Shown here: one piece after another, positions 1 to 64,000 of the stretch
How the letters are laid out: every line of letters starts with the position of its first letter
How positions within the stretch are numbered: the first letter of the stretch is position 1
NCBI GenBank assembly: GCA_965200555.1
Contig: OZ241365.1
Location: 1,768,442 to 1,832,441, forward strand
Length of the DNA stretch: 64,000 nt
Source: Dehalococcoidia bacterium
Lineage (GTDB): Bacteria > Chloroflexota > Dehalococcoidia > UBA2979
Direction of reading: 5' to 3'
Translations under genes and position numbers: made by a program
Notes under the pieces: model-generated
Told to the model about the DNA's origin: nothing
Databases searched by the model: none
What the model saw: the letters and a program-made list of their open reading frames with translations, nothing else

Positions 1-842
1 CGCCGATCGCGATCGGCGGTCGCCGCTTCGAGTGGGGCCGCCGCACCCTGCTGATGGGCATCGTCAACGTCTCGCCCGACTCGTTCTCCGGCGACGGCGT
101 GGCCGACCCGGCGCTCGCCGCCGCGCGCGCCGCGCGCATGGCCGGGGAGGGCGCGGACCTGATCGACGTCGGCGCGGAGTCGACCCGCCCCGGCCACGCG
201 CCGCTCGATCCCGAGGCCGAGTGGGCGCGGCTGGAGGCGCCGCTGCGCGCGATCCGCGCGGCGGTGGACGCGCCGATCGCGGTCGACACCTCGAAGGCCG
301 CCGTCGCCGAGCGCGCCTTCGACGCGGGCGCGGACGCGCTCAACGACGTGCGGGGGCTGCGCGGCGACCCCGCGCTCGCCCCGCTGCTGGCGCGGCGCGG
401 CCTGCCCGCCTTCGTCATGCACAACCAGCGCGGCCGGCCCCACGGCGGCGACCCCGTAGCCGACGCCCGCGCCGGCCTCGAGGCGAGCCTCGCCGCCGCC
501 GCCCGCGCGGGCGCGCCGCGCGAGCGGCTCGTGCTCGACCCCGGCTTCGGCTTCGGCTGGCGGCCGGAGCAGAACCTCGAGCTGCTGCGGCGGCTGGGCG
601 AGCTGCGCGCGCTCGGCCGCCCGCTGCTGGTGGGCGTCTCGCGCAAGTCCACGATCGGCCTCGTGACCGGCAGGCCCGAGGGCGAGCGCGCGTGGGGCAC
701 GGCCGCCGCCGTCGCGCTCGCCGTCGCCGCGGGCGCCGACGTCGTGCGCGTCCACGACGTGGCGGCGATGGCCGACGCCGCGCGCGTCGCCGACGCCGTC
801 GCGCGCGGCGGCCCGATCGGCCCGCCGGCGGGAGGCCCGTGA
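1..842 (+). CDS. folP: Dihydropteroate synthase, 5' partial (ORF is open to the window start; listed ATG at 54 is internal)
   Basis: In-frame from nt 3 with no upstream stop. The translation (...IAIGGRRFEWGRRTLLMGIVNVSPDSFSGDG...DTSKAAVAERAFDAGADALNDV...DPGFGFG...VGVSRKS) matches the pterin-binding TIM-barrel consensus of DHPS. It lies immediately upstream of the HPPK gene with a GTGA overlap. Confidence 0.9.
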   Translation, partial: PIAIGGRRFEWGRRTLLMGIVNVSPDSFSGDGVADPALAAARAARMAGEGADLIDVGAESTRPGHAPLDPEAEWARLEAPLRAIRAAVDAPIAVDTSKAAVAERAFDAGADALNDVRGLRGDPALAPLLARRGLPAFVMHNQRGRPHGGDPVADARAGLEASLAAAARAGAPRERLVLDPGFGFGWRPEQNLELLRRLGELRALGRPLLVGVSRKSTIGLVTGRPEGERAWGTAAAVALAVAAGADVVRVHDVAAMADAARVADAVARGGPIGPPAGGP

Positions 843-1384
843 GCGCGGCCGGGGAACGTGGCGGCGAAAGCGCCTGCCTCGGACTCGGCGCGAACCTCGG
901 CGACCGCCTCGAACGGCTGGCGTTCGGCCTCGACGAGCTGGCGGCGGCGGGCGTGGCGATCGAGGCGGTCTCGTCGGTCTGGGACACGCCGCCCTGGGGC
1001 GAGCCGCCGCCCGGCGCGGCGGAGCCGCCGCGCTACGCCAACGCCGCCGCCCGCGTGCGGAGCGGCCTCGATCCGCTGGGCCTGCTGCGGCTGTGCAAGC
1101 GCGTCGAGGCGGCGGCGGGCCGCGATCCGCGCGCGCCGCGCAACGCCCCGCGCCCGCTCGACCTCGACGTGCTGCTGGCGGGCGCGCGCACGCACGAGGG
1201 CGGCGGGCTGGAGCTGCCGCACCCGCGGATGCACCTGCGCGCGTTCGTGCTGCTGCCGCTGTCCGAGGTCGCGCCGGACGCCGTGCACCCCCGGCTCGGC
1301 CGCAGCGTGCGCGAACTGCTGCGCGGCGTGGACGCCTCGGGCATCGAGCCGCTGGCCCCGCGCGGCTGGTGGCCGCGCGCGTAG
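839..1384 (+). CDS. folK: 2-amino-4-hydroxy-6-hydroxymethyldihydropteridine pyrophosphokinase (HPPK)
   Basis: GTG at 839 overlaps the folP stop (GTGA). Translation ...ACLGLGANLGDR...VSSVWDTPPWG...RAPRNAPRPLDLDVLL...ELPHPRMHLRAFVLLPLSEVAP matches HPPK family motifs. The long listed ORF 32..1384 is the same frame with a spurious N-extension. Confidence 0.85.
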   Translation: MSAAGERGGESACLGLGANLGDRLERLAFGLDELAAAGVAIEAVSSVWDTPPWGEPPPGAAEPPRYANAAARVRSGLDPLGLLRLCKRVEAAAGRDPRAPRNAPRPLDLDVLLAGARTHEGGGLELPHPRMHLRAFVLLPLSEVAPDAVHPRLGRSVRELLRGVDASGIEPLAPRGWWPRA

Positions 1385-1395
1385 CGGTACGCGCG
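1376..1395. terminator. Candidate bidirectional hairpin between convergent folK and the small membrane gene
   Basis: cgcgcgta-gcgg-tacgcgcg forms an 8-bp GC-rich stem with a 4-nt loop spanning the folK stop. There is no U-tract, as is common in high-GC genomes. Confidence 0.3.
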
Positions 1396-1402
1396 GCGCC
1401 GG

Positions 1403-1672
1403 CTACGCCCCGGCGGGCGGGTCGCCGTCCCCGGCGGCGGGCGGCGGGAACGGCGGCAGCGGGGGCGCGTCGTCCTCGTCGTAGCGGGCGAAGGCCATCG
1501 TGTAGCCGACCCAGAAGGCGAGCGCCGAGAGCGCGGCGAGGCCGGCCCCGACGGGCAGCGCCAGCGCGGCGTAGGAGCGGCGCGAGGCCGCGGCGAGGAA
1601 GAGCGCCAGCTGCAGCGCCGCGCCGGCCATCAGCAGCCGCCCCGTCAGCCGCGCGCGCTCCTCGCCGTTCAC
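1403..1672 (-). CDS. Small hydrophobic membrane protein (hypothetical)
   Basis: 89-aa ORF with two predicted transmembrane stretches (LLMAGAALQLALFLAAA / LALPVGAGLAALSALAFWVGYTMAF). It sits immediately downstream of the Trm112-like gene on the same strand. Confidence 0.4.
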   Translation of the reverse strand: MNGEERARLTGRLLMAGAALQLALFLAAASRRSYAALALPVGAGLAALSALAFWVGYTMAFARYDEDDAPPLPPFPPPAAGDGDPPAGA

Positions 1673-1679
1673 GGGCCGC

Positions 1680-1907
1680 TCACGGGGCCGCCGCCCGATC
1701 GGCCCCGGGCGACGCGCCGAAGCCGGGCGGGAGCAGGTCGGGGATGCCGTCCTCGATGCGGTAGTCGTGCGGGCAGGCCGCGCAGCGCAGCGCCCCGGCG
1801 ACGATCTCCTCGCGCCCGTCGGCGAGCGTCTCGGAGGCCTCGGCGCGGAGCGCGAGCACGCCCTTGCATACGGGGCAGACGAGGATGTCCATCAGGTCGG
1901 CGCGCAT
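1680..1907 (-). CDS. Trm112/UPF0434 family zinc-ribbon protein
   Basis: 75 aa. MDILVCPVCKG...LRCAACPHDYRIEDGIPDLL is the characteristic Trm112-like CPxCK...C..C...YPI.DGIP.LL signature. Confidence 0.7.
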   Translation of the reverse strand: MRADLMDILVCPVCKGVLALRAEASETLADGREEIVAGALRCAACPHDYRIEDGIPDLLPPGFGASPGADRAAAP

Positions 1908-2042
1908 CCGGCCTCCGCTTCGCGTCCCAAGCGATCATACGCGGCGCGGCGCGCGGACGCCCCTCGCGCCGCGCGGCGGGCGCGGGTAGCGTGCGCCCCC
2001 GGACGCGGACGGCGAGCGGCAGGCTCCTCGCAGGAGGTGCGG

Positions 2043-2489
2043 ATGAGCGAGATCGACCGGTCGCAGCCCTTCGTGCCGATCGCACAACCTGCCGACGAGC
2101 AGGTCTTCGTCTACTGCGCGGGATTCAATGGGCCCGCCCTCGATCGGGCACAGCAAGAGCTGGTCGGCGTGGAACGTGACATGAATTCGTCATTGACTAC
2201 AACGAAGCGCGGGCACTGGGGCTGCGCGTCGCACTCTTGGATGAGCGGGTGTCTCTTCGCTACAGGAAGCTACTGCAGGATGGCACTATTGGCTTCCAGT
2301 CGCCTTATGATGGGATCGACGAGGAGGAGGAGGCGCAGGACGATGACGGGACAGCCGAAGGAGAAACTGGCCGACATGCGGCGCCGTGAGGAGAGCGCGA
2401 AGCAGGCTGCGCTGTCGAAGCGGCTCGTCGAGGATCTGAAGGACGAGCGCCGCGCCGCGCCGGACAAGAAGTGGGCTGCGCGATCCTGA
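2043..2489 (+). pseudogene. Possible disrupted ORF in a locally lower-GC patch. The protein-like signal switches frames (frame 0, then frame 2 at about 2180, then frame 0 again).
   Basis: In frame 0 the stretch MSEIDRSQPFVPIAQPADEQVFVYCAGFNGPALDRAQQELVGVERD is protein-like, then the same frame turns Cys/Trp/Ser-rich and implausible. The -1 frame gives protein-like EFVIDYNEARALGLRVALLDERVSLRYRKLLQDGTIGFQSPYDGIDEEEE... but has no start codon. Frame 0 is protein-like again at the 3' end (KLADMRRREESAKQAALSKRLVEDLKDERR). Confidence 0.2.
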
Positions 2490-3232
2490 GCGCATCGGAG
2501 CGGCAGCGGAAGGAGAGGCGCGGGAGCGCCTCTTCTTCTTGCGAGCGGCGAGCGGGGAGGCGGCCCGTGGCGGCGACCGGGCGGATCGCGCTGCGGCGCG
2601 CGACGGCGACGGTGCGCGAGGGCTCGATCGTCGTGCGGCCCGCGCGGGGGCAGCTGCTCGGCGCCGCCGCGCAGCTCGCGCTCGCGGCGGGGGCGGTGGC
2701 CGCGATCGCGCTCTTCCTCGACCGCCTGCCGTACTGGCTGCTCGCCGTGCTGCTGCTGGCCGCGGTGTTCCTCGGGCCGGTGGCGGCGCTGGGGTTCGTG
2801 TTCGCGGTGTTCGGCAGCAGCGTCGTCGTGGACGGGCGCAAGCGGGCGGCGCACTGGCAGCAGGGCTTCCTCGGACTGGGCATCGGAACCACTGCCTCGG
2901 TGCCGTTCGGGCGCATCGGCCACGTCGCCGTCAGCGGCGACCACGACGCCGCCGGCGCGGACGGCGAGCCGCCCGAGGTGGTGACGTGGCTCGTCGAGCT
3001 GGTGCGCGACGACGGACGGCGCTTCGAGATCGGCGCGGTGCTGGCTGCGCGCCCGCTCGCCGCCGAGGGCCACGCGCGCGCCCGCCGGCTGGCCGACGCC
3101 GTCGGCGCGCTCGCCGGGGCCGAGGTGCGCGCCGCCCCCCCGCCCGCCGCCGCCGATCCCGGGGCCGCGGCGAGGCCTCGCCGCCGCCGCTTCGCGCGCG
3201 CGCGGCGGCGGCGGGACGGGGAGCGGGGATGA
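2471..3232 (+). CDS. Hypothetical membrane protein (two TM helices; true start probably internal, about 2566 GTG)
   Basis: The hydrophobic segment LALAAGAVAAIALFLDRLPYWLLAVLLLAAVFLGPVAALGFVFAVF is followed by a soluble domain. It lies upstream of and co-directional with the VanW gene. Confidence 0.5.
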   Translation: MGCAILSASERQRKERRGSASSSCERRAGRRPVAATGRIALRRATATVREGSIVVRPARGQLLGAAAQLALAAGAVAAIALFLDRLPYWLLAVLLLAAVFLGPVAALGFVFAVFGSSVVVDGRKRAAHWQQGFLGLGIGTTASVPFGRIGHVAVSGDHDAAGADGEPPEVVTWLVELVRDDGRRFEIGAVLAARPLAAEGHARARRLADAVGALAGAEVRAAPPPAAADPGAAARPRRRRFARARRRRDGERG

Positions 3233-3259
3233 GGCGCACGGGCGCGCTCCGCGCGGCGT

Positions 3260-4081
3260 ATGATCGCGGCGGCGGGGGACGCATCGATGCTGACGCGCCG
3301 GATCGCACGCCGCTGGCTGCCGCGCCGGCTCCGGGCAGGGCTGGCGCGGACGCGTCGCGCCGTCCGCGACCGCCGCTCGGGCGTCGCCTTCGCCCTCGCG
3401 CGCGGCGAGCGCGCGGCCTTCCCCCACGCCTTCGAGGGCTACGGCCTGCCCGTCCTCGTCTACCCGGGGCAGGAGCGCCTCGCGGCGGGCAAACGCCGCA
3501 ACCAGCGCCTGATGGCGGAGGCGCTGGACGGGGCCGTGGCCGCGCCCGGCGAGGTGTTCTCGCTCTGGCGGCTGGCGGGGCGGCCCAGCGCGCGGCGCGG
3601 CTACCTCCCGGGCGCGGCGATCGTGAACGGGCGGCTCGTCGCCGAGACCGGCGGGGCCACCTGCCTGCTCTCCACCGTGCTCTACAACGCCGGCCTGCTG
3701 GCCGCCCTCGAGGTAGTGGAGCGGCACGCGCACTCGGTGGACAGCTACGGCGAGGCGCGCTACTTCGAGCCGGGCCGCGACGCGGCGATCGAGTACGGCG
3801 TGCTCGACCTGCGCTTCCGCAACCCCCACCCCTTCCCGGTGCTGCTCGCGATCGAGGCCGACGACGAGCGCGTCCGCGCCGCCTTCCGCGCCCCCGTCCC
3901 CGGCCTGCCGCGCGTCGGCATCGCCGTCGAGGGCGTCGCGGCGGACGGGCGCGGGATGCGCGCCCGCACCCTCCGCACGATCGACGCGGGCGGCGGCCCC
4001 CCGCGCGTCGAGGACCTCGGCTGGTCGCGCTACCTCGCGCCCGGCGACGCCCACTTCGCGGACGCCGCCGTCCGCGCGTGA
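3260..4081 (+). CDS. VanW family protein
   Basis: The translation contains the VanW-domain core ...GGATCLLSTVLYNAGLLAALEVVERHAHSVDSYGEARYFEPGRDAAIEYGVLDLRFRNPHPFPVLL.... Confidence 0.75.
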   Translation: MIAAAGDASMLTRRIARRWLPRRLRAGLARTRRAVRDRRSGVAFALARGERAAFPHAFEGYGLPVLVYPGQERLAAGKRRNQRLMAEALDGAVAAPGEVFSLWRLAGRPSARRGYLPGAAIVNGRLVAETGGATCLLSTVLYNAGLLAALEVVERHAHSVDSYGEARYFEPGRDAAIEYGVLDLRFRNPHPFPVLLAIEADDERVRAAFRAPVPGLPRVGIAVEGVAADGRGMRARTLRTIDAGGGPPRVEDLGWSRYLAPGDAHFADAAVRA

Positions 4082-4158
4082 CGCCCGCCCGCCGCCTCCG
4101 CGGCGGCGGCGTCGTCGGCGCTGACCCGCGGACGGCGGTGCTGTAATCTGCTCCGGCG

Positions 4159-4656
4159 ATGCCGATGCGAACTGTGGCTGCGGCACTGGTCGTCGTTCTC
4201 GTGGCGATGACCGCGCTGGCGTGCGAAGCGTCGCCGTCGGAACAGCCGGCGACCGCCGACAACGTGCCGGACACTGTGACGCCCGATCCCAGCCCGGCGC
4301 CCGCCCCGCAATCCTCGCCCGCCGCGACGCCCGAACCTGCGCTGTCGCCCACACCGGATGACGCGCCAGCGGCGACGACCGCAACGCCGGCAGCACCCGA
4401 AGTCCCGTCTGGCGGTGCGTCCGTCGCCGGCATAGCCGCCGGCTACGCCCACACGTGCGCTCTCGGCGAGAACGGAGCCGCAGTCTGCTGGGGCGCGGAC
4501 GACTTCGGCCAGTCTTCACCTCCTACGACGGGCGAGCGTTATGCCGCGATCGCCGCTGGCGGCTTCCATACCTGTGCTCTCCGACAAGACGGCACGGCCG
4601 TCTGCTGGGGCCGGAACGAATCCGATCAGGCGTCCCCTCCGCCACAGGGTCCGTAG
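4159..4656 (+). CDS. Small lipoprotein with two RCC1-like repeats (first unit of the tandem lipoprotein array)
   Basis: The signal peptide plus lipobox (LVAMTALAC) is followed by a Pro/Ala/Thr-rich linker. Two RCC1-type blades follow (GYAHTCALGENGAAVCWGADDFGQ / GGFHTCALRQDGTAVCWGRNESDQ). Downstream of the stop lies a remnant of the family tail repeat. Confidence 0.7.
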   Translation: MPMRTVAAALVVVLVAMTALACEASPSEQPATADNVPDTVTPDPSPAPAPQSSPAATPEPALSPTPDDAPAATTATPAAPEVPSGGASVAGIAAGYAHTCALGENGAAVCWGADDFGQSSPPTTGERYAAIAAGGFHTCALRQDGTAVCWGRNESDQASPPPQGP

Positions 4657-4664
4657 TCCGGGCG

Positions 4665-4725
4665 GTTCTGCCGACGCCGTGATTCGCATCGCGCGCAGCC
4701 TGCTGCATTCGGAGGGCGCGCCGTG
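4665..4725 (+). repeat. Orphan copy of the lipoprotein family 3' tail repeat (...gccgtgattcgcatcgcgcgcagcctgctgc...ggcgcgccgtgagg)
   Basis: In frame +2 it encodes ...SADAVIRIARSLLHSEGAP*, a homologue of the C-terminal tails of both LRR lipoproteins. It lies downstream of the RCC1 lipoprotein stop and directly before the next gene start. Confidence 0.65.
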
Positions 4726-6735
4726 AGGCGTATGCTCGCGGCGGGAGGCCGTCCGATGCGCCCTCGACGCCTCGCCACCGCCGTCGCGCTCCTCGCCGCG
4801 CTCGCGCTCGCCCTCGCCGCGTGCACCGGCAGCGGGCTGCCGCCCGCCGCCGCGCCCGAGGCGTCGCCGGCGGCCGAGGCGCCCTCGGCGCCCGCGCCCG
4901 CCTCGCCGCCGGAGCAGGCGTGCGCGAACGGCGTCGCGGTCGAGGAGACCGCCCCCGCCTCCGAGGGCGGCCCCTGCGTCCCCGCGCGCTACACGGCGGC
5001 CTGCTCGAAGGGCGTCGCGGTGCCGGACCCCGAGGCGAACCGCGGGCTGGTGCGCGACTGCGCGCTGCTGCTGCTCGCGCGCGACCCGCTGCGCGGGACG
5101 GCTCCGCTCAACTGGAGCGAGGACCTGCCGATCGGGGCGTGGGACGGACTCGGCTTCAACGGCGACCCGCCGCGGGTGGACGGCGTGCACCTCCGCGACC
5201 GCGGCCTCGACGGCGTCATCCCTCACTGGCTGGGCGGGCTGACGGAGCTGGTCTACCTGCACCTCGGGGCGCAGAACCACCCGACGGGGCCGATCCCGGC
5301 GGGCCTCGGCGGCCTGCGCGACCTGGCCGGGCTCCACCTCACCAACAACCGGCTGACCGGCGTCATTCCCGACCTCAGCGGCACGAACCTGTCGCGCCTC
5401 GACCTGCGCGGCAACGAGCTCACCGGCGGCGTGCCCGCGTGGCTGGGCGAGATGACGAACCTGCGCGTCCTGAACCTGCGCGGCAACGAGATCACGGGCG
5501 GCGTCCCCGCGCGGCTGGGCGAACTGACGAACCTGCGCGTCCTGAGCCTGCAGGACAACGAGCTGACGGGGCCGATCCCGCGCTCGATCGGCAGGCTGCC
5601 GCTGCTGCGCGAGGTGCGGCTGGCGCAGAACGAGCTGACGGGCTGCGTGCCGTCCCCGCTCGAGGACGTGGCGCCGTCCGGGCCGCGCAACGACGTGGCC
5701 GAGCTCGGCCTGCCGTGGTGCCTGCGCTACGCCCTCGACGCCACCGGCGCGGTCGCATCGGCCGGCCGCTGGGCGATCCTCGACGCCGGGGGCGGTGCGG
5801 ACGCGGGCGGCGGCGGCGTTTCGGGGCAGGCGGAGGCGCCGCCCGCGGTGATCACGACGTGGGAGGGGCTGCGCTCCGAGGCTGCCACGCTGCGCGTCCA
5901 CCAGACCGACGCCGCCGGCACGTCGTGGGCAGCCGAGTTCGGCGCCGTCTCCGAGGACGATCTCTTCGAGTGGCGCAAGGCGTCCGACTGCTGGGTGCGC
6001 TACCGCGTCACCGGCGATCCCGTGCGGCCCGCGGCAGGATCCGGGCGCTGGGAGTTCCCGGTCGAGTGGATGACCTATGCCGCCACCGGCGAGGGCTGCA
6101 CCGGCGCCGTCGGCGCCTCCGCCGTGCTCAGCGCCGACGAGTCCGTGCCCATGGTCATCCCCGCGACCGCGATCACCTCGCCGGTGCGGCACGGAATCGT
6201 GTTGCTCTCCCCCGAGAGCTGGGAGGGCGAAACGGAAACAAGTGAATGGCGCGAACCGCTGCCTACGTTTTCCGGGGGAGTGAACGGCGCCAGCGGGTCG
6301 AGCGCCGACGCCGCGCCCATCGAATTCGGTGTAACGGACAGCCTCGAAGAGGCACGCCGATTCCGGTATTGGCGCGACCCTGTGTTGCCTCCCGGCTGGA
6401 CATTCTTGGGGGTGGAAGCGGGCGGCCACAATGCCCCCTACTTCGGATACTGTGCCGGATGGACGGGAGTCTACGTGTGCGTGAAGGGTGGAGGGTGGCG
6501 TCCGTGGCATCTTTCGGCGAACCCGGTCCATGGTTTGGTCAGCGAGCCGCGCGTCATTGATGGACGCCCGGCGATCGTCCAGTATGCACTTGCGCCCCGG
6601 TATTATAGCGTGAGCGTCTGGATTTTCGACAGGGAAACGGGAATCGAGTATTCGGTAGTTGGCATTGATCATACCTTGCGTGACAGCAACACCGAGGCCG
6701 CGATCGCGATAGCGCGCAGCCTGCTGCCGGATTAG
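4723..6735 (+). CDS. Lipoprotein with 7 plant-type leucine-rich repeats, a conserved central module and a diverged C-terminal domain ending ...AIAIARSLLPD
   Basis: Signal peptide/lipobox (LALALAAC) and a P/A-rich linker are followed by tandem 24-aa LRRs (LxxLxLxxNxLTGxIPxxLGxLxx). The central block LPWCLRY...WEFPVEWMTYAATGEGCTGAVGA is about 90% identical to the downstream paralogue. The C-terminal domain has TGIEY and AIAIARSLLP motifs. Confidence 0.85.
   Translation: MRRMLAAGGRPMRPRRLATAVALLAALALALAACTGSGLPPAAAPEASPAAEAPSAPAPASPPEQACANGVAVEETAPASEGGPCVPARYTAACSKGVAVPDPEANRGLVRDCALLLLARDPLRGTAPLNWSEDLPIGAWDGLGFNGDPPRVDGVHLRDRGLDGVIPHWLGGLTELVYLHLGAQNHPTGPIPAGLGGLRDLAGLHLTNNRLTGVIPDLSGTNLSRLDLRGNELTGGVPAWLGEMTNLRVLNLRGNEITGGVPARLGELTNLRVLSLQDNELTGPIPRSIGRLPLLREVRLAQNELTGCVPSPLEDVAPSGPRNDVAELGLPWCLRYALDATGAVASAGRWAILDAGGGADAGGGGVSGQAEAPPAVITTWEGLRSEAATLRVHQTDAAGTSWAAEFGAVSEDDLFEWRKASDCWVRYRVTGDPVRPAAGSGRWEFPVEWMTYAATGEGCTGAVGASAVLSADESVPMVIPATAITSPVRHGIVLLSPESWEGETETSEWREPLPTFSGGVNGASGSSADAAPIEFGVTDSLEEARRFRYWRDPVLPPGWTFLGVEAGGHNAPYFGYCAGWTGVYVCVKGGGWRPWHLSANPVHGLVSEPRVIDGRPAIVQYALAPRYYSVSVWIFDRETGIEYSVVGIDHTLRDSNTEAAIAIARSLLPD
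5240..5660 (+). repeat. Tandem 72-bp coding repeats (7 LRR units) inside the LRR lipoprotein gene
   Basis: Periodic 24-aa LxxLxLxxNxLTGxIPxxLGxLxx units with matching 72-nt periodicity. Confidence 0.8.
5701..6125 (+). repeat. Conserved central module, copy 1 (about 90% identical to 7351..7730)
   Basis: The stretch LGLPWCLRY...WAILDAGG...TWEGLRSEAATLRVHQTDA.GTSWA.EFGAVSE.DLFEWRKASDCWVRY.VTG.PVRP..GSGRWEFPVEWMTYAATGEGCTGAVGA is shared almost verbatim at DNA level. Confidence 0.8.
6697..6732 (+). repeat. Family 3' tail repeat at the end of LRR lipoprotein 1 (AAIAIARSLLPD*)
   Basis: gcgatcgcgatagcgcgcagcctgctgcc is shared with the copies at about 4690 and about 8415. Confidence 0.65.
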
Positions 6736-6741
6736 CGAGCC

Positions 6742-8456
6742 ATGCGAAAGTTGTTCGCCACCGCCGCCGCGCTCCTCGCCGCGCTCGCCCTCGCCGCGTG
6801 CACCGGCGGCGGGCCGCCGCCCGCCGCCACGCCCGAGGCGACGCCGGCGGCCGAGGCGCCCTCGACGCCCGCGCCCACCGCCATCGCCACCGCCGAGGCG
6901 CCGCCGCTGCCCTCGCCCGCGCCGACGCCGGAGCCGCCGCCGGAGGTGGCGTGTGCGAACGGCGGCGCGGTCGAGGATCCCGAGGCGCGCCCCGGCCTCG
7001 TCGCCGACTGCGTGGCGCTGCTCGCGTCGAGGGATGCGCTGCGCGGCGAGGCGTCGCTCGACTGGGGCGGCGACCTCGCGATCGGGCGCTGGGAGGGCGT
7101 CGCCGTCGGCGGCGAGCCGCCGCGCGTCGTCCGCCTCGACTTGCGCGGCAAGGGACTCACGGGCGCGATCCCTCGCGGGCTGGGCGAGATGGAGAGGCTG
7201 AGCACCTGATCCTCGCGGACAACGCCTTGACGGGCGGCATCCCGCGCCCGATCGGCAGGCTGCCGCGGCTGCGCGAGGTGCGGCTGGCCGGCAACGCGCT
7301 GACGGGCTGCGTGCCCTCGGCGTTCGGGGACGCGAGGGGCGACGCCGCGTACCTCGGCCTCCCGTGGTGCCTGCGCTACGACCGCCTCGACGCCACCGGC
7401 GAGGTCGCCGAGGCGGGCGGCTGGGCGATCCTCGACGCGGGCGGCGAGGTCCTCGCGACGTGGGAGGGGCTGCGCTCCGAGGCGGCCACGCTGCGCGTCC
7501 ACCAGACCGACGCGGGCGGCACGTCGTGGGCGCCGGAGTTCGGCGCCGTCTCCGAGGGCGATCTCTTCGAGTGGCGCAAGGCGTCCGACTGCTGGGTGCG
7601 CTACCACGTCACGGGGCCGCCCGTGCGGCCCTCGGGGGGATCGGGGCGCTGGGAGTTCCCGGTCGAGTGGATGACCTACGCCGCCACCGGCGAGGGCTGC
7701 ACGGGCGCCGTCGGCGCGGCTACCGTGCTTGCCGCCGACGAGGCGCCGCCCGACGTCGTGCGGTCGCCCGATGTGGCGCGGCTCGGAGCGCCGGTGCGTC
7801 ACGGTCCGTTCCTGATGGTGCCGGTTGGCTGGACCGGCGCGATCGAACCGGAGGTCGAAGTCGCCGCGACGCCACCGGTGTTCAAGGTGCCCGAAGGCTC
7901 CGGTGCTTCGGTGTCCGCTGGCCAGTCCGGGGGCAGCGCAACTCCGGAATGGCCGGAGGGCTACCCTCACGCCTCCCAGCTCCGTAGCTACCAGATGCGA
8001 TTGGACGACACGGCGCCGGACTGGGGTATCTCTTCCCGCACGGCGAGTCTCGCCGAGATAAGGCAGCACCCGCTGTGGCGCGAGCCCGCGCTGCCATCGG
8101 GGTGGTACATGCACAAAGCCAAAGCTGTGCTACGGGGGTATGAAGCGCATTACGCGGACGACCAAGGCTTCGATGCGCTCAGAATCAGAATCTGGTGGCT
8201 CCCTTGGGAACCCTATACGGGGCACGTCATCGACCATCCTACGCGCATCCACGAACTGATCATCATTGACGGTCATCCGGCGAAGATTGAGTATGGTTCT
8301 TTGAACGTTGCTTATCCTCATGCGTATGTCACTATCTATGATAAGTCCACTGGCATCGAGTACGAGGTAACGGGAGAGAACGCAAGCCTGCGGGGCGATA
8401 TCGGCGCCGTGATCGCGATAGCGCGCAGCCTGCTGCCGCCGGCTGGCGCGCCGTGA
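6742..8456 (+). pseudogene. Frameshifted paralogue of the LRR lipoprotein (only about 2-3 LRRs; -1 frameshift at about 7205)
   Basis: The N-terminal ORF 6742..7209 (signal peptide, lipobox, linker, first LRR) stops at ...LGEMERLST*. The protein continues in the +2 frame (EHLILADNALTGGIP...) through the conserved central module and a C-terminal domain ending AVIAIARSLLPPAGAP. Adding one C at 'agcacctgatc' (to 'agcaccctgatc') restores a perfect LRR reading frame. Confidence 0.7.
7351..7730 (+). repeat. Conserved central module, copy 2
   Basis: See the 5701..6125 entry. Nucleotide identity is far higher than in the flanking LRR and C-terminal regions, consistent with gene conversion or recent duplication. 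Confidence 0.8.
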
Positions 8457-8458
8457 GG
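8403..8458 (+). repeat. Family 3' tail repeat at the end of the frameshifted paralogue (AVIAIARSLLPPAGAP*), including the shared ggcgcgccgtgagg post-stop motif
   Basis: Sequence identity with the copy at 4683-4719 extends through the stop codon into the downstream GTGAGG. Confidence 0.65.
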
Positions 8459-8545
8459 AGGCTCGCCCCCGCCGGGGCGCGGCCCGCCGGGGCCGTCGCG
8501 TGCTAGGATCGCGGGCGCGGCGCGGACGCCGCCGGGGAGGACGCC

Positions 8546-10000
8546 GTGATCCCGAGCCTGCGCGAGCGGTGCGGCGTGCTGGGCGTCTTCGCCCCCGGCG
8601 GGGACGTCGCCCGCCTCGCCTTCTTCGGGCTGCACTCGCTCCAGCACCGCGGCCAGGAGTCGGCCGGCATCGCCACGGCCGAGGCGGGCGCGCCCGACGC
8701 CGGCGTGCGCCGCTTCGCGCGGATGGGCCTCGTCACCCAGATCTTCGACGAGGGCTCGCTGCGCGCGCTCGGCGGCACCCACGCCATCGGCCACACCCGC
8801 TACTCGACCACCGGCGCGAGCGCCGAGGCCAACATGCAGCCGCTGGTCGTGGGCGGGCCGCACGGCGACCTCGCGCTCGCCCACAACGGCAACGTCGTCA
8901 ACGCCGACCTGCTGCGCGCGAACCTCGAGGAGCGCGGCGTCGCCTTCAGCGGCGGCACCGACTCCGAGGTGCTGGCGCGGCTGATCGCGCACGCGCCGGG
9001 CGAGACCTGGGAGGACCGCTTCGCCTACGCGATGCGGCGCGCCGACGGCGCCTACTCGCTGACGCTGCTGACCGGCGACGCGCTGTTCGGCCTGCGCGAC
9101 CCGCTCGGCATCCGCCCGCTCTGCCTCGGGCGGCTCGAGGGCGGCTGGGTGCTCGCCTCCGAGACCTGCGCGCTCGACACCCTCGGCGCGGAGTTCGTGC
9201 GCGAGCTCGGCCCCGGCGAGGTCGTGCGGATCGACGCGGGGGGGCCGCGCTCGCGGCGGCTCGGCGGCGACGGGGAGGCCTCGGCGCTGTGCCTGCTGGA
9301 GCACATCTACTTCGCGCGGCCCGACTCGCGGCTGCAGGGCGAGCTGCTGTACCCGGTGCGGATGCGGATGGGGGCGCGGCTGGCGCGCGAGCACCCCGCC
9401 GACGCCGACGTGGTGATCGGCATCCCCGACTCGGCGCTGGCCGCGGCCGTCGGCTACGCGGCGGAGTCCGGCATCCCCTACGTCGAGGGCCTCGTCAAGA
9501 ACCGCTACGTCGGGCGCACCTTCATCCAGCCCGACCAGCGGCTGCGCGACCGCGGCGTCGAGCTGAAGTTCAACCCGCTGCCGGAGCTGCTGGCGGACCG
9601 CCGCGTGGTGGTGGTGGACGACACGATCGTGCGCGGCACGACGACGCCGCGCGTGGTGGCGATGCTCCGCAAGGCGGGCGCGCGCGAGGTGCACATGCGG
9701 ATCACCTCGCCGCCGATCTCCCACCCCTGCTTCTACGGCGTGGACATGGCGACGCGCGGCGAGCTGATCGCCGCCCACATGGGGGTCGAGGCGATCCGCG
9801 AGCACATCGGCGCGGACTCGCTCGGCTACCTCTCGCTGGAGGACACCGTCGCCGCCACCGGCCAGGAGCGCGGGGACCTCTGCGCGGCCTGCTTCAGCGG
9901 CGAGTACCCCAGCGCCGTGCCGCTGCAGTTCGACAAGTTCGCGCTCGACGCCGGCGGCTCGCGCGACCGCCACGCGGTGCCCCTGCGCGCCGTCCGCTGA
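8546..10000 (+). CDS. purF: Amidophosphoribosyltransferase
   Basis: The N-terminal propeptide is followed by the catalytic Cys (RERCGVLGV), then the PRTase P-loop (VVVVDDTIVRGTT). Full-length similarity to PurF throughout. Confidence 0.95.
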   Translation: MIPSLRERCGVLGVFAPGGDVARLAFFGLHSLQHRGQESAGIATAEAGAPDAGVRRFARMGLVTQIFDEGSLRALGGTHAIGHTRYSTTGASAEANMQPLVVGGPHGDLALAHNGNVVNADLLRANLEERGVAFSGGTDSEVLARLIAHAPGETWEDRFAYAMRRADGAYSLTLLTGDALFGLRDPLGIRPLCLGRLEGGWVLASETCALDTLGAEFVRELGPGEVVRIDAGGPRSRRLGGDGEASALCLLEHIYFARPDSRLQGELLYPVRMRMGARLAREHPADADVVIGIPDSALAAAVGYAAESGIPYVEGLVKNRYVGRTFIQPDQRLRDRGVELKFNPLPELLADRRVVVVDDTIVRGTTTPRVVAMLRKAGAREVHMRITSPPISHPCFYGVDMATRGELIAAHMGVEAIREHIGADSLGYLSLEDTVAATGQERGDLCAACFSGEYPSAVPLQFDKFALDAGGSRDRHAVPLRAVR

Positions 10001-10007
10001 CGCCGAG

Positions 10008-11084
10008 GTGAGCGCCCTGCCCGACGCCCCTCCCGCCGCCGCCCGCTACGCCGCCGCCGGCGTCGACGTCGCGGCCGCCGAGGCCGGCCTGCCCGCGCTG
10101 CGCGCGCTCGCCGGGCGCGCGCGCCGCCCCGAGGTGATCGGCGGCGTCGGCGCCTTCGCCGGCCTCTTCCGCCTCGGCGCCTCGCGCTGGCGCGATCCGG
10201 TGCTCGTCGCCAGCGCCGACGGCGTCGGCACCAAGCTGCTCGTCGCAGCCGCCCTCGGACGCTACGGCGACGTCGGGCGCGACCTCGTGAACCACTGCGT
10301 CAACGACGTGCTGACCGCCGGCGCCGAGCCGCTGTTCTTCCTCGACTACCTCGCGACGGCGGGCCTGCCGCAGGAGCGGCGCGCCGAGATCGTCGCCGGC
10401 GTCGCCGAGGCCTGCGCGGCGAACGGCGCGGCGCTGCTCGGCGGCGAGACCGCCGACATGCCCGATCTCTACCGCCCCGGCGACTACGACCTCGCCGGCT
10501 TCCTCGTCGGCGCCGCGGAGCGCGAGGCGATCCTCGACGGCTCGCGCATCGAGGCCGGCGACGCGCTGATCGCGCTGCCCTCGACCGGCCTCCAGACCAA
10601 CGGCTACTCGCTCGTGCGCGAGATCTTCGGCGTGGCGAAGGGGCGCGGCGAGGCGCACGACCGCGCCGTGCTCGAACGGCGCGTCGAGGAGCTGGGAGGC
10701 ACGCTCGGCGACGCGCTGCTGGCGGTGCACGGCTCCTTCCTCGGGGCGGTGCGCCCGCTGCTGCCGCGGCTGCGCGGGATCGCGCACGTCACCGGCGGCG
10801 GGCTGCCCGGCAACCTGCCGCGCATCCTGCCCGACGGCCTCGCCGCCCGCGTCGACCTCGCGGGCTGGGAGCCGCCGCCGCTGTTCGGCCACATCCAGCG
10901 CGAGGGCGCCGTCGGCGACGGCGAGATGTTCCGCGTCTTCAACATGGGCGTCGGCATGGCGCTCGCCGCCGCGCCCGCCGACGCCGGCGCCGTGCTCGCC
11001 TCCGCGCCCGGCGCGTGGCGGCTCGGCGAGGTCGAGCCGCGGCCGGAGGGCGCGCCCGCCGTGCTCGGGCTGCCGGAGGACTGA
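10008..11084 (+). CDS. purM: Phosphoribosylformylglycinamidine cyclo-ligase (AIR synthetase)
   Basis: PurM motifs are present (GVGAFAGLF, DGVGTKL, NHCVNDVLTAGAEPLFFLDYLA, GGETADMP, HVTGGGL). Confidence 0.95.
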   Translation: MSALPDAPPAAARYAAAGVDVAAAEAGLPALRALAGRARRPEVIGGVGAFAGLFRLGASRWRDPVLVASADGVGTKLLVAAALGRYGDVGRDLVNHCVNDVLTAGAEPLFFLDYLATAGLPQERRAEIVAGVAEACAANGAALLGGETADMPDLYRPGDYDLAGFLVGAAEREAILDGSRIEAGDALIALPSTGLQTNGYSLVREIFGVAKGRGEAHDRAVLERRVEELGGTLGDALLAVHGSFLGAVRPLLPRLRGIAHVTGGGLPGNLPRILPDGLAARVDLAGWEPPPLFGHIQREGAVGDGEMFRVFNMGVGMALAAAPADAGAVLASAPGAWRLGEVEPRPEGAPAVLGLPED

Positions 11085-11088
11085 GGCC

Positions 11089-12643
11089 TGTGCGCGCGAT
11101 CCTGAGCGTGTACGACAAGACGGGCGCCGTGGAGCTCGCGCGCGGGCTGCGCGAACTCGGCTGGGAGCTGTGCTCGACCGGCGGCACGCAGCGCGCCCTC
11201 GCCGACGCGGGCGTGCCCGCGACGGGCGTCGCCGACCTCACCGGCAGCCCCGAAATCCTCGGCGGGCGCGTCAAGTCGCTGCACCCGAGGGTCTACGGCG
11301 GCCTGCTCGCGCGCGGCGACCGCGAGGACGACGCCGCCGAGCTCGCCGAGCACGGCATCGAGCCGTTCGGCCTCGTCGCCTGCAACCTCTACCCCTTCGC
11401 CGACACGGTGCGCGGCGGCGCCTCGCCGGCCGAGGCGCTGGAGGAGATCGACATCGGCGGCCCCTCGATGATCCGCGCGGCGGCGAAGAACCACCCGTGG
11501 GTGATCCCGATCGTCGATCCCGCCGACTACGGGGGCGTCCTCGAGGCGCTGCGCGCGGGCGGGCCGGACGCGGCACGGCGGCGCGAGCTGGCGGCGAAGG
11601 CGTTCGCGCACGTCGCGCACTACGACGCCGCCGTCGCCGAGTACCTGCGCGGCGGGGACGACCCGCTGCCCGGGCGCCTGACCCTCGGCCTCACGCGCGC
11701 CGCCGAGCTGCGCTACGGCGAGAACCCGCACCAGCGCGGCGCCTTCTACGCCATCGGCTCCGCGCTCGCGCCGCCCGAGGGCGTCGGCGCGTTCGAGCAG
11801 CACCACGGCAAGGCGCTGTCGTACGTCAACCTGCTCGACGCCGACGCGGCGCTCAACCTCGTGGCGGAGAGCGCGCAGCCGGCGGTGGCGATCGTCAAGC
11901 ACGCCAACCCCTGCTGCTTCGCCGCCGGCGACGCGCCGATCGCCGAGCTCTACGGGCGCGCCCTCGCGGGCGGCGACGCCGTCTCCGCCTACGGCGGCAT
12001 CGTCGCCGCCAACCGCCCGCTCGACCTCGCCTTCGCCTCGGCGCTGCGCGAGGTCCCGAGTCCCCTCGACGGGGGGCGCATGTTCTTCGAGATCGTGATC
12101 GCGCCGGGCTGCGAGGCCGACGGCCTCGAACGGCTCAGGGGCAAGTCGCGCGACCTCCGCATCCTCACCGCGCCCGCGGGCGCGCCCCGCCCACGCCTCG
12201 AATTCCGCTCGCTGCGGGGCGGGATGCTCGTGCAGGAGGCCGACCCCGGCGGCGAGCCGCGCTTCGAGGCGGTGAGCGAGCGCCCCCCGACGGAGGCCGA
12301 GCTGGCCGACCTGCGGCTGGCGTGGCTGGTGGCGCGCCACGTCAAGTCGAACGCGATCGCGCTGGTGCGCGGCGGCGTCCTCGTGGGCATGGGGGCGGGG
12401 CAGCCGAACCGCGTCGAGAGCGCGCGCCTCGCGGTGCGCGGCGCGGGCGAGCGGGCGGCGGGCGCGGCGCTGGCCTCGGACGCCTTCTTCCCGTTCCCCG
12501 ACTCGCTCGAGGTGGCGGGCGCGGCCGGCGTGACGGCGGCGGCCCACCCCGGCGGCTCGATCCGCGACGCCGACTCGATCGCCGCCGCCAACGCCCTCGG
12601 GATGGCGCTCGTCGCCACCGGCGCGCGCCACTTCCGCCACTAG
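11089..12643 (+). CDS. purH: Bifunctional AICAR transformylase / IMP cyclohydrolase
   Basis: The GTG start follows 4 nt after the purM stop. The MGS-like IMPCH domain is present (ILSVYDKTG...STGGT) and the AICARFT domain follows (KHANPCCFA..., GGSIRD). Confidence 0.95.
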
Positions 12644-12649
12644 GCGAGG

Positions 12650-14839
12650 GTGCGGGGACGCATGAAGATCGGCGCGATCGCGGTGCTCGCGGCGGCGATG
12701 GCGATCGCGGCGGCGGCCGCGCTGCCCGGCCCCGCGCCCTCGGAGGCGCAGACCGCGGAGTCCGAGGCGCGCATCGCCGCTCGCCGCCTCGCCGACGGCC
12801 GCGTCGAGTTCGCGCTCCAGCGGCGCACCGCCTCGGGGTGGGGCGAGCGCATCCTGCCCGCGCGGCGCTTCTTCCCCGCCGCGGGCGGAAGCGGCTGGCT
12901 CCACTCCTCGCCCGTGACCGCGGGCGGCGCCGAAGCGCGCATCTCGGCGCGCCGCCTCGCGGACGGCCGCGTCGAGTTCGCGCTCCAGCCGCGCGGCGCC
13001 TCGGGGTGGGGCGAGCGCATCCTGCCGCGGCAACGCTTCTTCCCGGCCGCGGGTGGGGAGCGCTGGCTCAACTCGTCGCCGGTCACGCTTGAAGAGGCGG
13101 AGCCGTCCGCTGCACAAGATGTGCGCCGTTTCGGACCAGTCGCCGGGGACAACCCCGCGTGGTCCCCGGACGGACGGTGGATTGCTTTCACCTCGGATCG
13201 TGATGGAGACACCAAAGTCTATGTGATGAATGCCGATGGCTCGGACATGAGGCGCTTGACTGACTACACTGCTTCTGCTTGGAACGGACCACCGGCGTGG
13301 TCTCCGGACGGACAGCGGATAGCGTTCTCCTCGAACATCGGGATCGTCGTGATGAACGCCGACGGAACGAACGCAAGACGTTTGGGCGGAGCAGGCCGAC
13401 TGGCATGGTCTCCGGACGGGCAGCGAATTGCGTTCGTCCAGGACGATCCCCACCCAATGGTCTACCCTAGTCTTTATGTGATGAACGCCGACGGAACCGG
13501 CATAAAGCTTCTTTCCAATCTTATTAGTTGGCAGGGTCGCCCAGCGTGGTCGCCAGATGGCAGAATTACGTTCGTTTCGCGCCGCGATGGTGGGGACAGC
13601 GACATTTGGGTGGTGAACGCTGACGGGTCGGGCATGAGTCGCTTGACCGACGACTTCGGCTGGGACGGACAGCCGGAGTGGTCGCCGGACGGTCGGTGGC
13701 TCGCGTTCGCCTCCGATCGTGATGGTGATAGGGAATTGTATGTGATGAACGCCGATGGTACGAACGTGAGGCGTTTGACCGACAACGCTGTTTGGGACGG
13801 AGACCCGGCGTGGTCGCCGGACGGTCGACGGATTGCGTTCGCCTCCGGCCGTGATGGTGATGAGGAAGTGTATGTGATGAACGCCGACGGTACGGACGTG
13901 AGACGCTTGACCGACAACGATTGGAGAGACGGAGACCCGGCGTGGTCTCCGGACGGGCGGCGGATCGCATTCGCCTTGGATCACGAAGACGGTCGGGCAA
14001 TCTACGTGACGAGCGCCGAGGCGCCAGCTCTTAGCTCTTTCACGCGGCTGACCGGCAACTCCTTCGCTGAGAGGGGCTTGGCGTGGTCGCCGGACGGGCA
14101 GCAGCTCGCGTTCGCGTCCAATCGTGATGGCGACTGGGAAGTCTACACGATGGACGCCGACGGTTCGGACGTGAGGCGCTTGACCGACAACGCCGTTCAG
14201 GATGCAGAGCCTGCGTGGTCGCCGGACGGGCAACAGATCGCGTTCACCTCCGACCGTGATGGTGACTGGGAGGTGTATGCGATGAATGCCGACGGCTCGA
14301 ACGTGAGGCCCTTGACCGATCACTCTGGCGACGATGTGGCGTCGGCATGGTCGCCGGACGGGCAGCGGATTGCGTTCGCTTCCGACCGTGATGGCGACTG
14401 GGAAATCTTTGTGATGAACGCCAACGGGACAAAGGTGAAGCGCGCGACTCACTCCTTCGCATGGGACACGGCTCCGACATGGTCGCCGACTGGACATCGA
14501 ATTGCGTTCATCTCGAATCGCGATGGAGATGCCGATATCTATGTAATGAATGCCGACGGCTCCCGCGTGAGGAACTTGACCAACAACGCCGTCGCCGATG
14601 CCTATCCGGTATGGTCTCCGGATGGACGTTCGATTGCCTTCTCTTCGAGACTCGATGGAGATTCCGACCGCGAAAGAGATTGGGAGCTCTATGTGATGAA
14701 CGCCGACGGTTCGGAGATAAGGCGTCTGACCGACAACCTCTCCGATGAGTGGGACCCGGCGTGGTCGCCGGACGGGAAGCTGATCGCGTTCGCCTCCGAT
14801 CGCGACGGCGACCTCGACATCTACGTGATCGAGCCTTAG
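12650..14839 (+). CDS. Secreted TolB-like PD40 beta-propeller repeat protein with an N-terminal tandem-duplicated ~55-aa module of unknown function
   Basis: Signal peptide, then 2x (RI[AS]ARRLADGRVEFAL...GWGERILP..RFFPAAGG..WL.SSPVT). About 13 PD40-type units follow (WSPDG.[RQ]IAF.S.RDGD.E[VI]Y[VA]MNADG[ST]..RRLTDN). The repeat region is visibly lower in GC than its surroundings. Confidence 0.85.
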   Translation: MRGRMKIGAIAVLAAAMAIAAAAALPGPAPSEAQTAESEARIAARRLADGRVEFALQRRTASGWGERILPARRFFPAAGGSGWLHSSPVTAGGAEARISARRLADGRVEFALQPRGASGWGERILPRQRFFPAAGGERWLNSSPVTLEEAEPSAAQDVRRFGPVAGDNPAWSPDGRWIAFTSDRDGDTKVYVMNADGSDMRRLTDYTASAWNGPPAWSPDGQRIAFSSNIGIVVMNADGTNARRLGGAGRLAWSPDGQRIAFVQDDPHPMVYPSLYVMNADGTGIKLLSNLISWQGRPAWSPDGRITFVSRRDGGDSDIWVVNADGSGMSRLTDDFGWDGQPEWSPDGRWLAFASDRDGDRELYVMNADGTNVRRLTDNAVWDGDPAWSPDGRRIAFASGRDGDEEVYVMNADGTDVRRLTDNDWRDGDPAWSPDGRRIAFALDHEDGRAIYVTSAEAPALSSFTRLTGNSFAERGLAWSPDGQQLAFASNRDGDWEVYTMDADGSDVRRLTDNAVQDAEPAWSPDGQQIAFTSDRDGDWEVYAMNADGSNVRPLTDHSGDDVASAWSPDGQRIAFASDRDGDWEIFVMNANGTKVKRATHSFAWDTAPTWSPTGHRIAFISNRDGDADIYVMNADGSRVRNLTNNAVADAYPVWSPDGRSIAFSSRLDGDSDRERDWELYVMNADGSEIRRLTDNLSDEWDPAWSPDGKLIAFASDRDGDLDIYVIEP
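12760..13090 (+). repeat. Tandem duplication (2 x about 165 bp) encoding the 'RIxARRLADGRVEFAL' module in the PD40 protein
   Basis: Two consecutive about 55-aa units with about 75% amino-acid identity. Confidence 0.7.
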
Positions 14840-14871
14840 GGCATCGCGAACGTACCGGGAGGGGGAACACG

Positions 14872-15597
14872 ATGGCCAGCGTCGACCTCGTACTGCCCGT
14901 GTACAACGAGGAGGCGATCCTCGAGCGCAGCACGGAGACGGTGCTCGCGTGGACCGGGGCGCATCCCGAACACGAGTGGCGCGTCGTGATCGCGGACAAC
15001 GCCTCGGAGGACGGCACGCTGGCGATCGCGCGGGCGCTGGAGGCGCGGCACGAGGGCCGCGTGGCGGCGCTGCACCTGCCGGTCAAGGGGCGCGGCATCG
15101 CCGTCAAGACGGCGTGGCTGACCTCGCCGGCCGAGGTGCTGGCGTTCATGGACGTCGACCTCTCGACGGACATCGCGCACATCCCGGACATCGTCGATCC
15201 GATCGCGGACGGGGAGGCGGACGTGGCGTTCGGGACGCGGCTGCATCCCGATTCGGAGACGGAGCGGGGGTGGCGGCGCGAGATCGTGTCGCAGGTCTAC
15301 ATCCGGCTGGTGCGCCACGTCGGGGGGCTGCGGGTGACGGACGCGCAGTGCGGGTTCAAGGCGGTGAGCCGCGAGGCGGCGCGGGCGCTGCTGCCGCTGG
15401 TGGAGGCGACGGGCTGGTTCTTCGACTCGGAGCTGCTGCTGGTGGCGCAGGAGAACGGCTACCGGCTGCGCGAGGCGCCGGTGCGCTGGATCGAGGACCG
15501 CGACAGCCGCGTCTCGATCCTCGGGGCGGTGGCCGAGGACCTGCGGGCGCTGTGGCGGATGCGGCGCGACGGGGTGCCGCGGGTGGGCGGGCGTTGA
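14872..15597 (+). CDS. Family 2 glycosyltransferase (polyprenyl-phosphate sugar transferase-like)
   Basis: Translation VDLVLPVYNEE...VVIADNASEDGT...FMDVDLSTD...QCGFKAV matches the GT2 DxD / GtrB-Dpm1-like pattern. The ATG at 14872 is preceded by GGGAGGGGG. Confidence 0.8.
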   Translation: MASVDLVLPVYNEEAILERSTETVLAWTGAHPEHEWRVVIADNASEDGTLAIARALEARHEGRVAALHLPVKGRGIAVKTAWLTSPAEVLAFMDVDLSTDIAHIPDIVDPIADGEADVAFGTRLHPDSETERGWRREIVSQVYIRLVRHVGGLRVTDAQCGFKAVSREAARALLPLVEATGWFFDSELLLVAQENGYRLREAPVRWIEDRDSRVSILGAVAEDLRALWRMRRDGVPRVGGR

Positions 15598-15873
15598 CCT
15601 TAGTTGGGGGGCGTCGCTAGGATCGCCGCTGCCTGCGGGCGGAGCGCGCGCGGGCGTCGGAAGGCCGGGCGCGCGGGCGCGTCCGGGGCGGGCAGCGGAG
15701 GCGCCATGATCTTCGGCGAGGTCGGCGAGGCGATGGAGCTGACCATCATCTTCGTGCTGATGACCGCCGCGATGGCCGCGCTCGTGCTGTTCGGCAAGTG
15801 GTGGGAAGCGTAGCGCGCGGAGCGCGCGGCGCCGCCGGCGGGCGGCAGGCGCCGGATCGAGGGGGAACGGCGG

Positions 15874-16629
15874 GTGGCGGCCACCGAACGTCCCGAAGGG
15901 CGTGCGCTCGGCGATCGCGCGTACGAGTTCCTCGTGAACAGCCGCGTCTGGAAGTCGATCTTCCGCATCGGCTACCCGAACACGCCGCGCAACCAGATGC
16001 TGGCGGTGGCGACGAACGTCTTCCTGCACCTCCATCCGACGCGCGTGCACCGCACGCACGTCCGCATCACGCACACCTACTGCCTCGGGGGGCTGTCGTT
16101 CTTCCTGTTCCTCGGGCTGACCGTGACCGGCGTGCTGCTGATGTTCTACTACGTGCCCTCGGTGGAACGGGCCTACGCCGACATGCAGGCGCTGCAGACG
16201 GACGTGCGCTTCGGGATGCTGCTGCGGAACACCCACCGCTGGATGGCGCACGGGATGGTCATCACGGTGATGCTGCACATGATGCGGGTGTTCTACACCG
16301 GCGCGTACAAGCCGCCGCGCGAGTTCAACTGGATCGTGGGCGTGGTGCTGCTGGTGCTGACGCTGCTGCTGTCGTTCACCGGCTACCTGCTGCCGTGGGA
16401 CGAGCTGGCGTTCTGGGCGATCACCGTCGGCACCAACATGATCGGCTCCGACCCGGTGCTGGGCGAGGTCAACCGCTTCGTGCTGATCGGCGGCTTCGAG
16501 GTGGGGCAGAACGCGCTGATCCGCTTCTACACGCTGCACGTCGTGGGGCTGCCGTTGCTGGCGGCGATCTTCATGGCCGTGCACTTCTGGCGCATCCGCC
16601 GCGACGGCGGACTCGCGCGCCCGCTGTAG
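15874..16629 (+). CDS. Cytochrome b6-like subunit (N-terminal half of a split cytochrome b)
   Basis: GTG start after GAGGGGGAA. The four-helix haem-binding core carries conserved His ([15 protein letters not shown]...[15 protein letters not shown]...[13 protein letters not shown]...[12 protein letters not shown]). Length 251 aa, as expected for the split b6 form. Confidence 0.9.
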
Positions 16630-16641
16630 GAGGCGCCGGCG

Positions 16642-17577
16642 ATGGTGGCCGAGGCCCCCGCTCCCCGCTCCGCCGTCCAGCGCGGCGCCACGCCGGGCGT
16701 GCGCCCGCGCCGCCAGCGCGAGGAGGAGCTGCTCGTCTGGCCCGACCTCGTGTTCGTCGAGTTCATCGCGGCGCTGGTGTTCACGCTGACGTTCGCGCTG
16801 CTGGCGATCCTGATCAACGCGCCGCTGCAGGACCGCGCCAACCCGGCCAACACGCCGAACCCCTCGAAGGCGCCGTGGTACTTCCTCAACCTGCAGGAGC
16901 TGCTGATCCACATGCACCCGGCGCTGGCCGGCGTGATCGTGCCCACCGTGTTCCTCGTCGCGCTGGCCGCCGTGCCCTACTTCGACACCTCGAACGAGGA
17001 GCAGGGGCGCTGGCTGAAGACGCCGCGCGCGTGGCCGAACATGCTGATCGGCCTCGCCGTGGGCACGATCGGCACGTGGGCGCTGATCGTCTACGACTCG
17101 GCCAAGCACGTCGTGCTGTACGAGCGGGCGACGCTGCAGAGCCGCGGGTTCGACGCCTTCCCGCCGTTCCTCGCCGACGAGCCGCTGCGGACGTGGCCGG
17201 AGGGCCTCAACTGGCTGCGGAGCGCGCGCAACCTACAGACCGACATCGCGTGGCCGTCGGAGCTGACCGGCGTGCCGCTGGGCGAGACGTTCGTGCGTAC
17301 GGACCTGCTGGGGCTGCCGCGCGGCTCGATCCGCTGGAACGTGCCCGCGTGGATCGTGGAGCAGGCGATCCCGATCGGGCTCATGATCGGGCTGCCGGTG
17401 CTGCTCTCGCTGGTCGCGTGGCGCACGGGGCTGGCGAAGACGCGGCGGGACCACATGATCCTGCTGTTCTCCGGCTGGGTGGCGTCGTGGCTGGTGCTGA
17501 CGATCGCCGGCACGTACTTCCGGGGCGCGGGCCTCGAGCTGCTGTGGCCGTGGGACGTGAAGCCGGCCGAATCGTAG
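16642..17577 (+). CDS. Cytochrome b C-terminal-domain subunit (subunit IV-like, extended)
   Basis: WPDLVFVEF...APWYFLNLQELL matches the PEWYFLP-type motif of the cytochrome b C-terminal domain / PetD. It is an extended 311-aa membrane protein directly downstream of cyt b6. Confidence 0.8.
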   Translation: MVAEAPAPRSAVQRGATPGVRPRRQREEELLVWPDLVFVEFIAALVFTLTFALLAILINAPLQDRANPANTPNPSKAPWYFLNLQELLIHMHPALAGVIVPTVFLVALAAVPYFDTSNEEQGRWLKTPRAWPNMLIGLAVGTIGTWALIVYDSAKHVVLYERATLQSRGFDAFPPFLADEPLRTWPEGLNWLRSARNLQTDIAWPSELTGVPLGETFVRTDLLGLPRGSIRWNVPAWIVEQAIPIGLMIGLPVLLSLVAWRTGLAKTRRDHMILLFSGWVASWLVLTIAGTYFRGAGLELLWPWDVKPAES

Positions 17578-17587
17578 GAGCGACCGG

Positions 17588-18268
17588 GTGACGAGCGAGA
17601 CACCGACCGAGGCCGCGGCGACGCCGGAGCGCGTCACCGACTCCTGGCGCGAGGCGATCGCCGCGCGGCGCACGCAGGCCGCCGACGGCGCCGCCGTGCC
17701 GGGCGCGCAGGTCAGCCGCCCCGAACGCGCCGAGGTCTCCCGCCGCAACTTCATCCGCGGCGCCTTCTGGAGCGGCCTCGGCCTCGGGCTGCTCGGCTCC
17801 GTGGCCACGCTGCTCGACTTCCTCTACCCGCGCGGGATCGAGGGCTTCGGCGGGCCGGTGCCGGCCGGCAACGTCTCGTCGTTCCCGCGCGGCGGGGACC
17901 CGCAGCACTTCCTCACCGGCCAGTTCTGGCTCGCCAACCTCGACCCGGGCGAGACGCGCAGCGGCGGCAGCGGCGGCGGCGCGGGCCTGATCGCCCTCTG
18001 GCACCGCTGCCCCCACCTCGGCTGCACCGTGCCCTGGCGCACCGGCTTCAGCTTCGACGGCAACCAGGGCTGGTACCGCTGCCCCTGCCACGGCTCGACC
18101 TACACCAAGTCCGGCATCCGCGTCTTCGGCCCCGCCCCGCGCTCGATGACCACGATGCGCGTCGACGTCGACGACGCCGGCAACATCACCGTCCAGACCG
18201 GCGACCGCACGCCGGGCAGCCCCACCAACCCCGAACGCGCCGTCTCGCACCCGCTGCTGCCGACCTAG
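17588..18268 (+). CDS. Rieske [2Fe-2S] iron-sulfur subunit with Tat signal
   Basis: Twin-arginine motif RRNFIRGAFWSG. Rieske boxes CPHLGC ... CPCHGS. Confidence 0.9.
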   Translation: MTSETPTEAAATPERVTDSWREAIAARRTQAADGAAVPGAQVSRPERAEVSRRNFIRGAFWSGLGLGLLGSVATLLDFLYPRGIEGFGGPVPAGNVSSFPRGGDPQHFLTGQFWLANLDPGETRSGGSGGGAGLIALWHRCPHLGCTVPWRTGFSFDGNQGWYRCPCHGSTYTKSGIRVFGPAPRSMTTMRVDVDDAGNITVQTGDRTPGSPTNPERAVSHPLLPT

Positions 18269-18304
18269 CGCCCGCTCCGCGAGGCCCGCCGGGCCGGAGG
18301 TGAC

Positions 18305-19372
18305 ATGAACACCAGCAAGCAGGTCAACGTGATGATCGGGCTGCTGTTCGTGACCTTCCTCATCCTCAGCGCCTACCTCGTCAACGAGTCCAACCGCCAG
18401 GACGTCGAGAGCGCCGAGATCACCGAGCGCAACGCCGAGCGCGGCGCGCGGCTGTTCGTCCAGAACTGCCGCACCTGCCACGGCCTCGACGGCAGCGGCG
18501 GCATCGGCGCCGCCGTCAACAGCGACGCCTTCCTCATCCTCGAGGACGGCAACGCCTACGGCCTCCCCGCCACTCCCGACGCCGAGGCCGTCCAGATCCG
18601 CACCTACCTGCGCGAGACCATCGAGTGCGGCCGCCCCGGCACCTACATGCAGACGTGGTCCCAGCGCTACGGCGGCTCCCTCTCCGACACCCAGATCAAC
18701 CACCTCGTCACCCTCATCACCAACGACCCCTCCGGCAAGCACGACTTCTGGGACCTCGTCCGCACCGAGGGCGACCACGCCGACGAGGAGCAGTACGGCG
18801 CCGTCCTCGAAGGCGAGCTCGGCCGCCACCCGACGATCGAGGAGGTGCGCGAGCGCAGCGAGGCCGAGACGGTCGTGCTCGACCCCACGGCCCTCACCGT
18901 GAACACCGAGTCCTGCGGCAACTACCAGCCCGCGACGAAGGCCGCCTTCCGCAACCGCGACCCCTTCAGCGACGCTCCCCCCGTCGTCGCGACGCCCGAT
19001 CCCGGCGACGCCGCGCCCACTCCGGCCGCGCCCGTCGGCGACGGCGAGGGCGTGGCCGTGCTGATGACGGAGTGGGAGATGGCGACCGACGACACGATCG
19101 AGGCCGGCACGATCACCTTCCAGGTCCGCAACGAGGGCGCCGTCGCCCACGAGTTCGCCGTGATCCGCACCGACATCGCCGTCGACGGGCTGCCCATCGA
19201 CGGCGCGGTCGCCGACGAGGCCGGCCTCGACGTGCTGGGCCGCATTCCCGAGTTCGGGTCCGGCTCGGCGCAGGCGATCACGCTCGACCTGACGCCGGGC
19301 GCCTACCTGCTGATCTGCAACGTCCCGGCCCACTACGCGCTGGGCATGGCGACGGCCATCACCGTCGAATAA
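18305..19372 (+). CDS. Membrane-anchored mono-haem cytochrome c fused to a C-terminal cupredoxin (type-1 copper) domain
   Basis: The N-terminal TM helix is followed by the CxxCH haem motif (NCRTCHG). The C-terminal beta-domain carries blue-copper ligand spacing (AHEF ... CNVPAHYALGM). Confidence 0.8.
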   Translation: MNTSKQVNVMIGLLFVTFLILSAYLVNESNRQDVESAEITERNAERGARLFVQNCRTCHGLDGSGGIGAAVNSDAFLILEDGNAYGLPATPDAEAVQIRTYLRETIECGRPGTYMQTWSQRYGGSLSDTQINHLVTLITNDPSGKHDFWDLVRTEGDHADEEQYGAVLEGELGRHPTIEEVRERSEAETVVLDPTALTVNTESCGNYQPATKAAFRNRDPFSDAPPVVATPDPGDAAPTPAAPVGDGEGVAVLMTEWEMATDDTIEAGTITFQVRNEGAVAHEFAVIRTDIAVDGLPIDGAVADEAGLDVLGRIPEFGSGSAQAITLDLTPGAYLLICNVPAHYALGMATAITVE

Positions 19373-19429
19373 CGGGCCGCGAGGCGAACCGGACGGCGCG
19401 GGGAACGCGCCGGCAGAGGGGGATACGGC

Positions 19430-19549
19430 ATGGCGGAAGTCGAGACCGGCAAGCGCTACCGCTGCAACGACTGCGGCGCCGAGTTCATCGTCACCCGCGG
19501 CGGCCCCGGCGCGCTGCGCTGCGGCGACCACGAGCTCGAGCAGATCTAG
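19430..19549 (+). CDS. 39-aa zinc-ribbon-like small protein (MAEVETGKRYRCNDCGAEFIVTRGGPGALRCGDHELEQI)
   Basis: ATG preceded by AGAGGGGGA. It has four Cys in CxxC...C..H arrangement. It is absent from the ORF track only because of the length cut-off. It shares an N-terminal GKRYR motif with the next small ORF. Confidence 0.4.
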   Translation: MAEVETGKRYRCNDCGAEFIVTRGGPGALRCGDHELEQI

Positions 19550-19560
19550 GGGGGCCGGCG

Positions 19561-19704
19561 ATGGCTGTGGCACTGGGCAAGCGCTACCGCGACGAGCAGT
19601 CCGAGGTCGAGGTGCTGTGCATCAAGCCCGGCGAGTGCGACCTCAACGTCGACGGGCGCGGCATGGAGGAGCTGCAGCCGAAGGTGCTGCCCTCCGCCGA
19701 TTAG
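19561..19704 (+). CDS. 47-aa small protein paralogous to the preceding one (MAVALGKRYRDEQSEVEVLCIKPGECDLNVDGRGMEELQPKVLPSAD)
   Basis: ATG preceded by a G-rich SD-like stretch. It begins 12 nt after the previous small ORF's stop. It shares the GKRYR motif and two Cys with its neighbour. Confidence 0.35.
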   Translation: MAVALGKRYRDEQSEVEVLCIKPGECDLNVDGRGMEELQPKVLPSAD

Positions 19705-19843
19705 ATCCCGCCGCCTTGCGGCGCAACCGGGCGCGCGGCGGGCAGCCGCGCGCTCGCCGTGCGTCCTGCGGCCCCTCGCCCCCGCGCGCGGCGCAGGGCG
19801 TACCCTGTGGGCGCGACGGGCGGGAAGCGGCGGGAACGCTGCC

Positions 19844-20272
19844 ATGACGGAGTACGAGGATGACCCCGGTGAGGCCACGGACGCCGAGCGGCTGGCTGCC
19901 GCGCTCGCCGCGTTCGGGCGGCGCGTGGCCGAGGCCGCCGAGCGCGCCCCGCGCGGCGCGATGACGCTGGACGGCGCGACCGCCATCGCCGAGGGCATCG
20001 CCGAGCGCATTGAGATCTACCGCGAGCTCGCCGCCGCCGAGTGGGCGCAGGTCGTCGCCGCGCTGAGCGCGGGCGGCGCGATCGGCGAGGACGAGGCGGT
20101 GCGGCGGGCCGTCGCGATGGCGCGTCCCGCCGTCGAGGCGCTCGAAGCCATCGACGCGGCGCTCGCCCGCGCCGCCTCCGCCAACGCGCGCGCCGCCGAG
20201 TCGCTGCGGGCCCTGCGCGCGCTGTTCACCGCCGCGGAGCCGCCGCCCGGCGGCGCGGAGGCGGCGCCGTGA
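19844..20272 (+). CDS. Hypothetical Ala-rich soluble protein
   Basis: 142-aa ORF with protein-like composition and an ATG start. Its stop overlaps the GTG of the next gene (GTGA), which suggests translational coupling. Confidence 0.45.
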   Translation: MTEYEDDPGEATDAERLAAALAAFGRRVAEAAERAPRGAMTLDGATAIAEGIAERIEIYRELAAAEWAQVVAALSAGGAIGEDEAVRRAVAMARPAVEALEAIDAALARAASANARAAESLRALRALFTAAEPPPGGAEAAP

Positions 20273-21051
20273 TCCGGCGCACGGCCTCGGCGGTGGTGCG
20301 CGCCTTCCGCGAATCGCGGGGCGACTACATGCCCGTGCTGGTCGGCGGGCTGCTGGGAATCGGGATGGCCGCCATCGCGGTCGGCGTGCTGCTCGGCGTC
20401 TCGCTGCCGCTCGGCCGCATGGGAGCGCCTCGCGGCGTCGCGATCCCCCTCGGCCTGATCGCGGCGGCGGGCGTGTGGATCGTGATGTGGCCGCCCGCCA
20501 TGCGACTCGCCATGGGGAGCGGCCCGGGCTTCTCCGGAGGAGGCGGCCTCATGAGCATCGGGAAGCACGAAGTCGGGATCGAGGACGCCCGCGCCGCCGT
20601 GTTCGCGCTCGACGCGCTGCTCGCGCTGAGCTTCGACCGCGAGTCGATGTCGCAGCTCACGCCCGTCCAGCGCGACGGCGTCCGCGCCGGCGTGATCCAG
20701 CACTACCTCACCGTCTACGAGCTGTGCTACGTCCTGATCGAACACTGGGTGAAGGAGCGCCGCGACGAGGAAGAGACGCGCCGCGCGTGGGTCGATCAGA
20801 TCCTGCTGTTCGCCGCCTCCGACGGGCTGATCGCGAACGTCGCGCGCTGGACCTCGAACGGCGGCGAGCGCCGCGGCCTCACGAACGTCGTGGGCTGGGA
20901 CGGCGAGTACCACCCGATCGCGAAGCGCGCCGACCGCGCCCACGCCCTCGCGCCGGGGCTGATCGAGGACGCGCGGGCGCTGCTGGTCCGCCTCGACGCC
21001 GAGGCCGAGGCGGACGCGGGCGAGGGCGGCGCGGGCGCTTCCGCGTCGTAG
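20269..21051 (+). CDS. Hypothetical membrane protein
   Basis: The GTG start overlaps the upstream stop. Hydrophobic helices (PVLVGGLLGIGMAAIAVGVLLGV, IPLGLIAAAGVWIVMW) are followed by a soluble C-terminal domain. Confidence 0.5.
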   Translation: MIRRTASAVVRAFRESRGDYMPVLVGGLLGIGMAAIAVGVLLGVSLPLGRMGAPRGVAIPLGLIAAAGVWIVMWPPAMRLAMGSGPGFSGGGGLMSIGKHEVGIEDARAAVFALDALLALSFDRESMSQLTPVQRDGVRAGVIQHYLTVYELCYVLIEHWVKERRDEEETRRAWVDQILLFAASDGLIANVARWTSNGGERRGLTNVVGWDGEYHPIAKRADRAHALAPGLIEDARALLVRLDAEAEADAGEGGAGASAS

Positions 21052-21060
21052 CCGCGGGCC

Positions 21061-22056
21061 TCAGCGCGCCTGCTCCCACGGCAGGGAGCGCGGCTGCAGC
21101 AGCTGGCGCACGCCGCCGTCGGCGGCGAGGGCGACGAGGTCGGCGCCGCCGTAGACGGCGGGGTTCATGCCGCGCAGTGCGGCCGTCGCCAGCTCCTCGT
21201 CCGCGTGCGCGTAGGGCGCGCCGAGCAGCACGGCGGTCATCTCCACCTCCTCGCCGGCGGCGGAGGCGGCGGCGCGCTGGGCGGCGGCGCGCGCGAGCAG
21301 CGCCCGCAGCGCGCGCCGCACCACCGCCCCGTCGCCCGGGTCGAAGTCCGCCGCCGCGCCGAACACCGTCGCGCCCGCGGGCTCGTCGAGCGGCAGGCGC
21401 GAGACCAGCCAGTGGTCGTGCGCCTCGACGGGCGAGACCTCCTCCAGCGCCAGCACGGCGGCGCGGTCGCGCACGCGCGCGATCACGAGATCGAGCTCGG
21501 GGCGCTCCTCCGGCAGCCGCCGCAGCGCGCGCGCGTCGAGGTGGAACGCGCCGCCGATGCCCTCCGAGAGCGTCGTCCACTCCGCGGCGAGGGGGCCGCT
21601 GACGGACACGTAGGCCCCCTCCGCGTCGACCTTGGCGAGGGCGAGCGTGACCGGCAGCCGCAGCTCGCGGCGCTCGCCGGGGGCGAGGCCGCCGCAGCCG
21701 CGCGCGGCGGCGACGCGCAGCGCCGACTGCCCCGGCTCGCCCTCCGGCAGCGTCGCGCCCGGCGGCGCCCACAGCACGTAGCCTCCCGGCTCGCCGTCGA
21801 GGTCGGCGGAGAGCCGCGCCTCGAGGTCCGCCGCGCCGGGGGCGGGATCGCCACCCTGGAGCAGGCCGATCGTGACGCCGACGCGCGCCTCGCGGCGGGC
21901 GAGCAGGGCGTCGAAGGCGGACGGCTCGTCCGCGGGGAGAGGGCGGAACGTGCGGAAGTAGCGCTCGCCCATCCAGCCCGCGAGCATCGCGAGGATGGCG
22001 CGATGCTGGCGCGAGTCGGCCCGATCCTCCGCGGGCGGGTCGGCGGGCGGCCCCAC
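21061..22056 (-). CDS. Hypothetical protein
   Basis: 331-aa ORF with balanced, protein-like composition. It is convergent with the preceding gene. No recognisable family motif. Confidence 0.45.
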   Translation of the reverse strand: MGPPADPPAEDRADSRQHRAILAMLAGWMGERYFRTFRPLPADEPSAFDALLARREARVGVTIGLLQGGDPAPGAADLEARLSADLDGEPGGYVLWAPPGATLPEGEPGQSALRVAAARGCGGLAPGERRELRLPVTLALAKVDAEGAYVSVSGPLAAEWTTLSEGIGGAFHLDARALRRLPEERPELDLVIARVRDRAAVLALEEVSPVEAHDHWLVSRLPLDEPAGATVFGAAADFDPGDGAVVRRALRALLARAAAQRAAASAAGEEVEMTAVLLGAPYAHADEELATAALRGMNPAVYGGADLVALAADGGVRQLLQPRSLPWEQAR

Positions 22057-22089
22057 GGGGCGGGGAGGCCTCGGCGCCGGGGCCGCCGC

Positions 22090-22506
22090 CTAGCCCTCGC
22101 CGCCGGCGCGGCGGGCGTCGAGGCGGTCGAGGATCGGCAGCACGCCGTGGCGCAGCAGCTGCTGGACGACGGCGAGGTTGAGGCCGGCGAAGCCGGCCAC
22201 GCCCAGCCACTTGAGGGCGGTGGCGAGCCTCGTGCCGTCGTAGCCGGCCTGCTGCGCCCAGTAGACGCCGGCGACGGAGACGGCGATCAGGCCGAGGAAG
22301 GCGAGCGGCCACTCCCAGCGGCGGATGAAGCGCGCGAACACCGCCGCGAGGCCCACCCCGATCCCGACGTTCGTGCCCACGAAGCCCAGCACCGGCGTGC
22401 CCTTGTGGCCCCACGTCTCGAACGCCGCGAGGAACAGCAGCACCACCAGCGGGCCGGCGAGCAGTGCGATCGCCATCCCCGGCAGATCCGCGCGCGTGAA
22501 CCGCAT
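22090..22506 (-). CDS. Hypothetical integral membrane protein
   Basis: 138 aa with four hydrophobic helices (IALLAGPLVVLLFLAAF..., GIGVGLAAVFARFI..., LAFLGLIAVSVAGVYW..., WLGVAGFAGLNLAVV). Confidence 0.5.
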   Translation of the reverse strand: MRFTRADLPGMAIALLAGPLVVLLFLAAFETWGHKGTPVLGFVGTNVGIGVGLAAVFARFIRRWEWPLAFLGLIAVSVAGVYWAQQAGYDGTRLATALKWLGVAGFAGLNLAVVQQLLRHGVLPILDRLDARRAGGEG

Positions 22507-22546
22507 CGTCCCCTCCTCGCCGCTCCGCGATCCCGACGTCCGGGCG

Positions 22547-23311
22547 CTAGATGTTCGAGCGCGACTGGCCGCCGTCGACGTTGAGCGTCGCGCCCACCAC
22601 CCACGAGGCGCGCGGGCTGGCGAGGAAGACGACGGCGGCGGCGACCTCCTCGGGGCGTCCGAAGCGCCCGCCCGGTATCTCGCGCTCGACGAAGCGGGCC
22701 ATGCCCTCGGGGTCCTCGGCGAGGCGGCGGCCCCACGAGCCGCCCTCGAAGGCGATCGAGCCGGGGGCGACGCTGTTGACGCGCACGCCGTCGGCGGCCC
22801 ACTCGCGGGCGAGCGCCTTCGAGACGGCGATCTGGGCGGCCTTGCCCGCGTTGTAGGCGACGCCGCCGCCGCTCTCGCGCCCGTAGATCGAGGAGATGTT
22901 GACGATCGCGCCGCCGCCGGGCGCGGCCGCGAGGTGCGGGCGCGCCAGCTCGGAGAGGCGCAGCGCGGAGACGGCGTTGGCCTCGAGCGTGGCGCGCAGC
23001 ACCTGCTCGCTCCCGCCCTCGCCCGCGCGCCCGCCGGCGTTGTTGACCAGCGCGCCGACGCCGCCGTGGGCCGCCGCCGCCGCCTCGACGAGGCGCACGC
23101 GGTCGGCTTCCGCGGTCACGTCGGCGGTCACGGCGACGACCTCGGCGCCGGCGGCGGCGAGGCGGTCGCGGGCCGCGGCGAGGGGTCCCTCGGCGCGCGC
23201 GCAGATCGCGAGGCGCGCGCCCTCGGCGGCGAACGCCTCGGCGATGGCGTAGCCGATGCCGCGGCTCGCCCCGGTCACGATCACCGAGCGCCCGGCCAGT
23301 CCGAGGTCCAT
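22547..23311 (-). CDS. SDR-family short-chain dehydrogenase/reductase
   Basis: The Rossmann motif VIVTGASRGIGYAIA is present, with NNAG and the catalytic YxxxK (YNAGKAA). Confidence 0.85.
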   Translation of the reverse strand: MDLGLAGRSVIVTGASRGIGYAIAEAFAAEGARLAICARAEGPLAAARDRLAAAGAEVVAVTADVTAEADRVRLVEAAAAAHGGVGALVNNAGGRAGEGGSEQVLRATLEANAVSALRLSELARPHLAAAPGGGAIVNISSIYGRESGGGVAYNAGKAAQIAVSKALAREWAADGVRVNSVAPGSIAFEGGSWGRRLAEDPEGMARFVEREIPGGRFGRPEEVAAAVVFLASPRASWVVGATLNVDGGQSRSNI

Positions 23312-23478
23312 GCCCGCTCCGCGCCCGCCCGCCGCCCGCGTGGGGCGGCGCGCGCTCCGCGCCGATACTGGCAGCGGCGGGCGGCGGCGTCCAGCGCGCG
23401 GCCCCGGTGCGCGGCGGCGGCGGCGTGGTATGCTGGGTTCGCGTACCGGGTACGCTTACGGCGGCGGGCGGAGGAGCG

Positions 23479-25197
23479 ATGCGGCGGCTGCGGGTCGGGC
23501 TGGCGCAGATCAACACCACCGTCGGGGACTTCGCGGGCAACCGCGCGCGCATCCTCGAGGCGGCGCGGCGCGCCTCGGAGCGGGGCGCGGACCTCGTCGC
23601 GTTCCCCGAGCTCGCGGTGACGGGCTACCCGCCCGAGGACCTGCTGCTGCGCGCCTCCTTCGTCGAGGAGGCCGAGGCTTCGCTGCGGACGCTCGCGCGC
23701 GAGGCCGACGGCCTGCCGCCGCTGCTCGTGGGCTGCGTCGAGTACGCCGGCGCGCTCCACAACGCCGCCGCCGTCGTCCACGGCGGCGCCGTCGCCGGCG
23801 TCCACCGCAAGCACCGCCTGCCCAACTACGGCGTCTTCGACGAGCGCCGCTACTTCCGCCCCGGCCGCGGGACGCCGCGCTTCGTCGTCGGCGGCGTGGA
23901 GGTGGCGGCCACGGTCTGCGAGGACATCTGGTACGCCGACGGCCCCGTCCGCGACGCCGCACTCGCCGGCGCCGAGGTGATCGTCAACCTCAACGCCTCG
24001 CCGTTCCACGCCGGCAAGACGCGCGAGCGCGAGCGGATGCTCGCCACGCGCGCCGCCGACAACCGCGTCGCCATCGCCTACGTCAACCAGGTCGGCGGGC
24101 AGGACGAGCTGGTCTTCGACGGCAACTCGCTCGTGCTCGGCCCGCGCGGCGAACTGCTCGCGCGCGGGGCCTCGATGCGCGAGGACCTCGTCGTCGCCGA
24201 CGTCGACGTCGACGCGGTGCGGCAGGCGCGGCTGCACGAGGGGCGGCTGCGCCTCCCGCCGGACGCCGCCGCCCCCGCCCCGCCCGTGCGCGTCACCGCC
24301 GCGCGCGAGGACGCGCCGCCGCCGCTGCCGCCGCCCGCCCTCGACCCGCCCGGCGAACTCGCCGAGGTCTACGACGCGCTCGTCGCCGGCACGCGCGACT
24401 ACGTGCGGAAGTCGGGCTTCGCGGACGCGATCGTGGCGCTCTCGGGCGGCATCGACTCCTCGCTCGTGGCGGCGGTGGCGGTGGACGCGCTGGGGGCGGA
24501 GCGCGTGCGCGGCGTCTCGCTGCCCTCGCGCTACTCCTCGGAAGGCTCGGTGGCCGACGCGCGCGAGCTCGCCGCGCTGCTCGGCGTCGAGCTCGTCGCG
24601 ATGCCGATCGAGGCGCTGCACCGCGCGGCGCTCGACGCGCTGGCCGCCCCCTTCGCCGGCACGAGCGAGGGCGTGGCCGAGGAGAACCTGCAGTCGCGGC
24701 TGCGCGCGATGCTCGTCATGGCGCTCTCCAACAAGTCCGGCGCGCTCGTCCTCACCACCGGCAACAAGTCGGAGTACGCCTGCGGCTACGCCACGCTCTA
24801 CGGCGACATGGCGGGCGGCTTCGCGGTGATCAAGGACGTGCCCAAGACCCTCGCCTACCGCCTCGCCCGCCACCGCAACGGGCGCGGCATGGCGATCCCG
24901 CAGGCCGTGCTCGACAAGCCCCCCTCCGCCGAACTGCGCCCCGGCCAGCTCGACACCGACTCGCTCCCCCCCTACGGGACGCTCGACCCGATCGTCGAGG
25001 CCTACGTCGAGGACGACGCCTCGTTCGAGGCGATCGTGGCGCGCGGCTTCGAGGCGGAGACGGTGCGCCGCGTGATCGCCCTGATCGACCGCAACGAGTA
25101 CAAGCGCCGCCAGGCCCCGCCCGGCGTCAAGATCACGCCGCGCGCCTTCGGCCGCGACCGCCGCTACCCCCTCGCCTCGCGCTACCGCGGCGGCTGA
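23479..25197 (+). CDS. nadE: Glutamine-dependent NAD+ synthetase (N-terminal CN-hydrolase domain + C-terminal NAD synthetase domain)
   Basis: The nitrilase-like domain is present (LRVGLAQIN..., FPELAVTGY, CEDIWY) and the ATP-PPase domain follows (SGGIDSS P-loop, ...TTGNKSE). The listed ORF start at 23407 is a spurious N-extension. Confidence 0.9.
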   Translation: MRRLRVGLAQINTTVGDFAGNRARILEAARRASERGADLVAFPELAVTGYPPEDLLLRASFVEEAEASLRTLAREADGLPPLLVGCVEYAGALHNAAAVVHGGAVAGVHRKHRLPNYGVFDERRYFRPGRGTPRFVVGGVEVAATVCEDIWYADGPVRDAALAGAEVIVNLNASPFHAGKTRERERMLATRAADNRVAIAYVNQVGGQDELVFDGNSLVLGPRGELLARGASMREDLVVADVDVDAVRQARLHEGRLRLPPDAAAPAPPVRVTAAREDAPPPLPPPALDPPGELAEVYDALVAGTRDYVRKSGFADAIVALSGGIDSSLVAAVAVDALGAERVRGVSLPSRYSSEGSVADARELAALLGVELVAMPIEALHRAALDALAAPFAGTSEGVAEENLQSRLRAMLVMALSNKSGALVLTTGNKSEYACGYATLYGDMAGGFAVIKDVPKTLAYRLARHRNGRGMAIPQAVLDKPPSAELRPGQLDTDSLPPYGTLDPIVEAYVEDDASFEAIVARGFEAETVRRVIALIDRNEYKRRQAPPGVKITPRAFGRDRRYPLASRYRGG

Positions 25198-25317
25198 GCG
25201 CGCGGCGCCCCGGCGCCCGTCGCGAGGGCGCAGGGGCGCGCCCGCCCGCTGCGCGACGGCCCTCGAAGCGCACGCCGCCCGCGAGGCGGCGCACGCCGCG
25301 CCCGGCCCGCGGCACCG

Positions 25318-26688
25318 TCAGCAGGGCGGGAGATCGTCGGTTAGGACATCCCCTTTATCCAGCGCGCGGGGGAGGCAGCCGGTCAACTCGTTCCCGCTGA
25401 GCCATAGCGTCTCAAGGTTCGCCAAGCCGCCGAGTTCGGGCGGGATGCCGCCGCTCAGATCGTTGTCGCGGAGCCTCAAAGACCGCAGGTTCGCCAAGCC
25501 GTCGAGTTCGGGCGGGATGCTGCCAGTCAACCCGTTCCCGCTGAGGCCCAAATACTCCAGGTTCGCCAAGCCGCCGAGTTCGGGCGGGATGCTGCCGCTC
25601 AACTCGTTCAAATCGAGCTGCAACAGCCACAGGTTCGCCAAGCGGCCGAGTTCGGGCGGGATGCTCCCGCTCAACTCGTTCCCGTCGAGCCACAACTGCC
25701 GCAGGTTCGCCAAGCGGCCGAGTTCGGGCGGGATGCTGCCGCTCAACTCGTTCCCGCCGAGCCACAACTGCCGCAGGTTCGCCAAGCGGCCGAGTTCGGG
25801 CGGGATGCTGCCAGTCAACTCGTTATAACCGAGATGCAAAGCCTGCAGGTTCGCCAAGCAGCCGAGTTCGGGAGGGATGCTGCCAGTCAACTCGTTATAA
25901 TCGAGATGCAAAGCCTGCAGGTTCGCCAAGCGGCCGAGTTCGGGCGGGATGCTGCCGCTCAACCCGTTAAAGTCGAGGCCCAGACCGGTGACGCGGGGCG
26001 GCGATCCCCCGATCGTGACGCCTTCCCACTGGTCCATCGGCGTCGCGACGCTCCAATTCGGCACTCTGCCGTCGCCCGCGAGGACGTCGCGGACGGCGAG
26101 CAGCGTCTCGCGGTCCGCGGCCAGCCCCGGGTTGCGGTCCGGCTCCGCCACCGCGCCGCCCGGGCACGACGCCCGAGGCGCCGGCGCCGGCGCCGCCGCC
26201 GAGGGGGACGTGGCGGTCGGCGCGCCCTCGCCGGGAGCGCTTGCGCCGACGAACACCGGCGACGATCGGAGCCATCTGCCTCGGCTGCCCGCCGGGAAGT
26301 AGCGGGAGGACGGCAGGACGCGGTCGCCCCACTCGCCGTCCGTTCCGCGCTCGCTCAACGCGAACTCGATGCGCCCGTCGCCGAGGCGGCGCGCCTCGAT
26401 CCGGACCGTTGGGGCGGGAGCGCTTGCGCCGACGGACACCGGCGACGATCGGAGCCATCTGCCTCGGCTGCCCGCCGGGAAGTAGCGGGAGGACGGCAGG
26501 ATGCGGTCGCCCCACTCGCCGTCCGTTCCGCGCTCGCTCAACGCGAACTCGACGCGCCCGTCGTCGAGGCGGCGCGCCTCGATCCGCACCTCGACGCCAC
26601 TGTTCTGCGCCGCCGCCAGCCCGATGCCGAGGGCGGCGACTGCGCCGAGCAGCACCGCCAGCAGTCCTGCGGTCTTCCCGTTCGCCAT
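25318..26688 (-). CDS. Secreted LRR protein A: signal peptide + 2x 'RIEARRL' module + about 8 plant-type LRRs, ending ...GCLPRALDKGDVLTDDLPPC
   Basis: The probable start is MANGKTAGLLAVLLGAVAALGIGLAAAQ (ATG at 26688 preceded by GGAGG; the listed ORF start at 26796 is an extension). The tandem ~55-aa modules are followed by 24-aa LRRs (LSGSIPPELGRLANLxxLxLxxNE). Confidence 0.85.
   Translation of the reverse strand: MANGKTAGLLAVLLGAVAALGIGLAAAQNSGVEVRIEARRLDDGRVEFALSERGTDGEWGDRILPSSRYFPAGSRGRWLRSSPVSVGASAPAPTVRIEARRLGDGRIEFALSERGTDGEWGDRVLPSSRYFPAGSRGRWLRSSPVFVGASAPGEGAPTATSPSAAAPAPAPRASCPGGAVAEPDRNPGLAADRETLLAVRDVLAGDGRVPNWSVATPMDQWEGVTIGGSPPRVTGLGLDFNGLSGSIPPELGRLANLQALHLDYNELTGSIPPELGCLANLQALHLGYNELTGSIPPELGRLANLRQLWLGGNELSGSIPPELGRLANLRQLWLDGNELSGSIPPELGRLANLWLLQLDLNELSGSIPPELGGLANLEYLGLSGNGLTGSIPPELDGLANLRSLRLRDNDLSGGIPPELGGLANLETLWLSGNELTGCLPRALDKGDVLTDDLPPC
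25330..25940 (-). repeat. Tandem 72-bp LRR coding repeats (about 8 units) in LRR-A
   Basis: Near-identical 72-nt units are visible directly in the sequence (e.g. ...ggcgggatgctgccgctcaactcgtt...caggttcgccaagcggccgagttcggg...). Confidence 0.85.
26268..26601 (-). repeat. Tandem duplication (2 x about 165 bp) encoding the 'RIEARRL' module in LRR-A
   Basis: The two units are nearly identical at DNA level (...gtcgccccactcgccgtccgttccgcgctcgctcaacgcgaactcga...). Confidence 0.85.
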
Positions 26689-26722
26689 GAGGGTGCCTCC
26701 TTGCGGCGCAGGCAGGGGTGAC

Positions 26723-26817
26723 CGCTCTCCGCAAGAGGCCAGTACCGGCGCAGGGCCGCAAGGAGGCGCGAAGCCCCTGCTTGCGTGCTGCGCCATGATC
26801 GGGCTCTTGCGGAGAGC
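26723..26817. repeat. 14-15 bp perfect inverted repeat (cgctctccgcaagag ... ctcttgcggagagc) enclosing about 65 nt in the LRR-A 5' region
   Basis: Arms at 26723-26737 and 26804-26817. It lies within or upstream of the LRR-A 5'UTR. A partially homologous sequence precedes LRR-B. Confidence 0.5.
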
Positions 26818-26893
26818 CGCGCCGAGGCTACCCCGGTCGGGACGCCCGCGGCAAGCGGCGCCTCGCTGAGCCGCGCCCTCGCCGCGCGCGGCG

Positions 26894-27745
26894 CTACGCC
26901 CCGTCGCCGAGGGCGTAGGGGCGGGCGGCGTCGGCGAGGCGGAGGGCGGCGGCGTGGGCGGCGACGTCGTGGACGCGCACGGCGTGCGCGCCGCGCCAGC
27001 TCGCCAGCACGTGGAAGGCCAGCGTCGCCTCCAGCTGGCCGGGCGCGTCCTGCCGCTTCGCGTGCCCCAGCGCCTCGGCGAGGAAGCCCTTGCGCGAGGC
27101 CGAGACCAGCAGCGGGTAGCCCTCGGCGGCCAGCGCGGGCAGCCCGCCCAGCAGCCGCAGGTTGTCGGCCAGCGACTTGCCGAACTCGAAGCCGGGGTCG
27201 AGCCACGGCCGCGGCGCGCCCGCCGCCTCGAGGGCGCGCGCGCGCTCCCGCAGGAATGCGCGCGCCTCGGCCGCCGCGTCGCCGTAGGTCTGGCTGGCCT
27301 CGTAGTGGCGGCGGGGCGCGCCGCGCATGTGCATCGCGATCGGCGTCGCGCCCCACTCGGCGGCGACGGCGACCATCGCCGGGTCGCGGAAGCCCGTCAC
27401 GTCGTTGATCGCGCCCGCGCCGGCCTCGGCCGCCGCCCGCGCCACCTCCGGCGTCCACGTGTCCACCGACACCGCCACGCCCTCGCGCGCCAGCGCCTCG
27501 ACGACGGGCGCGACGCGCTCCAGCTCCTCCTGCGGCGACGGCGCCGCCGCCCGCGACGAGGTCGAGTGCGCGCCCACGTCGACGATCGCCGCGCCCTCGG
27601 CCACCAGCTCGCGCGCCCGCGCGAGCGCCCGCCCGGGCGCGGCCACCGAGGCCGCGATCGGCGAGTCGGGCGAGAGGTTGAGGATGCCCATGATCGCCGT
27701 GCGCCCGGGCGAGCCGATGGCGCGCCCGCCGATCCGCAGCTCCAC
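26894..27745 (-). CDS. Dihydropteroate synthase-like protein (second, divergent DHPS paralogue; FolP2-like)
   Basis: Clear DHPS fold similarity (IMGILNLSPDS..., VDVGAHST, VSVDTW, GAINDVTG, DPGFEFGKS, SASRKGF, VRVHDVA). The N-terminal SPDSPIAAS lacks the canonical SFSDGG-type motif seen in the first copy at nt 1-842. Confidence 0.75.
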   Translation of the reverse strand: MELRIGGRAIGSPGRTAIMGILNLSPDSPIAASVAAPGRALARARELVAEGAAIVDVGAHSTSSRAAAPSPQEELERVAPVVEALAREGVAVSVDTWTPEVARAAAEAGAGAINDVTGFRDPAMVAVAAEWGATPIAMHMRGAPRRHYEASQTYGDAAAEARAFLRERARALEAAGAPRPWLDPGFEFGKSLADNLRLLGGLPALAAEGYPLLVSASRKGFLAEALGHAKRQDAPGQLEATLAFHVLASWRGAHAVRVHDVAAHAAALRLADAARPYALGDGA

Positions 27746-27891
27746 GCGCCACCCTCCGTCCGCCGCCGCCCCGCGGCCCAGTGTAGCCTCGGCGCCCCGC
27801 GCGCCCGCGCCGTGTTGCGCCGCGCGGGGCCGTCTCGTAGCGTCGCGGCGGCAACGGGGCGGCGAGGCGGCGCGAGCCGCGGGGAGCGCGC

Positions 27892-28671
27892 ATGACGGGC
27901 GAGCCGGCGCTCGTGGCGGCCGACTTCACCGCCGGCGAGCTGCGCCTGCTGCTCGCCGACCCCGGCGGCGCGCCGCTGCGGCGCGGTGCGTGGGCGCTCC
28001 CGCCGCTCGCGGACGAGCGCGCGTGGGCGTGGGAGGTCGGCGGGCGCATCGCCGCGCTGTTCGCCGCCGAGGGCTCGCGCCGCTCGGCCCTCGCCGTGGC
28101 CGTCGCCGCGCCCGGCGTCGTCGATCCCGTCGCCGGGCGGCTGGAGCACTCGGCGGGGCAGGAGGCGTGGGACGGCCTCGCCGTGGCCGAGGCGCTGCGC
28201 CGCCACATCGGCGCGCCGGTCGCCTGCGAGGGGCGCGCGCTGGCCGCGCTGATCGGCGAGCGCTGGCAGGGCGCGGCGGCCGGGGCCGACGACGTGCTCT
28301 ACGTCTCGCTGCGCGGCGCGCCGGCGGCGGCGCTGCTGGCCGGCGGCCGGCCCGTGCGCGGCGCGCGCCACGCCGCCGGAGCGCTGCCCGCCATGCCCGA
28401 ACTCGCCCCCGGCCAGCCGATCGGCGACGACGACCTCGAAACGGCGTCGGGGCTGCTCGCCGACGCCGCCGCGCTGCTCGCCCCCGAGCTGATCGTGATC
28501 GACGGCGCCGGCGAGCACGTGGGCCGCCTCGCGCCGCTGCTGCGGCGCGTGCTCGCCGAGGTCGCGCCCGGCCCCGAGGTCGTCGCCTCGGCGCTCGGCG
28601 ACGCGGCGGCGCTCGCCGGCGCGGCGCGCATCGCCGCGACCCTCGCGCTCGAGGGCGAGCGCAAGCCGTGA
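27892..28671 (+). CDS. ROK/ASKHA-fold sugar-kinase-like protein (short, possibly degenerate)
   Basis: Glycine-rich ASKHA-like segments (AVAVAAPGVVDP..., CEGRALAALIGERWQGAAAG..., LYVSLRGAPAAALLAGGRPVRG) are present. It lacks an obvious ROK zinc motif, so the assignment is tentative. Confidence 0.4.
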   Translation: MTGEPALVAADFTAGELRLLLADPGGAPLRRGAWALPPLADERAWAWEVGGRIAALFAAEGSRRSALAVAVAAPGVVDPVAGRLEHSAGQEAWDGLAVAEALRRHIGAPVACEGRALAALIGERWQGAAAGADDVLYVSLRGAPAAALLAGGRPVRGARHAAGALPAMPELAPGQPIGDDDLETASGLLADAAALLAPELIVIDGAGEHVGRLAPLLRRVLAEVAPGPEVVASALGDAAALAGAARIAATLALEGERKP

Positions 28672-29108
28672 GCGCCCTGCCCCCCGGCGGGGGCGCGCAA
28701 GGCGCGGGCGGCGCGGGCGGGCGGCCCTACGCGCTGGCGCTCGACGCCGACCGTCTCGGCACGCTGCTGGGCGCGATCGCGTGGGTGCTGGGGGCGCTCG
28801 AAATCATGCGCGACCGCGGCCACGCCGAGGCCAGCGAGGAGCTGCACGGGCTGCAGCAGTCGCTCGCGCCGCGCCTCGAAGCGCTGCTCGGCGACCTCGC
28901 GGCGGCGCGCGGCGCCGTCGAGGGCGGCCCCGCCGGCGCGGGCCACGGCGAGCGCGTCGAGGCGTCCTACGCGCGCGTGCGCGAGGCGTTCGAGCGCTGG
29001 ATCGCGCTCACCGCCTCGGACACCGCGAGCGTCGCCATCGGCCAGCGCCTCGCCGACCTCGCCGGCGGCGAGGGCGAGGGCGGTGCGGGCGGCGGCGGCG
29101 AGGGGTAG
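28668..29108 (+). CDS. Hypothetical protein
   Basis: The GTG overlaps the upstream stop (GTGA). 146-aa protein-like ORF with Gly-rich termini. Confidence 0.35.
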   Translation: MSALPPGGGAQGAGGAGGRPYALALDADRLGTLLGAIAWVLGALEIMRDRGHAEASEELHGLQQSLAPRLEALLGDLAAARGAVEGGPAGAGHGERVEASYARVREAFERWIALTASDTASVAIGQRLADLAGGEGEGGAGGGGEG

Positions 29109-29115
29109 CGCCCGC

Positions 29116-29343
29116 CTAGTTCGGCGAGGGCGCGTCGCGGTAGCGGGGCGAGAGGCCGGCCAGCGCCATCTCCGCGATTTCGAGCGCCGACTCCACCGTC
29201 TCCTCGCAGTTCCGCGCCTCAATGGCCTCGCCCAGTTCCTTGACGGCGTCGGCCAGCAGCTCCAGTTCGTCTTCCTCGGCGGCCTGCCGGATGGCGCGCA
29301 GCCGCGTCTCGGGGCTGCCCGTGGGGACGATCGTTCCGCTCAT
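29116..29343 (-). CDS. Small helical hypothetical protein, divergent from the DNA methyltransferase gene
   Basis: 75 aa ([75 protein letters not shown]). The remainder of the listed 143-aa ORF is a GC artefact. No HTH is evident. Confidence 0.35.
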
Positions 29344-29392
29344 CTTCGCGCTCCTCGGAATGCGGCGCCTGTGCTTCGTGGATTGTATGTTC

Positions 29393-29422
29393 TGGACACT
29401 GCGCGCGCAACAGGGCAGAATA
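29393..29422 (+). promoter_or_regulatory. Putative promoter in the AT-richer divergent region upstream of dcm (TGGACA-18-AGAATA)
   Basis: Locally lower-GC stretch between the divergent small ORF and dcm. Valid only if dcm starts at GTG 29456 rather than ATG 29387. Confidence 0.2.
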
Positions 29423-29455
29423 CGCGCCCGTGGGAGTGGCGGGGCGGAGGGCGCA

Positions 29456-30487
29456 GTGGGCGGCGACTTCCGCTTCGTCGATCTGTTCGCGGGCATCGGC
29501 GGCCTGCGCCGGGGCTTCGACGCCGCGGGCGGACGCTGCGTGTTCACCTCCGAGTGGGACAGGCACGCGCAGGCGACCTACCGCGCCAACTTCGGAGACG
29601 CCCCCGATCACGTCATGGCCGGCGACATCCGCGGGGTGGCCGTGGCGGACGTGCCCGAGCACGACCTGCTGCTGGCCGGCTTCCCCTGCCAGCCGTTCTC
29701 GATCGCGGGCGTGAGCAAGAAGAACGCGATCGGCCAGCCGCACGGCTTCCGCTGCGACTCGCAGGGCACGCTGTTCTTCGACGCCGCGCGCATCATCGCC
29801 CACCGCCGCCCCGAGGCGTTCGTGCTCGAGAACGTCAAGAACCTCGTCAACCACGACCGGGGCCGCACCTTCCGCGTCATCCGCGAGACGCTGGAGGACG
29901 ACCTCGGCTACCACGTCACGGCGCGCGTGATCAACGCGAAGGGCTACGTCCCCCAGAACCGCGAGCGCATCTTCATCGCCGGCTTCCGCGACCGCGACGA
30001 CGTGAGCCTCGACGACATGTACGTCCCCGACCCCGGCGACGGGCCGAAGCTGCGCTCCGTCCTCCACCCCGAGGACGGCAACGAGGCGCCGGAGCCCCCC
30101 TACACCGATAGCAAGGGCCGCGTCCGCGACCGCTATGCGCTCACCGACCACCTCTGGCAATACCTGCAGGACTACGCGGAGAAGCACCGGCGGCGCGGCA
30201 ACGGCTTCGGGTTCGGCCTCGTGGGGCCGGAGGACGTGGCGCGCACGCTCTCGGCCCGCTACTACAAGGACGGCTCCGAGATTCTGGTGCGGCGCGAGGG
30301 CGGGAACCCGCGCCGCCTGACGCCTCGCGAGTGCGCGCGGCTCATGGGGTTCGACCGGCCGGGCGAGCCGCCGTTCGCCATCCCGGTCTCCGACACGCAG
30401 GCCTACCGCCAGTTCGGCAACGCCGTCGCCGCGCCGGTCGGGGACGCGGTGGCGGCGTTCGTCGTCCGCCGCCTGCGCGGAGGCTGA
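29456..30487 (+). CDS. dcm: DNA (cytosine-5)-methyltransferase (Dcm/M.EcoRII-like); alternative upstream ATG at 29387
   Basis: All C5-MTase motifs are present: [45 protein letters not shown]. The GTG at 29456 has GGAGGG five nt upstream. Confidence 0.9.
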
Positions 30488-30490
30488 GCG

Positions 30491-30943
30491 ATGGCCGACG
30501 TGGTGGACGCCGCGACGCGCAGCCGCATGATGGCGGGCATCCGCGGGCGCGACACGCGGCCCGAACTCGTGATCCGGCGCGGCCTCCACGCGCGCGGCTA
30601 CCGCTACCGCCTCTACTCGCGCCGCCTGCCGGGCCGCCCCGACCTCGCGTTCACGTCGCGCAAGGCGGTGATCTTCGTCCAGGGCTGCTTCTGGCACGGC
30701 CACGACTGCCCGCTCTTCAGGTGGCCCGCCACCCGCGCCGGGTGGTGGCGCGCGAAGATCGAGGCCACCCGCGAGCGCGACCGCGCCGTGCGCGACCGCC
30801 TCGCCGCGATGGGCTGGCGTCAGCTGCGCGTGTGGGAATGCGCCCTCAAGGGCCCGCAGCGCCGCGATCCAGACGCGGTGCTCGACGAGATCGCCGCGTG
30901 GCTCGACGGCGACGAGCCGGAGCGCGACACGAGGGGGGCGTAA
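30491..30943 (+). CDS. vsr: Very-short-patch-repair endonuclease
   Basis: TRSRMMAGIRGRDTRPE...LPGRPDLAF...AVIFVQGCFWHGHDC...GWRQLRVWEC is the Vsr family signature. It lies directly downstream of dcm. Confidence 0.9.
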   Translation: MADVVDAATRSRMMAGIRGRDTRPELVIRRGLHARGYRYRLYSRRLPGRPDLAFTSRKAVIFVQGCFWHGHDCPLFRWPATRAGWWRAKIEATRERDRAVRDRLAAMGWRQLRVWECALKGPQRRDPDAVLDEIAAWLDGDEPERDTRGA

Positions 30944-32202
30944 TGCCGGTCATGGACCTCGGCGACTGGCTCGACGAGCAGATGGAGATCGCGCTGGCCC
31001 CCATGCTGCTTCAGGACGCCGCCGCCGAACACGGCGTGCTCTGGTATGCCAAACGGCTGTCCGCCAACGACACGCAGGCCACAGGGGGCCACCAGGCTGG
31101 CTTCTACATCCCGAAGCGGATCGCATTCCTGCTTATCCCGTCGCTGCACCAGCCCTCCGAACTGAACCCCCGGGTCGAGTTCGAAATGCTGGTCGACAGT
31201 CACCCCGAGGCACGAGAAGTCCGCGCCATCTGGTACAACAAAAAACTCCACGGCGGCACTAACGATGAAGTGAGGGTGACGGGCCTCGGCGGGGCTTCGC
31301 GTTCGCCGCTACTGGACCCGGCTTTGACTGGCGCACTGGCAGTGTTCGCGTTCCATCAAGGAACGCCGCCGAAAGGACTTGTGTGCCATGTCTGGGTCTG
31401 TGAGCACGACACCGAAGCCGATCTCATCGAAGAACGTATCGGACCAGTCGAAACGGGACAGGGGCGACTATGGCCCGATCTCCTCGCTCCGCTCAATCAG
31501 CCGGGCAGGTGCTGGCTTGAACCGGATGAACTCCCCAGAACCTGGCTCGATAACTATCCCACGGGCGAGGAAGTGCTCAGAAAGGTATTGGAGCTCCGGC
31601 CGGAGCGTTCGGCCAGTGCGGATGCCCGTCTCTCGCGTCGTCGTGATTGCGAGGAGGCGCTGTTCTACAGCATCGAGAATGCCATAGAGTTTCCGAGAAT
31701 ACGCGAGCGGTTCTGGAGTTTCGACAGCTTCGGTGAAATCATCGATCACATGATGCCGAGCATTCAGAGGCGCAGATCGCGCTCGGGCAACTCGCTCCAG
31801 CTCCAGATCCGCGAGATTTTCAGAGAGGAAGGATTGGATGAGGGAACTGACTTCTCCTACCAGCCGATTTCGGAGCGGAGAAACCGCCCGGACTTCCTCT
31901 TTCCGAGCGTAGCTGCCTACCGCGATCAGAAATACCCACAGGACCGGCTCCGGATGCTGGCTGTCAAAACCTCGTTGCGCGACCGCTGGCGGCAAGTGCT
32001 CAGGGAGGCCGACCGCATTGGGAAGAAGCACCTGCTCACGCTGGACACAGCAGTTACCGAGGAACTGCTGAACGATATCGATCAAGCGGACATCCAACTA
32101 GTCGTGCCTCGGTCACTGCATCGGAAGTACCCTGATTCGGCTCGGGCGACGCTACAGACGGTGGAGGAATTCATCGGCGAGGTGCGCGCCCTTGCGGGCT
32201 AG
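30943..32202 (+). CDS. Putative type II restriction endonuclease (EcoRII-like: N-terminal B3-like DNA-binding domain + C-terminal catalytic domain)
   Basis: The ATG overlaps the vsr stop (TAATG). The N-terminal LSANDTQATGGHQAGFYIPK resembles the EcoRII-N effector domain. 419 aa. Markedly lower GC than the surrounding genome. Its position next to Dcm+Vsr fits a CCWGG-type R-M module. Confidence 0.6.
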   Translation: MPVMDLGDWLDEQMEIALAPMLLQDAAAEHGVLWYAKRLSANDTQATGGHQAGFYIPKRIAFLLIPSLHQPSELNPRVEFEMLVDSHPEAREVRAIWYNKKLHGGTNDEVRVTGLGGASRSPLLDPALTGALAVFAFHQGTPPKGLVCHVWVCEHDTEADLIEERIGPVETGQGRLWPDLLAPLNQPGRCWLEPDELPRTWLDNYPTGEEVLRKVLELRPERSASADARLSRRRDCEEALFYSIENAIEFPRIRERFWSFDSFGEIIDHMMPSIQRRRSRSGNSLQLQIREIFREEGLDEGTDFSYQPISERRNRPDFLFPSVAAYRDQKYPQDRLRMLAVKTSLRDRWRQVLREADRIGKKHLLTLDTAVTEELLNDIDQADIQLVVPRSLHRKYPDSARATLQTVEEFIGEVRALAG

Positions 32203-33254
32203 TCCGGCGCGCCGGGGCGCGGTTCGAGGGCGAAGGCCGACGCCAGCAGCTCGTAGGAGCGGAGGCGGTCGGCGTAGGCGTGGGTGATGGTGACGACGAC
32301 GAACTCGCGGACGCCGAGGTCCGCGGCGAGCGCCTCGAGGCGTGCGCGCACCAGCGCCGGGCCGCCGACGAGGGCGTTCGCGCGCTGGAAGCCGATGTAG
32401 TCGCGCTCGGCCTCGGTCAGCGGCTCGGCGAGCGCGGCCTCGACCGAGGGCACGCCCGCGCCGAGGCCCTGCCGGTTGCGGAGGCGCCACAGCCAGCGGC
32501 TCATCGCCAGCTCCCCGGCGCGCTCGTCGCTGTCGGCGCAGGTGACGGCGACGCCGGCGCTGGCGCGCGGTTCGGCGAGCCAGCGCGAGGGCCGGAAGTC
32601 GCGGCGGTAGAGCGCGATCGCCTCGCCCGCCCACTCCTCCTGGATGAAGTGGGCGAAGGAGAAGGGCAGCCCGAAGGCGGCGGCGAGGCTCGCGCTTTCG
32701 AGCGAGGAGCCGAGCAGCCACGGTTCGGGCGCGGTGGGGCCGAGCGGGGTGGCGCGGACGCTGCGGAACTCGTGGCCCTCCGGCGGCTCGCCGGCGACGA
32801 GGCGCAGCAGGTCGGCGACCTGCGCGGGGTAGTGGTGGATGCCGAGCGCGCCGGGGCCGAGCGTGAGCGCGGCGGCGGTGAGGCCGTCGGAGCCGGGCGC
32901 GCGGCCCAGCCCGAGGTCGATGCGGCCGGGGTAGAGCGTCTCCAGCAGGCGGAAGTTCTCGGCCACCTTGAGCGGGGCGTAGTGGGAGAGCATGACGCCG
33001 CCGGAGCCGACGCGCATCGCCGAGGTCTCGGCGGCGACGCGCGCGATCAGCACCTCGGGCGCGGAGCCGGCGAGGCCGCGGCTGTTGTGGTGCTCGGCCA
33101 GCCAGTAGCGCGAGTAGCCGAGCCGCTCGGCGGCGCGCGCGAGCCGCAGCGTCTCGGCGAGCGCTTCGGCCGCCGTGCCGCCCTCGCGGATCGGCGACTG
33201 GTCGAGCACGCCGAGCGTGATCGCCGGGGGGCCGCCGCCGTCCGCGTCCTCCAT
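32199..33254 (-). CDS. LLM-class flavin-dependent (luciferase-like) oxidoreductase
   Basis: Translation ...SRYWLAEHHNSRGLAGSAPEVLIA...GGVMLSHYAPLKVAENF...YPGRIDLGLGRAPG matches the luciferase-like monooxygenase family. Confidence 0.8.
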   Translation of the reverse strand: MEDADGGGPPAITLGVLDQSPIREGGTAAEALAETLRLARAAERLGYSRYWLAEHHNSRGLAGSAPEVLIARVAAETSAMRVGSGGVMLSHYAPLKVAENFRLLETLYPGRIDLGLGRAPGSDGLTAAALTLGPGALGIHHYPAQVADLLRLVAGEPPEGHEFRSVRATPLGPTAPEPWLLGSSLESASLAAAFGLPFSFAHFIQEEWAGEAIALYRRDFRPSRWLAEPRASAGVAVTCADSDERAGELAMSRWLWRLRNRQGLGAGVPSVEAALAEPLTEAERDYIGFQRANALVGGPALVRARLEALAADLGVREFVVVTITHAYADRLRSYELLASAFALEPRPGAPD

Positions 33255-33299
33255 GCGCCGAGGATACCGCGCCGCCGGGCATCGGTCGGGCGCGCGGCC

Positions 33300-33962
33300 T
33301 CAGTTGAGGGCGCCGTGGACGCTCCAGCGGCTGACGGGCGGCGGGGCGGCGCGCTCGCGCAGGCGCTCCAGCACGCCCTCGAACATCGCGACGGCGCGCG
33401 CGAGCCGCGCGGCGGGATCGAGCGTTTCGAGCAGGCGCTGGCGTTCCGCGGCGCTGCCCGCGCCGGTCGCGCCGATGGCGTCGGCGAGCGCGCCGCTGCC
33501 GCGCGGGAGTGGCGCGGGGGCGTCCTCGCCGCGCTCGCCGCGGGCGGACGGCCGCAGCCGCGCGAACGCCTCGAGCTGCGCGCGCGCCCGCTCGCGCAGC
33601 GCCTCGGGCGCCTCGCCGGGCGGCTCGGCGAGCGGTTCGGCGTCGCAGCGCAGGTAGGGGCGGTCGCGGTGGAGGCGGACGATGCGGAAGCGCCGCTCGC
33701 CGCGCGCGAGCACGAGCAGCGAGTCCGGCAGCGGGCCGGGGTCGGCGCGCTCGATGCGGGCGGTCGCGCCGACCTCGAAGGGTTCGGCGTAGCCGCCGAC
33801 CTCGGGCCCCTCGCGGATCAGCGCGACGCCGAAGGGTTCGCCGCGCTCGCGGCACTCGGCGACGAGCCGCAGGTAGCGGGGCTCGAAGACGTGCAGCGGC
33901 AGCGCCATGCCGGGGAACAGCACGCCGTGCAGCGGGAACAGCCGCAGCGGCATCGCGTCCAT
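33300..33962 (-). CDS. Lon N-terminal (LON substrate-binding) domain protein
   Basis: MPLRLFPLHGVLFPGMALPLHVFEPRYLRLV is the PUA-like Lon-N signature. About 220 aa. The remainder of the listed 617-aa ORF is an artefact. Confidence 0.7.
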   Translation of the reverse strand: MDAMPLRLFPLHGVLFPGMALPLHVFEPRYLRLVAECRERGEPFGVALIREGPEVGGYAEPFEVGATARIERADPGPLPDSLLVLARGERRFRIVRLHRDRPYLRCDAEPLAEPPGEAPEALRERARAQLEAFARLRPSARGERGEDAPAPLPRGSGALADAIGATGAGSAAERQRLLETLDPAARLARAVAMFEGVLERLRERAAPPPVSRWSVHGALN

Positions 33963-34051
33963 CGAGGCGCCCTCCGCGGGCAGCGTAGCGCGCGCGGCCC
34001 CCCGGCGCGCGCGAGGGGCCGCCGGCGCGGGGGTTGCGGGGCGCGGCGGCG

Positions 34052-34082
34052 TTTGCAAGGGCGTCCGCCGCGTTGCTATGTT
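34052..34082 (+). promoter_or_regulatory. Putative sigma70-type promoter for the nitronate monooxygenase gene (TTGCAA-18-TATGTT)
   Basis: A -35/-10-like pair lies about 55 nt upstream of ATG 34140, in the divergent intergenic region shared with the Lon-N gene. Located by eye only. Confidence 0.25.
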
Positions 34083-34139
34083 CGCGCTGCCGCACGGCCG
34101 CCGCCGCGCGGGCGGCGCACCGCGGCGGGAGGTAGGGCC

Positions 34140-35249
34140 ATGAACGGCGATCCGCTGCGTACCCGCTTCTGCGAGGAGCTCGACTGCGAGTTCCCGATCG
34201 TCGCGTTCGCGCACACCCGCGAGGTGATCGCCGCCGTCACCAACGCCGGCGCCGTCGGCGTGCTCGGCGCGACCGGGCTGGAGCCCGACGAGCTCGAACG
34301 CGACATCCGCTGGATCCGCGAGCAGGTCGGCGACAAGGCCTTCGGCGTCGACCTGCTGGTGCCGGCCTCGTTCGTGCAGGGCAACCGCGAGGACCTCGAG
34401 GAGATGATCCCGCAGGAGCACCGCGACTTCGTGGCGGGGCTGATGCGCGACAACGACATCCCGCCGCCGAAGAAGGAGCCCGACGGCGGCATCGACGCGG
34501 GGCTGCTGGAGAAGGCGCAGCGCCAGCTCGACGTGGTGCTGGCGGAGCGGACGCCGATCTTCGCCTCGGGCCTCGGCAGCCCCGCGTTCATCCTCGACCG
34601 CGCGCACGCCGCGGGCACGCGGGTGTGGGGGCTGGTCGGGATGCGCCGTCAGGCGGTGCGCGAGCTCGACGCGAAGGTGGACGGCGTGATCGCGCAAGGC
34701 GGCGACGCGGGCGGCCACAGCGGGCGCATCGGCACCTTCTCGCTGGTGCCGGAGGTGGTGAAGGCGCGCAACGAGCGCAGCCCCGGCAGCCTCGTGCTCG
34801 CGGCCGGCGGCGTCACCACCGGCGCGCACGTCGCGGCGGCGATCGCGCTGGGCGCGGACGCCGTGTGGTGCGGCACCGTCTGGCAGGCCACCGAGGAGTC
34901 CAAGACCGAGGACTACGCCAAGCGCAAGCTGCTCGACGCCGTGGTCGAGGACGCCGTGCAGTCGCGCGCGACGACCGGCAAGCCGGTGCGCCAGGTGCGC
35001 TCCCGCTGGACCGAGGCGTGGGCCGCCCCCGACGCCCCCGACCCCCTGCCGATGCCCCTCCAGCCGATGCTGGTCAAGGAGATCAAGCAGGCGATCGACG
35101 ACCACCACCTCGAGGACTGGAGCGGCCCTCCGGCCGGCCAGGGCGTGGGCCACATCCAGTCGATCAGGCCCGCGCGCCAGGTGGTGCTCGACCTCATGGA
35201 GGAGGCGCGGGACGCCATCGGCCGCCTCGCCGGCGCCCCCGTCGCCTGA
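34140..35249 (+). CDS. Nitronate monooxygenase (2-nitropropane dioxygenase-like, FMN-dependent)
   Basis: NMO family blocks are present (FPIVAFAHT..., GVIAQGGDAGGHSG, LAAGGVTTGAHVAAAIALGADAVWCGT). The ATG at 34140 is internal to the artefactual 989-aa ORF. Confidence 0.85.
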   Translation: MNGDPLRTRFCEELDCEFPIVAFAHTREVIAAVTNAGAVGVLGATGLEPDELERDIRWIREQVGDKAFGVDLLVPASFVQGNREDLEEMIPQEHRDFVAGLMRDNDIPPPKKEPDGGIDAGLLEKAQRQLDVVLAERTPIFASGLGSPAFILDRAHAAGTRVWGLVGMRRQAVRELDAKVDGVIAQGGDAGGHSGRIGTFSLVPEVVKARNERSPGSLVLAAGGVTTGAHVAAAIALGADAVWCGTVWQATEESKTEDYAKRKLLDAVVEDAVQSRATTGKPVRQVRSRWTEAWAAPDAPDPLPMPLQPMLVKEIKQAIDDHHLEDWSGPPAGQGVGHIQSIRPARQVVLDLMEEARDAIGRLAGAPVA

Positions 35250-35255
35250 CGGGGG

Positions 35256-35282
35256 CGCCGCCCCTCGGCCCCTCGGGCGGCG
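35256..35282. terminator. Candidate hairpin between convergent nitronate monooxygenase and PIN-toxin genes
   Basis: cgccgccc-(11 nt)-gggcggcg forms an 8-bp stem in the 60-nt convergent intergenic gap. Confidence 0.3.
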
Positions 35283-35309
35283 GCGTCCGCCCGAGGCGCT
35301 GGCGCCGCG

Positions 35310-35732
35310 TCAGCCGTCGTCGAGCGCGGTCAGCACCTCGACGCCGAGGGCGCGCGCCACGGCGCAGGCGTTCCGGTCGTGCGACATGTACGGCACGCCG
35401 TGCTCGGCCGCGTGGGCGATGATCCAGAGGTCGTTGTCGCCGACCCGCGCCAACCTCAACTCGCGCCGCCGTACGCGCGCGCGGTTGTACCAGGTGGATG
35501 TCGCCTCCACGGCGGGAAGGCGAACGCATTCCCGGTACAGCGCCTCAAGCCGTGCCATCCGTTGCTCCCCCCAATTCCTGCCCGCCAGTTCCGTTTCGGC
35601 AAAGTAAGACAATGCGATCACGCGCTCCCCCAACAGTTCGCGGTAGCGCCTGCCGTGTTGGCTTTGCAAGGTGAAATAGGAGAGTACGGGGGTGTCCACC
35701 ACAACATAGGTGAGAGCACGTCCAGCGGTCAT
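35310..35732 (-). CDS. PIN-domain ribonuclease toxin (VapC-like)
   Basis: N-terminal VVDTPVL... with conserved acidic residues across the domain (..ETE.., ..DNDLWIIAHA..). 140 aa. Its start overlaps the upstream gene by 4 nt. Confidence 0.7.
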   Translation of the reverse strand: MTAGRALTYVVVDTPVLSYFTLQSQHGRRYRELLGERVIALSYFAETELAGRNWGEQRMARLEALYRECVRLPAVEATSTWYNRARVRRRELRLARVGDNDLWIIAHAAEHGVPYMSHDRNACAVARALGVEVLTALDDG

Positions 35733-36667
35733 CGCAACCGTCCCTCATGAATCTCTTGCCGAAAGGCCTCCGCCTCTTCCTCCGTCTCCCAGAGGCCGGA
35801 CAGAAGCGCGAAGTAGTCCGGGGGCGGGCGAAGCAAAAGGCCTTGTTCCCGCGCCAGTTCATCGATCGACTTCGGAGGCAGTTCCACGCCTCGCTCTTCG
35901 GGTTCGAGCAGGCGGATGAGTCCTACTACCCGCTCTGCGATAGTGTCGCCGACGATTGCTTCACTGACATGCAGCTCGGCAAGTTGACCCAGAACAGAGG
36001 GCAGCTCGTGGCGCACGTCCTCTTCGACTGACATAACGATGTTCGAGTCATCCGCGAGCTTGAGGCGCAGACGCTGCCTTCCGGCCTCGACATCGGCCAT
36101 GTACACGTGGCCGAACATGACACGTTGTCGAATCTCAGGTACGGGTTCTTCCTGCAGGGAGAAGTTGGCCGTTAGCGGGATGTGAGCACTGATCTCTTCT
36201 CCGGCTGGCGGATGGTGCACGACTTCGGCGTAATTTCCGATCCTGGCGGCAGATCGCACGAGGCGTTCCACTGCCCGTCGGCGTCCAATTCCCTGAGGGG
36301 TGTACGCCTCATTCCTTGCGTACATTTCCATCTCTTCGACGAGTGTTCGCGTGACGGCCGTCGGCGTGACCTCTTCGTCCCACTGCAACATGCCCTGCTG
36401 ACCGACAGCCGTCGGCGGCTCCGCGAATGCGATATTGACGCTGCCCGGAGACACGGAAGCCACGCGCAAACCGGCCAGCGACAGCTCAAGCGGGTTCAGC
36501 GGGCCGCGCCGGGGTCCCAAGGCAAGCTTCTCATCGGCGATCACGCGGGCGGCTCCGGCGATGTCCTGCAGCAGCTGGCCGAGGGCGCGGGCATCGACGC
36601 CCGCGTCCATGTCGCCATCCACCCGGAACAGCAGCCACGGCCGCCCTGCGGTGCTGTCAGTCGTCAT
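35729..36667 (-). CDS. 312-aa protein of unknown function, translationally coupled upstream partner of the PIN toxin (candidate atypical antitoxin/regulator)
   Basis: Protein-like ORF in a lower-GC patch. It ends ...ELPPKSIDELAREQGLLLRPPPDYFALLSGLWETEEEAEAFRQEIHEGRLR and overlaps the PIN gene start (ATGA). No HTH/RHH/AbrB-type antitoxin motif is recognisable. Confidence 0.5.
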   Translation of the reverse strand: MTTDSTAGRPWLLFRVDGDMDAGVDARALGQLLQDIAGAARVIADEKLALGPRRGPLNPLELSLAGLRVASVSPGSVNIAFAEPPTAVGQQGMLQWDEEVTPTAVTRTLVEEMEMYARNEAYTPQGIGRRRAVERLVRSAARIGNYAEVVHHPPAGEEISAHIPLTANFSLQEEPVPEIRQRVMFGHVYMADVEAGRQRLRLKLADDSNIVMSVEEDVRHELPSVLGQLAELHVSEAIVGDTIAERVVGLIRLLEPEERGVELPPKSIDELAREQGLLLRPPPDYFALLSGLWETEEEAEAFRQEIHEGRLR

Positions 36668-36769
36668 GGCCCCTCGCGAACGGCAGCATAGCAGACACCG
36701 CCCATGCCCTGCGCGATCCCCGTGGCGGGCCGCCCTCGCGTCACGCCCTGATCGCCGGCGCCCGCGCCT

Positions 36770-38311
36770 TCACGCGCCCGCGCGCTGCGCGGCGACGTTG
36801 AGCAGGCGGTTGAGCGCGTGCATGTAGGCGCGCGCCGACGCCACGAGGATGTCGGTGTCGGCGGCGCGGCCCGTGTAGGTGTAGCCCGCGGCCTCGATGC
36901 GGATCGTGACCTCGCCGACGGCGTCGATGCCCTCGGTCACGGACTTGACGCTGAACTCGGTCAGCTCGTTCTCCACGCCCATCACGCGGTTGATCGCCTG
37001 GTAGATGGCGTCCACCGGGCCCGTGCCGATCGCCGCGTCCTGCCGCGTCCCGCCGTCGGGGGCGGTCAGCCGCACCGTCGCCGTCGGCGCCGAGTGGTCG
37101 CCGGCCGTGACCTGCACGAGGTCCAGCCGCCACTGGTCGTGCACCGTCACCGAGGCCTGCTCGGCGAGGATGGCGTGGAGGTCGCGGTCGTCGACCTCGT
37201 CCTTGCGGTCGGCGACGTCCTGGAACGCCTCGTAGACGCGGGCCAGCGCCTCCTCCTCGAGCTCGACGCCGAGGTCGGAGATGCGGGCGCGCAGCCCGTG
37301 GCGGCCGGAGAGCTTGGTCAGCACGATCGAGTCGCCGGCGGGGATGCCGATCGAGGAGGGGTCCATGATCTCGTAGGTCTCGCGCAGCTTGAGCACGCCG
37401 TCCTGGTGGATGCCGGAGGAGTGGCGGAAGGCGTTGCGCCCGACCACCGCCTTGTTGGACTGGACGGCCATGCCGGAGACGCGCTCGACGAGGCGGCTGG
37501 CGCGGTAGAGCTCCTCGGTGCGGACGCCGGTGCTGAGGCCGGTGAAGTCGCCGCGCGTGCGGATCGCCATGATCACCTCTTCGAGCGAGGTGTTGCCCGC
37601 GCGCTCGCCGATGCCGTTGATCGCGCCCTCCACCTGGCGCGCGCCCGCCAGCACGCCGGCCAGCGAGTTGGCCGTGGCCATGCCGAGGTCGTTGTGGCAG
37701 TGGACGGAGACGCGGGCGCGGCCGATGTCCGGCACGGTCTCGCGCAGCGAGGCGATGAGCGCGCCGAACTCCTGCGGGATGGCGTAGCCGACGGTGTCGG
37801 GGACGTTGACGGTGGTCGCGCCCTCCTCGATCGCGGCCTGCAGCAGCTGCGCGACGAACCCGGGGTCGGAGCGCGTGGCGTCCATCGGCGAGAACTCGAC
37901 GTCGGGGCAGTAGCCGGCGGCGCGGGCGACGGCGGCGCGCGCCATCTCCATCACGTCCTCGCGGTTCTTGTGCAGCTGGTGCGCCATGTGGATCTCGCTG
38001 GCCGAGATGAAGACGTGGATGCGCGGCGTCTCGGCCTGCGAGACGGCGTTCCAGCAGGCGTCCACGTCGGCGGCGCTGGCCCGCGCGAGGCCGGCGATGA
38101 CCGGCCCCCGCACCTCGCGCGCGATCAGCGAGACCGCCTCGAAGTCGCCGGGCGAGGAGAACGGAAAGCCCGCCTCGATGATGTCCACCTCGAGGCGCGC
38201 GAGCTGCCTCGCCACCTCCAGCTTGTCCTCGATCGTGAAGCCGATGCCCGCCGACTGCTCGCCGTCGCGGAGCGTCGTGTCGAAGATGTATACCTTGTCG
38301 CTGTCGCTCAT
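36770..38311 (-). CDS. leuA: 2-isopropylmalate synthase
   Basis: IFDTTLRDGEQSAG..., HCHNDLGMATANSLAGV..., and the C-terminal LeuA dimerisation/regulatory domain are present. Confidence 0.95.
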   Translation of the reverse strand: MSDSDKVYIFDTTLRDGEQSAGIGFTIEDKLEVARQLARLEVDIIEAGFPFSSPGDFEAVSLIAREVRGPVIAGLARASAADVDACWNAVSQAETPRIHVFISASEIHMAHQLHKNREDVMEMARAAVARAAGYCPDVEFSPMDATRSDPGFVAQLLQAAIEEGATTVNVPDTVGYAIPQEFGALIASLRETVPDIGRARVSVHCHNDLGMATANSLAGVLAGARQVEGAINGIGERAGNTSLEEVIMAIRTRGDFTGLSTGVRTEELYRASRLVERVSGMAVQSNKAVVGRNAFRHSSGIHQDGVLKLRETYEIMDPSSIGIPAGDSIVLTKLSGRHGLRARISDLGVELEEEALARVYEAFQDVADRKDEVDDRDLHAILAEQASVTVHDQWRLDLVQVTAGDHSAPTATVRLTAPDGGTRQDAAIGTGPVDAIYQAINRVMGVENELTEFSVKSVTEGIDAVGEVTIRIEAAGYTYTGRAADTDILVASARAYMHALNRLLNVAAQRAGA

Positions 38312-38428
38312 CGCTGCCGTCCCTCCGTGCCGCCCCGCCGCCGTGCGCGCCCTCCCGACCGCGTTACGCGGCGGAGGGCCGGGGAAGCACGAGGCTTCCC
38401 GGCGGGGCGGCGGCGAGGGGCGGCGGGG

Positions 38429-39427
38429 TCACGGCTTCGGCCCGCCGAGCCAGCTCATCATCGCGCGCACCTCGCGCCCGACCTCCTCGATCGGGTGCGC
38501 CGCCTCGCGGCGCCGCAGCGCGAGGAAGCGCGCGCGGCCGGCCTGGTTCTCGCCGATCCACTCGCTGGCGAACTGCCCGCTGCGGATCTCCTCGAGGATG
38601 GCGCGCATCCGCTCCTTCACGCCGTCGTCGATCACGCGCGGGCCGCGCGTGTAGTCGCCGTACTCGGCGGTGTCGCTGACCGAGTAGCGCATGTACTCCA
38701 TGCCGCCCTCGTAGAGCAGGTCGACGATCAGCTTCACCTCGTGGAAGGTCTCGAAGTAGGCCGACTCCGGCTGGTAGCCGGCCTCGACCAGCGTCTCGTA
38801 GGCGGCCTTGATCAGCGAGGTGAGGCCGCCGCAGAGGATGACCTGCTCGCCGAACAGGTCCGTCTCCGTCTCCTCGAGGAACGTCGTCTGGAGGATGCCG
38901 GCGCGCGAGGAGCCGATGCCCTTGCCGTAGGCGAGGGCGACCTGCAGCGCCGACTCGCTGGCGTCCCTGTGGACGGCGACGAGGGCGGGCACGCCCAGCC
39001 CCTGCTCGTACTCGCGGCGCACGAGGTGGCCCGGCCCCTTCGGCGCGATCATCGAGACGTCGACGCCGTCGGGCGGGTCGATCTGGTGGAAGTGGACGTT
39101 GAAGCCGTGCGCGAACATCAGCGTCTTGCCGCCGACGTGGGGGGCGACGTGGTCCTCGTAGACCTGGCGCTGGACCTGGTCGGGGACGAGCATCATCACC
39201 ACGTCGGCCTCGCGCGCGACGTCGGCGACGCTGCCGACCTCGAGGCCCGCGGCCTGCGCGCGCTCCCACGAGGGCGAGCCGGGGTAGAGGCCGACGGCGA
39301 CGCGCAGGCCGGAGTCGCGCAGGTTCAGCGCGTGCGCGTGCCCCTGCGAGCCGTAGCCGACGATCCCGATCGTGCGCCCCTCGAGCAGGCCGAGGTCCGC
39401 GTCCTCGTCGTAGTAGATCCTCGCCAC
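38429..39427 (-). CDS. ilvC: Ketol-acid reductoisomerase
   Basis: IYYDEDADL..., [20 protein letters not shown]..., LCGG...[15 protein letters not shown] are present. Confidence 0.95.
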
Positions 39428-39466
39428 GCGATCGCTCCCCTTCCGCCGCGCCGCCGGGCGCGGCGG

Positions 39467-40069
39467 CTAGTCGCTGACGTACGGCAGATCGCCGCCCGGG
39501 CGCCTGCCGGAGTCGTGGTGGAAGCGCAGCGCCTCGGCCGTCTCCGGCTCGTGCACCGCCGTCGTGCGCTCGCCGCGCAGCATCGCGATGCGGCCGGTGC
39601 GCGTCATCTCCAGCACCCCGTAGGGGGCGAGGTTCTCCAGCAGCGAGTCGAGCTGGCGCTCGTCCGTCACCGCCTGCACGATCATGCTGCCCGGCGCCAC
39701 GTCCACGGCGCGCGCGCGGAAGACGTCCACCAGGTCCAGCACCTCGCGCCGCTGCGCCGTCGTGCACGCCACCTTGATCAGCGCCAGTTCGCGCGTCACC
39801 GCGTCCTCGCGCGTCAGGTTGGAGACCGAGATCACGTCGATCAGCTTCGCCAGCTGCTTCTCGACCTGGTCGACGACGCCGTTGGCGCTCTCGACGACGA
39901 TGGTCATGCGCGAGACGCCCTCGTCCTCGGTGGTGCCGACGGCGAGCGAGTCGATGTTGAAGCCGCGCCGCCGGAACAGCGAGGCGACGCGGTTGAGCAC
40001 GCCCGGCCGGTCCTCGACGAGGGCGACGACGGTGTGCTTGCGCGGGGCGGCCTCGGCGGCGGCGCTCAC
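39467..40069 (-). CDS. ilvN: Acetolactate synthase small (regulatory) subunit
   Basis: The ACT domain HTVVALVEDRPGVLNRVASLFRRRGFNIDSLAVGTTEDEGVSRMTIVV is present. The GTG start overlaps the ilvB stop (GTGA). The listed 756-aa ORF is an extension artefact. Confidence 0.85.
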   Translation of the reverse strand: MSAAAEAAPRKHTVVALVEDRPGVLNRVASLFRRRGFNIDSLAVGTTEDEGVSRMTIVVESANGVVDQVEKQLAKLIDVISVSNLTREDAVTRELALIKVACTTAQRREVLDLVDVFRARAVDVAPGSMIVQAVTDERQLDSLLENLAPYGVLEMTRTGRIAMLRGERTTAVHEPETAEALRFHHDSGRRPGGDLPYVSD

Positions 40070-41769
40070 GAGGCCAGCTCGCGCGCCGTCCGCGGCTCGG
40101 GGGCCTCGACGGTCTCCGACAGCGCGGCGCCGGCGGGCACCATCGGCCAGACGTTGGCCTCGGCCTCGACGCGGAAGTCGAGCAGCACGGGGCCGGGGTG
40201 GGCGTTGGCCTCGGCGATGGCGGCGTCGACCTCCGACTTCTCGTCGACGCGGATGGCGTGGATGCCGTAGGCGTCGGCGATCTTGAGGAAGTCGGGCTGG
40301 CTGATCGACACGGCGACGTAGTTGTCGTCGTAGAACAGCTCCTGCCACTGGCGCACCATGCCGAGGTAGCCGTTGTTGACGATGGCGAGCTTCACGGGCA
40401 GCTGCTCGTCGACCATCGTGGCGATCTCCTGGAAGGTCATCTGGAAGCCGCCGTCGCCGCAGATCGACCACACGGGGCGGTCGCGGCAGGCCGCCTGCGC
40501 GCCCATCGCGGCGGGCACCTCGAAGCCCATCGTGCCGAGGCCGCCCGAGGTGATGAGCTGGTGCGGGCGCGTGATCCGCATGTGCTGCGCGGCCCACATC
40601 TGGTGCTGCCCCACGCCCGTCACGATGATCGCGTCGTCGCCGTTGAGGTCGGAGATGCGCTTGATCACGTGCTGCGTGGTCAGCTCCGGCCCGCCGGGGA
40701 TCGCCATCGAGCGCGCGTGCTCGTCGCGCACCTCGTCGATCCAGCGGATCCAGTCGAGGTGCGCGCGCTGGCGCACGGCCGCCGTCAGCTGCGGCAGCAC
40801 CTGCTTCACGTCGCCGAGGATCGGCACGGCGGTCGGCAGGTTCTTGCCGTGCTCGCCTGCGTCGATGTCCACGTGGATCAGCTTCGCCCCGCGGTTGAAG
40901 TCGGCGAAGCGCCCGATCGCGCGGTCGTCCATGCGGTTGCCGATCCCGATCACGAGGTCGGCGTTGGAGGCCGCCATGTTCGCCTCGTAGGAGCCGTGCA
41001 TCCCCATCATCCCGTAGGACAGCACGTGGGTGCGCGGAATCCCGCCGAGGCCCAGCAGCGTGTTGAGCACGGGGATGCCGGTGCGCTCCGCGAACGCCCG
41101 CAGCTCCTCGCAGGCGCCTCCGAGGATCACGCCGTGGCCGCCGATGATCAGCGGCCGCTCGGCCTCGTCGATCAGCCGCGCCGCCGCCTCGACGTCGGCG
41201 GCGGGGGCGGCCCCCGGCACGCGGTAGCCGCGCACGGCGATCGACTCCGGCCACGCGAACTCGGCCTCGTCGATGAACACGTCCTTGGGGATGTCGATGT
41301 GCACGGGCCCCGGCCGCCCGCTGGTCGCGAGGTAGGCGGCCTCGGCGAAGGTGTAGGCGAGGTCCTCGGTCCGCATCACGAGGTAGTTGTGCTTGACGCA
41401 GGGGGTGGTGATGCCGGTGGCGTCGGCTTCCTGGAAGCCGTCCTTGCCGATCAGGTTGCGGGCCACGTTGCCGGTGATGAAGAGCGTCGGCACCGAGTCC
41501 ATCATCGCGTTCTGGATCGCGGTCACGAGGTTGGTCGCGCCCGGTCCGGAGGTGGCGAGCGCGCAGCCGATGCGCCCGCTGGCGCGGGCGTAGCCGTCGG
41601 CGGCGTGGCCGCCGCCCTGCTCGTGGCGCACCAGCACGTGGCGCACCTCGGGATGCGCGGGCCAGCGGTCGTACAGCGGCAGCACGACGCCGCCGGGGTA
41701 TCCGAACACGGTGTCGATGCCGATGCGCTTGAGGCATTCGAGCACGATGTCCGCGCCGCTCATCTTCAT
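40066..41769 (-). CDS. ilvB: Acetolactate synthase large subunit
   Basis: MKMSGADIVLECL...GYPGGVVLP... is present, with ThDP motif GDGGFQM...NN. The ATG at 41769 gives a full-length AHAS. The upstream 23 codons of the listed ORF are unlikely to be coding. Confidence 0.95.
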   Translation of the reverse strand: MKMSGADIVLECLKRIGIDTVFGYPGGVVLPLYDRWPAHPEVRHVLVRHEQGGGHAADGYARASGRIGCALATSGPGATNLVTAIQNAMMDSVPTLFITGNVARNLIGKDGFQEADATGITTPCVKHNYLVMRTEDLAYTFAEAAYLATSGRPGPVHIDIPKDVFIDEAEFAWPESIAVRGYRVPGAAPAADVEAAARLIDEAERPLIIGGHGVILGGACEELRAFAERTGIPVLNTLLGLGGIPRTHVLSYGMMGMHGSYEANMAASNADLVIGIGNRMDDRAIGRFADFNRGAKLIHVDIDAGEHGKNLPTAVPILGDVKQVLPQLTAAVRQRAHLDWIRWIDEVRDEHARSMAIPGGPELTTQHVIKRISDLNGDDAIIVTGVGQHQMWAAQHMRITRPHQLITSGGLGTMGFEVPAAMGAQAACRDRPVWSICGDGGFQMTFQEIATMVDEQLPVKLAIVNNGYLGMVRQWQELFYDDNYVAVSISQPDFLKIADAYGIHAIRVDEKSEVDAAIAEANAHPGPVLLDFRVEAEANVWPMVPAGAALSETVEAPEPRTARELAS

Positions 41770-41877
41770 GGTGTCCCGCCTCTTCGTTCTTCCGTCGCCG
41801 TCCGTCAGGCGCCTGGCGCGCAGTTGCGAGCCCGGCACGCGGGCTGGGAGGCGGCGGCGCGGGGTGCGCGTCGCCGC

Positions 41878-41976
41878 CTAGCGCAGTACGAGGACGAGCG
41901 GCAGCGCCCGCGCGAGGATGCGCGTGCGGGCCAGCGAGGAGCCGTCGGGCCGCAGCCGTGCGGCGATCGTGCTCAT
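41878..41976 (-). CDS. Candidate ilvB leader peptide (MSTIAARLRPDGSSLARTRILARALPLVLVLR)
   Basis: 32-codon ORF about 110 nt upstream of ilvB. Its C-terminal third is rich in Ile/Leu/Val codons. A GC-rich hairpin (GGCGGCG...CGCCGCC) immediately follows the stop. It resembles actinobacterial ilvB attenuator leaders (established knowledge). Confidence 0.3.
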   Translation of the reverse strand: MSTIAARLRPDGSSLARTRILARALPLVLVLR

Positions 41977-42029
41977 GGCGACGCCAGTATCCGCGCGCCG
42001 CCCCGAGGCGTCAAGGCGCGCTGCGCGGG

Positions 42030-42293
42030 CTACGCGAACACGCGGAAGGAGTGCCCGCACTCCCCGATGAGCCGCTCCACGATGGGGGCGAAGGGCACGT
42101 CCGACAGGTCGATGCCCTCGCTGGCGTGCAGGAACTCGACGCCGGCGACGCCACGGTCCTCCGTGTAGTCCACGATCCGCAGGTCGTCCAGGAACGCCTG
42201 ACGCGAAGCCGCCCCGTCGCGCAACCGGACGTAGAGCGCATCGGCTTCGGCGTCGTACGTGGCGCGCATTGCCGTCACGGTCGCTCCTCCCAC
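42030..42293 (-). CDS. DUF2283 family protein
   Basis: 87 aa. TYDAEADALYVRLRDG...VDYTEDRGVAGVEFLHAS matches the DUF2283 consensus (YDxEADALYIRL...GIEIL). Confidence 0.65.
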   Translation of the reverse strand: MGGATVTAMRATYDAEADALYVRLRDGAASRQAFLDDLRIVDYTEDRGVAGVEFLHASEGIDLSDVPFAPIVERLIGECGHSFRVFA

Positions 42294-42541
42294 GCCGCTG
42301 TCATGATCCTCGGCGGCGCCGACCCCCGTTCCACGTATACGCGAAGATCACGGCCCTCCCACTCGCCGATATAGATCACGCACGGCTTCGCGCCCGGCCT
42401 CGGGCCCGCAGGCCGTGACGTATGGTAATGCTCCAGAACACGGTCGATGGCCAGCTCCGGGATGCCGCGCATCTCCATTCGCGTCCGCGCGTGGGGAACG
42501 ATGACGCGACGCGGCAGGATATCCTCCTCCGAAGCCAGCAT
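42275..42541 (-). CDS. DUF4258 family protein (usually paired with DUF2283)
   Basis: 88 aa. HARTRMEMRGIPELAIDRVLEHY...EGRDLRVYVER matches the DUF4258 pattern. It overlaps the DUF2283 gene by 19 nt. Confidence 0.6.
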   Translation of the reverse strand: MLASEEDILPRRVIVPHARTRMEMRGIPELAIDRVLEHYHTSRPAGPRPGAKPCVIYIGEWEGRDLRVYVERGSAPPRIMTAAWEERP

Positions 42542-42575
42542 ACACCCCGGCGGCGCACGAGACGCGCGCCGCGCG

Positions 42576-43793
42576 CTACGCGCGGGGCCGCCCGTGGCGC
42601 CTCGACGTGATCGCGCGGGCGAGGCGTTCGAGGGGGGGCGCGAGCGCGGCCAGCGGGCCGCCGGAGCGCACGAGGTCGACGTAGGTGTCCTCGCCGCGCA
42701 CGAGGCGCGCGCAGCGCCGCCAGACGCGGCCCGAGCGCTGCAGCGCCCACACGAACGGCGGCGGCCAGAGGTGGAAGACCTCCATCAGCGCGTGCGAGGC
42801 CGCGATCTCCGGCAGCAGCTCGCGCTCCAGCGCCAGCCGGTAGCCCGCCAGCGTGTCCACCTCGCCGCGCACGTAGTCGGCGGCGGCCGGCGCCACCGCC
42901 ACGCCCGAGGCGATCGCCGCGTGGATGCCCTCGCCCGACAGCGGGTCGACGAGGCCCGCGGCGTCGCCCAGCAGCGCCGAACCGCGCGCCGCCAGCTCCG
43001 CCCCGCGGCGGCGCATCGGCAGGTGGTGGCCGCGCAGGCCCTCCAGCCGCGCCGGGTCGATGCCGTAGCCGCGGCAGAGGGCGGCGAGCGCGGGGCGCAG
43101 GCGATCGGCGTCCGCCGCCTTCCAGCCGCCCACGCCGACGTTGACGTGGTCGCCCTTCGGGAACAGCCAGCCGTAGCCGCCGCGCATCGTCCCCAGCTGG
43201 AGCGCGATGCGCCCGCGCAGCCACGCGGGCGGGCCGTCCGGGAACGGCGCGTTGCCCTCGAGCGCGACTGCGCTCTCCTCCGGCTGCTCGTAGCCGAGGA
43301 AGGTGCGGACGACGCCGTTCGCGCCGTCGGCGCCGATCACGACGCGCGAGCGCACGAGGTCCGCGCCCGCGCCGCGGCGGGCGGCGGGCGCATCGGGGGC
43401 GACGCGCAGCTCGAAGCCGCCGGGCGTCGCCGCGACGTGCTCGACGCGGCGGCCGTCCCCGAAGCGCGCGCCCGCCTCCTGCGCGCGTTCGGCGAGGTAG
43501 GCGTCGAGGCGGCTGCGCTGCGTCATGTAGGTGAGCGGCTCGCCGTGGTCGCGGGCGACGCGGCGGCCCTCGCGGTACTGGATCACCGCGCCCGTCGTCA
43601 CGTCCTCGATCACGGGGTCGAGGGGGAACGGCAGCAGCCCGGCGCAGCGGATCGTGACGCCGCCGCCGCAGGGCTTGTCGCGCGGGAAGCGCGCGCGGTC
43701 GAGCAGCAGCGTCTCGACGCCGCGCGCCGCCAGCTCGCGCGCCGCGGTGCTGCCGGCCGGCCCGGCCCCGACGACGACCGCCTCGACCTCCAC
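42576..43793 (-). CDS. FAD-dependent geranylgeranyl reductase family oxidoreductase
   Basis: The N-terminal dinucleotide fold VVVGAGPAGSTAARELAARG...LLLDR is followed by GD and GEG motifs typical of the GGR/FixC-like family. Confidence 0.8.
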   Translation of the reverse strand: MEVEAVVVGAGPAGSTAARELAARGVETLLLDRARFPRDKPCGGGVTIRCAGLLPFPLDPVIEDVTTGAVIQYREGRRVARDHGEPLTYMTQRSRLDAYLAERAQEAGARFGDGRRVEHVAATPGGFELRVAPDAPAARRGAGADLVRSRVVIGADGANGVVRTFLGYEQPEESAVALEGNAPFPDGPPAWLRGRIALQLGTMRGGYGWLFPKGDHVNVGVGGWKAADADRLRPALAALCRGYGIDPARLEGLRGHHLPMRRRGAELAARGSALLGDAAGLVDPLSGEGIHAAIASGVAVAPAAADYVRGEVDTLAGYRLALERELLPEIAASHALMEVFHLWPPPFVWALQRSGRVWRRCARLVRGEDTYVDLVRSGGPLAALAPPLERLARAITSRRHGRPRA

Positions 43794-43884
43794 GCGCGCT
43801 CCTCCCCGTCCGCCGTTGCCCTCGCCGCAGGTACGCCGGCCGCCGACCGCCCGCGACCGATGGTATGCGCGGGCGACCGTGCGG

Positions 43885-44787
43885 TCAGGCCGCGCCGAGG
43901 GCGATCGCGGCGCCGGCGGCGAAGATCGCCTGCACGGCGGCGGCGGCGGCGAACAGCAGCCGCCCCGCCGCGCGCTCGCGCGGGTACGCTGCCGCGCCGA
44001 GGCCGAGGCCGCCCAGCAGCAGCAGCGTCGCCGTGCGCGGCAGTTCGAGCAGCGCCGGCGGCCCCTCCAGCCCGGTGATCGGGGGAGGCGAGCCGGGCGG
44101 GAAGGTCACCTCGAACGTTTCGGGCAGGCCGGCGTAGCGGAGCGCGACCTGGAGCCAGACCAGCGCCCCGGCCGCGACGGCGAGCGCGATCAGCGCGAGC
44201 GCCGGGCGGTCGCTCCACAGCCCGAGGCGGGCGGCGCCGGCGCGGCGCACGTGGTGCGGCAGCTCGGCGGTGGATCCCAGATCCTGGCGGCGCTGCACCT
44301 GCTGCGCGAAGGCGGGGCGATCCTCGAACGCGAGCGCGTAGTTGCGCTCGTCGGTCATCACGTACAGCAGCTGCTCCGGCGCCTGGGCGGTCGAGTAGCA
44401 GAGCACCGGGCCGATGCGGTCGATCGTGGCGCGGCCGACGTGGCAGCCCCACCACGAGACGCCGCGCACGCGCGGGAACTCGACGGCCTCGCCGGGCACG
44501 AGGCGGTGGATGGCGCCCAGCGGGATCACCTGCCGCGTCAGCCCCCACGTCACGATCAGCGCGTTGCGGTCGAGCTGGTAGGCGAGCGTCGCGAGGGCGT
44601 AGCACCAGTACGCGAAGAGCGCCGCCAGCGACAGCGCCGCGGCGGCCCCCGCCCACGAGAGGAACCCCGGCAGCCCGAACTCCGCCCCGGCCGCGTAGTT
44701 GAGCAGCAGCAACGCCACGCACACGGCCCACAGCGTGAGCACGCTGCCGACGAGCAGCCCGAGGGCGCGCGGAGGGCGGTACGTCAT
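43885..44787 (-). CDS. Hypothetical polytopic membrane protein
   Basis: 300 aa with multiple hydrophobic helices at both ends and a soluble middle domain. Confidence 0.5.
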   Translation of the reverse strand: MTYRPPRALGLLVGSVLTLWAVCVALLLLNYAAGAEFGLPGFLSWAGAAAALSLAALFAYWCYALATLAYQLDRNALIVTWGLTRQVIPLGAIHRLVPGEAVEFPRVRGVSWWGCHVGRATIDRIGPVLCYSTAQAPEQLLYVMTDERNYALAFEDRPAFAQQVQRRQDLGSTAELPHHVRRAGAARLGLWSDRPALALIALAVAAGALVWLQVALRYAGLPETFEVTFPPGSPPPITGLEGPPALLELPRTATLLLLGGLGLGAAAYPRERAAGRLLFAAAAAVQAIFAAGAAIALGAA

Positions 44788-44817
44788 CGCCGGGCGCGGA
44801 CGCCTGCGCGCGCGGCC

Positions 44818-45756
44818 TCAGGCGGGGGCGGCGGCGCGCGAGTAGACCGGCGTCAGCCACTCGGCGTACTGCGGGAGGCGGCCCGTGATCGCCCGGAAGT
44901 AGCGCTCCTGCAGCTGCTTCGTGACCGGGCCGGGCCGCCCGTCGCCGATCGGCACGCGGTCGATCTCGGTGACGGGGGTGACGTGGGCGGCGGTGCCGGT
45001 CATGAACACCTCGTCCGCGATGTAGAGCTCGGTGCGGTCGATCGTGCGCGCCTGCACCTCGAGGCCGAGTTCCTCGCCCGCCATCCGCAGCACGGTTTCG
45101 AGCGTGATGCCCTCGAGGATGTTGTCCTGCGGGCCGGGCGTGACGAGCCGGCCGTGGCGCAGGATCGCGATGTTCTCGCCGGAGCCCTCGGAGACGTGGC
45201 CGTCGGGGTTGAGCAGGATCGCCTCGTCGAAGCCGGAGAGCTGGGCCTCGGTCTTGGCGAGGGCGTTGTTGACGTAGAGGCCGTTCACCTTCGCCCGCGC
45301 CGGGATCGAGGTGTCGTCCACGCGCCGCCACGACGAGGTGACGCAGCGCGCCCCCTCGTCCGGGTCGAGGTAGGCCCCGAACGGCGCCACGTAGAGCAGG
45401 AAGTCGTCCTCGAGGTCGTGCAGCCGCACCCCCAGCGCCTCGCTCGACTTGTAGACGATGGGCCGGACGTACACGTCCTCCTCGAAGCCGGAGCGCTCCA
45501 CCAGCCGCTCGACGAGCGACACGATCTCGTCGTCGCCGAGGGGCAGGCCGAGGCGCATGATCTTGGCGCTCTGGCGCAGCCGCACGACGTGGTCGCGCAC
45601 GCGGAAGAGGTAGAGTTCGCGCTGCTCGCCGTTCCAGTTGCCGCGGATGCCCTCGAACACGGCGGTGCCGTAGTTGAAGGCGTGGGTCATCACGCCGATC
45701 CGGGCCTCGGCCAGCGGCATGAACTCGCCGCGAAGATACGCCATCGGTGTCGCCAT
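44818..45756 (-). CDS. ilvE: Branched-chain amino acid aminotransferase
   Basis: Fold-type IV aminotransferase blocks (AFNYGTAVFEGIRG..., EAILLNPDGHVSEGSGENI..., GITLETV..., FMTGTAAHVTPV). The ATG at 45756 is internal to the listed 503-aa ORF. Confidence 0.9.
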   Translation of the reverse strand: MATPMAYLRGEFMPLAEARIGVMTHAFNYGTAVFEGIRGNWNGEQRELYLFRVRDHVVRLRQSAKIMRLGLPLGDDEIVSLVERLVERSGFEEDVYVRPIVYKSSEALGVRLHDLEDDFLLYVAPFGAYLDPDEGARCVTSSWRRVDDTSIPARAKVNGLYVNNALAKTEAQLSGFDEAILLNPDGHVSEGSGENIAILRHGRLVTPGPQDNILEGITLETVLRMAGEELGLEVQARTIDRTELYIADEVFMTGTAAHVTPVTEIDRVPIGDGRPGPVTKQLQERYFRAITGRLPQYAEWLTPVYSRAAAPA

Positions 45757-45928
45757 CTGCGCCGTCCGTTCCCGGGGCGGGGCGCGCCCCCGCGTCCGGC
45801 GATGATAGGACTCGCGCGATCCGCGCGGCAACCGCCCCGTCCCGCTCCCCGCCGGGGCGCTATGCTGCGCCGGTACGCGCCCCCCGAACGGCGCGAGGGC
45901 GCGGCCCGCGCGGGGAGGAGGCCACGGG

Positions 45929-46774
45929 ATGTCGAGGCTCAGCGAGACCTTCGCGATCGGCGCGCTGGAGGTGGCCGCGCTGAGCGACGGCGCGCCCGAC
46001 CGCGAGCTGTCCGGCTTCTTCTCCGGCGCCGACCCCGCCGAGTGGACGCGCGCCGTCGGCGTCGCCTCGCCCTCGGACCCCGTGCCGTTCAACTTCGGCT
46101 CGTTCCTGATCCGCGGCGGCGGCCCGCTCACCCTCGTCGACACCGGCTTCGGCCCGCCCGCCCGCGCGATGGGCGTGCCCGGCGGCGGCGGCCTGCTCGA
46201 CCGCCTCGCCGAACTCGGCGTCGCGCCCGCCGACGTCGAGGCCGTCGTCCACACCCACCTCCACGGCGACCACGTCGGCTGGAACGTCGACGACGACCGC
46301 GGCGACGCGCTCGTCTTCACGAACGCCACCCACTACGTCGCCCGCGCCGAGCTCGACTACTGGACCGGCCCCGAGGCCGACGCCAACCCGCTCGCCGCCG
46401 AGGCCCGCCGCCGCATCGGCCCCCCGCTCGCCGCCGGCCGCGTCGAGGCCGTCGAGGGCGAGTACGCCGTCACCGCCGCCGTGACGATGATCCCGACGCC
46501 GGGCCACACGCCCGGCCACTGCAGCGTGCTGGCCGCCTCGGACGGCGAGCACCTGCTGCTGCTCGGCGACGCCGCCCACCACCCCGTGCACCTCGAACGC
46601 CACGACTGGCTGCCGGAGGTGGACCTCGACAAGGCGGAGTCGGGCCGCTCGCGCGCGAAGCTGGCGCGCCTCGCCGCCGAGCGCGGCGCCGTCGTCAGCG
46701 GCGGCCACTTCCCGATCCTCACCCTCGGCCGCGTCCGCGAGACCGCCGCCGGCTACCGCTGGGAGCCGCTGTAG
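45929..46774 (+). CDS. MBL-fold metallo-hydrolase
   Basis: HTHLHGDHVG motif (HxHxDH), with downstream His/Asp ligands (TPGHTPGH..., GGHF). Confidence 0.8.
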   Translation: MSRLSETFAIGALEVAALSDGAPDRELSGFFSGADPAEWTRAVGVASPSDPVPFNFGSFLIRGGGPLTLVDTGFGPPARAMGVPGGGGLLDRLAELGVAPADVEAVVHTHLHGDHVGWNVDDDRGDALVFTNATHYVARAELDYWTGPEADANPLAAEARRRIGPPLAAGRVEAVEGEYAVTAAVTMIPTPGHTPGHCSVLAASDGEHLLLLGDAAHHPVHLERHDWLPEVDLDKAESGRSRAKLARLAAERGAVVSGGHFPILTLGRVRETAAGYRWEPL

Positions 46775-46787
46775 CCGCGCGCGAGGC

Positions 46788-49721
46788 TCAGGAGGGGCGC
46801 GTCGACTTGCCGCCGTGCACCGTCGGCTCCGCGCACCACTGGCGGCGCAGCGCCCCGAGCGGTTCGAGCACGGCCTCCGGCAGCCCCAGCAGCTCGACGA
46901 GCACCGCGCGGTCGAGCGCCTGCCGCGCCGGGTCGCGGTACGCCTCGTTGGCGGGCAGGAACTCGCGATCGGCGAACGCCTCGAAGATCGCCGCCGCGTC
47001 GCCGAGCTGCGCCTCGCTCAGCGCGCGCACGTCGAGCGCGGGCAGCGACGGCAGCGCCGAGATGGTGATCCGCGCCCGCCCCATGTGCTGACGAGTCCCC
47101 GTCCACCAGAACGCGATCAGCCCGAGCGTCGTGTTGGCCCACAGCGCCAGCGCCTCCTCGCGGCGCGGGTCGCCCTCGACGCGGAAGTTGGGCCACGCCG
47201 TGCCGCCGATCGAGCGCTCCGGCGTGATGCAGGCCGCGAGGCTTTGGGACGCAAGCCCGAAGTCGCGATTGACGTGGAGCCGCGTCGCCGTCTCCCACAC
47301 CGTGATGGCCTGGTCGCGACGGCCCGGACGCACGCGCCCTTCGCGATCGGGCTCCACGGTCAGGCGGCGCTCGCGATCCGTCGCATGAGACCAAAGCATC
47401 GGGTAGGAAGCTGTGCCGCGTCGCCTGATCGCGTCGAAGGGGCCTCCTGCCTTGCCGGTGATCTGCATGTCGTGGAGGCCTTTCTCGCCCAGTGCGCCGA
47501 TCGGCGCGATCGGGACGGGCAACGCCTCCCGCAGGCGCGGCAGCTGCAGCATCCCGCCGCGCAAGGCCATCGCCGCTTCCGCGACATCGGTTTCGCGCAC
47601 CTGCGCGCATCCGCCGTCGGCGAGCGTGGCCCGGACGAAGACCCCCGCGATCTCGTCGCCGGCCCGCAGCAGGCCGGCGCGGTCGTCCGGCGCGTCATGG
47701 ACGAGGCCTCCGATTGCCGCGCCCTCGGCGATGCTGCGGGGGCGGGCGTACAGGTTGGCGTAGAGCGCCTCTGCCTCCGCGACTCCCGCCACGGCAGGCT
47801 CGTCCCGCTTCGTGGCGAGGACCAGCGCCTCGCCAATCGTCGTGTCGGCGGAGAAAGCGCGGGCGGTCTGTCCGGTGGAGGCGATGGTCACCACCGTCAC
47901 GCCCCGATAGTGTTTCGCCAGCAGGTCCCGCGCGGCGGACCACGCCTCGCCCGCCACGACCGTGACCGGCAGCACCAGCGCGAGCACGCCGCCCGGCTTG
48001 ACCTTCGCGTGGGCGAGATCGATGAAGTTCGAAGCCAGGCCCGCGTACCCGTGGCCGGCCACGTCGGTCAGCTGGCGGCGGATGCCGCGGAGCGTCTCCG
48101 CCATCGCCCGCTGCTCGTCCTCGCTGGTGTCGAAGCCGGCGAACGACGAGACGGGTACGGGCCTGCCGTCGATCTCGCCTTCGTGCCCGAGCGGGCGCGT
48201 GAACGGCGGGTTCATGATCACGAGGTCGGCGGACTCGCGCGGCAGCCGGATCTCGTCGCCGCGCTGCGTGTAGTCGCCGACCTCCACCGCCTCGCCGCCG
48301 CCGGTCAGCACGTGCTCGCCGGTGCCGAACAGCGAGGGCTGCGCGTCGCTGGCGATGAGGTCGAGCGAGCCGATGGCGGCGGGGCGGCCCGTGGCCTCCT
48401 CCTGCCGGCCGTAGGGCATCGTGTGGACGCGGGTGCGTCCGAACGTCACCGCCGGGTGCGCGCCCGACAGCATCGAGGCCGTCAGGTGCGTGGCGGCGGG
48501 CATGATGTCGGCGCCGATCAGCGCCTCCTCCATCATCGCACGGTGCAGCGGCTCGTCGTCGCCGCCGGCGCGGCGGTGACGGGCGGCGATGGCGCGGTAG
48601 GCGGCCGACAGCAGGACGCCGGTGCCGCAGGCGAGGTCGGCGACGCGCAGCCCCGTCACCGCCTCGGGGCGGCCCCAGTCCGCGTCCAGCCTCGACACCG
48701 CGAGTTCGGCGAGCAGCGCCGACGACGTGGGCAGCGTGTAGAACGTGGCGAGGAACTTGCGGTCGGTGATCAGCCGCCCGAACATCTGGCCCGCGAGGTC
48801 CTGCGTGCTGGTCACGCCGATCCCGTCCAGCTCGTCCGCGACGGCGCGCAGGCGCTCCAGCACGGCCGCCGCCACGCCCGGCCGGATCGGCCGCAGCACG
48901 TCCGAGGCGATGCGGAAGATCGGCCAGTAGTTGACCTCGGCGAGGATGTAGCGCCACGTTTCCAGCACGCGGTCCTTCGACATCCGGCCGAGCTCGCCGC
49001 GCAGTTCGCCGATCGGGGGGAGGCCGTAGGGACCCGCGAGGCCGGCGTGGAACGTGAGCGCGTTGGCGACGATCGCCATCGCCATCCGCGAGGTCTGCTC
49101 GCCGTCCTCCTGCCGCAGCGCCGCGGCGATGCTCGCCCGCGTATACGGCTGGTCCTCCAGACCGGCGCGCAGCCGCGCGGCGGCCTGCCGCACGCCCTCC
49201 TCGAGGATACGCATCCCCTCCTCGATGCGGCGCTCGGAGAGCGAGGCCTGCTCGATCAGGCCAGCCAGCGCGTCGACGCCGCCGTGCAGCCAGCCGGAGC
49301 GCGGCCAGCGCTCCGGGTCGGCGGGCTCGCCCTCGCGGTGCGTGAAGACGCAGTAGCCGAACCCGGCTCCGGCGATGCGCGCGGCGAGGGCCGCCTGGTC
49401 GCCGCGCAGCGAGAGCGGCGCGCGCACGGCGATCGCCTGCTCGACCGCCTCGCCGTCCGCGTCCACGATCGCGCCGAGGCGGGCGCGCGCGTCGTCCTCG
49501 ACGGTCGCGGCGGGCTCCCACTCGGTCTCGACGACGACGGGCGCGCCGCCGGGGTGGCGGATCACGATGTCGGGGCGCTCGGCGGGATGGCCGCGCAGGA
49601 CGCCGGTCTGCTCCGCGCCGATGCGCCCCGGCTCGCGCCAGCGGGGGTGCTTGCCGCGCAGCGCCTCGGCGAGCGCGGGGTTGAACGCGGGTTCGCTGGT
49701 GCGCGGCATCGCCGCCAGCAT
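46788..49721 (-). CDS. Large (977 aa) gamma-class N6-adenine DNA methyltransferase-domain protein; candidate Type IIG/IIL restriction-modification enzyme or solitary MTase
   Basis: SAM motif I VADLACGTGVLL (about aa 360) and motif IV LVIMNPPFTRP (about aa 520), in gamma order. There is a roughly 350-aa N-terminal domain and a roughly 450-aa C-terminal putative target-recognition domain. No separate REase, S or helicase genes are nearby. Confidence 0.75.
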   Translation of the reverse strand: MLAAMPRTSEPAFNPALAEALRGKHPRWREPGRIGAEQTGVLRGHPAERPDIVIRHPGGAPVVVETEWEPAATVEDDARARLGAIVDADGEAVEQAIAVRAPLSLRGDQAALAARIAGAGFGYCVFTHREGEPADPERWPRSGWLHGGVDALAGLIEQASLSERRIEEGMRILEEGVRQAAARLRAGLEDQPYTRASIAAALRQEDGEQTSRMAMAIVANALTFHAGLAGPYGLPPIGELRGELGRMSKDRVLETWRYILAEVNYWPIFRIASDVLRPIRPGVAAAVLERLRAVADELDGIGVTSTQDLAGQMFGRLITDRKFLATFYTLPTSSALLAELAVSRLDADWGRPEAVTGLRVADLACGTGVLLSAAYRAIAARHRRAGGDDEPLHRAMMEEALIGADIMPAATHLTASMLSGAHPAVTFGRTRVHTMPYGRQEEATGRPAAIGSLDLIASDAQPSLFGTGEHVLTGGGEAVEVGDYTQRGDEIRLPRESADLVIMNPPFTRPLGHEGEIDGRPVPVSSFAGFDTSEDEQRAMAETLRGIRRQLTDVAGHGYAGLASNFIDLAHAKVKPGGVLALVLPVTVVAGEAWSAARDLLAKHYRGVTVVTIASTGQTARAFSADTTIGEALVLATKRDEPAVAGVAEAEALYANLYARPRSIAEGAAIGGLVHDAPDDRAGLLRAGDEIAGVFVRATLADGGCAQVRETDVAEAAMALRGGMLQLPRLREALPVPIAPIGALGEKGLHDMQITGKAGGPFDAIRRRGTASYPMLWSHATDRERRLTVEPDREGRVRPGRRDQAITVWETATRLHVNRDFGLASQSLAACITPERSIGGTAWPNFRVEGDPRREEALALWANTTLGLIAFWWTGTRQHMGRARITISALPSLPALDVRALSEAQLGDAAAIFEAFADREFLPANEAYRDPARQALDRAVLVELLGLPEAVLEPLGALRRQWCAEPTVHGGKSTRPS

Positions 49722-49794
49722 ACCGCGCGGCTTGCGAGGCGTCCGCCGGCGCTCGCCGCTGGCGCGCGGGGCGGGGGCGTGACAGCCTCGGGCG

Positions 49795-50622
49795 GTGGAG
49801 GACTACCTGCTCGCGGCGGCGCTCGGCCTCGTGCAGGCGCTGACCGAGTTCCTGCCGATCTCCTCGTCCGGGCACCTCGCGGTCGCGGGCGAGGTCGCGG
49901 GGGGCGAGGTCCGCGGCCTCACCTTCGACGTGGGGCTGCACCTCGGCACGACGGCGGCGGTGCTGGCGTACTTCCGGCGCGACTGGGCGCTGATCGCCGC
50001 GTCGGCGTGGCGCGACGCGCGCGCGCACGGAGGCGCGGTGCGGCGCTGGCGCTGGCGCTCGCGGCTGGGGCTGCTGCTCGCGCTCGGCTCGCTGCCCGCC
50101 GCCGCCGCGGGCGCGGCGCTCGAACTCGCCGCCGACGGCGGGCCGCGCAGCCCGCCCGTGGTGGGCGCGGCGCTGATCGCGGGCGGCGCGCTGATGTGGG
50201 CGATCGACGCCCGCGCGCGCGCGGGCGGCGGCCTGCGCGCCGTCGACGCCCCCCGCGCGCTCGCCGTCGGCGCGGCCCAGGCCGTCGCGCTCGTCCCCGG
50301 CGTCTCGAGGTCGGCGGCGACGATCTCGGCGGGGCGCGCGCTCGGCCTCGACCGCACCGCCGCCGCCCGCTTCTCGTTCCTGCTCTCCGCGCCCGTCACG
50401 CTCGGCGCCGGCGCCGTGCTCGTGCGCGAGGCCGCCCGGCGGCCGGACGAGGTGGCGTGGGGGCCGATGCTGCTCGGCGCCGCCGTGGCCGCGCTCGCCG
50501 GCCTGCTCGCGATCGGCTGGCTGCTGCGCTTCCTGCGCCGCCGCGGCCTGCGCGTCTTCGCGTGGTACCGCATCGCCCTCGGCGCCGCCGTGCTCGCCGC
50601 CGTCCAGGCCGGCGCGCTCTGA
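49795..50622 (+). CDS. uppP: Undecaprenyl-diphosphate phosphatase
   Basis: LTEFLPISSSGHL..., ALVPGVSRSAATI..., and a polytopic hydrophobic profile are present. GTG start. Confidence 0.85.
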   Translation: MEDYLLAAALGLVQALTEFLPISSSGHLAVAGEVAGGEVRGLTFDVGLHLGTTAAVLAYFRRDWALIAASAWRDARAHGGAVRRWRWRSRLGLLLALGSLPAAAAGAALELAADGGPRSPPVVGAALIAGGALMWAIDARARAGGGLRAVDAPRALAVGAAQAVALVPGVSRSAATISAGRALGLDRTAAARFSFLLSAPVTLGAGAVLVREAARRPDEVAWGPMLLGAAVAALAGLLAIGWLLRFLRRRGLRVFAWYRIALGAAVLAAVQAGAL

Positions 50623-50668
50623 CGCCGCGGCCGCGCGCTACGATGGGGCGCGAACGGAGCACGACGCG

Positions 50669-51460
50669 ATGACGCACGCCGACGCCGCGCCCGACGCACC
50701 CGCCGCCGCTGCGCCCGGCGCCCTCGCCGGGCGCAAGGCGCTCGTCGTCGGCGTGGAGACGGCGGCGGGGGGCGCGATCGCCTCGGCGCTCGGCGCGGCG
50801 GGGGCCGATGTGGCGCTGGCCGTGCTGCGGCCCGACGAGGGCGTGCTGGCGGCGCGCCGCATCCAGCGCGAGCTGCGCGCGCTGGGCCGCGCGGCCTACA
50901 CCTACGCGCTGGACGCGACGCTCGGCCAGAACGCGAAGGTCACGACGCGGCAGGTGGCGAAGGAGCTGGGCGGCCTCGACCTCGTGGTCAGCGCCGCCGA
51001 CGCGCCGCTGGCCGGCCCGCTCGCGCGCACCTCGGAGGCGCAGCTGGGGCAGGCGATGGCGCTCAACTGCCACGCCCACGCCTGGGTCGCGCGCGCCGCC
51101 TTCGACGAGTTCCGCCGCGGCGGGCGCGGCTGCCTGCTGATCGTCACGCACGTGCTCGGCGAGCGGCCCGCGCCCGGCGCGGGCGCCTACGCGCTCGCCT
51201 GCGCCGCCGCGATCGGCCTCGGACGCGCGCTCGCCGCCGAGCACGCCGCGCCCGGCCTCGCCGCCGTCACGCTGCTGCGGGGGGCCGCCGCGTTCGACCC
51301 CTCGGCCGTCGCCGCCGACGGCGGCGGCCTCGAGGCCGCGATCGCGGGCGCCGACGCCGCCGAGGCCCCGGCGCTCGCCCGCCTCGCCACGGAGGCCGCC
51401 GCCAGCCCGCCCGAGGCGGTGACGGGCCGCGTGCTCTCCGCCGCCGCGGACGCGCCGTGA
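50669..51460 (+). CDS. SDR-like Rossmann-fold protein with degenerate glycine motif (possibly non-catalytic)
   Basis: LAGRKALVVGVETAAGGAIASALGAAGADVALAV resembles the SDR N-terminus but lacks a clean TGxxxGIG and YxxxK. Its stop overlaps the GTG of the next gene (GTGA). Confidence 0.5.
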   Translation: MTHADAAPDAPAAAAPGALAGRKALVVGVETAAGGAIASALGAAGADVALAVLRPDEGVLAARRIQRELRALGRAAYTYALDATLGQNAKVTTRQVAKELGGLDLVVSAADAPLAGPLARTSEAQLGQAMALNCHAHAWVARAAFDEFRRGGRGCLLIVTHVLGERPAPGAGAYALACAAAIGLGRALAAEHAAPGLAAVTLLRGAAAFDPSAVAADGGGLEAAIAGADAAEAPALARLATEAAASPPEAVTGRVLSAAADAP

Positions 51461-53415
51461 GCGCCGCGGGCGGCCTCGCCCGCCTTAGCGCCGCGCTGGC
51501 GCTGCTGCTCGTGCTGTCCACCGCCTGCGGGGGCGGCGCGCCGGACGGCGGCGGCGGGCAGGCCGGGCCGTCCGTTCCCTCGCCGGGGCTGACGCAGGCC
51601 GGCGCGGCGGCGCTGATCGCGGTCGGCGAATCCCACGTCTGCGACCTGCGGCGGGACGGGACGATCGTCTGCCGGGGCAACGTCCACGGGGGATGGCCGG
51701 ACGGCGGGGGGTGGGTGCGGATCACGTCGGGGCGAGACTTCTCCTGCGCGCTGCGCGGCGACGGAACCCTCGCCTGCTGGGGCGTCGGCGCCCACGGCGA
51801 GACCGATCCGCCGGACGGGAGGTTCGCTTCCGTGGACGCGGGGCGGCGTCACGCCTGCGCCCTCGACGCCGCCGGCTTCGCGACGTGCTGGGGCCGCGAC
51901 GACGACGGCCGGACGGCGGCGCCTCCTGACGTAGCGTTCGCCTCGATCGGGGCGGGCGACGCCCACGGCTGCGGCCTGACGCCCGGCGGCGAGCTGCGCT
52001 GCTGGGGCGCCAACGGGGACGGACAGGCCGAGCCGCGCCCCGGCCCCTTCCGCGCGCTGGCCGTCGGCGCGCGCCACACCTGCGCGCTGCGAGGCGACGG
52101 GACCGCCTTCTGCCAGGGTTCGGACGGGGACGGCGAGGCCAGCCCGCCGGACACGGCGTTCCTCGCGATCGCCGCCGGCGACGGGCGGACCTGCGGGATC
52201 GCCGCCGGAGGCTCGCTGACGTGCTGGGGCCGCGGCCGGCCGCTCGCGCCGGAGGGCGCGTTCGCGTCGGTCAGCGTCGGACGGTACGAGACCTGCGCCG
52301 TGCGGACGGACGGCCGCGCCGAGTGCTGGCCCCACGGGCCGTCGCCGGACGGCGGGGGCGTGCGCGCAGAGCTCGCGCTGGCGGGCCGCGACCTCGATCA
52401 GCCGGTCGAGCTGTTCCCGTGGCCGGGCGGCGGCCTCGCCGTGGCGGACCGCAGCGGCTACGTCGACGTCTACGCCCCGGACGGGGCGGAGCCGCGGCGG
52501 GCGCTCGACCTGACCGGCCTGATCGCGACCGCCTGTTGCGACCTCGAAAGCGGGCTGCTCAGCGCGGCGCCGGACCCGGAGTTCGGGGCGTTCCCGTACC
52601 TCTACGTCTACTGGACGGCGGACGCGGTCGGCGAAGCGGACATGGCCGCGGCGCGACTCTCCCGCTTCCCGGTCGCCGGCGGGCGGGCCGTGCGCGAGGA
52701 CGAGCTGGTCATCCTCGACATCCCCCTGGCGAGGAAACACTTCGGGGGCGCCGTCCGCTTCGGCCCGGACGGGATGCTGTACCTGTCGCTGGGTGATCTG
52801 GGCAGCATAGAGGACGCGCAGGACCCGGGCACGCTGGGAGGGACGATCGTCCGCATCGACGTGCGGGGCGCGACGGCGCAACGGCCCTACCGCGTCCCGG
52901 ACGACAACCCGTTCGCCGCGTCGCCGGACGCGCGGCCCGAGATCTGGGCCTACGGCCTCCGCAATCCCTGGCGGATGCACTTCGGGCCGGACGGCCGCCT
53001 GTGGGTCGGCGACGTGGGCCAGAACTCGTTCGAGGAGGTGTCGATCGCCTCGGCGGGCGCGAACCTCGGCTGGCCCGCCGCCGAGGGCGACGCCTGCTAC
53101 TGGGGCGAAGACGTCTGCGCGTCCACGACGCCGCCGGCGGCGGCCTACGGCCACACCGAAGGGAACTGCGCGGTCGTCGGCGGCCTCGCGCTGCCCGAAC
53201 CCGACGGCAGGTACGTGTTCGCCGACTTCTGCAGCGGCAGGGTGTGGGCGCTGGAAGGCGGCGACGGGGACTGGCGGATGCGGGAGCTGCTGGACCTGCC
53301 GCTGTCCGTCAGCTCGTTCGGGCGCGGCCACGACGGCGAGGTGTACGTGCTCACCTTCCGCGGCCCCGCGCTCCGGCTGGCGATCGGGCCCGGCGCCGGT
53401 GAGGCCTCGCCCTGA
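51457..53415 (+). CDS. Lipoprotein: about 7 RCC1-like repeats fused to a C-terminal soluble glucose/sorbosone dehydrogenase-like (SGDH/PQQ-dependent) beta-propeller
   Basis: Signal peptide + lipobox (LVLSTAC). Repeated H.C.L..DG...CWG blades are present (HVCDL, FSCALRGDGTLACWG, HACAL..FATCWG, HGCGL..LRCWG, HTCAL, RTCGI..LTCWG, ETCAV). The C-terminal YGLRNPWRMHFGPDGRLWVGDVGQNSFEEVS...GANLGWP is the SGDH family signature. Confidence 0.8.
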   Translation: MSAAGGLARLSAALALLLVLSTACGGGAPDGGGGQAGPSVPSPGLTQAGAAALIAVGESHVCDLRRDGTIVCRGNVHGGWPDGGGWVRITSGRDFSCALRGDGTLACWGVGAHGETDPPDGRFASVDAGRRHACALDAAGFATCWGRDDDGRTAAPPDVAFASIGAGDAHGCGLTPGGELRCWGANGDGQAEPRPGPFRALAVGARHTCALRGDGTAFCQGSDGDGEASPPDTAFLAIAAGDGRTCGIAAGGSLTCWGRGRPLAPEGAFASVSVGRYETCAVRTDGRAECWPHGPSPDGGGVRAELALAGRDLDQPVELFPWPGGGLAVADRSGYVDVYAPDGAEPRRALDLTGLIATACCDLESGLLSAAPDPEFGAFPYLYVYWTADAVGEADMAAARLSRFPVAGGRAVREDELVILDIPLARKHFGGAVRFGPDGMLYLSLGDLGSIEDAQDPGTLGGTIVRIDVRGATAQRPYRVPDDNPFAASPDARPEIWAYGLRNPWRMHFGPDGRLWVGDVGQNSFEEVSIASAGANLGWPAAEGDACYWGEDVCASTTPPAAAYGHTEGNCAVVGGLALPEPDGRYVFADFCSGRVWALEGGDGDWRMRELLDLPLSVSSFGRGHDGEVYVLTFRGPALRLAIGPGAGEASP

Positions 53416-53454
53416 CGCCGCGCCCCTCGCCCCGATGCGCGGCGCCGGGCCGGC

Positions 53455-53499
53455 GCGCGTTCCCGATCGTGAACAGCCGCCCGTATGCTGGGCGCGCCG
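53455..53499 (+). repeat. 44-bp direct repeat, left copy (gcgcgttcccgatcgtgaacagccgcccgtatgctgggcgcgcc) flanking LRR-B
   Basis: It matches 54707..54750 with 2 mismatches. The two copies bracket the LRR-B gene and its 5'UTR. Confidence 0.8.
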
Positions 53500-53580
53500 A
53501 TGGCCGCGGGCGTCCCTACCGGGTAGCCTCTGCCTGCGCCGCGAGGAGGCGCCCTCATCGCGAACGGGAAGACCGCGGGA

Positions 53581-54621
53581 TTGCTGGCGGTGCTGCTCGG
53601 CGCAGTCTCCGCGCTGGGCTTCGCGCTGGCGGCGGCACGGAACAGCGGCGCCGAGGTGCGGATCGAGGCGCGCCGCCTCGACGACGGGCGCGTCGAGTTC
53701 GCGTTGAGCGAGCGCGGAGCGGACGGCGAGTGGGGCGACCGCATCCTGCCGTCCTCCCGCTACTTCCCGGCGGGCAGCCGCGGCGGATGGCTCCGATCGT
53801 CGCCGGTGTCCGTCGGCGCAGGCGCTCCCGCCCCGGCGGTGCGGATCGAGGCGCGCCGCCTCGGCGACGGGCGCATCGAGTTCGCGTTGAGCGAGCGCGG
53901 AACGGACGGCGAGTGGGGCGACCGCGTCCTGCCGTCCTCCCGCTACTTCCCGGCGGGCAGCCGCGGCGGATGGCTCCGATCGTCGCCGGTGTCCGTCGGC
54001 GCAAGCGCTCCCGCCGCCGCGTCCCCCTCGGCGGCGGCGCCCGCGCCGGCGCCTCGGGCGTCGTGCCCGGACGGCGCGGTGGCGGAGCTGGACGGCAACC
54101 CGGGACTGGCCGCGGACGGCGAGCAGCGTCTCGCCGTCCGCGACGTCCTCGCGGGCGACGGCGAAGTGCTGAATTGGAGCGCCGCGCTGCCGATGGACCA
54201 GTGGGAAGGCGTCACGATCGGGGGATCGCCGCCCCGCGTCACCGTTCTATTGCTCACTAGGGCTGGGAACGGGTTGAGCGGCAGCATCCCGCCCGAACTC
54301 GGCCGCTTGGCGAACCTGGAGTGGCTGAGCCTCGACGGGAACGAGTTGAGCGGCAGCATCCCGCCCGAACTCGGCGGCTTGGCGAACCTGGAGTGGCTGA
54401 ACCTCAACGGGAACGAGTTGAGCGGCAGCATCCCGCCCGAACTCGGCGGCTTGGCGAAGCTGGAGGGGTTGTGGCTTCGCGGGAACGGGTTGAGCGGCAG
54501 CATCCCGCCCGAACTCGGCAACCTGGCGAAGCTGGAGGGGCTGAGTCTGCGCGGGAACGCGCTGACCGGCTGCCTCCCCCGCGCGCTGGATAACCTGACC
54601 GACGCGCTCCCGCCCTGCTGA
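53581..54621 (+). CDS. Secreted LRR protein B (paralogue of LRR-A, 4-5 LRRs); the ancestral start codon position now reads ATC
   Basis: More than 90% nucleotide identity to LRR-A over the 5'UTR, signal peptide and the 2x 'RIEARRL' modules. It ends ...GCLPRALDNLTDALPPC. At the position of LRR-A's ATG (after AGGAGG+7) the sequence is ATC (IANGKTAGLL...), so the first ATG is 7 codons downstream (MLAVLLG...). Confidence 0.75.
   Translation: MLAVLLGAVSALGFALAAARNSGAEVRIEARRLDDGRVEFALSERGADGEWGDRILPSSRYFPAGSRGGWLRSSPVSVGAGAPAPAVRIEARRLGDGRIEFALSERGTDGEWGDRVLPSSRYFPAGSRGGWLRSSPVSVGASAPAAASPSAAAPAPAPRASCPDGAVAELDGNPGLAADGEQRLAVRDVLAGDGEVLNWSAALPMDQWEGVTIGGSPPRVTVLLLTRAGNGLSGSIPPELGRLANLEWLSLDGNELSGSIPPELGGLANLEWLNLNGNELSGSIPPELGGLAKLEGLWLRGNGLSGSIPPELGNLAKLEGLSLRGNALTGCLPRALDNLTDALPPC
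53645..53985 (+). repeat. Tandem duplication (2 x about 165 bp) encoding the 'RIEARRL' module in LRR-B
   Basis: Same module as in LRR-A, more than 90% identical in nucleotide sequence. Confidence 0.85.
54277..54600 (+). repeat. Tandem 72-bp LRR coding repeats (4-5 units) in LRR-B
   Basis: Periodic LSGSIPPELGxLAxLExLxLxGNx units. Confidence 0.85.
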
Positions 54622-54706
54622 CGGCGCCGCCCGCACCCGGCGTCCGGCGGCCCCGACCGGTGTCGCGGGCGGGCGCGGCAGGCGCTGTCGTCCGCGGTAA
54701 GCTGTC

Positions 54707-54750
54707 GCGCGTTCCCGATCGTGAACCGCCGCCCGTATGCTGGACGCGCC
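54707..54750 (+). repeat. 44-bp direct repeat, right copy (gcgcgttcccgatcgtgaaccgccgcccgtatgctggacgcgcc)
   Basis: See the left copy at 53455..53499. Confidence 0.8.
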
Positions 54751-54850
54751 CGCGCCGGCCCGCTTCCGGCGGGCGGAGGGCGTCGCGGGTGCGGGAGGCG
54801 CGCGCGGTGAACGGCGACGGTCCGCGACGGGCGGCGGGAGGCGGCGCGCC

Positions 54851-55372
54851 GTGAGCGCGGCGGACGGCCTCGCGGGCCGTCACGCGCTGGTGGCCGCCGC
54901 GCGCGAACCCGAGGGCCGCGCCCTCGCCCTCGCCCTCGCCGCCGCCGGCGCGACCGTCAGCGTCGCGACGGCGCGCGACGACCGCGCCGAGGAGGTGACG
55001 GCGCACTCGATCCTCAACGAGTGCTGGACGCTCGGACGCGACGGCCGCGCGCTCCGCCTCGACCTCGCCGACCCCGCCGCCGCCGATGCCGCCCTCGCCG
55101 GCCTCGAGGCCGCGGTCGCGCCCCTCGACGCGCTGGTGATCGCCCCCCCGCGCGAGGGCGACGGCGACGCCTCGGCGTTCGCGGATGCGGCGGCGCGCCG
55201 CATGGCGGAGCGCGGCGGCGGGCGCATCGCGCTCTGCGCGGGCGCGGACGGCGGCGAGGCGGCGCGCGCTCTCGCCGCGTCGCTGTCCGCGCGCTGGGCG
55301 GAGCGCGGCGTCGGCGCCTCGGCGGTGGAGGCGGTCGGCGACGCGGTGGCGGCGGCGGTCGGCGCCCCGTGA
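54851..55372 (+). CDS. Short SDR-like fragment, paralogous to 50669..51460
   Basis: GTG start. LAGRHALVAAAREPEGRALALALAAAGATVSVAT parallels the N-terminus of the SDR-like protein at 50669. The first 25 nt are also homologous to the start of the RCC1-SGDH lipoprotein gene (gtgagcgcNgcggNcggcctcgc). Confidence 0.35.
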   Translation: MSAADGLAGRHALVAAAREPEGRALALALAAAGATVSVATARDDRAEEVTAHSILNECWTLGRDGRALRLDLADPAAADAALAGLEAAVAPLDALVIAPPREGDGDASAFADAAARRMAERGGGRIALCAGADGGEAARALAASLSARWAERGVGASAVEAVGDAVAAAVGAP

Positions 55373-56052
55373 CGACGCGGGCGAGAACCGAACCGCCCGG
55401 TCAGCGCGCGCGGACGCGCGAGCAGTCGCGGCGCGTGTAGTCCTTGGGGTGGCTGTGCGCGGCCTCGCCTTCGGCCGTCACGACCTCGTGCACCGTGCCG
55501 ACGTGCTGCCCGTTCGCTGTGATCAGCTTGACGATCCGCGCCTCCCCGCCGATCCAGCGCGGATCGCGCGCCGCCGTTCGGTGTACGATGAGTTCGAGGA
55601 ACACGCCCGCCGCCCGTTTGCCGTCCATGTCCGCGACGGCCCACAATGCGGCGAGATCAGCGGACGGGACGACTTCGATGACGACACCCCTGATCGTCCG
55701 CTCCCCGACGCGGGCCGAGGTGCTGGAGGCGGCGCGGCGGACGCTGGCGGACGGCCCGGGCCAGTATGGCCGATTGCCCGACTTCCTCGCCTCCGTGGAC
55801 TGGTCGGAGCGCGTGCGCCCGGGCGCCGGCGCCGCGGACCTGCTGGGGCGGCTGGAGCTGTGGGACAGCGAGTACCGCGAGGGCGGCATCGGCTGGGACG
55901 AGCTGGCGGCGCGCCTCGCCGCGCTCGGCGGCGGATAGCGCCAGACGCGCCGCTCCCCGTCGGGCGCGATTGACGCGCCGGCGGCGGCGCGCCTACGATT
56001 TCGCGTGCGCCCGCCGCCGGCGGGCGGCGGCGGCGAAAGGCCGGACGCGAAC

Positions 56053-56259
56053 GTGACCGAGGTCTACGTCGGGGAGACGGAGTCGTTCGAGGCGGCGCTG
56101 AAGCGCTTCAACAAGCGCGTGCAGGCCGACGGCATCCTCTCCGACGCGCGCCGGGCGGAGTACTACGAGAAGCCGTCCGTGCGCCGCAAGAAGAAGGAGG
56201 CCGCGCGCCTCCGCAAGCTGCGTAAGGCGATGCGCGCGCAGACCAGGCAGCGGCGCTAG
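56053..56259 (+). CDS. rpsU: 30S ribosomal protein S21
   Basis: VTEVYVGETESFEAALKRFNKRVQADGILSDARRAEYYEKPSVRRKKKEAARLRKLRK matches the bS21 family. GTG start; the listed ORF start at 56005 is an extension. Confidence 0.85.
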   Translation: MTEVYVGETESFEAALKRFNKRVQADGILSDARRAEYYEKPSVRRKKKEAARLRKLRKAMRAQTRQRR

Positions 56260-56344
56260 CCGCGCCCCCGCGCGCGGCGCCCCGGCCGGCGGCGTCCGGC
56301 CCCGCGCGGCGCGCGCCCACGACCGGAGACGGCAGGCGCAGGCG

Positions 56345-56797
56345 ATGGCCACGCTCGCGGACGCGATCCGCTCCGACATGACCGAGGCGATGCGGGCGGG
56401 CGACCGCACGCGCCGCGACACCCTGCGCCTGCTCATCGCCGCCCTCGACAACGCCCGCATCGCCGCCGGCCGCGACCTCGACGGCGGCGAGGCCGTCGCC
56501 GCGCTCCAGCGCGAGGCCCGCCAGCGCCGCGACTCGATCGGGGAGTACCGCAAGGGCGGACGCGACGACCTCGTCCGGCGCGAGGAGGCCGAGCTGGCGA
56601 TCATCGGCGAGTACCTGCCGGACGAGCTGACCGAGGACGAGCTGCGCGCGGCCGTCGAGGAGGCGATCGCGGAGGCCGGCGCGAGCGAGCCGGGCGACCT
56701 CGGCAAGGTGATGGGTCCGCTGATGGCGCGCGTGCGCGGACGCGCCGACGGCCGCCGCGTCAACGAACTCGTGCGCGAGCGGCTGGCGGGCGGTTGA
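56345..56797 (+). CDS. GatB/YqeY domain protein
   Basis: LADAIRSDMTEAMRAGDRTRRDTLRLLIAAL...EYRKGGRDDLVRREEAELAIIGEYLP...GKVMGPLMA matches the YqeY family. This is the classic rpsU-yqeY arrangement. Confidence 0.8.
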   Translation: MATLADAIRSDMTEAMRAGDRTRRDTLRLLIAALDNARIAAGRDLDGGEAVAALQREARQRRDSIGEYRKGGRDDLVRREEAELAIIGEYLPDELTEDELRAAVEEAIAEAGASEPGDLGKVMGPLMARVRGRADGRRVNELVRERLAGG

Positions 56798-56819
56798 TCG
56801 GGCCCCGCCGCCCCGCGCC

Positions 56820-59042
56820 GTGCTGAGCCGCCCGGACGGCGAGGCGCAGTGGCATACGCCCGGCGCCGCCGCCGCGTTCGGCCTCGTGGTCGCCGTGGCG
56901 CTCGCGGCGGCGCTGTTCCCGTGGCACCCCGGCGGCGCGAAGCTGCGCGAGGGCGAGCCCTCGCCGTTCGCGCTTTCGGCCCCCACCGGCGTCTCCTACG
57001 AGTCGGACGTGCTGACGGAGCGCGCGCGCGCCGCCGCGGCCGCCGCCGTGCCCTCCAAGCTGGTGCGCGAGGAGTCGATCCTGCGCCGCCAGCTGGGCGA
57101 GCTCGGCCAGCAGCTGGCCGGCGTCCGCGACGCGCGGGCGGCCACGCTCAGCGACTCCGAGCGCGAGTCGCGCATCCGCGCCGCCGCCGCGGGCGCGCTC
57201 GCGCAGTCCTCGATCGTGACCCTCGCCGCCGTCTCCGGCGAGCGCTTCGACGTCATCGCGGCCGAGGCCGGGCGCGTGCTGCGCGAGACCCTCGGCGGCG
57301 GCGTGACCGAGGAGCAGGCGGCGGCGGCGCGCGCCTCCGTGCCCGAGCGCCTGCTCGCCGGGAGCCGCCTCACCGCCGCCGAGGGGACGGCGGCGGCCGA
57401 GCTCGTCGCGCCGCTCGTCGTGCCCAACGTCGTCGCCGACGCGGGGCTGACCGAGGCCGACCGCGAGGCGGCGCGCGCGCGCGTCGCGCCGGTGCGGGTG
57501 ACGCGCGAGCGCGGCCAGCTGCTCGTCGAGGAGGGGCAGGAGCTGACCGCCGCCGACCTCGAGCTGCTGCGGCGCGCCGAGCTGGGCACGGGCGGGGTGA
57601 CGGCGCAGGGGGCGCTGGCGGCGGCGCTCGTGGCGGCGCTGGCGGGCGCGGCCTGCGGCGCCTACCTCTTCGTCGTGCGCCCGCGGGCGCTGTCCGGGGC
57701 GCGGCGGCTGGCGCTGTTCGCGCTGCTGCTGACCGCTCCCGCGGCGGCGCTGCAGTACGGGCTGCCGCTGGTCATGCCCGACCTCGACCGCCAGTTCCTC
57801 GCCTACGCGCTGCCGCTGGCGGCGGCGCCGATGGCGGCGGCGGTGCTGCTCGAACTCGGCGCGGCGCTGCTGCTGGCGATGCTGCTCTCCGTCCTCGCCG
57901 GCTTCGTCGCCGCCTCCGTGCCGTTCGCCGACGCGGGCGGCGCGGGCCAGATCGAGTCGGCGCGGATGGCGCTCACCGTCGGCGCCGGATCGCTGGCCGG
58001 CGTGTTCGTCACGGCGCGCGCCACCAACCTCAACCGCTACCTCGCGGCGGGGTTCGCCGTCGGCGGCGCGGCCGTCGCCGCGCTGCTGGCGACGTGGCTG
58101 CTCGACGCCGGCCGGCAGGCGGGCGACCTCGCGTGGATCGCGGGGGCGGGAGGGCTGGGCGGCCTCGCCTCGGCGCTGATCGGGGTGGGCTTCTTCGTGG
58201 TGCTGAGCCGACCCTTCGGCATCATCACGCGCGTCGCGCTGATGGAGCTGGCGCAGCTCAGCCACCCCCTGCTGCGCCGCCTCCAGGACGAGGCGCCCGG
58301 CACCTTCCAGCACTCCGTCATGGTCAGCACGATGGCCGAGCGCGCCGCCGACCGCATCGGCGCCGACTCGCTGCTGGTGCGCGTCGGCGCCTACTACCAC
58401 GACATCGGCAAGCTCACCGCCCCCGAGTTCTTCGTCGAGAACTCGCCCGCCGGCGAGGACCCCCACGCCACGCTCGACCCGCTGCAGAGCACGCGCCTGA
58501 TCCAGCAGCACGTGCTGGCCGGCGCCGAACTCGCGCGCCGCGAGGGGGTGCCCGCGGCCGTCGCCCAGTTCATTCCCCAGCACCACGGCACCCGCCGCGT
58601 CCAGTTCTTCTACCGCCGCGCCGCCGCCGCCGATCCCGACGTCGACCCCGAGCTGTTCCGCTACCCCGGCCCCCGCCCCCAGTCGCGCGAGGCCGCGATC
58701 CTCATGCTCGCCGACTCCAGCGAGGCCGCCGTCCGCGCCAGCGCCGACCGCTCCCGCGAGCGCATCGCCGCCGTCGTCGAGGAGATCGTGCGCGAGCGCG
58801 TCGACGAGGACCAGTTCGACGAGTGCGACATCTCGCTGCGCGACCTGCGGATCGTCGCCGACTCGTTCGTGCAGACGCTCAACGCCGTCTACCACCCGCG
58901 CGTCGAGTACCCCGAGCCGACCGCGCACGAGATCGCCGAGCGCGGCGGCGCCCCGCCCCCGCGCCGCGCCGCCCGCCCCGCGCCCCCGGCCGCCGCCCGC
59001 GCCGCCGAGGCCCCCCCCGAGCGCGGCGGCGGCGAGGACTGA
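56820..59042 (+). CDS. 7TM-receptor-linked HD/HDIG phosphohydrolase (PgpH/YqfF-like membrane HD-domain protein)
   Basis: Large extracytoplasmic N-terminal region, about 7 TM helices, then an HD domain (FQHSVMVSTMAERAADRIG..., GAYYHDIGKL, ILMLADSSEAA). Confidence 0.8.
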   Translation: MLSRPDGEAQWHTPGAAAAFGLVVAVALAAALFPWHPGGAKLREGEPSPFALSAPTGVSYESDVLTERARAAAAAAVPSKLVREESILRRQLGELGQQLAGVRDARAATLSDSERESRIRAAAAGALAQSSIVTLAAVSGERFDVIAAEAGRVLRETLGGGVTEEQAAAARASVPERLLAGSRLTAAEGTAAAELVAPLVVPNVVADAGLTEADREAARARVAPVRVTRERGQLLVEEGQELTAADLELLRRAELGTGGVTAQGALAAALVAALAGAACGAYLFVVRPRALSGARRLALFALLLTAPAAALQYGLPLVMPDLDRQFLAYALPLAAAPMAAAVLLELGAALLLAMLLSVLAGFVAASVPFADAGGAGQIESARMALTVGAGSLAGVFVTARATNLNRYLAAGFAVGGAAVAALLATWLLDAGRQAGDLAWIAGAGGLGGLASALIGVGFFVVLSRPFGIITRVALMELAQLSHPLLRRLQDEAPGTFQHSVMVSTMAERAADRIGADSLLVRVGAYYHDIGKLTAPEFFVENSPAGEDPHATLDPLQSTRLIQQHVLAGAELARREGVPAAVAQFIPQHHGTRRVQFFYRRAAAADPDVDPELFRYPGPRPQSREAAILMLADSSEAAVRASADRSRERIAAVVEEIVRERVDEDQFDECDISLRDLRIVADSFVQTLNAVYHPRVEYPEPTAHEIAERGGAPPPRRAARPAPPAAARAAEAPPERGGGED

Positions 59043-59099
59043 GCGGCGAGGGGCGGGCGGGCCGCCGCCCGCGGCGGCGTATCGGGTATGCTGCGGGCC

Positions 59100-59795
59100 A
59101 TGCGCGCGGCGATCGTGGTCTTCCCCGGCACCTGGAGCGACGGCGACTGCGTCTTCGCCCTCGAACGGCTCGGCGCCTCGGCGCGGCGCGTCTGGCACCG
59201 CGAGACCGACCTCGGCGGGGCCGAGCTGGTGGTGCTGCCGGGCGGCTTCTCCTACGGCGACTACCTGCGCTGCGGGGCGATCGCCCGCTTCTCGCCGGTG
59301 ATGGAGGCGGTGCGCGCGCACGCCGCCGCCGGAGGCCTCGTGATCGGCATCTGCAACGGCTTCCAGATCCTGTGCGAGGCGGGGATGCTGCCGGGCGTGC
59401 TGATGCGTAACGCCTCGCTCCAGTTCCGCTGCGAGTGGGTGCGCCTCGCCGCCGCCTCGCGGCGCTCGCCGTTCACCGCCGGCATCGAGCCGGGGCGCGT
59501 GCTGCGCGTCCCGATCTCGCACGGCGAGGGCGCCTACCACGCCTCCGCCGCCGACCTCGCGGCGCTCGAGGCGGCGGGCCGCGTCGCCTTCCGCTACTGC
59601 GACGCCGAGGGCCGCGCCACGCCCGAGGCCAACCCCAACGGCTCCGCCGCCAACGTCGCGGGCGTGCTCGGCGAGGACGGCAACGTGCTCGGCATGATGC
59701 CGCACCCCGAACGCGCCTCCCACCCGCTGCTCGGCGGCGAGGACGGCGCGGCCATCTGGCGTTCGGCGATGGCCAGCCTCGCGGCCGCGGCCTGA
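59100..59795 (+). CDS. purQ: Phosphoribosylformylglycinamidine synthase, glutaminase subunit (alternative ATG at 59088)
   Basis: MRAAIVVFPGTWSDGD..., the catalytic GICNGFQIL, and HGEGAY...MMPHPER are present. Confidence 0.9.
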   Translation: MRAAIVVFPGTWSDGDCVFALERLGASARRVWHRETDLGGAELVVLPGGFSYGDYLRCGAIARFSPVMEAVRAHAAAGGLVIGICNGFQILCEAGMLPGVLMRNASLQFRCEWVRLAAASRRSPFTAGIEPGRVLRVPISHGEGAYHASAADLAALEAAGRVAFRYCDAEGRATPEANPNGSAANVAGVLGEDGNVLGMMPHPERASHPLLGGEDGAAIWRSAMASLAAAA

Positions 59796-59819
59796 GCGCC
59801 GCACGGAAAGGAACCCGGC

Positions 59820-60470
59820 ATGACGAGCGACACGGCGGCGGCGGCGCCCTACCCCGCGCGGCTCGACGTCGAGTACCCCGAGGAGGGGCTGAGCCGCCTC
59901 ACGACGTTCTTCCGCGCGATCTGGGCGATCCCGATCCTCGCCGTGCTGACCGCGCTGACCGGCGGCGGCCCCCGGATCCAGCAGCTGGGGGACGACGCCT
60001 GGCTGATCGTGGCCTCGTCGGCCGGCCTGCTGGTGGTGCCGGTGCTGCTGATGATCCTCTTCCGGCGCAAGTACCCGCGCTGGTGGTTCGACTGGCACCT
60101 CGAACTGGCGCGCTTCTCGACGCGCGTCTGGGCGTACCTGCTGCTGATGCGCGACGAGTACCCCTCGACCGACGAGGAGCAGGCCGTCCGCCTCGACCTC
60201 GACTACCCGGACGCGGAGCGCGACCTCAACCGCTGGCTGCCGCTGGTGAAGTGGCTGCTGGCGATCCCGCATTTCGCGATCCTGACCGCGCTGGGCGTGA
60301 TCGCGGGGGTGCTGGTCGTCGTCGCGTGGTTCGCGATCCTGTTCACGGGGCGCTACCCGCGCGGCATCTTCGGCTTCCTCCTCGGCGTCTCGCGCTGGTG
60401 GCTGCGGGTCGAGGCCTACTCGCTGCTGCTGATCACCGACCGCTACCCGCCGTTCGGCTTCGACGACTAG
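59820..60470 (+). CDS. DUF4389 domain membrane protein (copy 1)
   Basis: RLTTFFRAIWAIPILAV..., WLPLVKWLLAIPHFAIL..., FTGRYPRGIFGFLLGVSRWWLRV..., and a terminal DRYPPF are present. Confidence 0.7.
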   Translation: MTSDTAAAAPYPARLDVEYPEEGLSRLTTFFRAIWAIPILAVLTALTGGGPRIQQLGDDAWLIVASSAGLLVVPVLLMILFRRKYPRWWFDWHLELARFSTRVWAYLLLMRDEYPSTDEEQAVRLDLDYPDAERDLNRWLPLVKWLLAIPHFAILTALGVIAGVLVVVAWFAILFTGRYPRGIFGFLLGVSRWWLRVEAYSLLLITDRYPPFGFDD

Positions 60471-60610
60471 GCGGGCGGCGCCCCCGGACGTGGCGGGGCC
60501 CCGCCGCGTCCGGGGCTGCGCGAGCGCGGCGCGGCGCGCTATAGTGCGCGCCCGCGCCGCACGCCGCCGGAAGGCGGCGGCGGGCGGCGGACGTGTGGAG
60601 GGAACGAACG

Positions 60611-61189
60611 ATGGCGGCGATGGACAGCGGCTATCCGGTCACCTTCGACGTGGCCTACCCCGAGTCGCCGAACCGCTTCCTGATCCTGATCCGCTGGCTG
60701 CTGGTGGTGCCGCACCTGATCGTGCTCAACGTCCTCGAGACGCTCGTCGGGCTGGGGACGCTGGTCGGGTTCTTCGCGATCCTGTTCACGAAGAACTACC
60801 CGGACTTCATCTGGCGCTTCGTCGTGGGCGTCATGCGCTGGACCCAGAACGCCACCGCCTACACGCTCTTCCTCGACCGCTATCCGCCGTTCAGCCTGAC
60901 CGAGGGGCAGTACGAGCCGGTCACGTTCACGGTGGAGAAGCCGGCCGCGTTCAACCGCTGGCTGCCGCTCGTGAAGTGGCTGCTGATGCTGCCGCACATC
61001 GCGATCCTGATCGTGCTGTCCGCGATCGCGACGTTCGCGGTCGTCCTGCTCGCCCTCGGCGTGCTGTTCACCGGGCGCTACCCGCGCGGCCTGTTCAACT
61101 ACCTCGTCGGCGTCGGGCGCTGGGGCGCGCGCGTCAACGCCTACGGCCTGCTGCTGGTGGACCGCTACCCGCCGTTCTCGCTGCGCTAG
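60611..61189 (+). CDS. DUF4389 domain membrane protein (copy 2, tandem paralogue)
   Basis: Same architecture and motifs as copy 1 (RWLLVVPHLIV..., WLPLVKWLLMLPHIAIL..., FTGRYPRGLFNYLVGVGRWGARV..., DRYPPF). Start chosen at MAAMDSGYP. Confidence 0.7.
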   Translation: MAAMDSGYPVTFDVAYPESPNRFLILIRWLLVVPHLIVLNVLETLVGLGTLVGFFAILFTKNYPDFIWRFVVGVMRWTQNATAYTLFLDRYPPFSLTEGQYEPVTFTVEKPAAFNRWLPLVKWLLMLPHIAILIVLSAIATFAVVLLALGVLFTGRYPRGLFNYLVGVGRWGARVNAYGLLLVDRYPPFSLR

Positions 61190-61222
61190 GCGGCGAGGGG
61201 CGCGCGGGACGCGCGAGGGGCG

Positions 61223-63472
61223 ATGCCCGCCGCCGACGCCACGCTGGCGCGCCTCGCGCTCACGCGCGCCGAGTACGACCGCCTCGTCGCGATGCTCGGG
61301 CGCGAGCCGAACGGCCTCGAGCTCGGCATGGCGGCGGCGCTGTGGTCCGAGCACTGCGGCTACAAGCACACGCGCGCGCTGTTCCGCCACTTCCCGGCGG
61401 ACGGCCCGCGCGTGCTGACCGGGGCCGGCGCCGAGAACGCGGGCGCCGTGGACCTCGGCGGCGGCTGGTGCGCCGTCTTCAAGATGGAGTCGCACAACCA
61501 CCCCTCGGCGATCGAGCCCTACGAGGGCGCCGCGACCGGCGTCGGCGGCATCCTGCGCGACGTCTTCGCGATGGGCATGAGGCCCGTCGCGCTGCTCGAC
61601 TCGCTGCGCTTCGGCCCCCTCGACGACGCGCGCAACCGCCGCCTCTTCCGCGGCGTCGTGGCCGGCGTCGGCGGCTACGGCAACTGCGTCGGCGTCCCCA
61701 CCGTCGGCGGCGAGACGCACTTCGACCCCTCCTACTCCGGCAACCCGCTCGTCAACGCGATGTGCGTCGGCGCCGGCCGCGCCGAGCACCTGCTCTCGGC
61801 CTCGGCGCGGGGACCCGGCAACCCGCTCGTGCTCGTCGGCGCCGACACCGGCCGCGACGGCATCCATGGCGCCACCTTCGCCTCGGCCGAACTGGACGGC
61901 GCCTCGGAGGAGCGCCGCCCCGCCGTGCAGGTCGGCAACCCGTTCCTGGAGAAGCTGCTGCTGGAGGCCTGCGTCGAGCTGGCCGAGCGCCACGGCGACT
62001 GGATCGAGGGCCTGCAGGACCTCGGCGCGGCGGGGCTGACCTCGAGCTGCGTCGAGGCGGCGGCGCGCGCGGGCACGGGCGTCGCGATCGACGTGGCGAG
62101 GGTCCCGCGGCGCGAGGCGGGCATGACGCCGGACGAGGTGATGCTGTCGGAGTCGCAGGAGCGGATGCTCGTGATCCCGAAGCGCGAGCGCCTCGCCGAC
62201 GTGCTGGCGCTGTTCCGCCGCTGGGAGCTGCGCGCCGACGCGATCGGCGAGGTCACGGACGACGGCCACGTCACCGTGCGCGACGGCGACGCCCTCGCCG
62301 CGCGCGTCCCGATCGCCGTGCTCGCCGATCCGCCGCGCTACGAGCTGCGCGGCGAGCCGCCGCCCGGCCACGCGGCGCGGCTCGGCGTGGACCTCGGCGC
62401 GCTGCCGGACACGGCGGACCCGGCTGCCGACCTGCTGGCGCTGCTCGGCTCGCCGAACCTCGCGAGCCGGCGCTGGATCTGGCGGCAGTACGACCACGAG
62501 GTGCTGACCGGCACCGTGATCGGCCCCGGCGGCGACGCGGCGCTGATCTGGCTGAAGGAAGCCGGCTGCGCGATCGCCCTCGCGACCGACGGCGACGGGC
62601 GGCTGGTCGGCCTCGATCCGCGCGTCGGCGCGGCCTGCGCCGTCGCCGAGGCGGCGCGCAACGTCGTCGCCGTCGGCGCGGAGCCGGTCGCGGTCACGGA
62701 CTGCCTCAACTTCGGCAACCCGGAGCGGCCGGAGGTGGCGTGGCAACTCGAACAGGCGGTGATCGGGCTGTCCGAGGCCTGCCGAGCCCTCGGCGCGCCC
62801 GTGGTGTCGGGCAACGCCTCGCTCTACAACGAGACGCCGGAGGGCGCGGTGCTGCCGACGCCGGCGATCGGGATGCTGGGCCTGCTCGACGACGTGGAGC
62901 GGCGCCTCGGCATGGCCTTCGCGGCCGGCCACGAGGCGCTGCTGCTGGGCGCGCCGGCGGCGCAGCCCGCCGCCGCGCTGGCCGGCTCCGAGCACCTCGC
63001 GCTGCGCCACGGCCTCGCCGCCGGCCGGCCGGCGCTGGACCTCGATCTCGAGGCGCGGGTGCAGCGGCTGGTGCTCGACGCCAACGCGCGGGGGCTGCTC
63101 GCCGCGGCGCACGACTGCTCCGGCGGCGGCCTCGCGGTCGCGCTCGCCGAGTGCTGCCTCGCGGGCGGGGTCGGCCTCGACGCGGGCGGCGCGGACCTCG
63201 GCGGGCGGCTCGACGCGGCGCTGTTCGGCGAGGCGCAGTCGCGCTTCGTCGTGGCCGCGCCGGACGCGGCGGCGCGCGCGGCCCTCGAGGCGCTCGCGGC
63301 GGATCGCGGCGTGCCCGCCGCGGCGCTCGGCGCGGCGGGCGGCGATCGCTTCCGGCTGGGGCCGATCGATCTGCCCCTCGGCGCGCTGCGCGAGGCCTGC
63401 GAGGGCGGCCTGCCGCGCGCGCTGGGGGAGCCGGCCGCCGCCGAACCCGATTCGGCGGCGGCGCTATACTGA
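61223..63472 (+). CDS. purL: Phosphoribosylformylglycinamidine synthase subunit PurL
   Basis: EHCGYKHT..., [23 protein letters not shown]..., and duplicated AIRS-like domains are present. Full-length similarity to PurL throughout. Confidence 0.95.
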
Positions 63473-63492
63473 GCGCGCACCGAGGGGCCCGC

Positions 63493-64000
63493 ATGGCGAC
63501 GACGGCGCAGCCGTGGAGTGGTGGCGCGCGGGCGCGCGCGGGCGCATTCACGAGGTCCCTGCCGTTCGAGATCGGCATCGTCGCGCTGATCCTGTGCAGC
63601 GGCGTGCTGGTGGGGCTGGAGACCGTCGCCTCGCTGGACGCGCGCTACGGCGCGTGGTTCGACCTCGGCCAGCGGGCGATCCTCGGCGTGTTCGTCGCCG
63701 AGGCGGCGCTCAAGATGTTCGCCCTCGCGCCGCGCGCCGACCGCTACTTCCGCGACCCGTGGAACGTCTTCGACTTCGCGATCATCGTGCTCTCGCTGAT
63801 CCCGGCGGTCGGCGTGTGGGCGATCGTGGCGCGCAAGGCGCGGCTGCTGCGCGTGCTGCGGCTGGTGTCGGTGATCCCCGAACTGCGGCTGCTGGTGGCG
63901 ACGCTCGTGCGCTCGATCCCCGGGATGCTGCACATCGTCGTGCTGCTGGGGGCGCTGTCCTACATCTACGCGATCATCGGCTACCAGCTGTTCAGCGAGC
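63493..64000 (+). CDS. Voltage-gated-type ion channel (Ion_trans family), 3' partial
   Basis: ATG at 63493. Helices S1-S3 and an S4-like segment with spaced Arg (KARLLRVLRLVSVIPELRLL), then S5. The ORF runs off the window end. Confidence 0.6.
   Translation, partial: MATTAQPWSGGARARAGAFTRSLPFEIGIVALILCSGVLVGLETVASLDARYGAWFDLGQRAILGVFVAEAALKMFALAPRADRYFRDPWNVFDFAIIVLSLIPAVGVWAIVARKARLLRVLRLVSVIPELRLLVATLVRSIPGMLHIVVLLGALSYIYAIIGYQLFSE

What the first reader, a model, noticed from the sequence alone, without database searches (positions are those of the whole stretch)
35310..36667. PIN-domain toxin translationally coupled to an unusually large (312 aa) upstream partner of unknown fold, in a lower-GC patch
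The arrangement is classic toxin-antitoxin-like (upstream gene overlapping the PIN gene start by ATGA). The upstream protein is three to four times the size of typical VapB antitoxins. It has no recognisable RHH, AbrB, Phd or HTH DNA-binding motif.

Its C-terminus (SIDELAREQGLLLRPPPDYFALLSGLWETEEEAEAFRQEIHEGRL) looks like a toxin-neutralising tail. The segment 35.75-36.67 kb is distinctly lower in GC.

This may be an uncharacterised PIN-associated system, with a sensor or effector N-terminal domain fused to an antitoxin-like tail. It lies next to the R-M island.
Basis: partly seen in the sequence, partly recalled or inferred. Interest (0 to 1): 0.6.

Follow-up and report, generated by a model that had tools for sequence, protein, structure and literature searches.

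The report
PIN toxin with oversized modular antitoxin
This is a horizontally acquired two-gene toxin-antitoxin module in which a PIN-domain RNase is paired with an unusually large partner: a conserved ~55-residue toxin-binding tail, which elsewhere exists on its own as a 67-77-residue antitoxin, joined to a ~255-residue N-terminal module (an uncharacterised domain plus an OB-like barrel) of unknown role.

Summary
On the minus strand, a 312-aa ORF (35729-36667) overlaps a 140-aa PIN ORF (35310-35732) by ATGA. The pair sits in a compositionally foreign patch (GC 0.63-0.66 against 0.75 for the window).

The 312-aa protein matches nothing in Pfam, NCBIfam, PADLOC, PHROGs or PDB sequences. It belongs to a small family (74 clusters at 50% identity), and the genome hits were all Chloroflexota MAGs. 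Every intact homologue examined has a PIN gene directly downstream. This holds down to 33% identity and in at least four genomic contexts. In one locus both genes are decayed.

The C-terminal ~55 residues also occur alone, as 67-77-aa proteins directly upstream of related PIN genes that keep the conserved acidic residues. The tail is therefore the PIN-cognate, presumably neutralising, module.

Structure prediction splits the rest in two. Residues 1-172 form a confident domain (pTM 0.80) with no significant Foldseek match in the PDB. Residues 173-255 form an OB-like barrel. The whole protein is acidic and shows no DNA-binding motif.

Verdict: a VapBC-type module with a new antitoxin architecture. 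The role of the N-terminal module (sensor, scaffold or regulator) is unresolved. Toxicity and neutralisation are inferred, not tested.

The parts
35729..36667 (-). Gene for the 312-aa antitoxin-like protein ('A'); stop codon at 35729-35731
   Evidence: ORF. The family has 23 word-search hits and 74 clusters at 50% identity, most of them 305-320 aa. It is conserved along its whole length.
36152..36667 (-). A residues 1-172: N-terminal alpha/beta domain (b-a-a-b-b, loop, a-a-b-b). Its core, residues 10-85, is the most conserved part of the protein.
   Evidence: The AF2 model of this domain alone has pLDDT 81.7 and pTM 0.80. Best Foldseek match in the PDB is E 0.48, TM<=0.23. BFVD gives an uncharacterised Myoviridae protein at E 4.3e-5, TM 0.57. 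Mean pairwise identity of residues 10-85 is 42%.
35903..36151 (-). A residues 173-255: OB-like five-stranded barrel (b1-b2-b3, helix, b4-b5). G186, M190, D192, R199 and R201 are conserved.
   Evidence: Secondary-structure order. Most of the top Foldseek PDB hits are OB-fold proteins (eIF5A, CsaA, LysRS N-domain, Stn1/Ten1, eIF1A, LEF-3, Teb1), but the best E is only 1.6e-3. Conserved residues.
35732..35902 (-). A residues 256-312: three-helix acidic tail (PPKSIDELAREQGL..PDY..L..LWETEEEAEAF..I..GR), the PIN-cognate module
   Evidence: Helices 268-274, 285-292 and 296-311. The same tail forms 67-77-aa proteins directly upstream of PIN genes in L022, L027-29, L030 and L031. Tail and PIN identities co-vary, r=0.93.
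35310..35732 (-). Gene for the 140-aa PIN-domain (VapC-like) toxin
   Evidence: PF01850 E 4.3e-9. D13, E48, D99, D101 and D119 are invariant in the ten partner PINs aligned. Nearest solved structures are VapC 6nkl (profile E 9.5e-7) and M. tuberculosis 3dbo_B (E 7.8e-5).
35729..35732 (-). ATGA stop/start overlap (translational coupling)
   Evidence: Sequence. The same 4-nt overlap occurs in L001, L002, L006, L007 and L012, and as GTGA in L022.
36670..36690 (-). Putative own expression signals: -10-like TATGCT (36685-36690) and GAGGGG ribosome-binding site (36670-36675)
   Evidence: A TAnGCT element 25-30 nt before the ATG recurs upstream of homologues in unrelated contexts. The consensus sigma-70 scan found no promoter, so this is weak.
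35231..35299 (.). Two GC-rich hairpins (35231-35260, 13-nt perfect arms; 35268-35299) between the PIN stop and the convergent monooxygenase stop
   Evidence: Inverted repeats I6 and I9. Neither has a T-tract, and neither was called a terminator by the scan.

Best explanation
**What it is.** This is a type II, VapBC-like toxin-antitoxin module acquired by horizontal transfer. The 140-aa PIN protein is an Mg-dependent RNase toxin; by analogy with VapC its targets would be tRNA or rRNA. The 312-aa protein is its antitoxin.

**Neutralisation.** It resides in the C-terminal ~55 residues. These form three short helices that are inferred to wrap the PIN domain. The nearly invariant Arg310 is inferred to sit near the acidic active site.

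**The N-terminal module.** Residues 1-255 comprise a domain with no solved-structure neighbour plus an OB-like barrel. This module is an accessory that is not needed for neutralisation, because related PINs keep only the tail as their partner. It takes the place of the usual DNA-binding/dimerisation domain. It most likely acts as a protein- or ligand-binding regulatory module that controls the stability or oligomerisation of the antitoxin, or that senses a trigger.

**Release of the toxin.** When the antitoxin is lost or displaced, free PIN cleaves RNA and growth stops.

**Shown here:**
- gene anatomy;
- PIN membership and intact acidic residues;
- strict synteny with PIN;
- modularity of the tail;
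- foreign base composition.

**Inferred:**
- toxicity;
- binding geometry;
- RNA target;
- any role of the N-terminal module.
For: - **Anatomy:** ATGA-coupled gene pair.
- **Toxin:** PF01850 hit above the gathering score. The PIN acidic residues are invariant across ten partner PINs. The PIN profile matches solved VapC 6nkl at E 9.5e-7.
- **Synteny:** a PIN gene lies directly downstream of every intact homologue: L001/L008, L002/L010, L003-5, L006, L007, L009, L012, L016, L017/18 and L025. This holds down to 33% identity and in at least four genomic contexts. In L011 both genes are decayed.
- **Tail-only partners:** proteins of 67, 68, 74 and 77 aa sit directly upstream of related PINs in L027-29, L022, L030 and L031. 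L022's PIN keeps all five acidic residues in the alignment, and the L027 and L030 translations show the same motifs. In L027 the upstream gene is intact, so the short form is not a deletion scar.
- **Gain or loss of the N-module:** the long-form L025 PIN and tail are closer to the short-form modules than to other long forms.
- **Charge:** antitoxin pI 4.8, toxin pI 8.7.
- **Selection on the N-module:** its core (residues 10-85) is the most conserved stretch of the protein, so the module is under selection.
- **Origin:** compositionally foreign.
Against: - No toxicity, binding or neutralisation was tested, and no complex model could be run.
- The PIN scores far below NCBIfam's VapC equivalog cut-off (16 against 80 bits).
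- The antitoxin lacks the DNA-binding domain that defines classical VapB proteins.
- No conserved operator-like palindrome lies upstream.
- Some tail-bearing proteins have no PIN neighbour (L013/14, L019-21, L023/24). The tail is therefore not exclusively PIN-linked.
- The tail matches no solved VapB structure or curated family.
- Co-variation of the tail with PIN (r=0.93) is no stronger than that of the N-module with PIN (r=0.93). It therefore does not single out the tail.
Confidence: 0.7

Rival explanations
1. This would be a classical autoregulated TA module in which the N-terminal module is the nucleic-acid-binding part. The OB-like barrel, with the N-domain as dimeriser, would bind the promoter DNA or the module's own mRNA. 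It would thus replace the AbrB, RHH, Phd or HTH domain of ordinary VapB proteins.
For: - The architecture (N-terminal folded part, C-terminal neutralising tail) is that of classical modular antitoxins (PMC10440598).
- OB folds commonly bind nucleic acids, and the top Foldseek hits are mostly RNA/ssDNA-binding OB proteins.
- R199 and R201 on the barrel are invariant or nearly invariant.
Against: - All three parts of the protein are net acidic on average across the family (window: -5, -7, -7).
- No conserved palindrome lies upstream in ten loci.
- Short-form antitoxins of related PINs have no folded N-terminal domain at all.
- L012 lacks most of the barrel but keeps the rest.
- The OB assignment itself is weak (best E 1.6e-3).
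Confidence: 0.2
2. This would be an abortive-infection defence system. The N-terminal module would be a sensor that recognises a phage protein or nucleic acid and then releases the PIN nuclease. Phages would counter with orphan copies of the tail.
For: - The pair is a foreign insertion 3 kb from an EcoRII-type R-M/Vsr island.
- Homologues lie beside a HicA gene, an IS1595 transposase, or near a type I R-M S subunit.
- The only structural neighbours of the N-domain are uncharacterised phage proteins.
- Tail-bearing proteins without a PIN neighbour sit in phage-like gene strings. One of these strings comes from the same metagenome project and has the same GC as the window lineage.
- Orphan antitoxins in phages have precedent for DarTG (PMC11257639; 10.1101/2023.12.14.571748).
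Against: - Neither protein hits any PADLOC model.
- The family has no relative in the phage, plasmid or IMG/VR collections.
- The immediate neighbours in the window are housekeeping genes.
- There is no experimental link to phage.
- The phage nature of the orphan-tail contigs rests on a few PHROG hits of unknown function.
Confidence: 0.18
3. The 312-aa protein would not be an antitoxin. It would be a substrate-recruiting or activating subunit of a non-toxic PIN RNase working in RNA processing. The OB barrel would bring in RNA and the tail would only dock the nuclease.
For: - Strict co-occurrence and translational coupling fit any obligate two-subunit enzyme.
- The top structural matches to the barrel are mostly RNA- and tRNA-binding OB domains.
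Against: - The distribution is patchy and mobile, with varied insertion sites and foreign GC. This argues against a housekeeping role.
- Both genes decayed together in L011.
- Related PINs work with a 67-aa partner that has no RNA-binding domain.
- The acidic partner and basic PIN fit the TA pattern.
Confidence: 0.08

Closest known systems
VapBC type II toxin-antitoxin modules (PIN toxin VapC plus antitoxin VapB; solved examples include 6nkl and M. tuberculosis VapBC5, 3dbo)
   Same: - A PIN toxin with the conserved acidic residues.
- The antitoxin gene lies upstream and is translationally coupled.
- An acidic antitoxin is paired with a basic toxin.
- The neutralising region sits at the antitoxin C-terminus and is predicted helical.
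- The module is mobile and patchily distributed.
   Different: - The antitoxin is 312 aa instead of about 70-90 aa.
- It has no AbrB, RHH, Phd or HTH DNA-binding domain. Instead it carries a domain with no solved-structure neighbour plus an OB-like barrel.
- The tail matches no VapB family or solved structure by sequence.
- The PIN scores below NCBIfam's VapC equivalog cut-off.
Antitoxins without a DNA-binding domain, such as PaaA2 of the paaR2-paaA2-parE2 module (recalled from my own knowledge, not tested here)
   Same: The 67-77-aa tail-only relatives of this antitoxin consist of little more than a toxin-binding segment, as PaaA2 does.
   Different: The toxin family is different (ParE, not PIN). 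No third regulator gene is seen here. The window protein is the long form, not the minimal one.
Panacea-domain (PanA) antitoxins and other multi-domain antitoxins of the NetFlax network (PMC10440598)
   Same: A folded accessory domain that is not a classical DNA binder is joined to a short toxin-specific neutralising element. The architecture is modular.
   Different: The window protein has no sequence similarity to Panacea (no Pfam hit). The N-module was found only with PIN toxins of one clade, not with many toxin families. The family was found only in Chloroflexota MAGs.
OB-fold nucleic-acid-binding domains (eIF5A C-domain, CsaA/Trbp111, LysRS anticodon-binding domain, Stn1/Ten1, RPA-like)
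   Same: The predicted b1-b2-b3-helix-b4-b5 order matches. These proteins dominate the top Foldseek hits for residues 173-255.
   Different: The matches are weak (E 1.6e-3 to 0.1; TM normalised to target 0.27-0.49) and there is no sequence similarity. The domain is net acidic. An OB-like barrel inside an antitoxin did not turn up in the literature search run here.

Membership tests
VapBC-type type II toxin-antitoxin module | Toxin is a PIN domain with the conserved acidic active-site residues | tested here: met
   PF01850 scores E 4.3e-9, 37.5 bits against a cut-off of 23.6. D13, E48, D99, D101 and D119 are invariant in ten partner PINs. The profile matches solved VapC 6nkl at E 9.5e-7.
VapBC-type type II toxin-antitoxin module | Antitoxin gene lies immediately upstream in the same operon, often overlapping the toxin start | tested here: met
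   ATGA overlap at 35729-35732. The same overlap or a gap of at most 13 nt occurs in all homologous loci.
VapBC-type type II toxin-antitoxin module | The two genes are conserved as a pair across genomes and contexts | tested here: met
   A PIN gene lies downstream of every intact homologue, in at least four genomic contexts. Both genes are decayed in L011.
VapBC-type type II toxin-antitoxin module | Antitoxin carries an N-terminal DNA-binding domain (AbrB, RHH, Phd/YefM or HTH) for autoregulation | tested here: not met
   There is no Pfam or NCBIfam hit at E<=1. The predicted folds are a domain with no solved-structure neighbour and an OB-like barrel. The protein is acidic. No conserved operator palindrome was found.
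VapBC-type type II toxin-antitoxin module | Antitoxin C-terminal region binds and neutralises the toxin | tested here: inconclusive
   Support is indirect. The tail alone is the partner of related PINs that keep the conserved acidic residues.
VapBC-type type II toxin-antitoxin module | Toxin arrests growth and the antitoxin rescues | not testable with these tools
   This needs expression assays.
NCBIfam NF047959 (VapC family toxin, equivalog) | Score at or above the curated cut-off of 80 bits | tested here: not met
   The score is 16.3 bits, E 0.0076. The toxin is a PIN-domain protein but not a member of that specific equivalog model.
OB-fold domain | Five-stranded closed barrel with a helix between strands 3 and 4, and a significant structural match to known OB folds | tested here: inconclusive
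Known anti-phage defence systems (PADLOC-DB 2.0) | Either protein matches a model of a described defence system | tested here: not met
   Neither protein has a hit at E<=1.

The most novel reading that the evidence does not exclude
The N-terminal module (uncharacterised domain plus OB-like barrel) would be a trigger sensor that turns a minimal tail-only VapBC-like module into an abortive-infection defence system. The orphan tail proteins on phage-like contigs from the same habitat, such as the DUF1828-tail fusion P0023 and the 53-aa P0095, would be phage-encoded antitoxin mimics that keep the PIN silenced during infection.
Probability: 0.15. Interest if true: 0.7.

Novelty: new variant of a known kind. 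Interest (0 to 1): 0.45.

Why it matters
PIN/VapC modules are the most numerous toxin-antitoxin family. Their antitoxins are usually small proteins made of a DNA-binding domain plus a tail.

Here the same toxin-binding tail occurs in nature in three forms:
- alone, as 67-77-aa proteins;
- fused to a ~255-aa two-domain module that no family library recognises and whose first domain has no solved structural neighbour;
- fused to other N-termini, such as DUF1828.

This gives a ready-made natural comparison of long and short forms. It can be used to ask what an accessory domain adds to an antitoxin: trigger sensing, stability or regulation. That is the open question for TA systems proposed to act in phage defence.

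The finding also adds a candidate new domain family, so far found only in Chloroflexota MAGs.

Tried and rejected
**Sequence searches**
- Searches of the 312-aa protein against Pfam, NCBIfam, PADLOC and PHROGs found nothing. The same was true of the family profile against PDB sequences.
- The tail profile and ten tail-only proteins matched nothing in PDB, Pfam or NCBIfam.
- A second database search with the 42-sequence profile added only two members. A search with the tail profile returned four short proteins.
- tblastn of the protein against the phage and plasmid collections found no match.
- Rfam found nothing in 34800-37200.

**Locus searches**
- Narrower alignments gave 7 genome loci and 2 metagenome loci, and none in IMG/VR.

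**Structure searches**

**Other checks that led nowhere**
- No operator-like palindrome or consensus promoter or terminator was found upstream.
- hhalign of the family profile against the DUF1828-tail protein aligned only the tail. The N-module is therefore not a hidden DUF1828.
- The mirror-tree correlation does not discriminate between tail and N-module.
- A guessed accession for Leptospira phage LE1, a weak structural neighbour of the N-domain, was not in the collection.

**Readings rejected**
- A chance ORF, because the family is conserved at full length.
- A metabolic enzyme, because there is no family match.
- A TAC system, because there is no SecB-like third gene.
Full report
**1. The observation**

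The minus strand carries a 312-aa ORF (35729..36667, ATG) and a 140-aa ORF (35310..35732, ATG). The junction reads cgATGAcc, so the stop of the first gene and the start of the second share four bases.

The 140-aa protein is a PIN domain: PF01850, E 4.3e-9, 37.5 bits against a gathering score of 23.6. The 312-aa protein (called A below) has no match at E<=1 in Pfam, NCBIfam, PADLOC or PHROGs beyond one 12-bit noise hit. A profile of its family finds nothing in PDB sequences.

GC falls to 0.59-0.64 between about 35.4 and 36.4 kb, against 0.72-0.78 on either side. The genes have GC 0.632 and 0.66 against 0.747 for the window. Their GC3 is 0.64-0.85 against 0.994 for the adjacent leuA. The pair is therefore compositionally foreign.

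The pair lies between leuA (36773-38311, minus strand, part of an ilvB-ilvN-ilvC-leuA string) and a convergent nitronate monooxygenase gene. The Dcm methylase / Vsr / EcoRII-like endonuclease island ends at 32199. Three ordinary genes separate it from the pair. No Rfam family matches the region.

**2. The family and its partner**

A belongs to a small family.
- A word-indexed search found 23 proteins, of which 21 are full or nearly full length at 43-97% identity.
- An exhaustive phmmer scan of 1.84 billion cluster representatives found 74 hits: 53 at E<=1e-10 and 31 at E<=1e-30. Most are 305-320 aa and align end to end.
- The 42-member alignment is conserved throughout. W11, A44, G55, P84 and R201 are invariant. 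G75-S76, D192, R199, Y285 and R310 are nearly so.
- In GTDB representative genomes, the seven hits are all MAGs labelled Tepidiformaceae or Dehalococcoidia, which are Chloroflexota.

Gene neighbourhoods and tblastn show a PIN ORF directly downstream of every intact homologue:
- L001/L008, L002/L010, L005, L006, L007, L009, L012, L016, L017/18 and L025;
- L003/L004, where the PIN ORF is present but was not called.

This holds down to 33% identity (L025). It also holds in at least four contexts:
- leuA-monooxygenase (the window and L017/18);
- a uvrC-proximal site next to two CoA-transferase genes (L002-L005; also L007, L009, L012 and L011, judged by shared upstream sequence);
- beside an IS1595 transposase (L016);
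- a YscW-domain region (L001).

In L011 gene A is frameshifted and the PIN is truncated, so the two genes decayed together.

**3. The tail is a separable, PIN-cognate module**

In the exhaustive scan, the last ~50 residues of A alone matched many short proteins of 60-145 aa (sequences). Four of these were placed on contigs:
- P0090 (67 aa, L027-29) lies 13 nt upstream of a 152-aa PIN gene. The upstream FAD-oxidoreductase gene is intact, so the short form is not a deletion scar.
- P0092 (74 aa, L030) lies 3 nt upstream of a 148-aa PIN in an unrelated suf-operon context.
- P0081 (77 aa, L031) is followed by the start of a PIN ORF at the contig end.
- In L022 a 68-aa tail-only ORF overlaps a PIN ORF by GTGA.

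In the alignment of ten partner PINs, which includes L022's, D13, E48, D99, D101 and D119 are invariant. The L027 and L030 PIN translations show the same DT, AEL, GDADVWI and SHDR motifs.

Across 11 modules, tail identity and PIN identity co-vary (r=0.93). The long-form module of L025 is closer, in both tail and PIN, to the short-form modules than to other long forms. The N-terminal 255 residues have therefore been gained or lost within one tail/PIN lineage.

This is the strongest evidence available here that the tail is the toxin-binding, presumably neutralising, element. It also shows that the rest of A is not required for that role. The evidence is comparative, not a binding test. The N-module co-varies with PIN equally well (r=0.93), so co-variation alone does not single out the tail.

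**4. Anatomy of the 312-aa protein**

An AF2 model built from 24 family sequences has pLDDT 76.7 and pTM 0.57. It shows three parts.

- **Residues 1-172.** The order is strand, long helix, short helix, two strands, a disordered loop (89-96), two helices, two strands. Modelled alone, this domain reaches pLDDT 81.7 and pTM 0.80. Foldseek finds no significant neighbour in the PDB (best E 0.48, TM<=0.23). In BFVD it matches an uncharacterised Myoviridae protein (A0A8S5T657; E 4.3e-5, TM 0.57). It matches a Leptospira phage LE1 protein more weakly (E 0.034). Its core, residues 10-85, is the most conserved stretch of the protein: 42% mean pairwise identity, against 38% for the tail and 36% for the barrel.
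- **Residues 173-255.** The order is b1-b2-b3, helix, b4-b5, which is the OB order. Most of the top 50 Foldseek PDB hits for the whole model are OB-fold proteins (eIF5A, CsaA, LysRS anticodon-binding domain, Stn1/Ten1, eIF1A, LEF-3, Teb1). None reaches E 1e-3 and the TM scores are low. I therefore call it OB-like, with moderate confidence.
- **Residues 256-312.** Three helices at 268-274, 285-292 and 296-311 form the tail.

**5. Mechanism**

The best-supported reading is a VapBC-type type II module.

Shown here:
- a PIN with intact acidic residues;
- the closest solved relatives are VapC proteins: 6nkl (profile E 9.5e-7) and 3dbo_B (E 7.8e-5);
- a coupled upstream partner;
- strict synteny;
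- an acidic partner with a basic PIN;
- mobility.

Inferred from VapBC knowledge:
- the tail helices wrap the PIN and block its active site;
- the nearly invariant C-terminal Arg310 is a candidate active-site plug, as described for FitA and other VapB-like antitoxins (from my own knowledge, not tested here);
- loss of the antitoxin frees the RNase to cut tRNA or rRNA.

The N-module replaces the usual DNA-binding/dimerisation domain (classical architecture as summarised in PMC10440598). Four observations argue against a DNA-binding autoregulator:
- the module is acidic;
- ten loci show no conserved operator-like palindrome upstream, only a -10-like TAnGCT and a GAGGGG ribosome-binding site;
- short forms lack any folded N-terminus;
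- L012 lacks most of the barrel but keeps the N-domain, tail and PIN.

I therefore favour a protein- or ligand-binding regulatory role (stability, oligomerisation or trigger sensing). I cannot choose between these.

**6. Rivals**

- **(a) OB-based nucleic-acid-binding autoregulator, about 0.2.** This is supported by the architecture and by the conserved R199/R201. The points listed in section 5 argue against it.
- **(b) Abortive-infection defence with the N-module as sensor, about 0.18.** See section 7. Against it, there is no PADLOC hit and no relative in the phage, plasmid or IMG/VR collections.
- **(c) Non-toxic two-subunit RNase, about 0.08.** The mobile, patchy distribution, the joint decay in L011 and the 67-aa partners argue against it.

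**7. Tails without a PIN**

Some tail-bearing proteins have no PIN neighbour.
- P0023 (215 aa) is a weak DUF1828 domain plus a tail 62% identical to the window's. It sits in a string of small ORFs. The next gene hits phrog_19090 at E 3e-30.
- That contig has GC 0.749, against 0.747 for the window. It comes from the same metagenome project as L017, the 97%-identical copy of the window pair.
- P0095 (53 aa) lies just upstream of phage-type DNA methyltransferases.
- P0098 (69 aa) has no PIN within 3.8 kb.

hhalign confirms that only the tail is shared with A. Phages carrying orphan antitoxin-like proteins are documented for DarTG (PMC11257639; 10.1101/2023.12.14.571748). Phage-borne tail mimics are therefore a legitimate but untested reading. 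Equally, these cases show that the tail is not exclusively PIN-linked.

**8. Comparison with what is known, and novelty**

The module works like VapBC. It meets the toxin, operon and synteny criteria. It fails the criterion of an N-terminal DNA-binding domain, and its PIN scores below NCBIfam's VapC equivalog cut-off (16.3 against 80 bits).

It resembles PanA-type and other multi-domain antitoxins in logic (accessory fold plus a short neutralising element) but not in sequence. A literature search for OB-fold antitoxins of PIN toxins returned nothing relevant, and the NetFlax paper does not mention an OB fold.

I rate it a new variant of a known kind: an ordinary class of module with an undescribed antitoxin architecture and a candidate new domain family.

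Interest is 0.45. A TA specialist would find the natural long, short and orphan series useful rather than astonishing.

Noticed in passing
L013/L014 4001-4648; L023 1573-1734 and L024 1086-1247; L019 605-814: Proteins carrying the same C-terminal tail have no PIN gene nearby. They include a DUF1828-tail fusion (215 aa) and 53-aa and 69-aa tail-only proteins. Two of them sit in phage-like gene strings (phrog_19090; phage-type DNA methyltransferases). The L013 contig has the same GC as the window and comes from the same metagenome project as the window's 97% homologue. They may be phage antitoxin mimics.
   Followed up: partly
L002 8288-8389; L005 8784-8867; L009 5891-6034: Duplicates of the PIN gene's 3' end (about 85-145 nt) lie 0.5-1.4 kb downstream of the intact PIN. 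In L002 and L005, where neighbours were listed, they sit just before the CoA-transferase gene, with unannotated ORFs in between. L003/L004 lack the insert and have a PIN with an altered C-terminus. This looks like an insertion or recombination hot spot at the PIN 3' end.
   Followed up: partly
L011 4001-5240: In one Dehalococcoidia MAG both genes are decayed. The antitoxin gene is frameshifted and the PIN ORF is truncated after about 25 recognisable residues.
   Followed up: yes
L012 4001-4783: A 260-aa variant of the antitoxin lacks most of the OB-like barrel but keeps the N-domain, the tail and an intact PIN partner. It could be a real deletion or an assembly error.
   Followed up: partly
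window 29222-32199: A C-5 cytosine methylase, a Vsr mismatch endonuclease and an EcoRII-like restriction endonuclease lie in a row. The endonuclease part forms a second low-GC patch (0.59-0.63) in a genome of about 0.75 GC.
   Followed up: partly
window 35227-35241 and 36752-36766: A 15-nt direct repeat, TCGCCGGCGCCC(C/G)CG with 14 of 15 bases identical, brackets the gene pair. In sequence this GC-rich it may be chance.
   Followed up: no
window 35231-35299: Two GC-rich hairpins without T-tracts lie between the convergent stops of the PIN gene and the monooxygenase gene.
   Followed up: no
L002 5446-5888: A HicA toxin gene with a 78-aa upstream ORF sits directly upstream of the homologous pair, so two TA-like modules lie side by side.
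   Followed up: no
window 36773-38311: The leuA gene next to the pair has a GC3 of 0.994, an extreme codon bias that makes foreign insertions easy to see in this genome.
   Followed up: no
window 36152-36667 (residues 1-172 of the 312-aa protein): The only structural neighbours of the N-terminal domain are uncharacterised phage proteins in BFVD: A0A8S5T657 from a Myoviridae MAG (E 4.3e-5, TM 0.57) and Q6NE06 of Leptospira phage LE1 (E 0.034). Their genomic contexts could not be retrieved.
   Followed up: partly

Follow-up and report, generated by a model that had tools for sequence, protein, structure and literature searches.

The intergenic region downstream of a gene encoding an RCC1-repeat/glucose-sorbosone dehydrogenase protein (RCC1-GSDH) contains an LRR gene, LRR-B, that is flanked by the two copies of a 45-nt direct repeat (DR1 and DR2). 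The window, i.e., the whole 64-kb stretch of DNA that was analyzed, contains one paralog of this cassette, LRR-A. The features of the two loci are as follows:

51457..53415, plus strand: RCC1-GSDH gene, the conserved left anchor of the locus (Pfam matches and homologs).
53454..53498, plus strand: DR1, left copy of the 45-nt direct repeat (pattern scan and self-alignment).
53499..53556, plus strand: 5′ region of the cassette, derived from LRR-A (89% identity to positions 26861-26824 of the window).
53557..54621, plus strand: LRR-B ORF as read from an ATC codon (alignment to LRR-A), with its stop codon at 54619-54621.
54622..54705, plus strand: 3′ spacer from the LRR-B stop codon to DR2 (comparison with the related contigs L011 and L001).
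54706..54750, plus strand: DR2, right copy of the 45-nt direct repeat (pattern scan and self-alignment).
54807..54854, plus strand: leader ORF of 15 codons and a stop codon (GTG AAC GGC GAC...), with homology to the opening codons of gltB in the related contig L007.
54851..55372, plus strand: short SDR-like gene downstream of DR2 (adh_short, E=8.4e-7).
25173..25197, minus strand: 3′ end of nadE (TCAGCCGCCGCGGTAGCGCGAGGCG), downstream of LRR-A and unique in the window.
25318..26688, minus strand: LRR-A, the putative donor paralog, with an ATG start, nine IPPEL-type LRR units and a terminal unit.
26825..26866, minus strand: segment upstream of LRR-A that is copied in LRR-B, holding a promoter-like TTGCCG-N18-TAGCCT (26854-26825).

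The cassette neighbors are BacA, an SDR, RCC1-GSDH, the SDR-like gene, S21 and YqeY. A search of the genome collection with the RCC1-GSDH protein found distant relatives only (33-43% identity). The TGA of the leader ORF overlaps the GTG of the SDR-like gene (GTGA), whose ortholog is present in L011 (14203-14787), and the gltB-type gene of L007 matches GATase_2 (E=5.6e-81).

Regarding the direct repeat, a pattern scan of the window revealed that GCGCGTTCCCGATCGTGAAC has exactly two matches, at 53455-53474 and 54707-54726, even with up to three mismatches allowed (0.04 expected), and that GCCGCCCGTATGCTGG lies downstream of it in register in both copies. Together with the self-alignment, this establishes that the repeat noticed around LRR-B is real, with 43 of 45 positions identical, mismatches at 53475 (A/C) and 53492 (G/A), and a longest unbroken identity of 21 nt. 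The end of the left copy had been placed one base too far to the right, at 53499; it lies at 53498, and the repeat extends one base further left, to 53454. DR1 contains the palindrome GTTCCCGATCGTGAAC at 53459-53474, which is a perfect 16-bp palindrome, GTTCCCGATCGGGAAC, in some repeat copies. DR2 precedes the leader ORF and SDR-like gene by 65 nt, and is also found in L002, L011 and L013, as well as in L001, where it is cut by the contig end. Among five lineages, only 3 of 44 columns vary in DR1 compared with 14 of 41 in the adjoining left spacer (Fisher p=0.002), a conservation that could partly reflect homogenization between DR1 and DR2 instead of function.

The paralogy between LRR-A and LRR-B starts at 53494, flush with the end of DR1, and ends at approximately 54630. 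The repeats had been thought to bracket the cassette exactly, which is the case at the left edge, but approximately 76 nt separate the end of paralogy from DR2 on the right (85 nt from the LRR-B stop codon). This 3′ spacer is the remnant of a longer flank, as L011 and L001 keep approximately 65 nt of LRR-A downstream sequence and approximately 186 nt more. The promoter-like site of LRR-A recurs in weakened form in the 5′ region of the cassette (TGGCCG at 53501-53506, N17, TAGCCT at 53524-53529). The LRR-A locus itself lacks the 44-mer, according to both pattern scan and alignment. LRR-B encodes a bacterial LRR protein whose tandem units reach Pfam thresholds (LRR_1, 60.8 bits; LRR_4, 47.3; LRR_8, 43.3), with higher scores for LRR-A, and begins with a signal-peptide-like N-terminus. 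Next come a 61-aa module present twice (53646-54011), a linker, and four IPPEL-type LRR units followed by a terminal unit. The duplicated 61-aa module matches no Pfam family. LRR-B would be a copy of an LRR-A unit extending from approximately 57 nt upstream of the start codon to just past the stop codon, and this copy would have landed in the promoter region of the intergenic site downstream of the RCC1-GSDH gene, so that a promoter segment now flanks it on both sides.

The promoter reading of the repeat is based on hexamers present in both copies. DR1 contains a -35-like TTCCCG (53460-53465) and a -10-like TATGCT (53484-53489), and the corresponding hexamers of DR2 are located at 54712-54717 and 54736-54741; TTCCCG-N18-TATGCT thus lies 65-67 nt upstream of the start codons of both downstream genes. 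The pattern TT[GC][AC]C[GA]-N17-18-TAnnnT has five matches in the window versus 0.8 expected, and since it was composed after the repeat had been seen, its support comes from the three non-repeat matches, which lie in the correct orientation upstream of rpsU, a minus-strand ORF starting at 45756, and LRR-A. The -35 hexamer of DR1 and DR2 is weak, and a scan of 53300-55000 with a stricter sigma-70 consensus found no match. The 44-45-mer is most likely the core promoter native to the intergenic region that follows the RCC1-GSDH gene, as predicted from these hexamers and their spacing, and would comprise the -35 TTCCCG, an 18-nt spacer holding the 16-bp near-palindrome, and the -10 TATGCT. This predicted promoter would be doubled at present, with DR1 preceding LRR-B and DR2 preceding the leader ORF and the SDR-like gene. 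An RNA element was considered and rejected: no relevant Rfam match was obtained with gathering thresholds in the whole window or with E<=10 in 53400-55000, and the fold of the DR1 region is no more stable than that of shuffled sequence (z=+0.42).

Eight related metagenome contigs, which are short assemblies whose repeats may hold assembly errors, were compared with the window. In two close relatives, L007 and L010, the RCC1-GSDH gene is present on the upstream side and LRR-B is missing. Their left flank aligns with that of DR1, and the right flank of L007 aligns with that of DR2. In each, the 44-mer has one homolog, diverged in sequence, that holds clear promoter hexamers (TTTACA-N17-CACAAT), and the middle segment, GCGCTTTACAGATTGTGAAAT...CCGCCGCC...CGGTATGATTGG, was aligned to the 44-mer by eye, with two insertions specific to L007. 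Because these loci without LRR-B contain one diverged homolog, the 44-mer is regarded as native to the intergenic site, and the original prediction of an insertion or duplication into such a site is supported. L008 and L009 were discarded as uninformative, being orthologs at 62-67% identity with unrelated downstream neighbors. In L011, 22 nt from the 3′ end of nadE are found upstream of LRR-B (22/22 identical, E=7e-7), and the left copy of the repeat is missing; therefore, the original insertion did not necessarily leave the 44-nt duplication as its footprint. The circular permutation of the nadE end and the LRR-A flank in this contig suggests an intermediate in which LRR-A was circular or in tandem; judging from this one relative, the LRR-A unit was probably donated as a circle or as a tandem duplicate. 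The L012 allele resembles a product of gene conversion from LRR-A, L002 and L013 have lost one N-terminal module, L002 is reduced to two IPPEL-type LRR units, and L013 has an intact ORF (501 aa as called) with approximately 13 LRR units. Across strains, the number of LRR units ranges from approximately 2 to 15, and the strains are mosaic.

The start codon of LRR-B differs from that of its paralog. Alignment confirmed the earlier observation that LRR-B has AGGAGG (53544-53549), a 7-nt spacer and ATC GCG AAC GGG AAG (ATC at 53557-53559), where LRR-A, on the minus strand, has AGGAGG-N7-ATG GCG AAC GGG AAG (ATG at 26688-26686). ATC is present in the window, L001, L002 and L013, and ATG in LRR-A and the L011 and L012 alleles. 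Neither of the two results that had been named as refuting the original observation was obtained: LRR-A does not share the ATC, and the 44-mer is not dispersed in the window, the related contigs or the collections scanned. A genuine point mutation turned ATG into ATC, and four sampled lineages inherited it. Within the four ATC alleles, AGGAGG-N7 does not vary, and when codons 2-11 are read in the ATC frame, both of their variable sites are synonymous. A start at a downstream ATG, which had been proposed, finds no candidate nearby: the sequence MLAVLLGAV... begins at TTG 53581, with GTG 53590 three codons later as another alternative start, and the first in-frame Met codon is residue 213. In L013, an in-frame ATG has newly arisen at codon 16. 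When fitted by eye to the scheme of a Sec signal peptide (charged n-region, hydrophobic core, AXA cleavage site), the putative signal peptide reads (M/I)ANGK-TAGLLAVLLGAVSALGFALAAA-RNS with ATC as the start, and TTG or GTG starts lose the Lys. The LRR-B start should be annotated as uncertain, as the deposited protein (P0001, 343 aa) agrees with initiation at GTG 53590 and a perfectly spaced Shine-Dalgarno sequence precedes ATC 53557.

Near-cognate start codons can lower expression, as does the AUU start of infC. LRR-B resembles such systems in that its AUC is aligned with the AUG of a paralog, follows a strong and well-spaced Shine-Dalgarno sequence and is kept in four lineages, and it differs in that its AUC is a candidate start codon, predicted from the sequence. 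AUC initiation amounts to approximately 1-2% of that from AUG, a figure for E. coli and not for Chloroflexota (bioRxiv 10.1101/063800). The strong Shine-Dalgarno sequence, its 7-nt spacing and the long ORF have all been retained, and for this reason translation of LRR-B most likely continues, be it at a low level from ATC or, with a shortened signal peptide, from TTG/GTG. The combined reading, in which the 44-mer is the native promoter, an LRR-A unit was copied in between, and LRR-B is likely still translated, is the one that we favor, with slightly better than even confidence.

A different order of events is possible, though we regard it with some doubt. The LRR-A copy may have been inserted by way of 5-9 nt of junction homology (GCGCGTTC), as in L011, and DR1 would have arisen later, when the promoter was copied from DR2 over the nadE fragment by a microhomology-mediated template switch; the repeat would then not be an insertion footprint. 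L011 reads GCGCGTTC, the nadE fragment and CGCCGATGG where the window has the rest of DR1, and L011 and the window are identical on either side of the replaced patch. L011 also retains ATG and the longest LRR-A-type 3′ flank, and the L001 flank can be derived from an L011-type flank by deletion between CGCCTCGC repeats. We know of no simple mechanism for a 44-nt target duplication. On the other hand, conversion with only 5-8 nt of homology per end is improbable, and the RCC1-GSDH gene groups L011 with L001 and L002, both of which have the full DR1 and ATC; therefore, the simplest tree makes L011 derived, although the RCC1-GSDH tree is not decisive for mosaic strains.

The second question is whether LRR-B of the window is a decaying pseudogene, in which the ATC inactivated the gene and the ORF remains open because GC-rich sequence seldom generates stop codons. 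We consider such decay conceivable but doubtful. The canonical start of LRR-B is gone, and dN/dS among the ATC alleles is 0.7-1.1 (0.72-1.07). In addition, L001 is frameshifted (+2) and terminates prematurely, and the loss of the N-terminal module in L002 and L013, the contraction of L002 and the stepwise deletion of the 3′ flank would fit decay. However, ATG-bearing copies have equally high values (LRR-A versus L011: 0.87), so that a high dN/dS is a property of the family. Indeed, dN/dS is approximately 0.7-1.6 for all pairs of copies, ATG-bearing ones included; being near 1 in every copy, it cannot separate function from decay. Apart from the L001 frameshift, all indels in the coding region are multiples of 3 and keep the reading frame, whereas those in the upstream non-coding region are 1-2 nt. 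Three of the four ATC alleles are intact, including that of the window and L013 with its LRR units and new ATG, and the unchanged Shine-Dalgarno context and synonymous codon 2-11 variation described above also argue against decay.

It had also been suggested that the cassette can be lost through recombination between the repeats. In a model of this kind, which we consider improbable, the repeats would be recombination sites, and a circular LRR-A-derived molecule would have entered the locus Campbell-style or through a site-specific recombinase that recognizes the palindrome. The permuted nadE/LRR-A-upstream junction in L011 implies that the intermediate was circular or tandem, LRR-B occurs in only some of the close relatives, and the perfect palindrome in some repeat copies would suit a recombinase. 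By contrast, recombinase, transposase and terminal inverted repeats are all absent in or adjoining the cassette: no integrase gene or att core in a tRNA or conserved target was found among the cassette neighbors, an inverted-repeat search of 53400-54800 gave no pair where the insert borders on DR1 and DR2, and the LRR protein is the only long ORF of the cassette in the coding frame. DR1 and DR2 share only the 21-nt stretch of unbroken identity. The product of precise excision is seen in 0 of 8 related loci, none of which has a single near-identical 44-mer between the RCC1-GSDH and SDR-like genes, and the empty sites hold the diverged promoter-like homolog rather than a clean single copy. An excisable cassette is therefore conjecture. 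No real tRNA is present at the locus; the 91-nt "tRNA-His" called by ARAGORN at 54820-54910 has no Rfam tRNA match at E<=10 and no cloverleaf fold. A 12-nt perfect inverted repeat outside DR1/DR2 was likewise set aside, as it is not conserved, shows no covariation in relatives, and is of a kind expected approximately 1-2 times by chance (rough estimate). Finally, the notion that the 44-mer is a dispersed REP/MITE-like intergenic repeat or a terminator occurring here twice by chance, which its near-palindromic, GC-rich sequence might suggest, is essentially refuted, since it has two copies in the window, occurs at this locus only in approximately 56 kb of related contigs (L010-L013), has no match in 185,579 representative genomes and a single, unrelated chance match in JGI metagenomes (L014), and shows no T-run, folding signal or terminator (scan of 53300-55000).

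Among known systems, the proposed copying of an LRR-A unit into a native promoter is closest to paralog duplication-insertion via a circular or tandem intermediate (RecA-independent junctions, Campbell type). In both, a unit of approximately 1.2-2 kb is copied between loci of the same genome, with donor flanks circularly permuted (here in L011), target sequence repeated on both sides, and short GC-rich microhomologies at the junctions (GCGAGGCG, GCGCG-TC, GCGCC). The present case differs in its 44-nt flanking repeat, which coincides with a predicted promoter, in that one allele lacks the left copy, and in that the mechanism is deduced from the alleles. Target-site duplications of IS elements, transposons and MITEs similarly place direct repeats of the target around an insert and leave empty sites in relatives. 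They are typically 2-14 bp, in contrast to 44-45 bp here, and the LRR-B cassette is an ordinary cellular paralog with neither terminal inverted repeats nor transposase. The encoded protein resembles the eukaryotic-like LRR proteins of uncultured Chloroflexota and symbionts, with a secreted-type N-terminus, tandem 24-residue units (LRR_1, LRR_4, LRR_8), several paralogs per genome and a strongly strain-variable unit number; the duplicated N-terminal module without a Pfam family sets LRR-B apart. The accession series and the database names "Chloroflexota bacterium" may hint at a link to sponge symbiosis.

A more speculative possibility, to which we give little credence, is that LRR-A and LRR-B form a donor/acceptor pair at a conversion-driven, variable secreted-protein locus that switches a host-interaction protein between high and low expression in the population. 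The unit number, the signal-peptide region and the ATG/ATC start would be reshuffled by conversion from LRR-A or from circular units, and the duplicated promoter would provide constant transcription. The locus is real but fairly ordinary genome tinkering and is not a new kind of genetic element. It provides a natural example of how a repeat-protein family grows in an uncultured, very GC-rich Chloroflexota lineage, in which eight alleles represent different stages: the empty site, the permuted flank, the duplicated promoter, the ATG and ATC starts, and the frameshifted or contracted gene.

Analysis of the window (G+C, 74.7%) revealed that the direct repeat predicted around LRR-B, a leucine-rich-repeat gene, is real. 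GCGCGTTCCCGATCGTGAAC has two matches in the window, starting at 53455 and 54707 (up to three mismatches allowed; 0.04 expected), and GCCGCCCGTATGCTGG follows in register in both copies. One extra base matches on the left, which extends the repeat (the 44-mer) to two copies with 43/45 identity, DR1 and DR2. With two copies in the window, the 44-mer failed the defining test for a dispersed repeat. The gene order is BacA, SDR, RCC1-GSDH, LRR-B, short SDR-like gene, S21 and YqeY, and the features are as follows.

26688-25318, minus strand: LRR-A, the donor paralog
49795-50622: BacA
50669-51460: SDR
51457-53415: RCC1-repeat/GSDH protein (RCC1-GSDH)
53454-53498: DR1
between the repeats, plus strand: LRR-B
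54706-54750: DR2
54851-55372: short SDR-like gene (adh_short E=8.4e-7)

The repeats were expected to bracket the cassette exactly. This holds on the left, where LRR-A/LRR-B paralogy (coding-sequence identity, 89-95%) starts at 53494, at the right-hand boundary of DR1; it fails on the right, where paralogy stops near 54630, ~10 nt past the stop codon, leaving a gap of ~76 nt to DR2 (85 nt from the stop codon). Examination of ORFs and inverted repeats found no transposase, integrase or terminal inverted repeats in the cassette, which thus failed the defining tests for a transposon (transposase, terminal inverted repeats) and for an integrase island (integrase, tRNA). The 91-nt 'tRNA-His' that ARAGORN places at 54820-54910, where the SDR-like gene starts, lacks both a cloverleaf fold and any match to tRNA in Rfam, even with the cutoff relaxed to E<=10, and is taken to be a spurious call in GC-rich DNA. 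At the outer edges of the two repeats sits a perfect 12-nt inverted repeat, CGGGCCGGCGCG / CGCGCCGGCCCG (53446-53457 / 54751-54762); it shows neither conservation nor covariation in L002, L011 and L013, and by a rough estimate chance would produce one or two pairs of this kind in DNA so rich in G+C.

Eight ENA metagenome contigs with RCC1-GSDH orthologs and the downstream region formed the comparison set.

Alleles at the LRR-B site (locus; DR1; codon aligned with the LRR-A start; gene; DR2)
Window; full; ATC; LRR-B intact, 4 IPPEL units; full
L013; full; ATC; intact with ~13 units, in-frame ATG gained at codon 16, codon 9 = CTG; full
L001; full; ATC; ~15 units, +2 frameshift; truncated where the contig ends
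L002; full; ATC; one N-terminal module, 2 units; full
L012; full, perfect palindrome; ATG; leader and signal peptide resemble those of LRR-A; outside the contig
L011; GCGCGTTC alone, followed by nadE fragment; ATG; 12 units, leader of the LRR-B type; full
L007; single diverged 44-mer homolog; no LRR-B; gltB directly after; not applicable
L010; single diverged 44-mer homolog; no LRR-B; then D12 methyltransferase fragment and SNF2 helicase; not applicable

Insertion, the main inference of the original prediction, is borne out by L007 and L010, which are LRR-B-less sites with a single diverged 44-mer homolog. In L007, the sequence to the left (RCC1-GSDH stop followed by CGCCGCGC) aligns to the left flank of DR1, and the right flank (GCTTCCGGCG.GCGGA.GGGGCGTCGCGGGT.CGGGAGGCGCG.GC.GTGAACGGCG) aligns to the right flank of DR2. 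Between these flanks, both contigs carry GCGCTTTACAGATTGTGAAATATTGCGCACAATGCGGGTCCGCCGCCATCGGCGGACCGGTATGATTGGG; by eye, its left 21 nt match the 44-mer at 15/21 positions, and CCGCCGCC and CGGTATGATTGG match the right half, with two insertions specific to L007. Because these empty-site homologs exist and a window scan (<=3 mismatches) did not find the 44-mer at the LRR-A locus, the 44-mer appears native to the target site, rather than carried in by the cassette. The first codons of the ancestral gltB persist in the window as a 15-codon leader ORF (54807-54854), at the position where L007 has a real gltB; gltB itself is absent from the window. The leader ORF's TGA and the SDR-like gene's GTG share bases (GTGA), an arrangement suggestive of translational coupling. 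In L011, an IS481-type transposase follows the SDR-like gene.

The 44-mer may function as a promoter. TTGACG-N18-TACGAT precedes rpsU in the window, and the pattern TT[GC][AC]C[GA]-N17-18-TAnnnT has five matches across the two window strands, where shuffles give 0.8. Two of them are the repeat copies; the others belong to rpsU, a minus-strand ORF starting at 45756, and LRR-A. Every match is correctly oriented and precedes a start codon. As the pattern was designed to include the repeat, only the latter three count as support. TTTACA-N17-CACAAT is present within the L007/L010 segment. A stricter sigma-70 scan of the locus was negative, and the DR1 region gave no RNA-structure signal or Rfam match. 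DR1 has 3/44 variable columns versus 14/41 in the left-hand spacer (five lineages; Fisher p=0.002). Variation is mainly at repeat position 16, with T, G or A; G there gives the perfect 16-bp palindrome GTTCCCGATCGGGAAC, a possible operator. In L009 (3700-3960), downstream of an RCC1-GSDH ortholog that is more distant, TTGACG-N17-TACGAT stands ahead of ~200 nt of non-coding sequence resembling a structured RNA gene.

Regarding the origin of the cassette, a piece of L011 (12005-12026) matches the final codons of nadE, a gene that lies downstream of LRR-A, at 22/22 positions (window 25194-25173). Microhomology GCGAGGCG joins this piece to the segment upstream of LRR-A (26866-26824), and the L011 3' flank keeps 65 nt from downstream of LRR-A (25299-25235, 95% identity). 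Because the distal flank lies upstream of the proximal flank, a circular permutation, the donor would be an LRR-A unit, circular or in tandem duplicate. The 3' flank of L001 is derivable from the L011 type via deletion between CGCCTCGC repeats, and a further 3'-flank deletion is common to the window, L013 and L002. A common ancestor with DR1 and ATC, from which L011 and L012 are later conversions by LRR-A-type donors, comes close to an even prospect; it is favoured by flanking-gene distances, which group the window with L013 and L012, and L001 with L002 and L011, with L007 and L010 as outgroup. That L011 is ancestral and DR1 was later copied from DR2 is rather unlikely. The strains are mosaic: the 5' part of RCC1-GSDH in L002 clusters with L007, and L002 has the window's 3'-flank deletion. 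Excision of the cassette via the repeats, also envisaged originally, is unsupported.

A 109-nt insertion in the LRR-A leader (26824-26716, minus strand) has no counterpart in any LRR-B leader and is single-copy in the window and loci. Its fold is a single long hairpin (-94.7 kcal/mol in a 166-nt context; z=-4.1; 0/200 shuffles as stable). The insertion includes CCTCCTTGCGG, complementary to CCGCAAGGAGG, the Shine-Dalgarno region, and belongs to no Rfam family; it may act as a translational riboregulator or be of MITE-like origin.

LRR-A reads AGGAGG-N7-ATG GCG AAC GGG AAG, and LRR-B reads AGGAGG (53544-53549), a 7-nt spacer and ATC GCG AAC GGG AAG. This ATC, which four independent assemblies carry, is real and inherited. 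In L011, a leader of the LRR-B type is combined with ATG, and L012 looks like an LRR-A-to-LRR-B conversion tract from the leader to ~codon 30. As a TAG at 53524 closes the upstream frame, the possible starts are ATC 53557, TTG 53581 and GTG 53590; the predicted downstream ATG fails, the next Met codon lying only at residue 213. Weak initiation at ATC, yielding the full signal peptide, is quite possible, short of being probable. AGGAGG-N7 is invariant across the four ATC alleles, and codons 2-11 vary at only two sites (GCG/GCA, TTG/CTG), both synonymous when read from ATC. AUC initiation in E. coli is ~1-2% of AUG (bioRxiv 10.1101/063800). Initiation at TTG or GTG, yielding a truncated signal peptide, is doubtful. 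The database entry P0001 (343 aa) fits GTG 53590. TTG is not conserved (CTG in L013); GTG at codon 12 is conserved, yet LRR-A, too, has it, as an internal Val codon. The ATG at codon 16 of L013 was gained via four changes inside 6 nt. That LRR-B is a non-functional copy is likewise unlikely. Coding-region indels are all multiples of 3 and upstream non-coding indels are 1-2 nt, a test weakened by several coding indels sitting in triplet-periodic or unit repeats. dN/dS is 0.72-1.07 among ATC alleles, 0.87 between two ATG-bearing genes and 0.2-0.64 for RCC1-GSDH; the LRR family is fast-evolving regardless of start codon.

A ~61-aa module (VRIEARRLxDGRVEFALSERGxDGEWGDRxLPSSRYFP...), without Pfam coverage, lies in tandem duplicate at the N-terminus of LRR-A and LRR-B and opens a further gene, which has tandem repeats of 132 nt, at ~12.7-14.8 kb (module coordinates, 53646-54011, 26232-26590 and ~12762-13086). 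A second LRR paralog pair (4803-6143 and 6780-7744), 90-94% identical across 100-300 nt, suggests ongoing duplication in this gene family.

The cargo downstream of RCC1-GSDH differs among close relatives (L007 1975-2095, L010 11925-12010, L011 14851-15816), and the region just downstream of the putative 44-mer promoter is a strain-level rearrangement hot spot. The arrangement at LRR-B behaves like paralog duplication-insertion with duplication of the putative promoter, and the locus exemplifies known processes at work in an LRR family that evolves fast.
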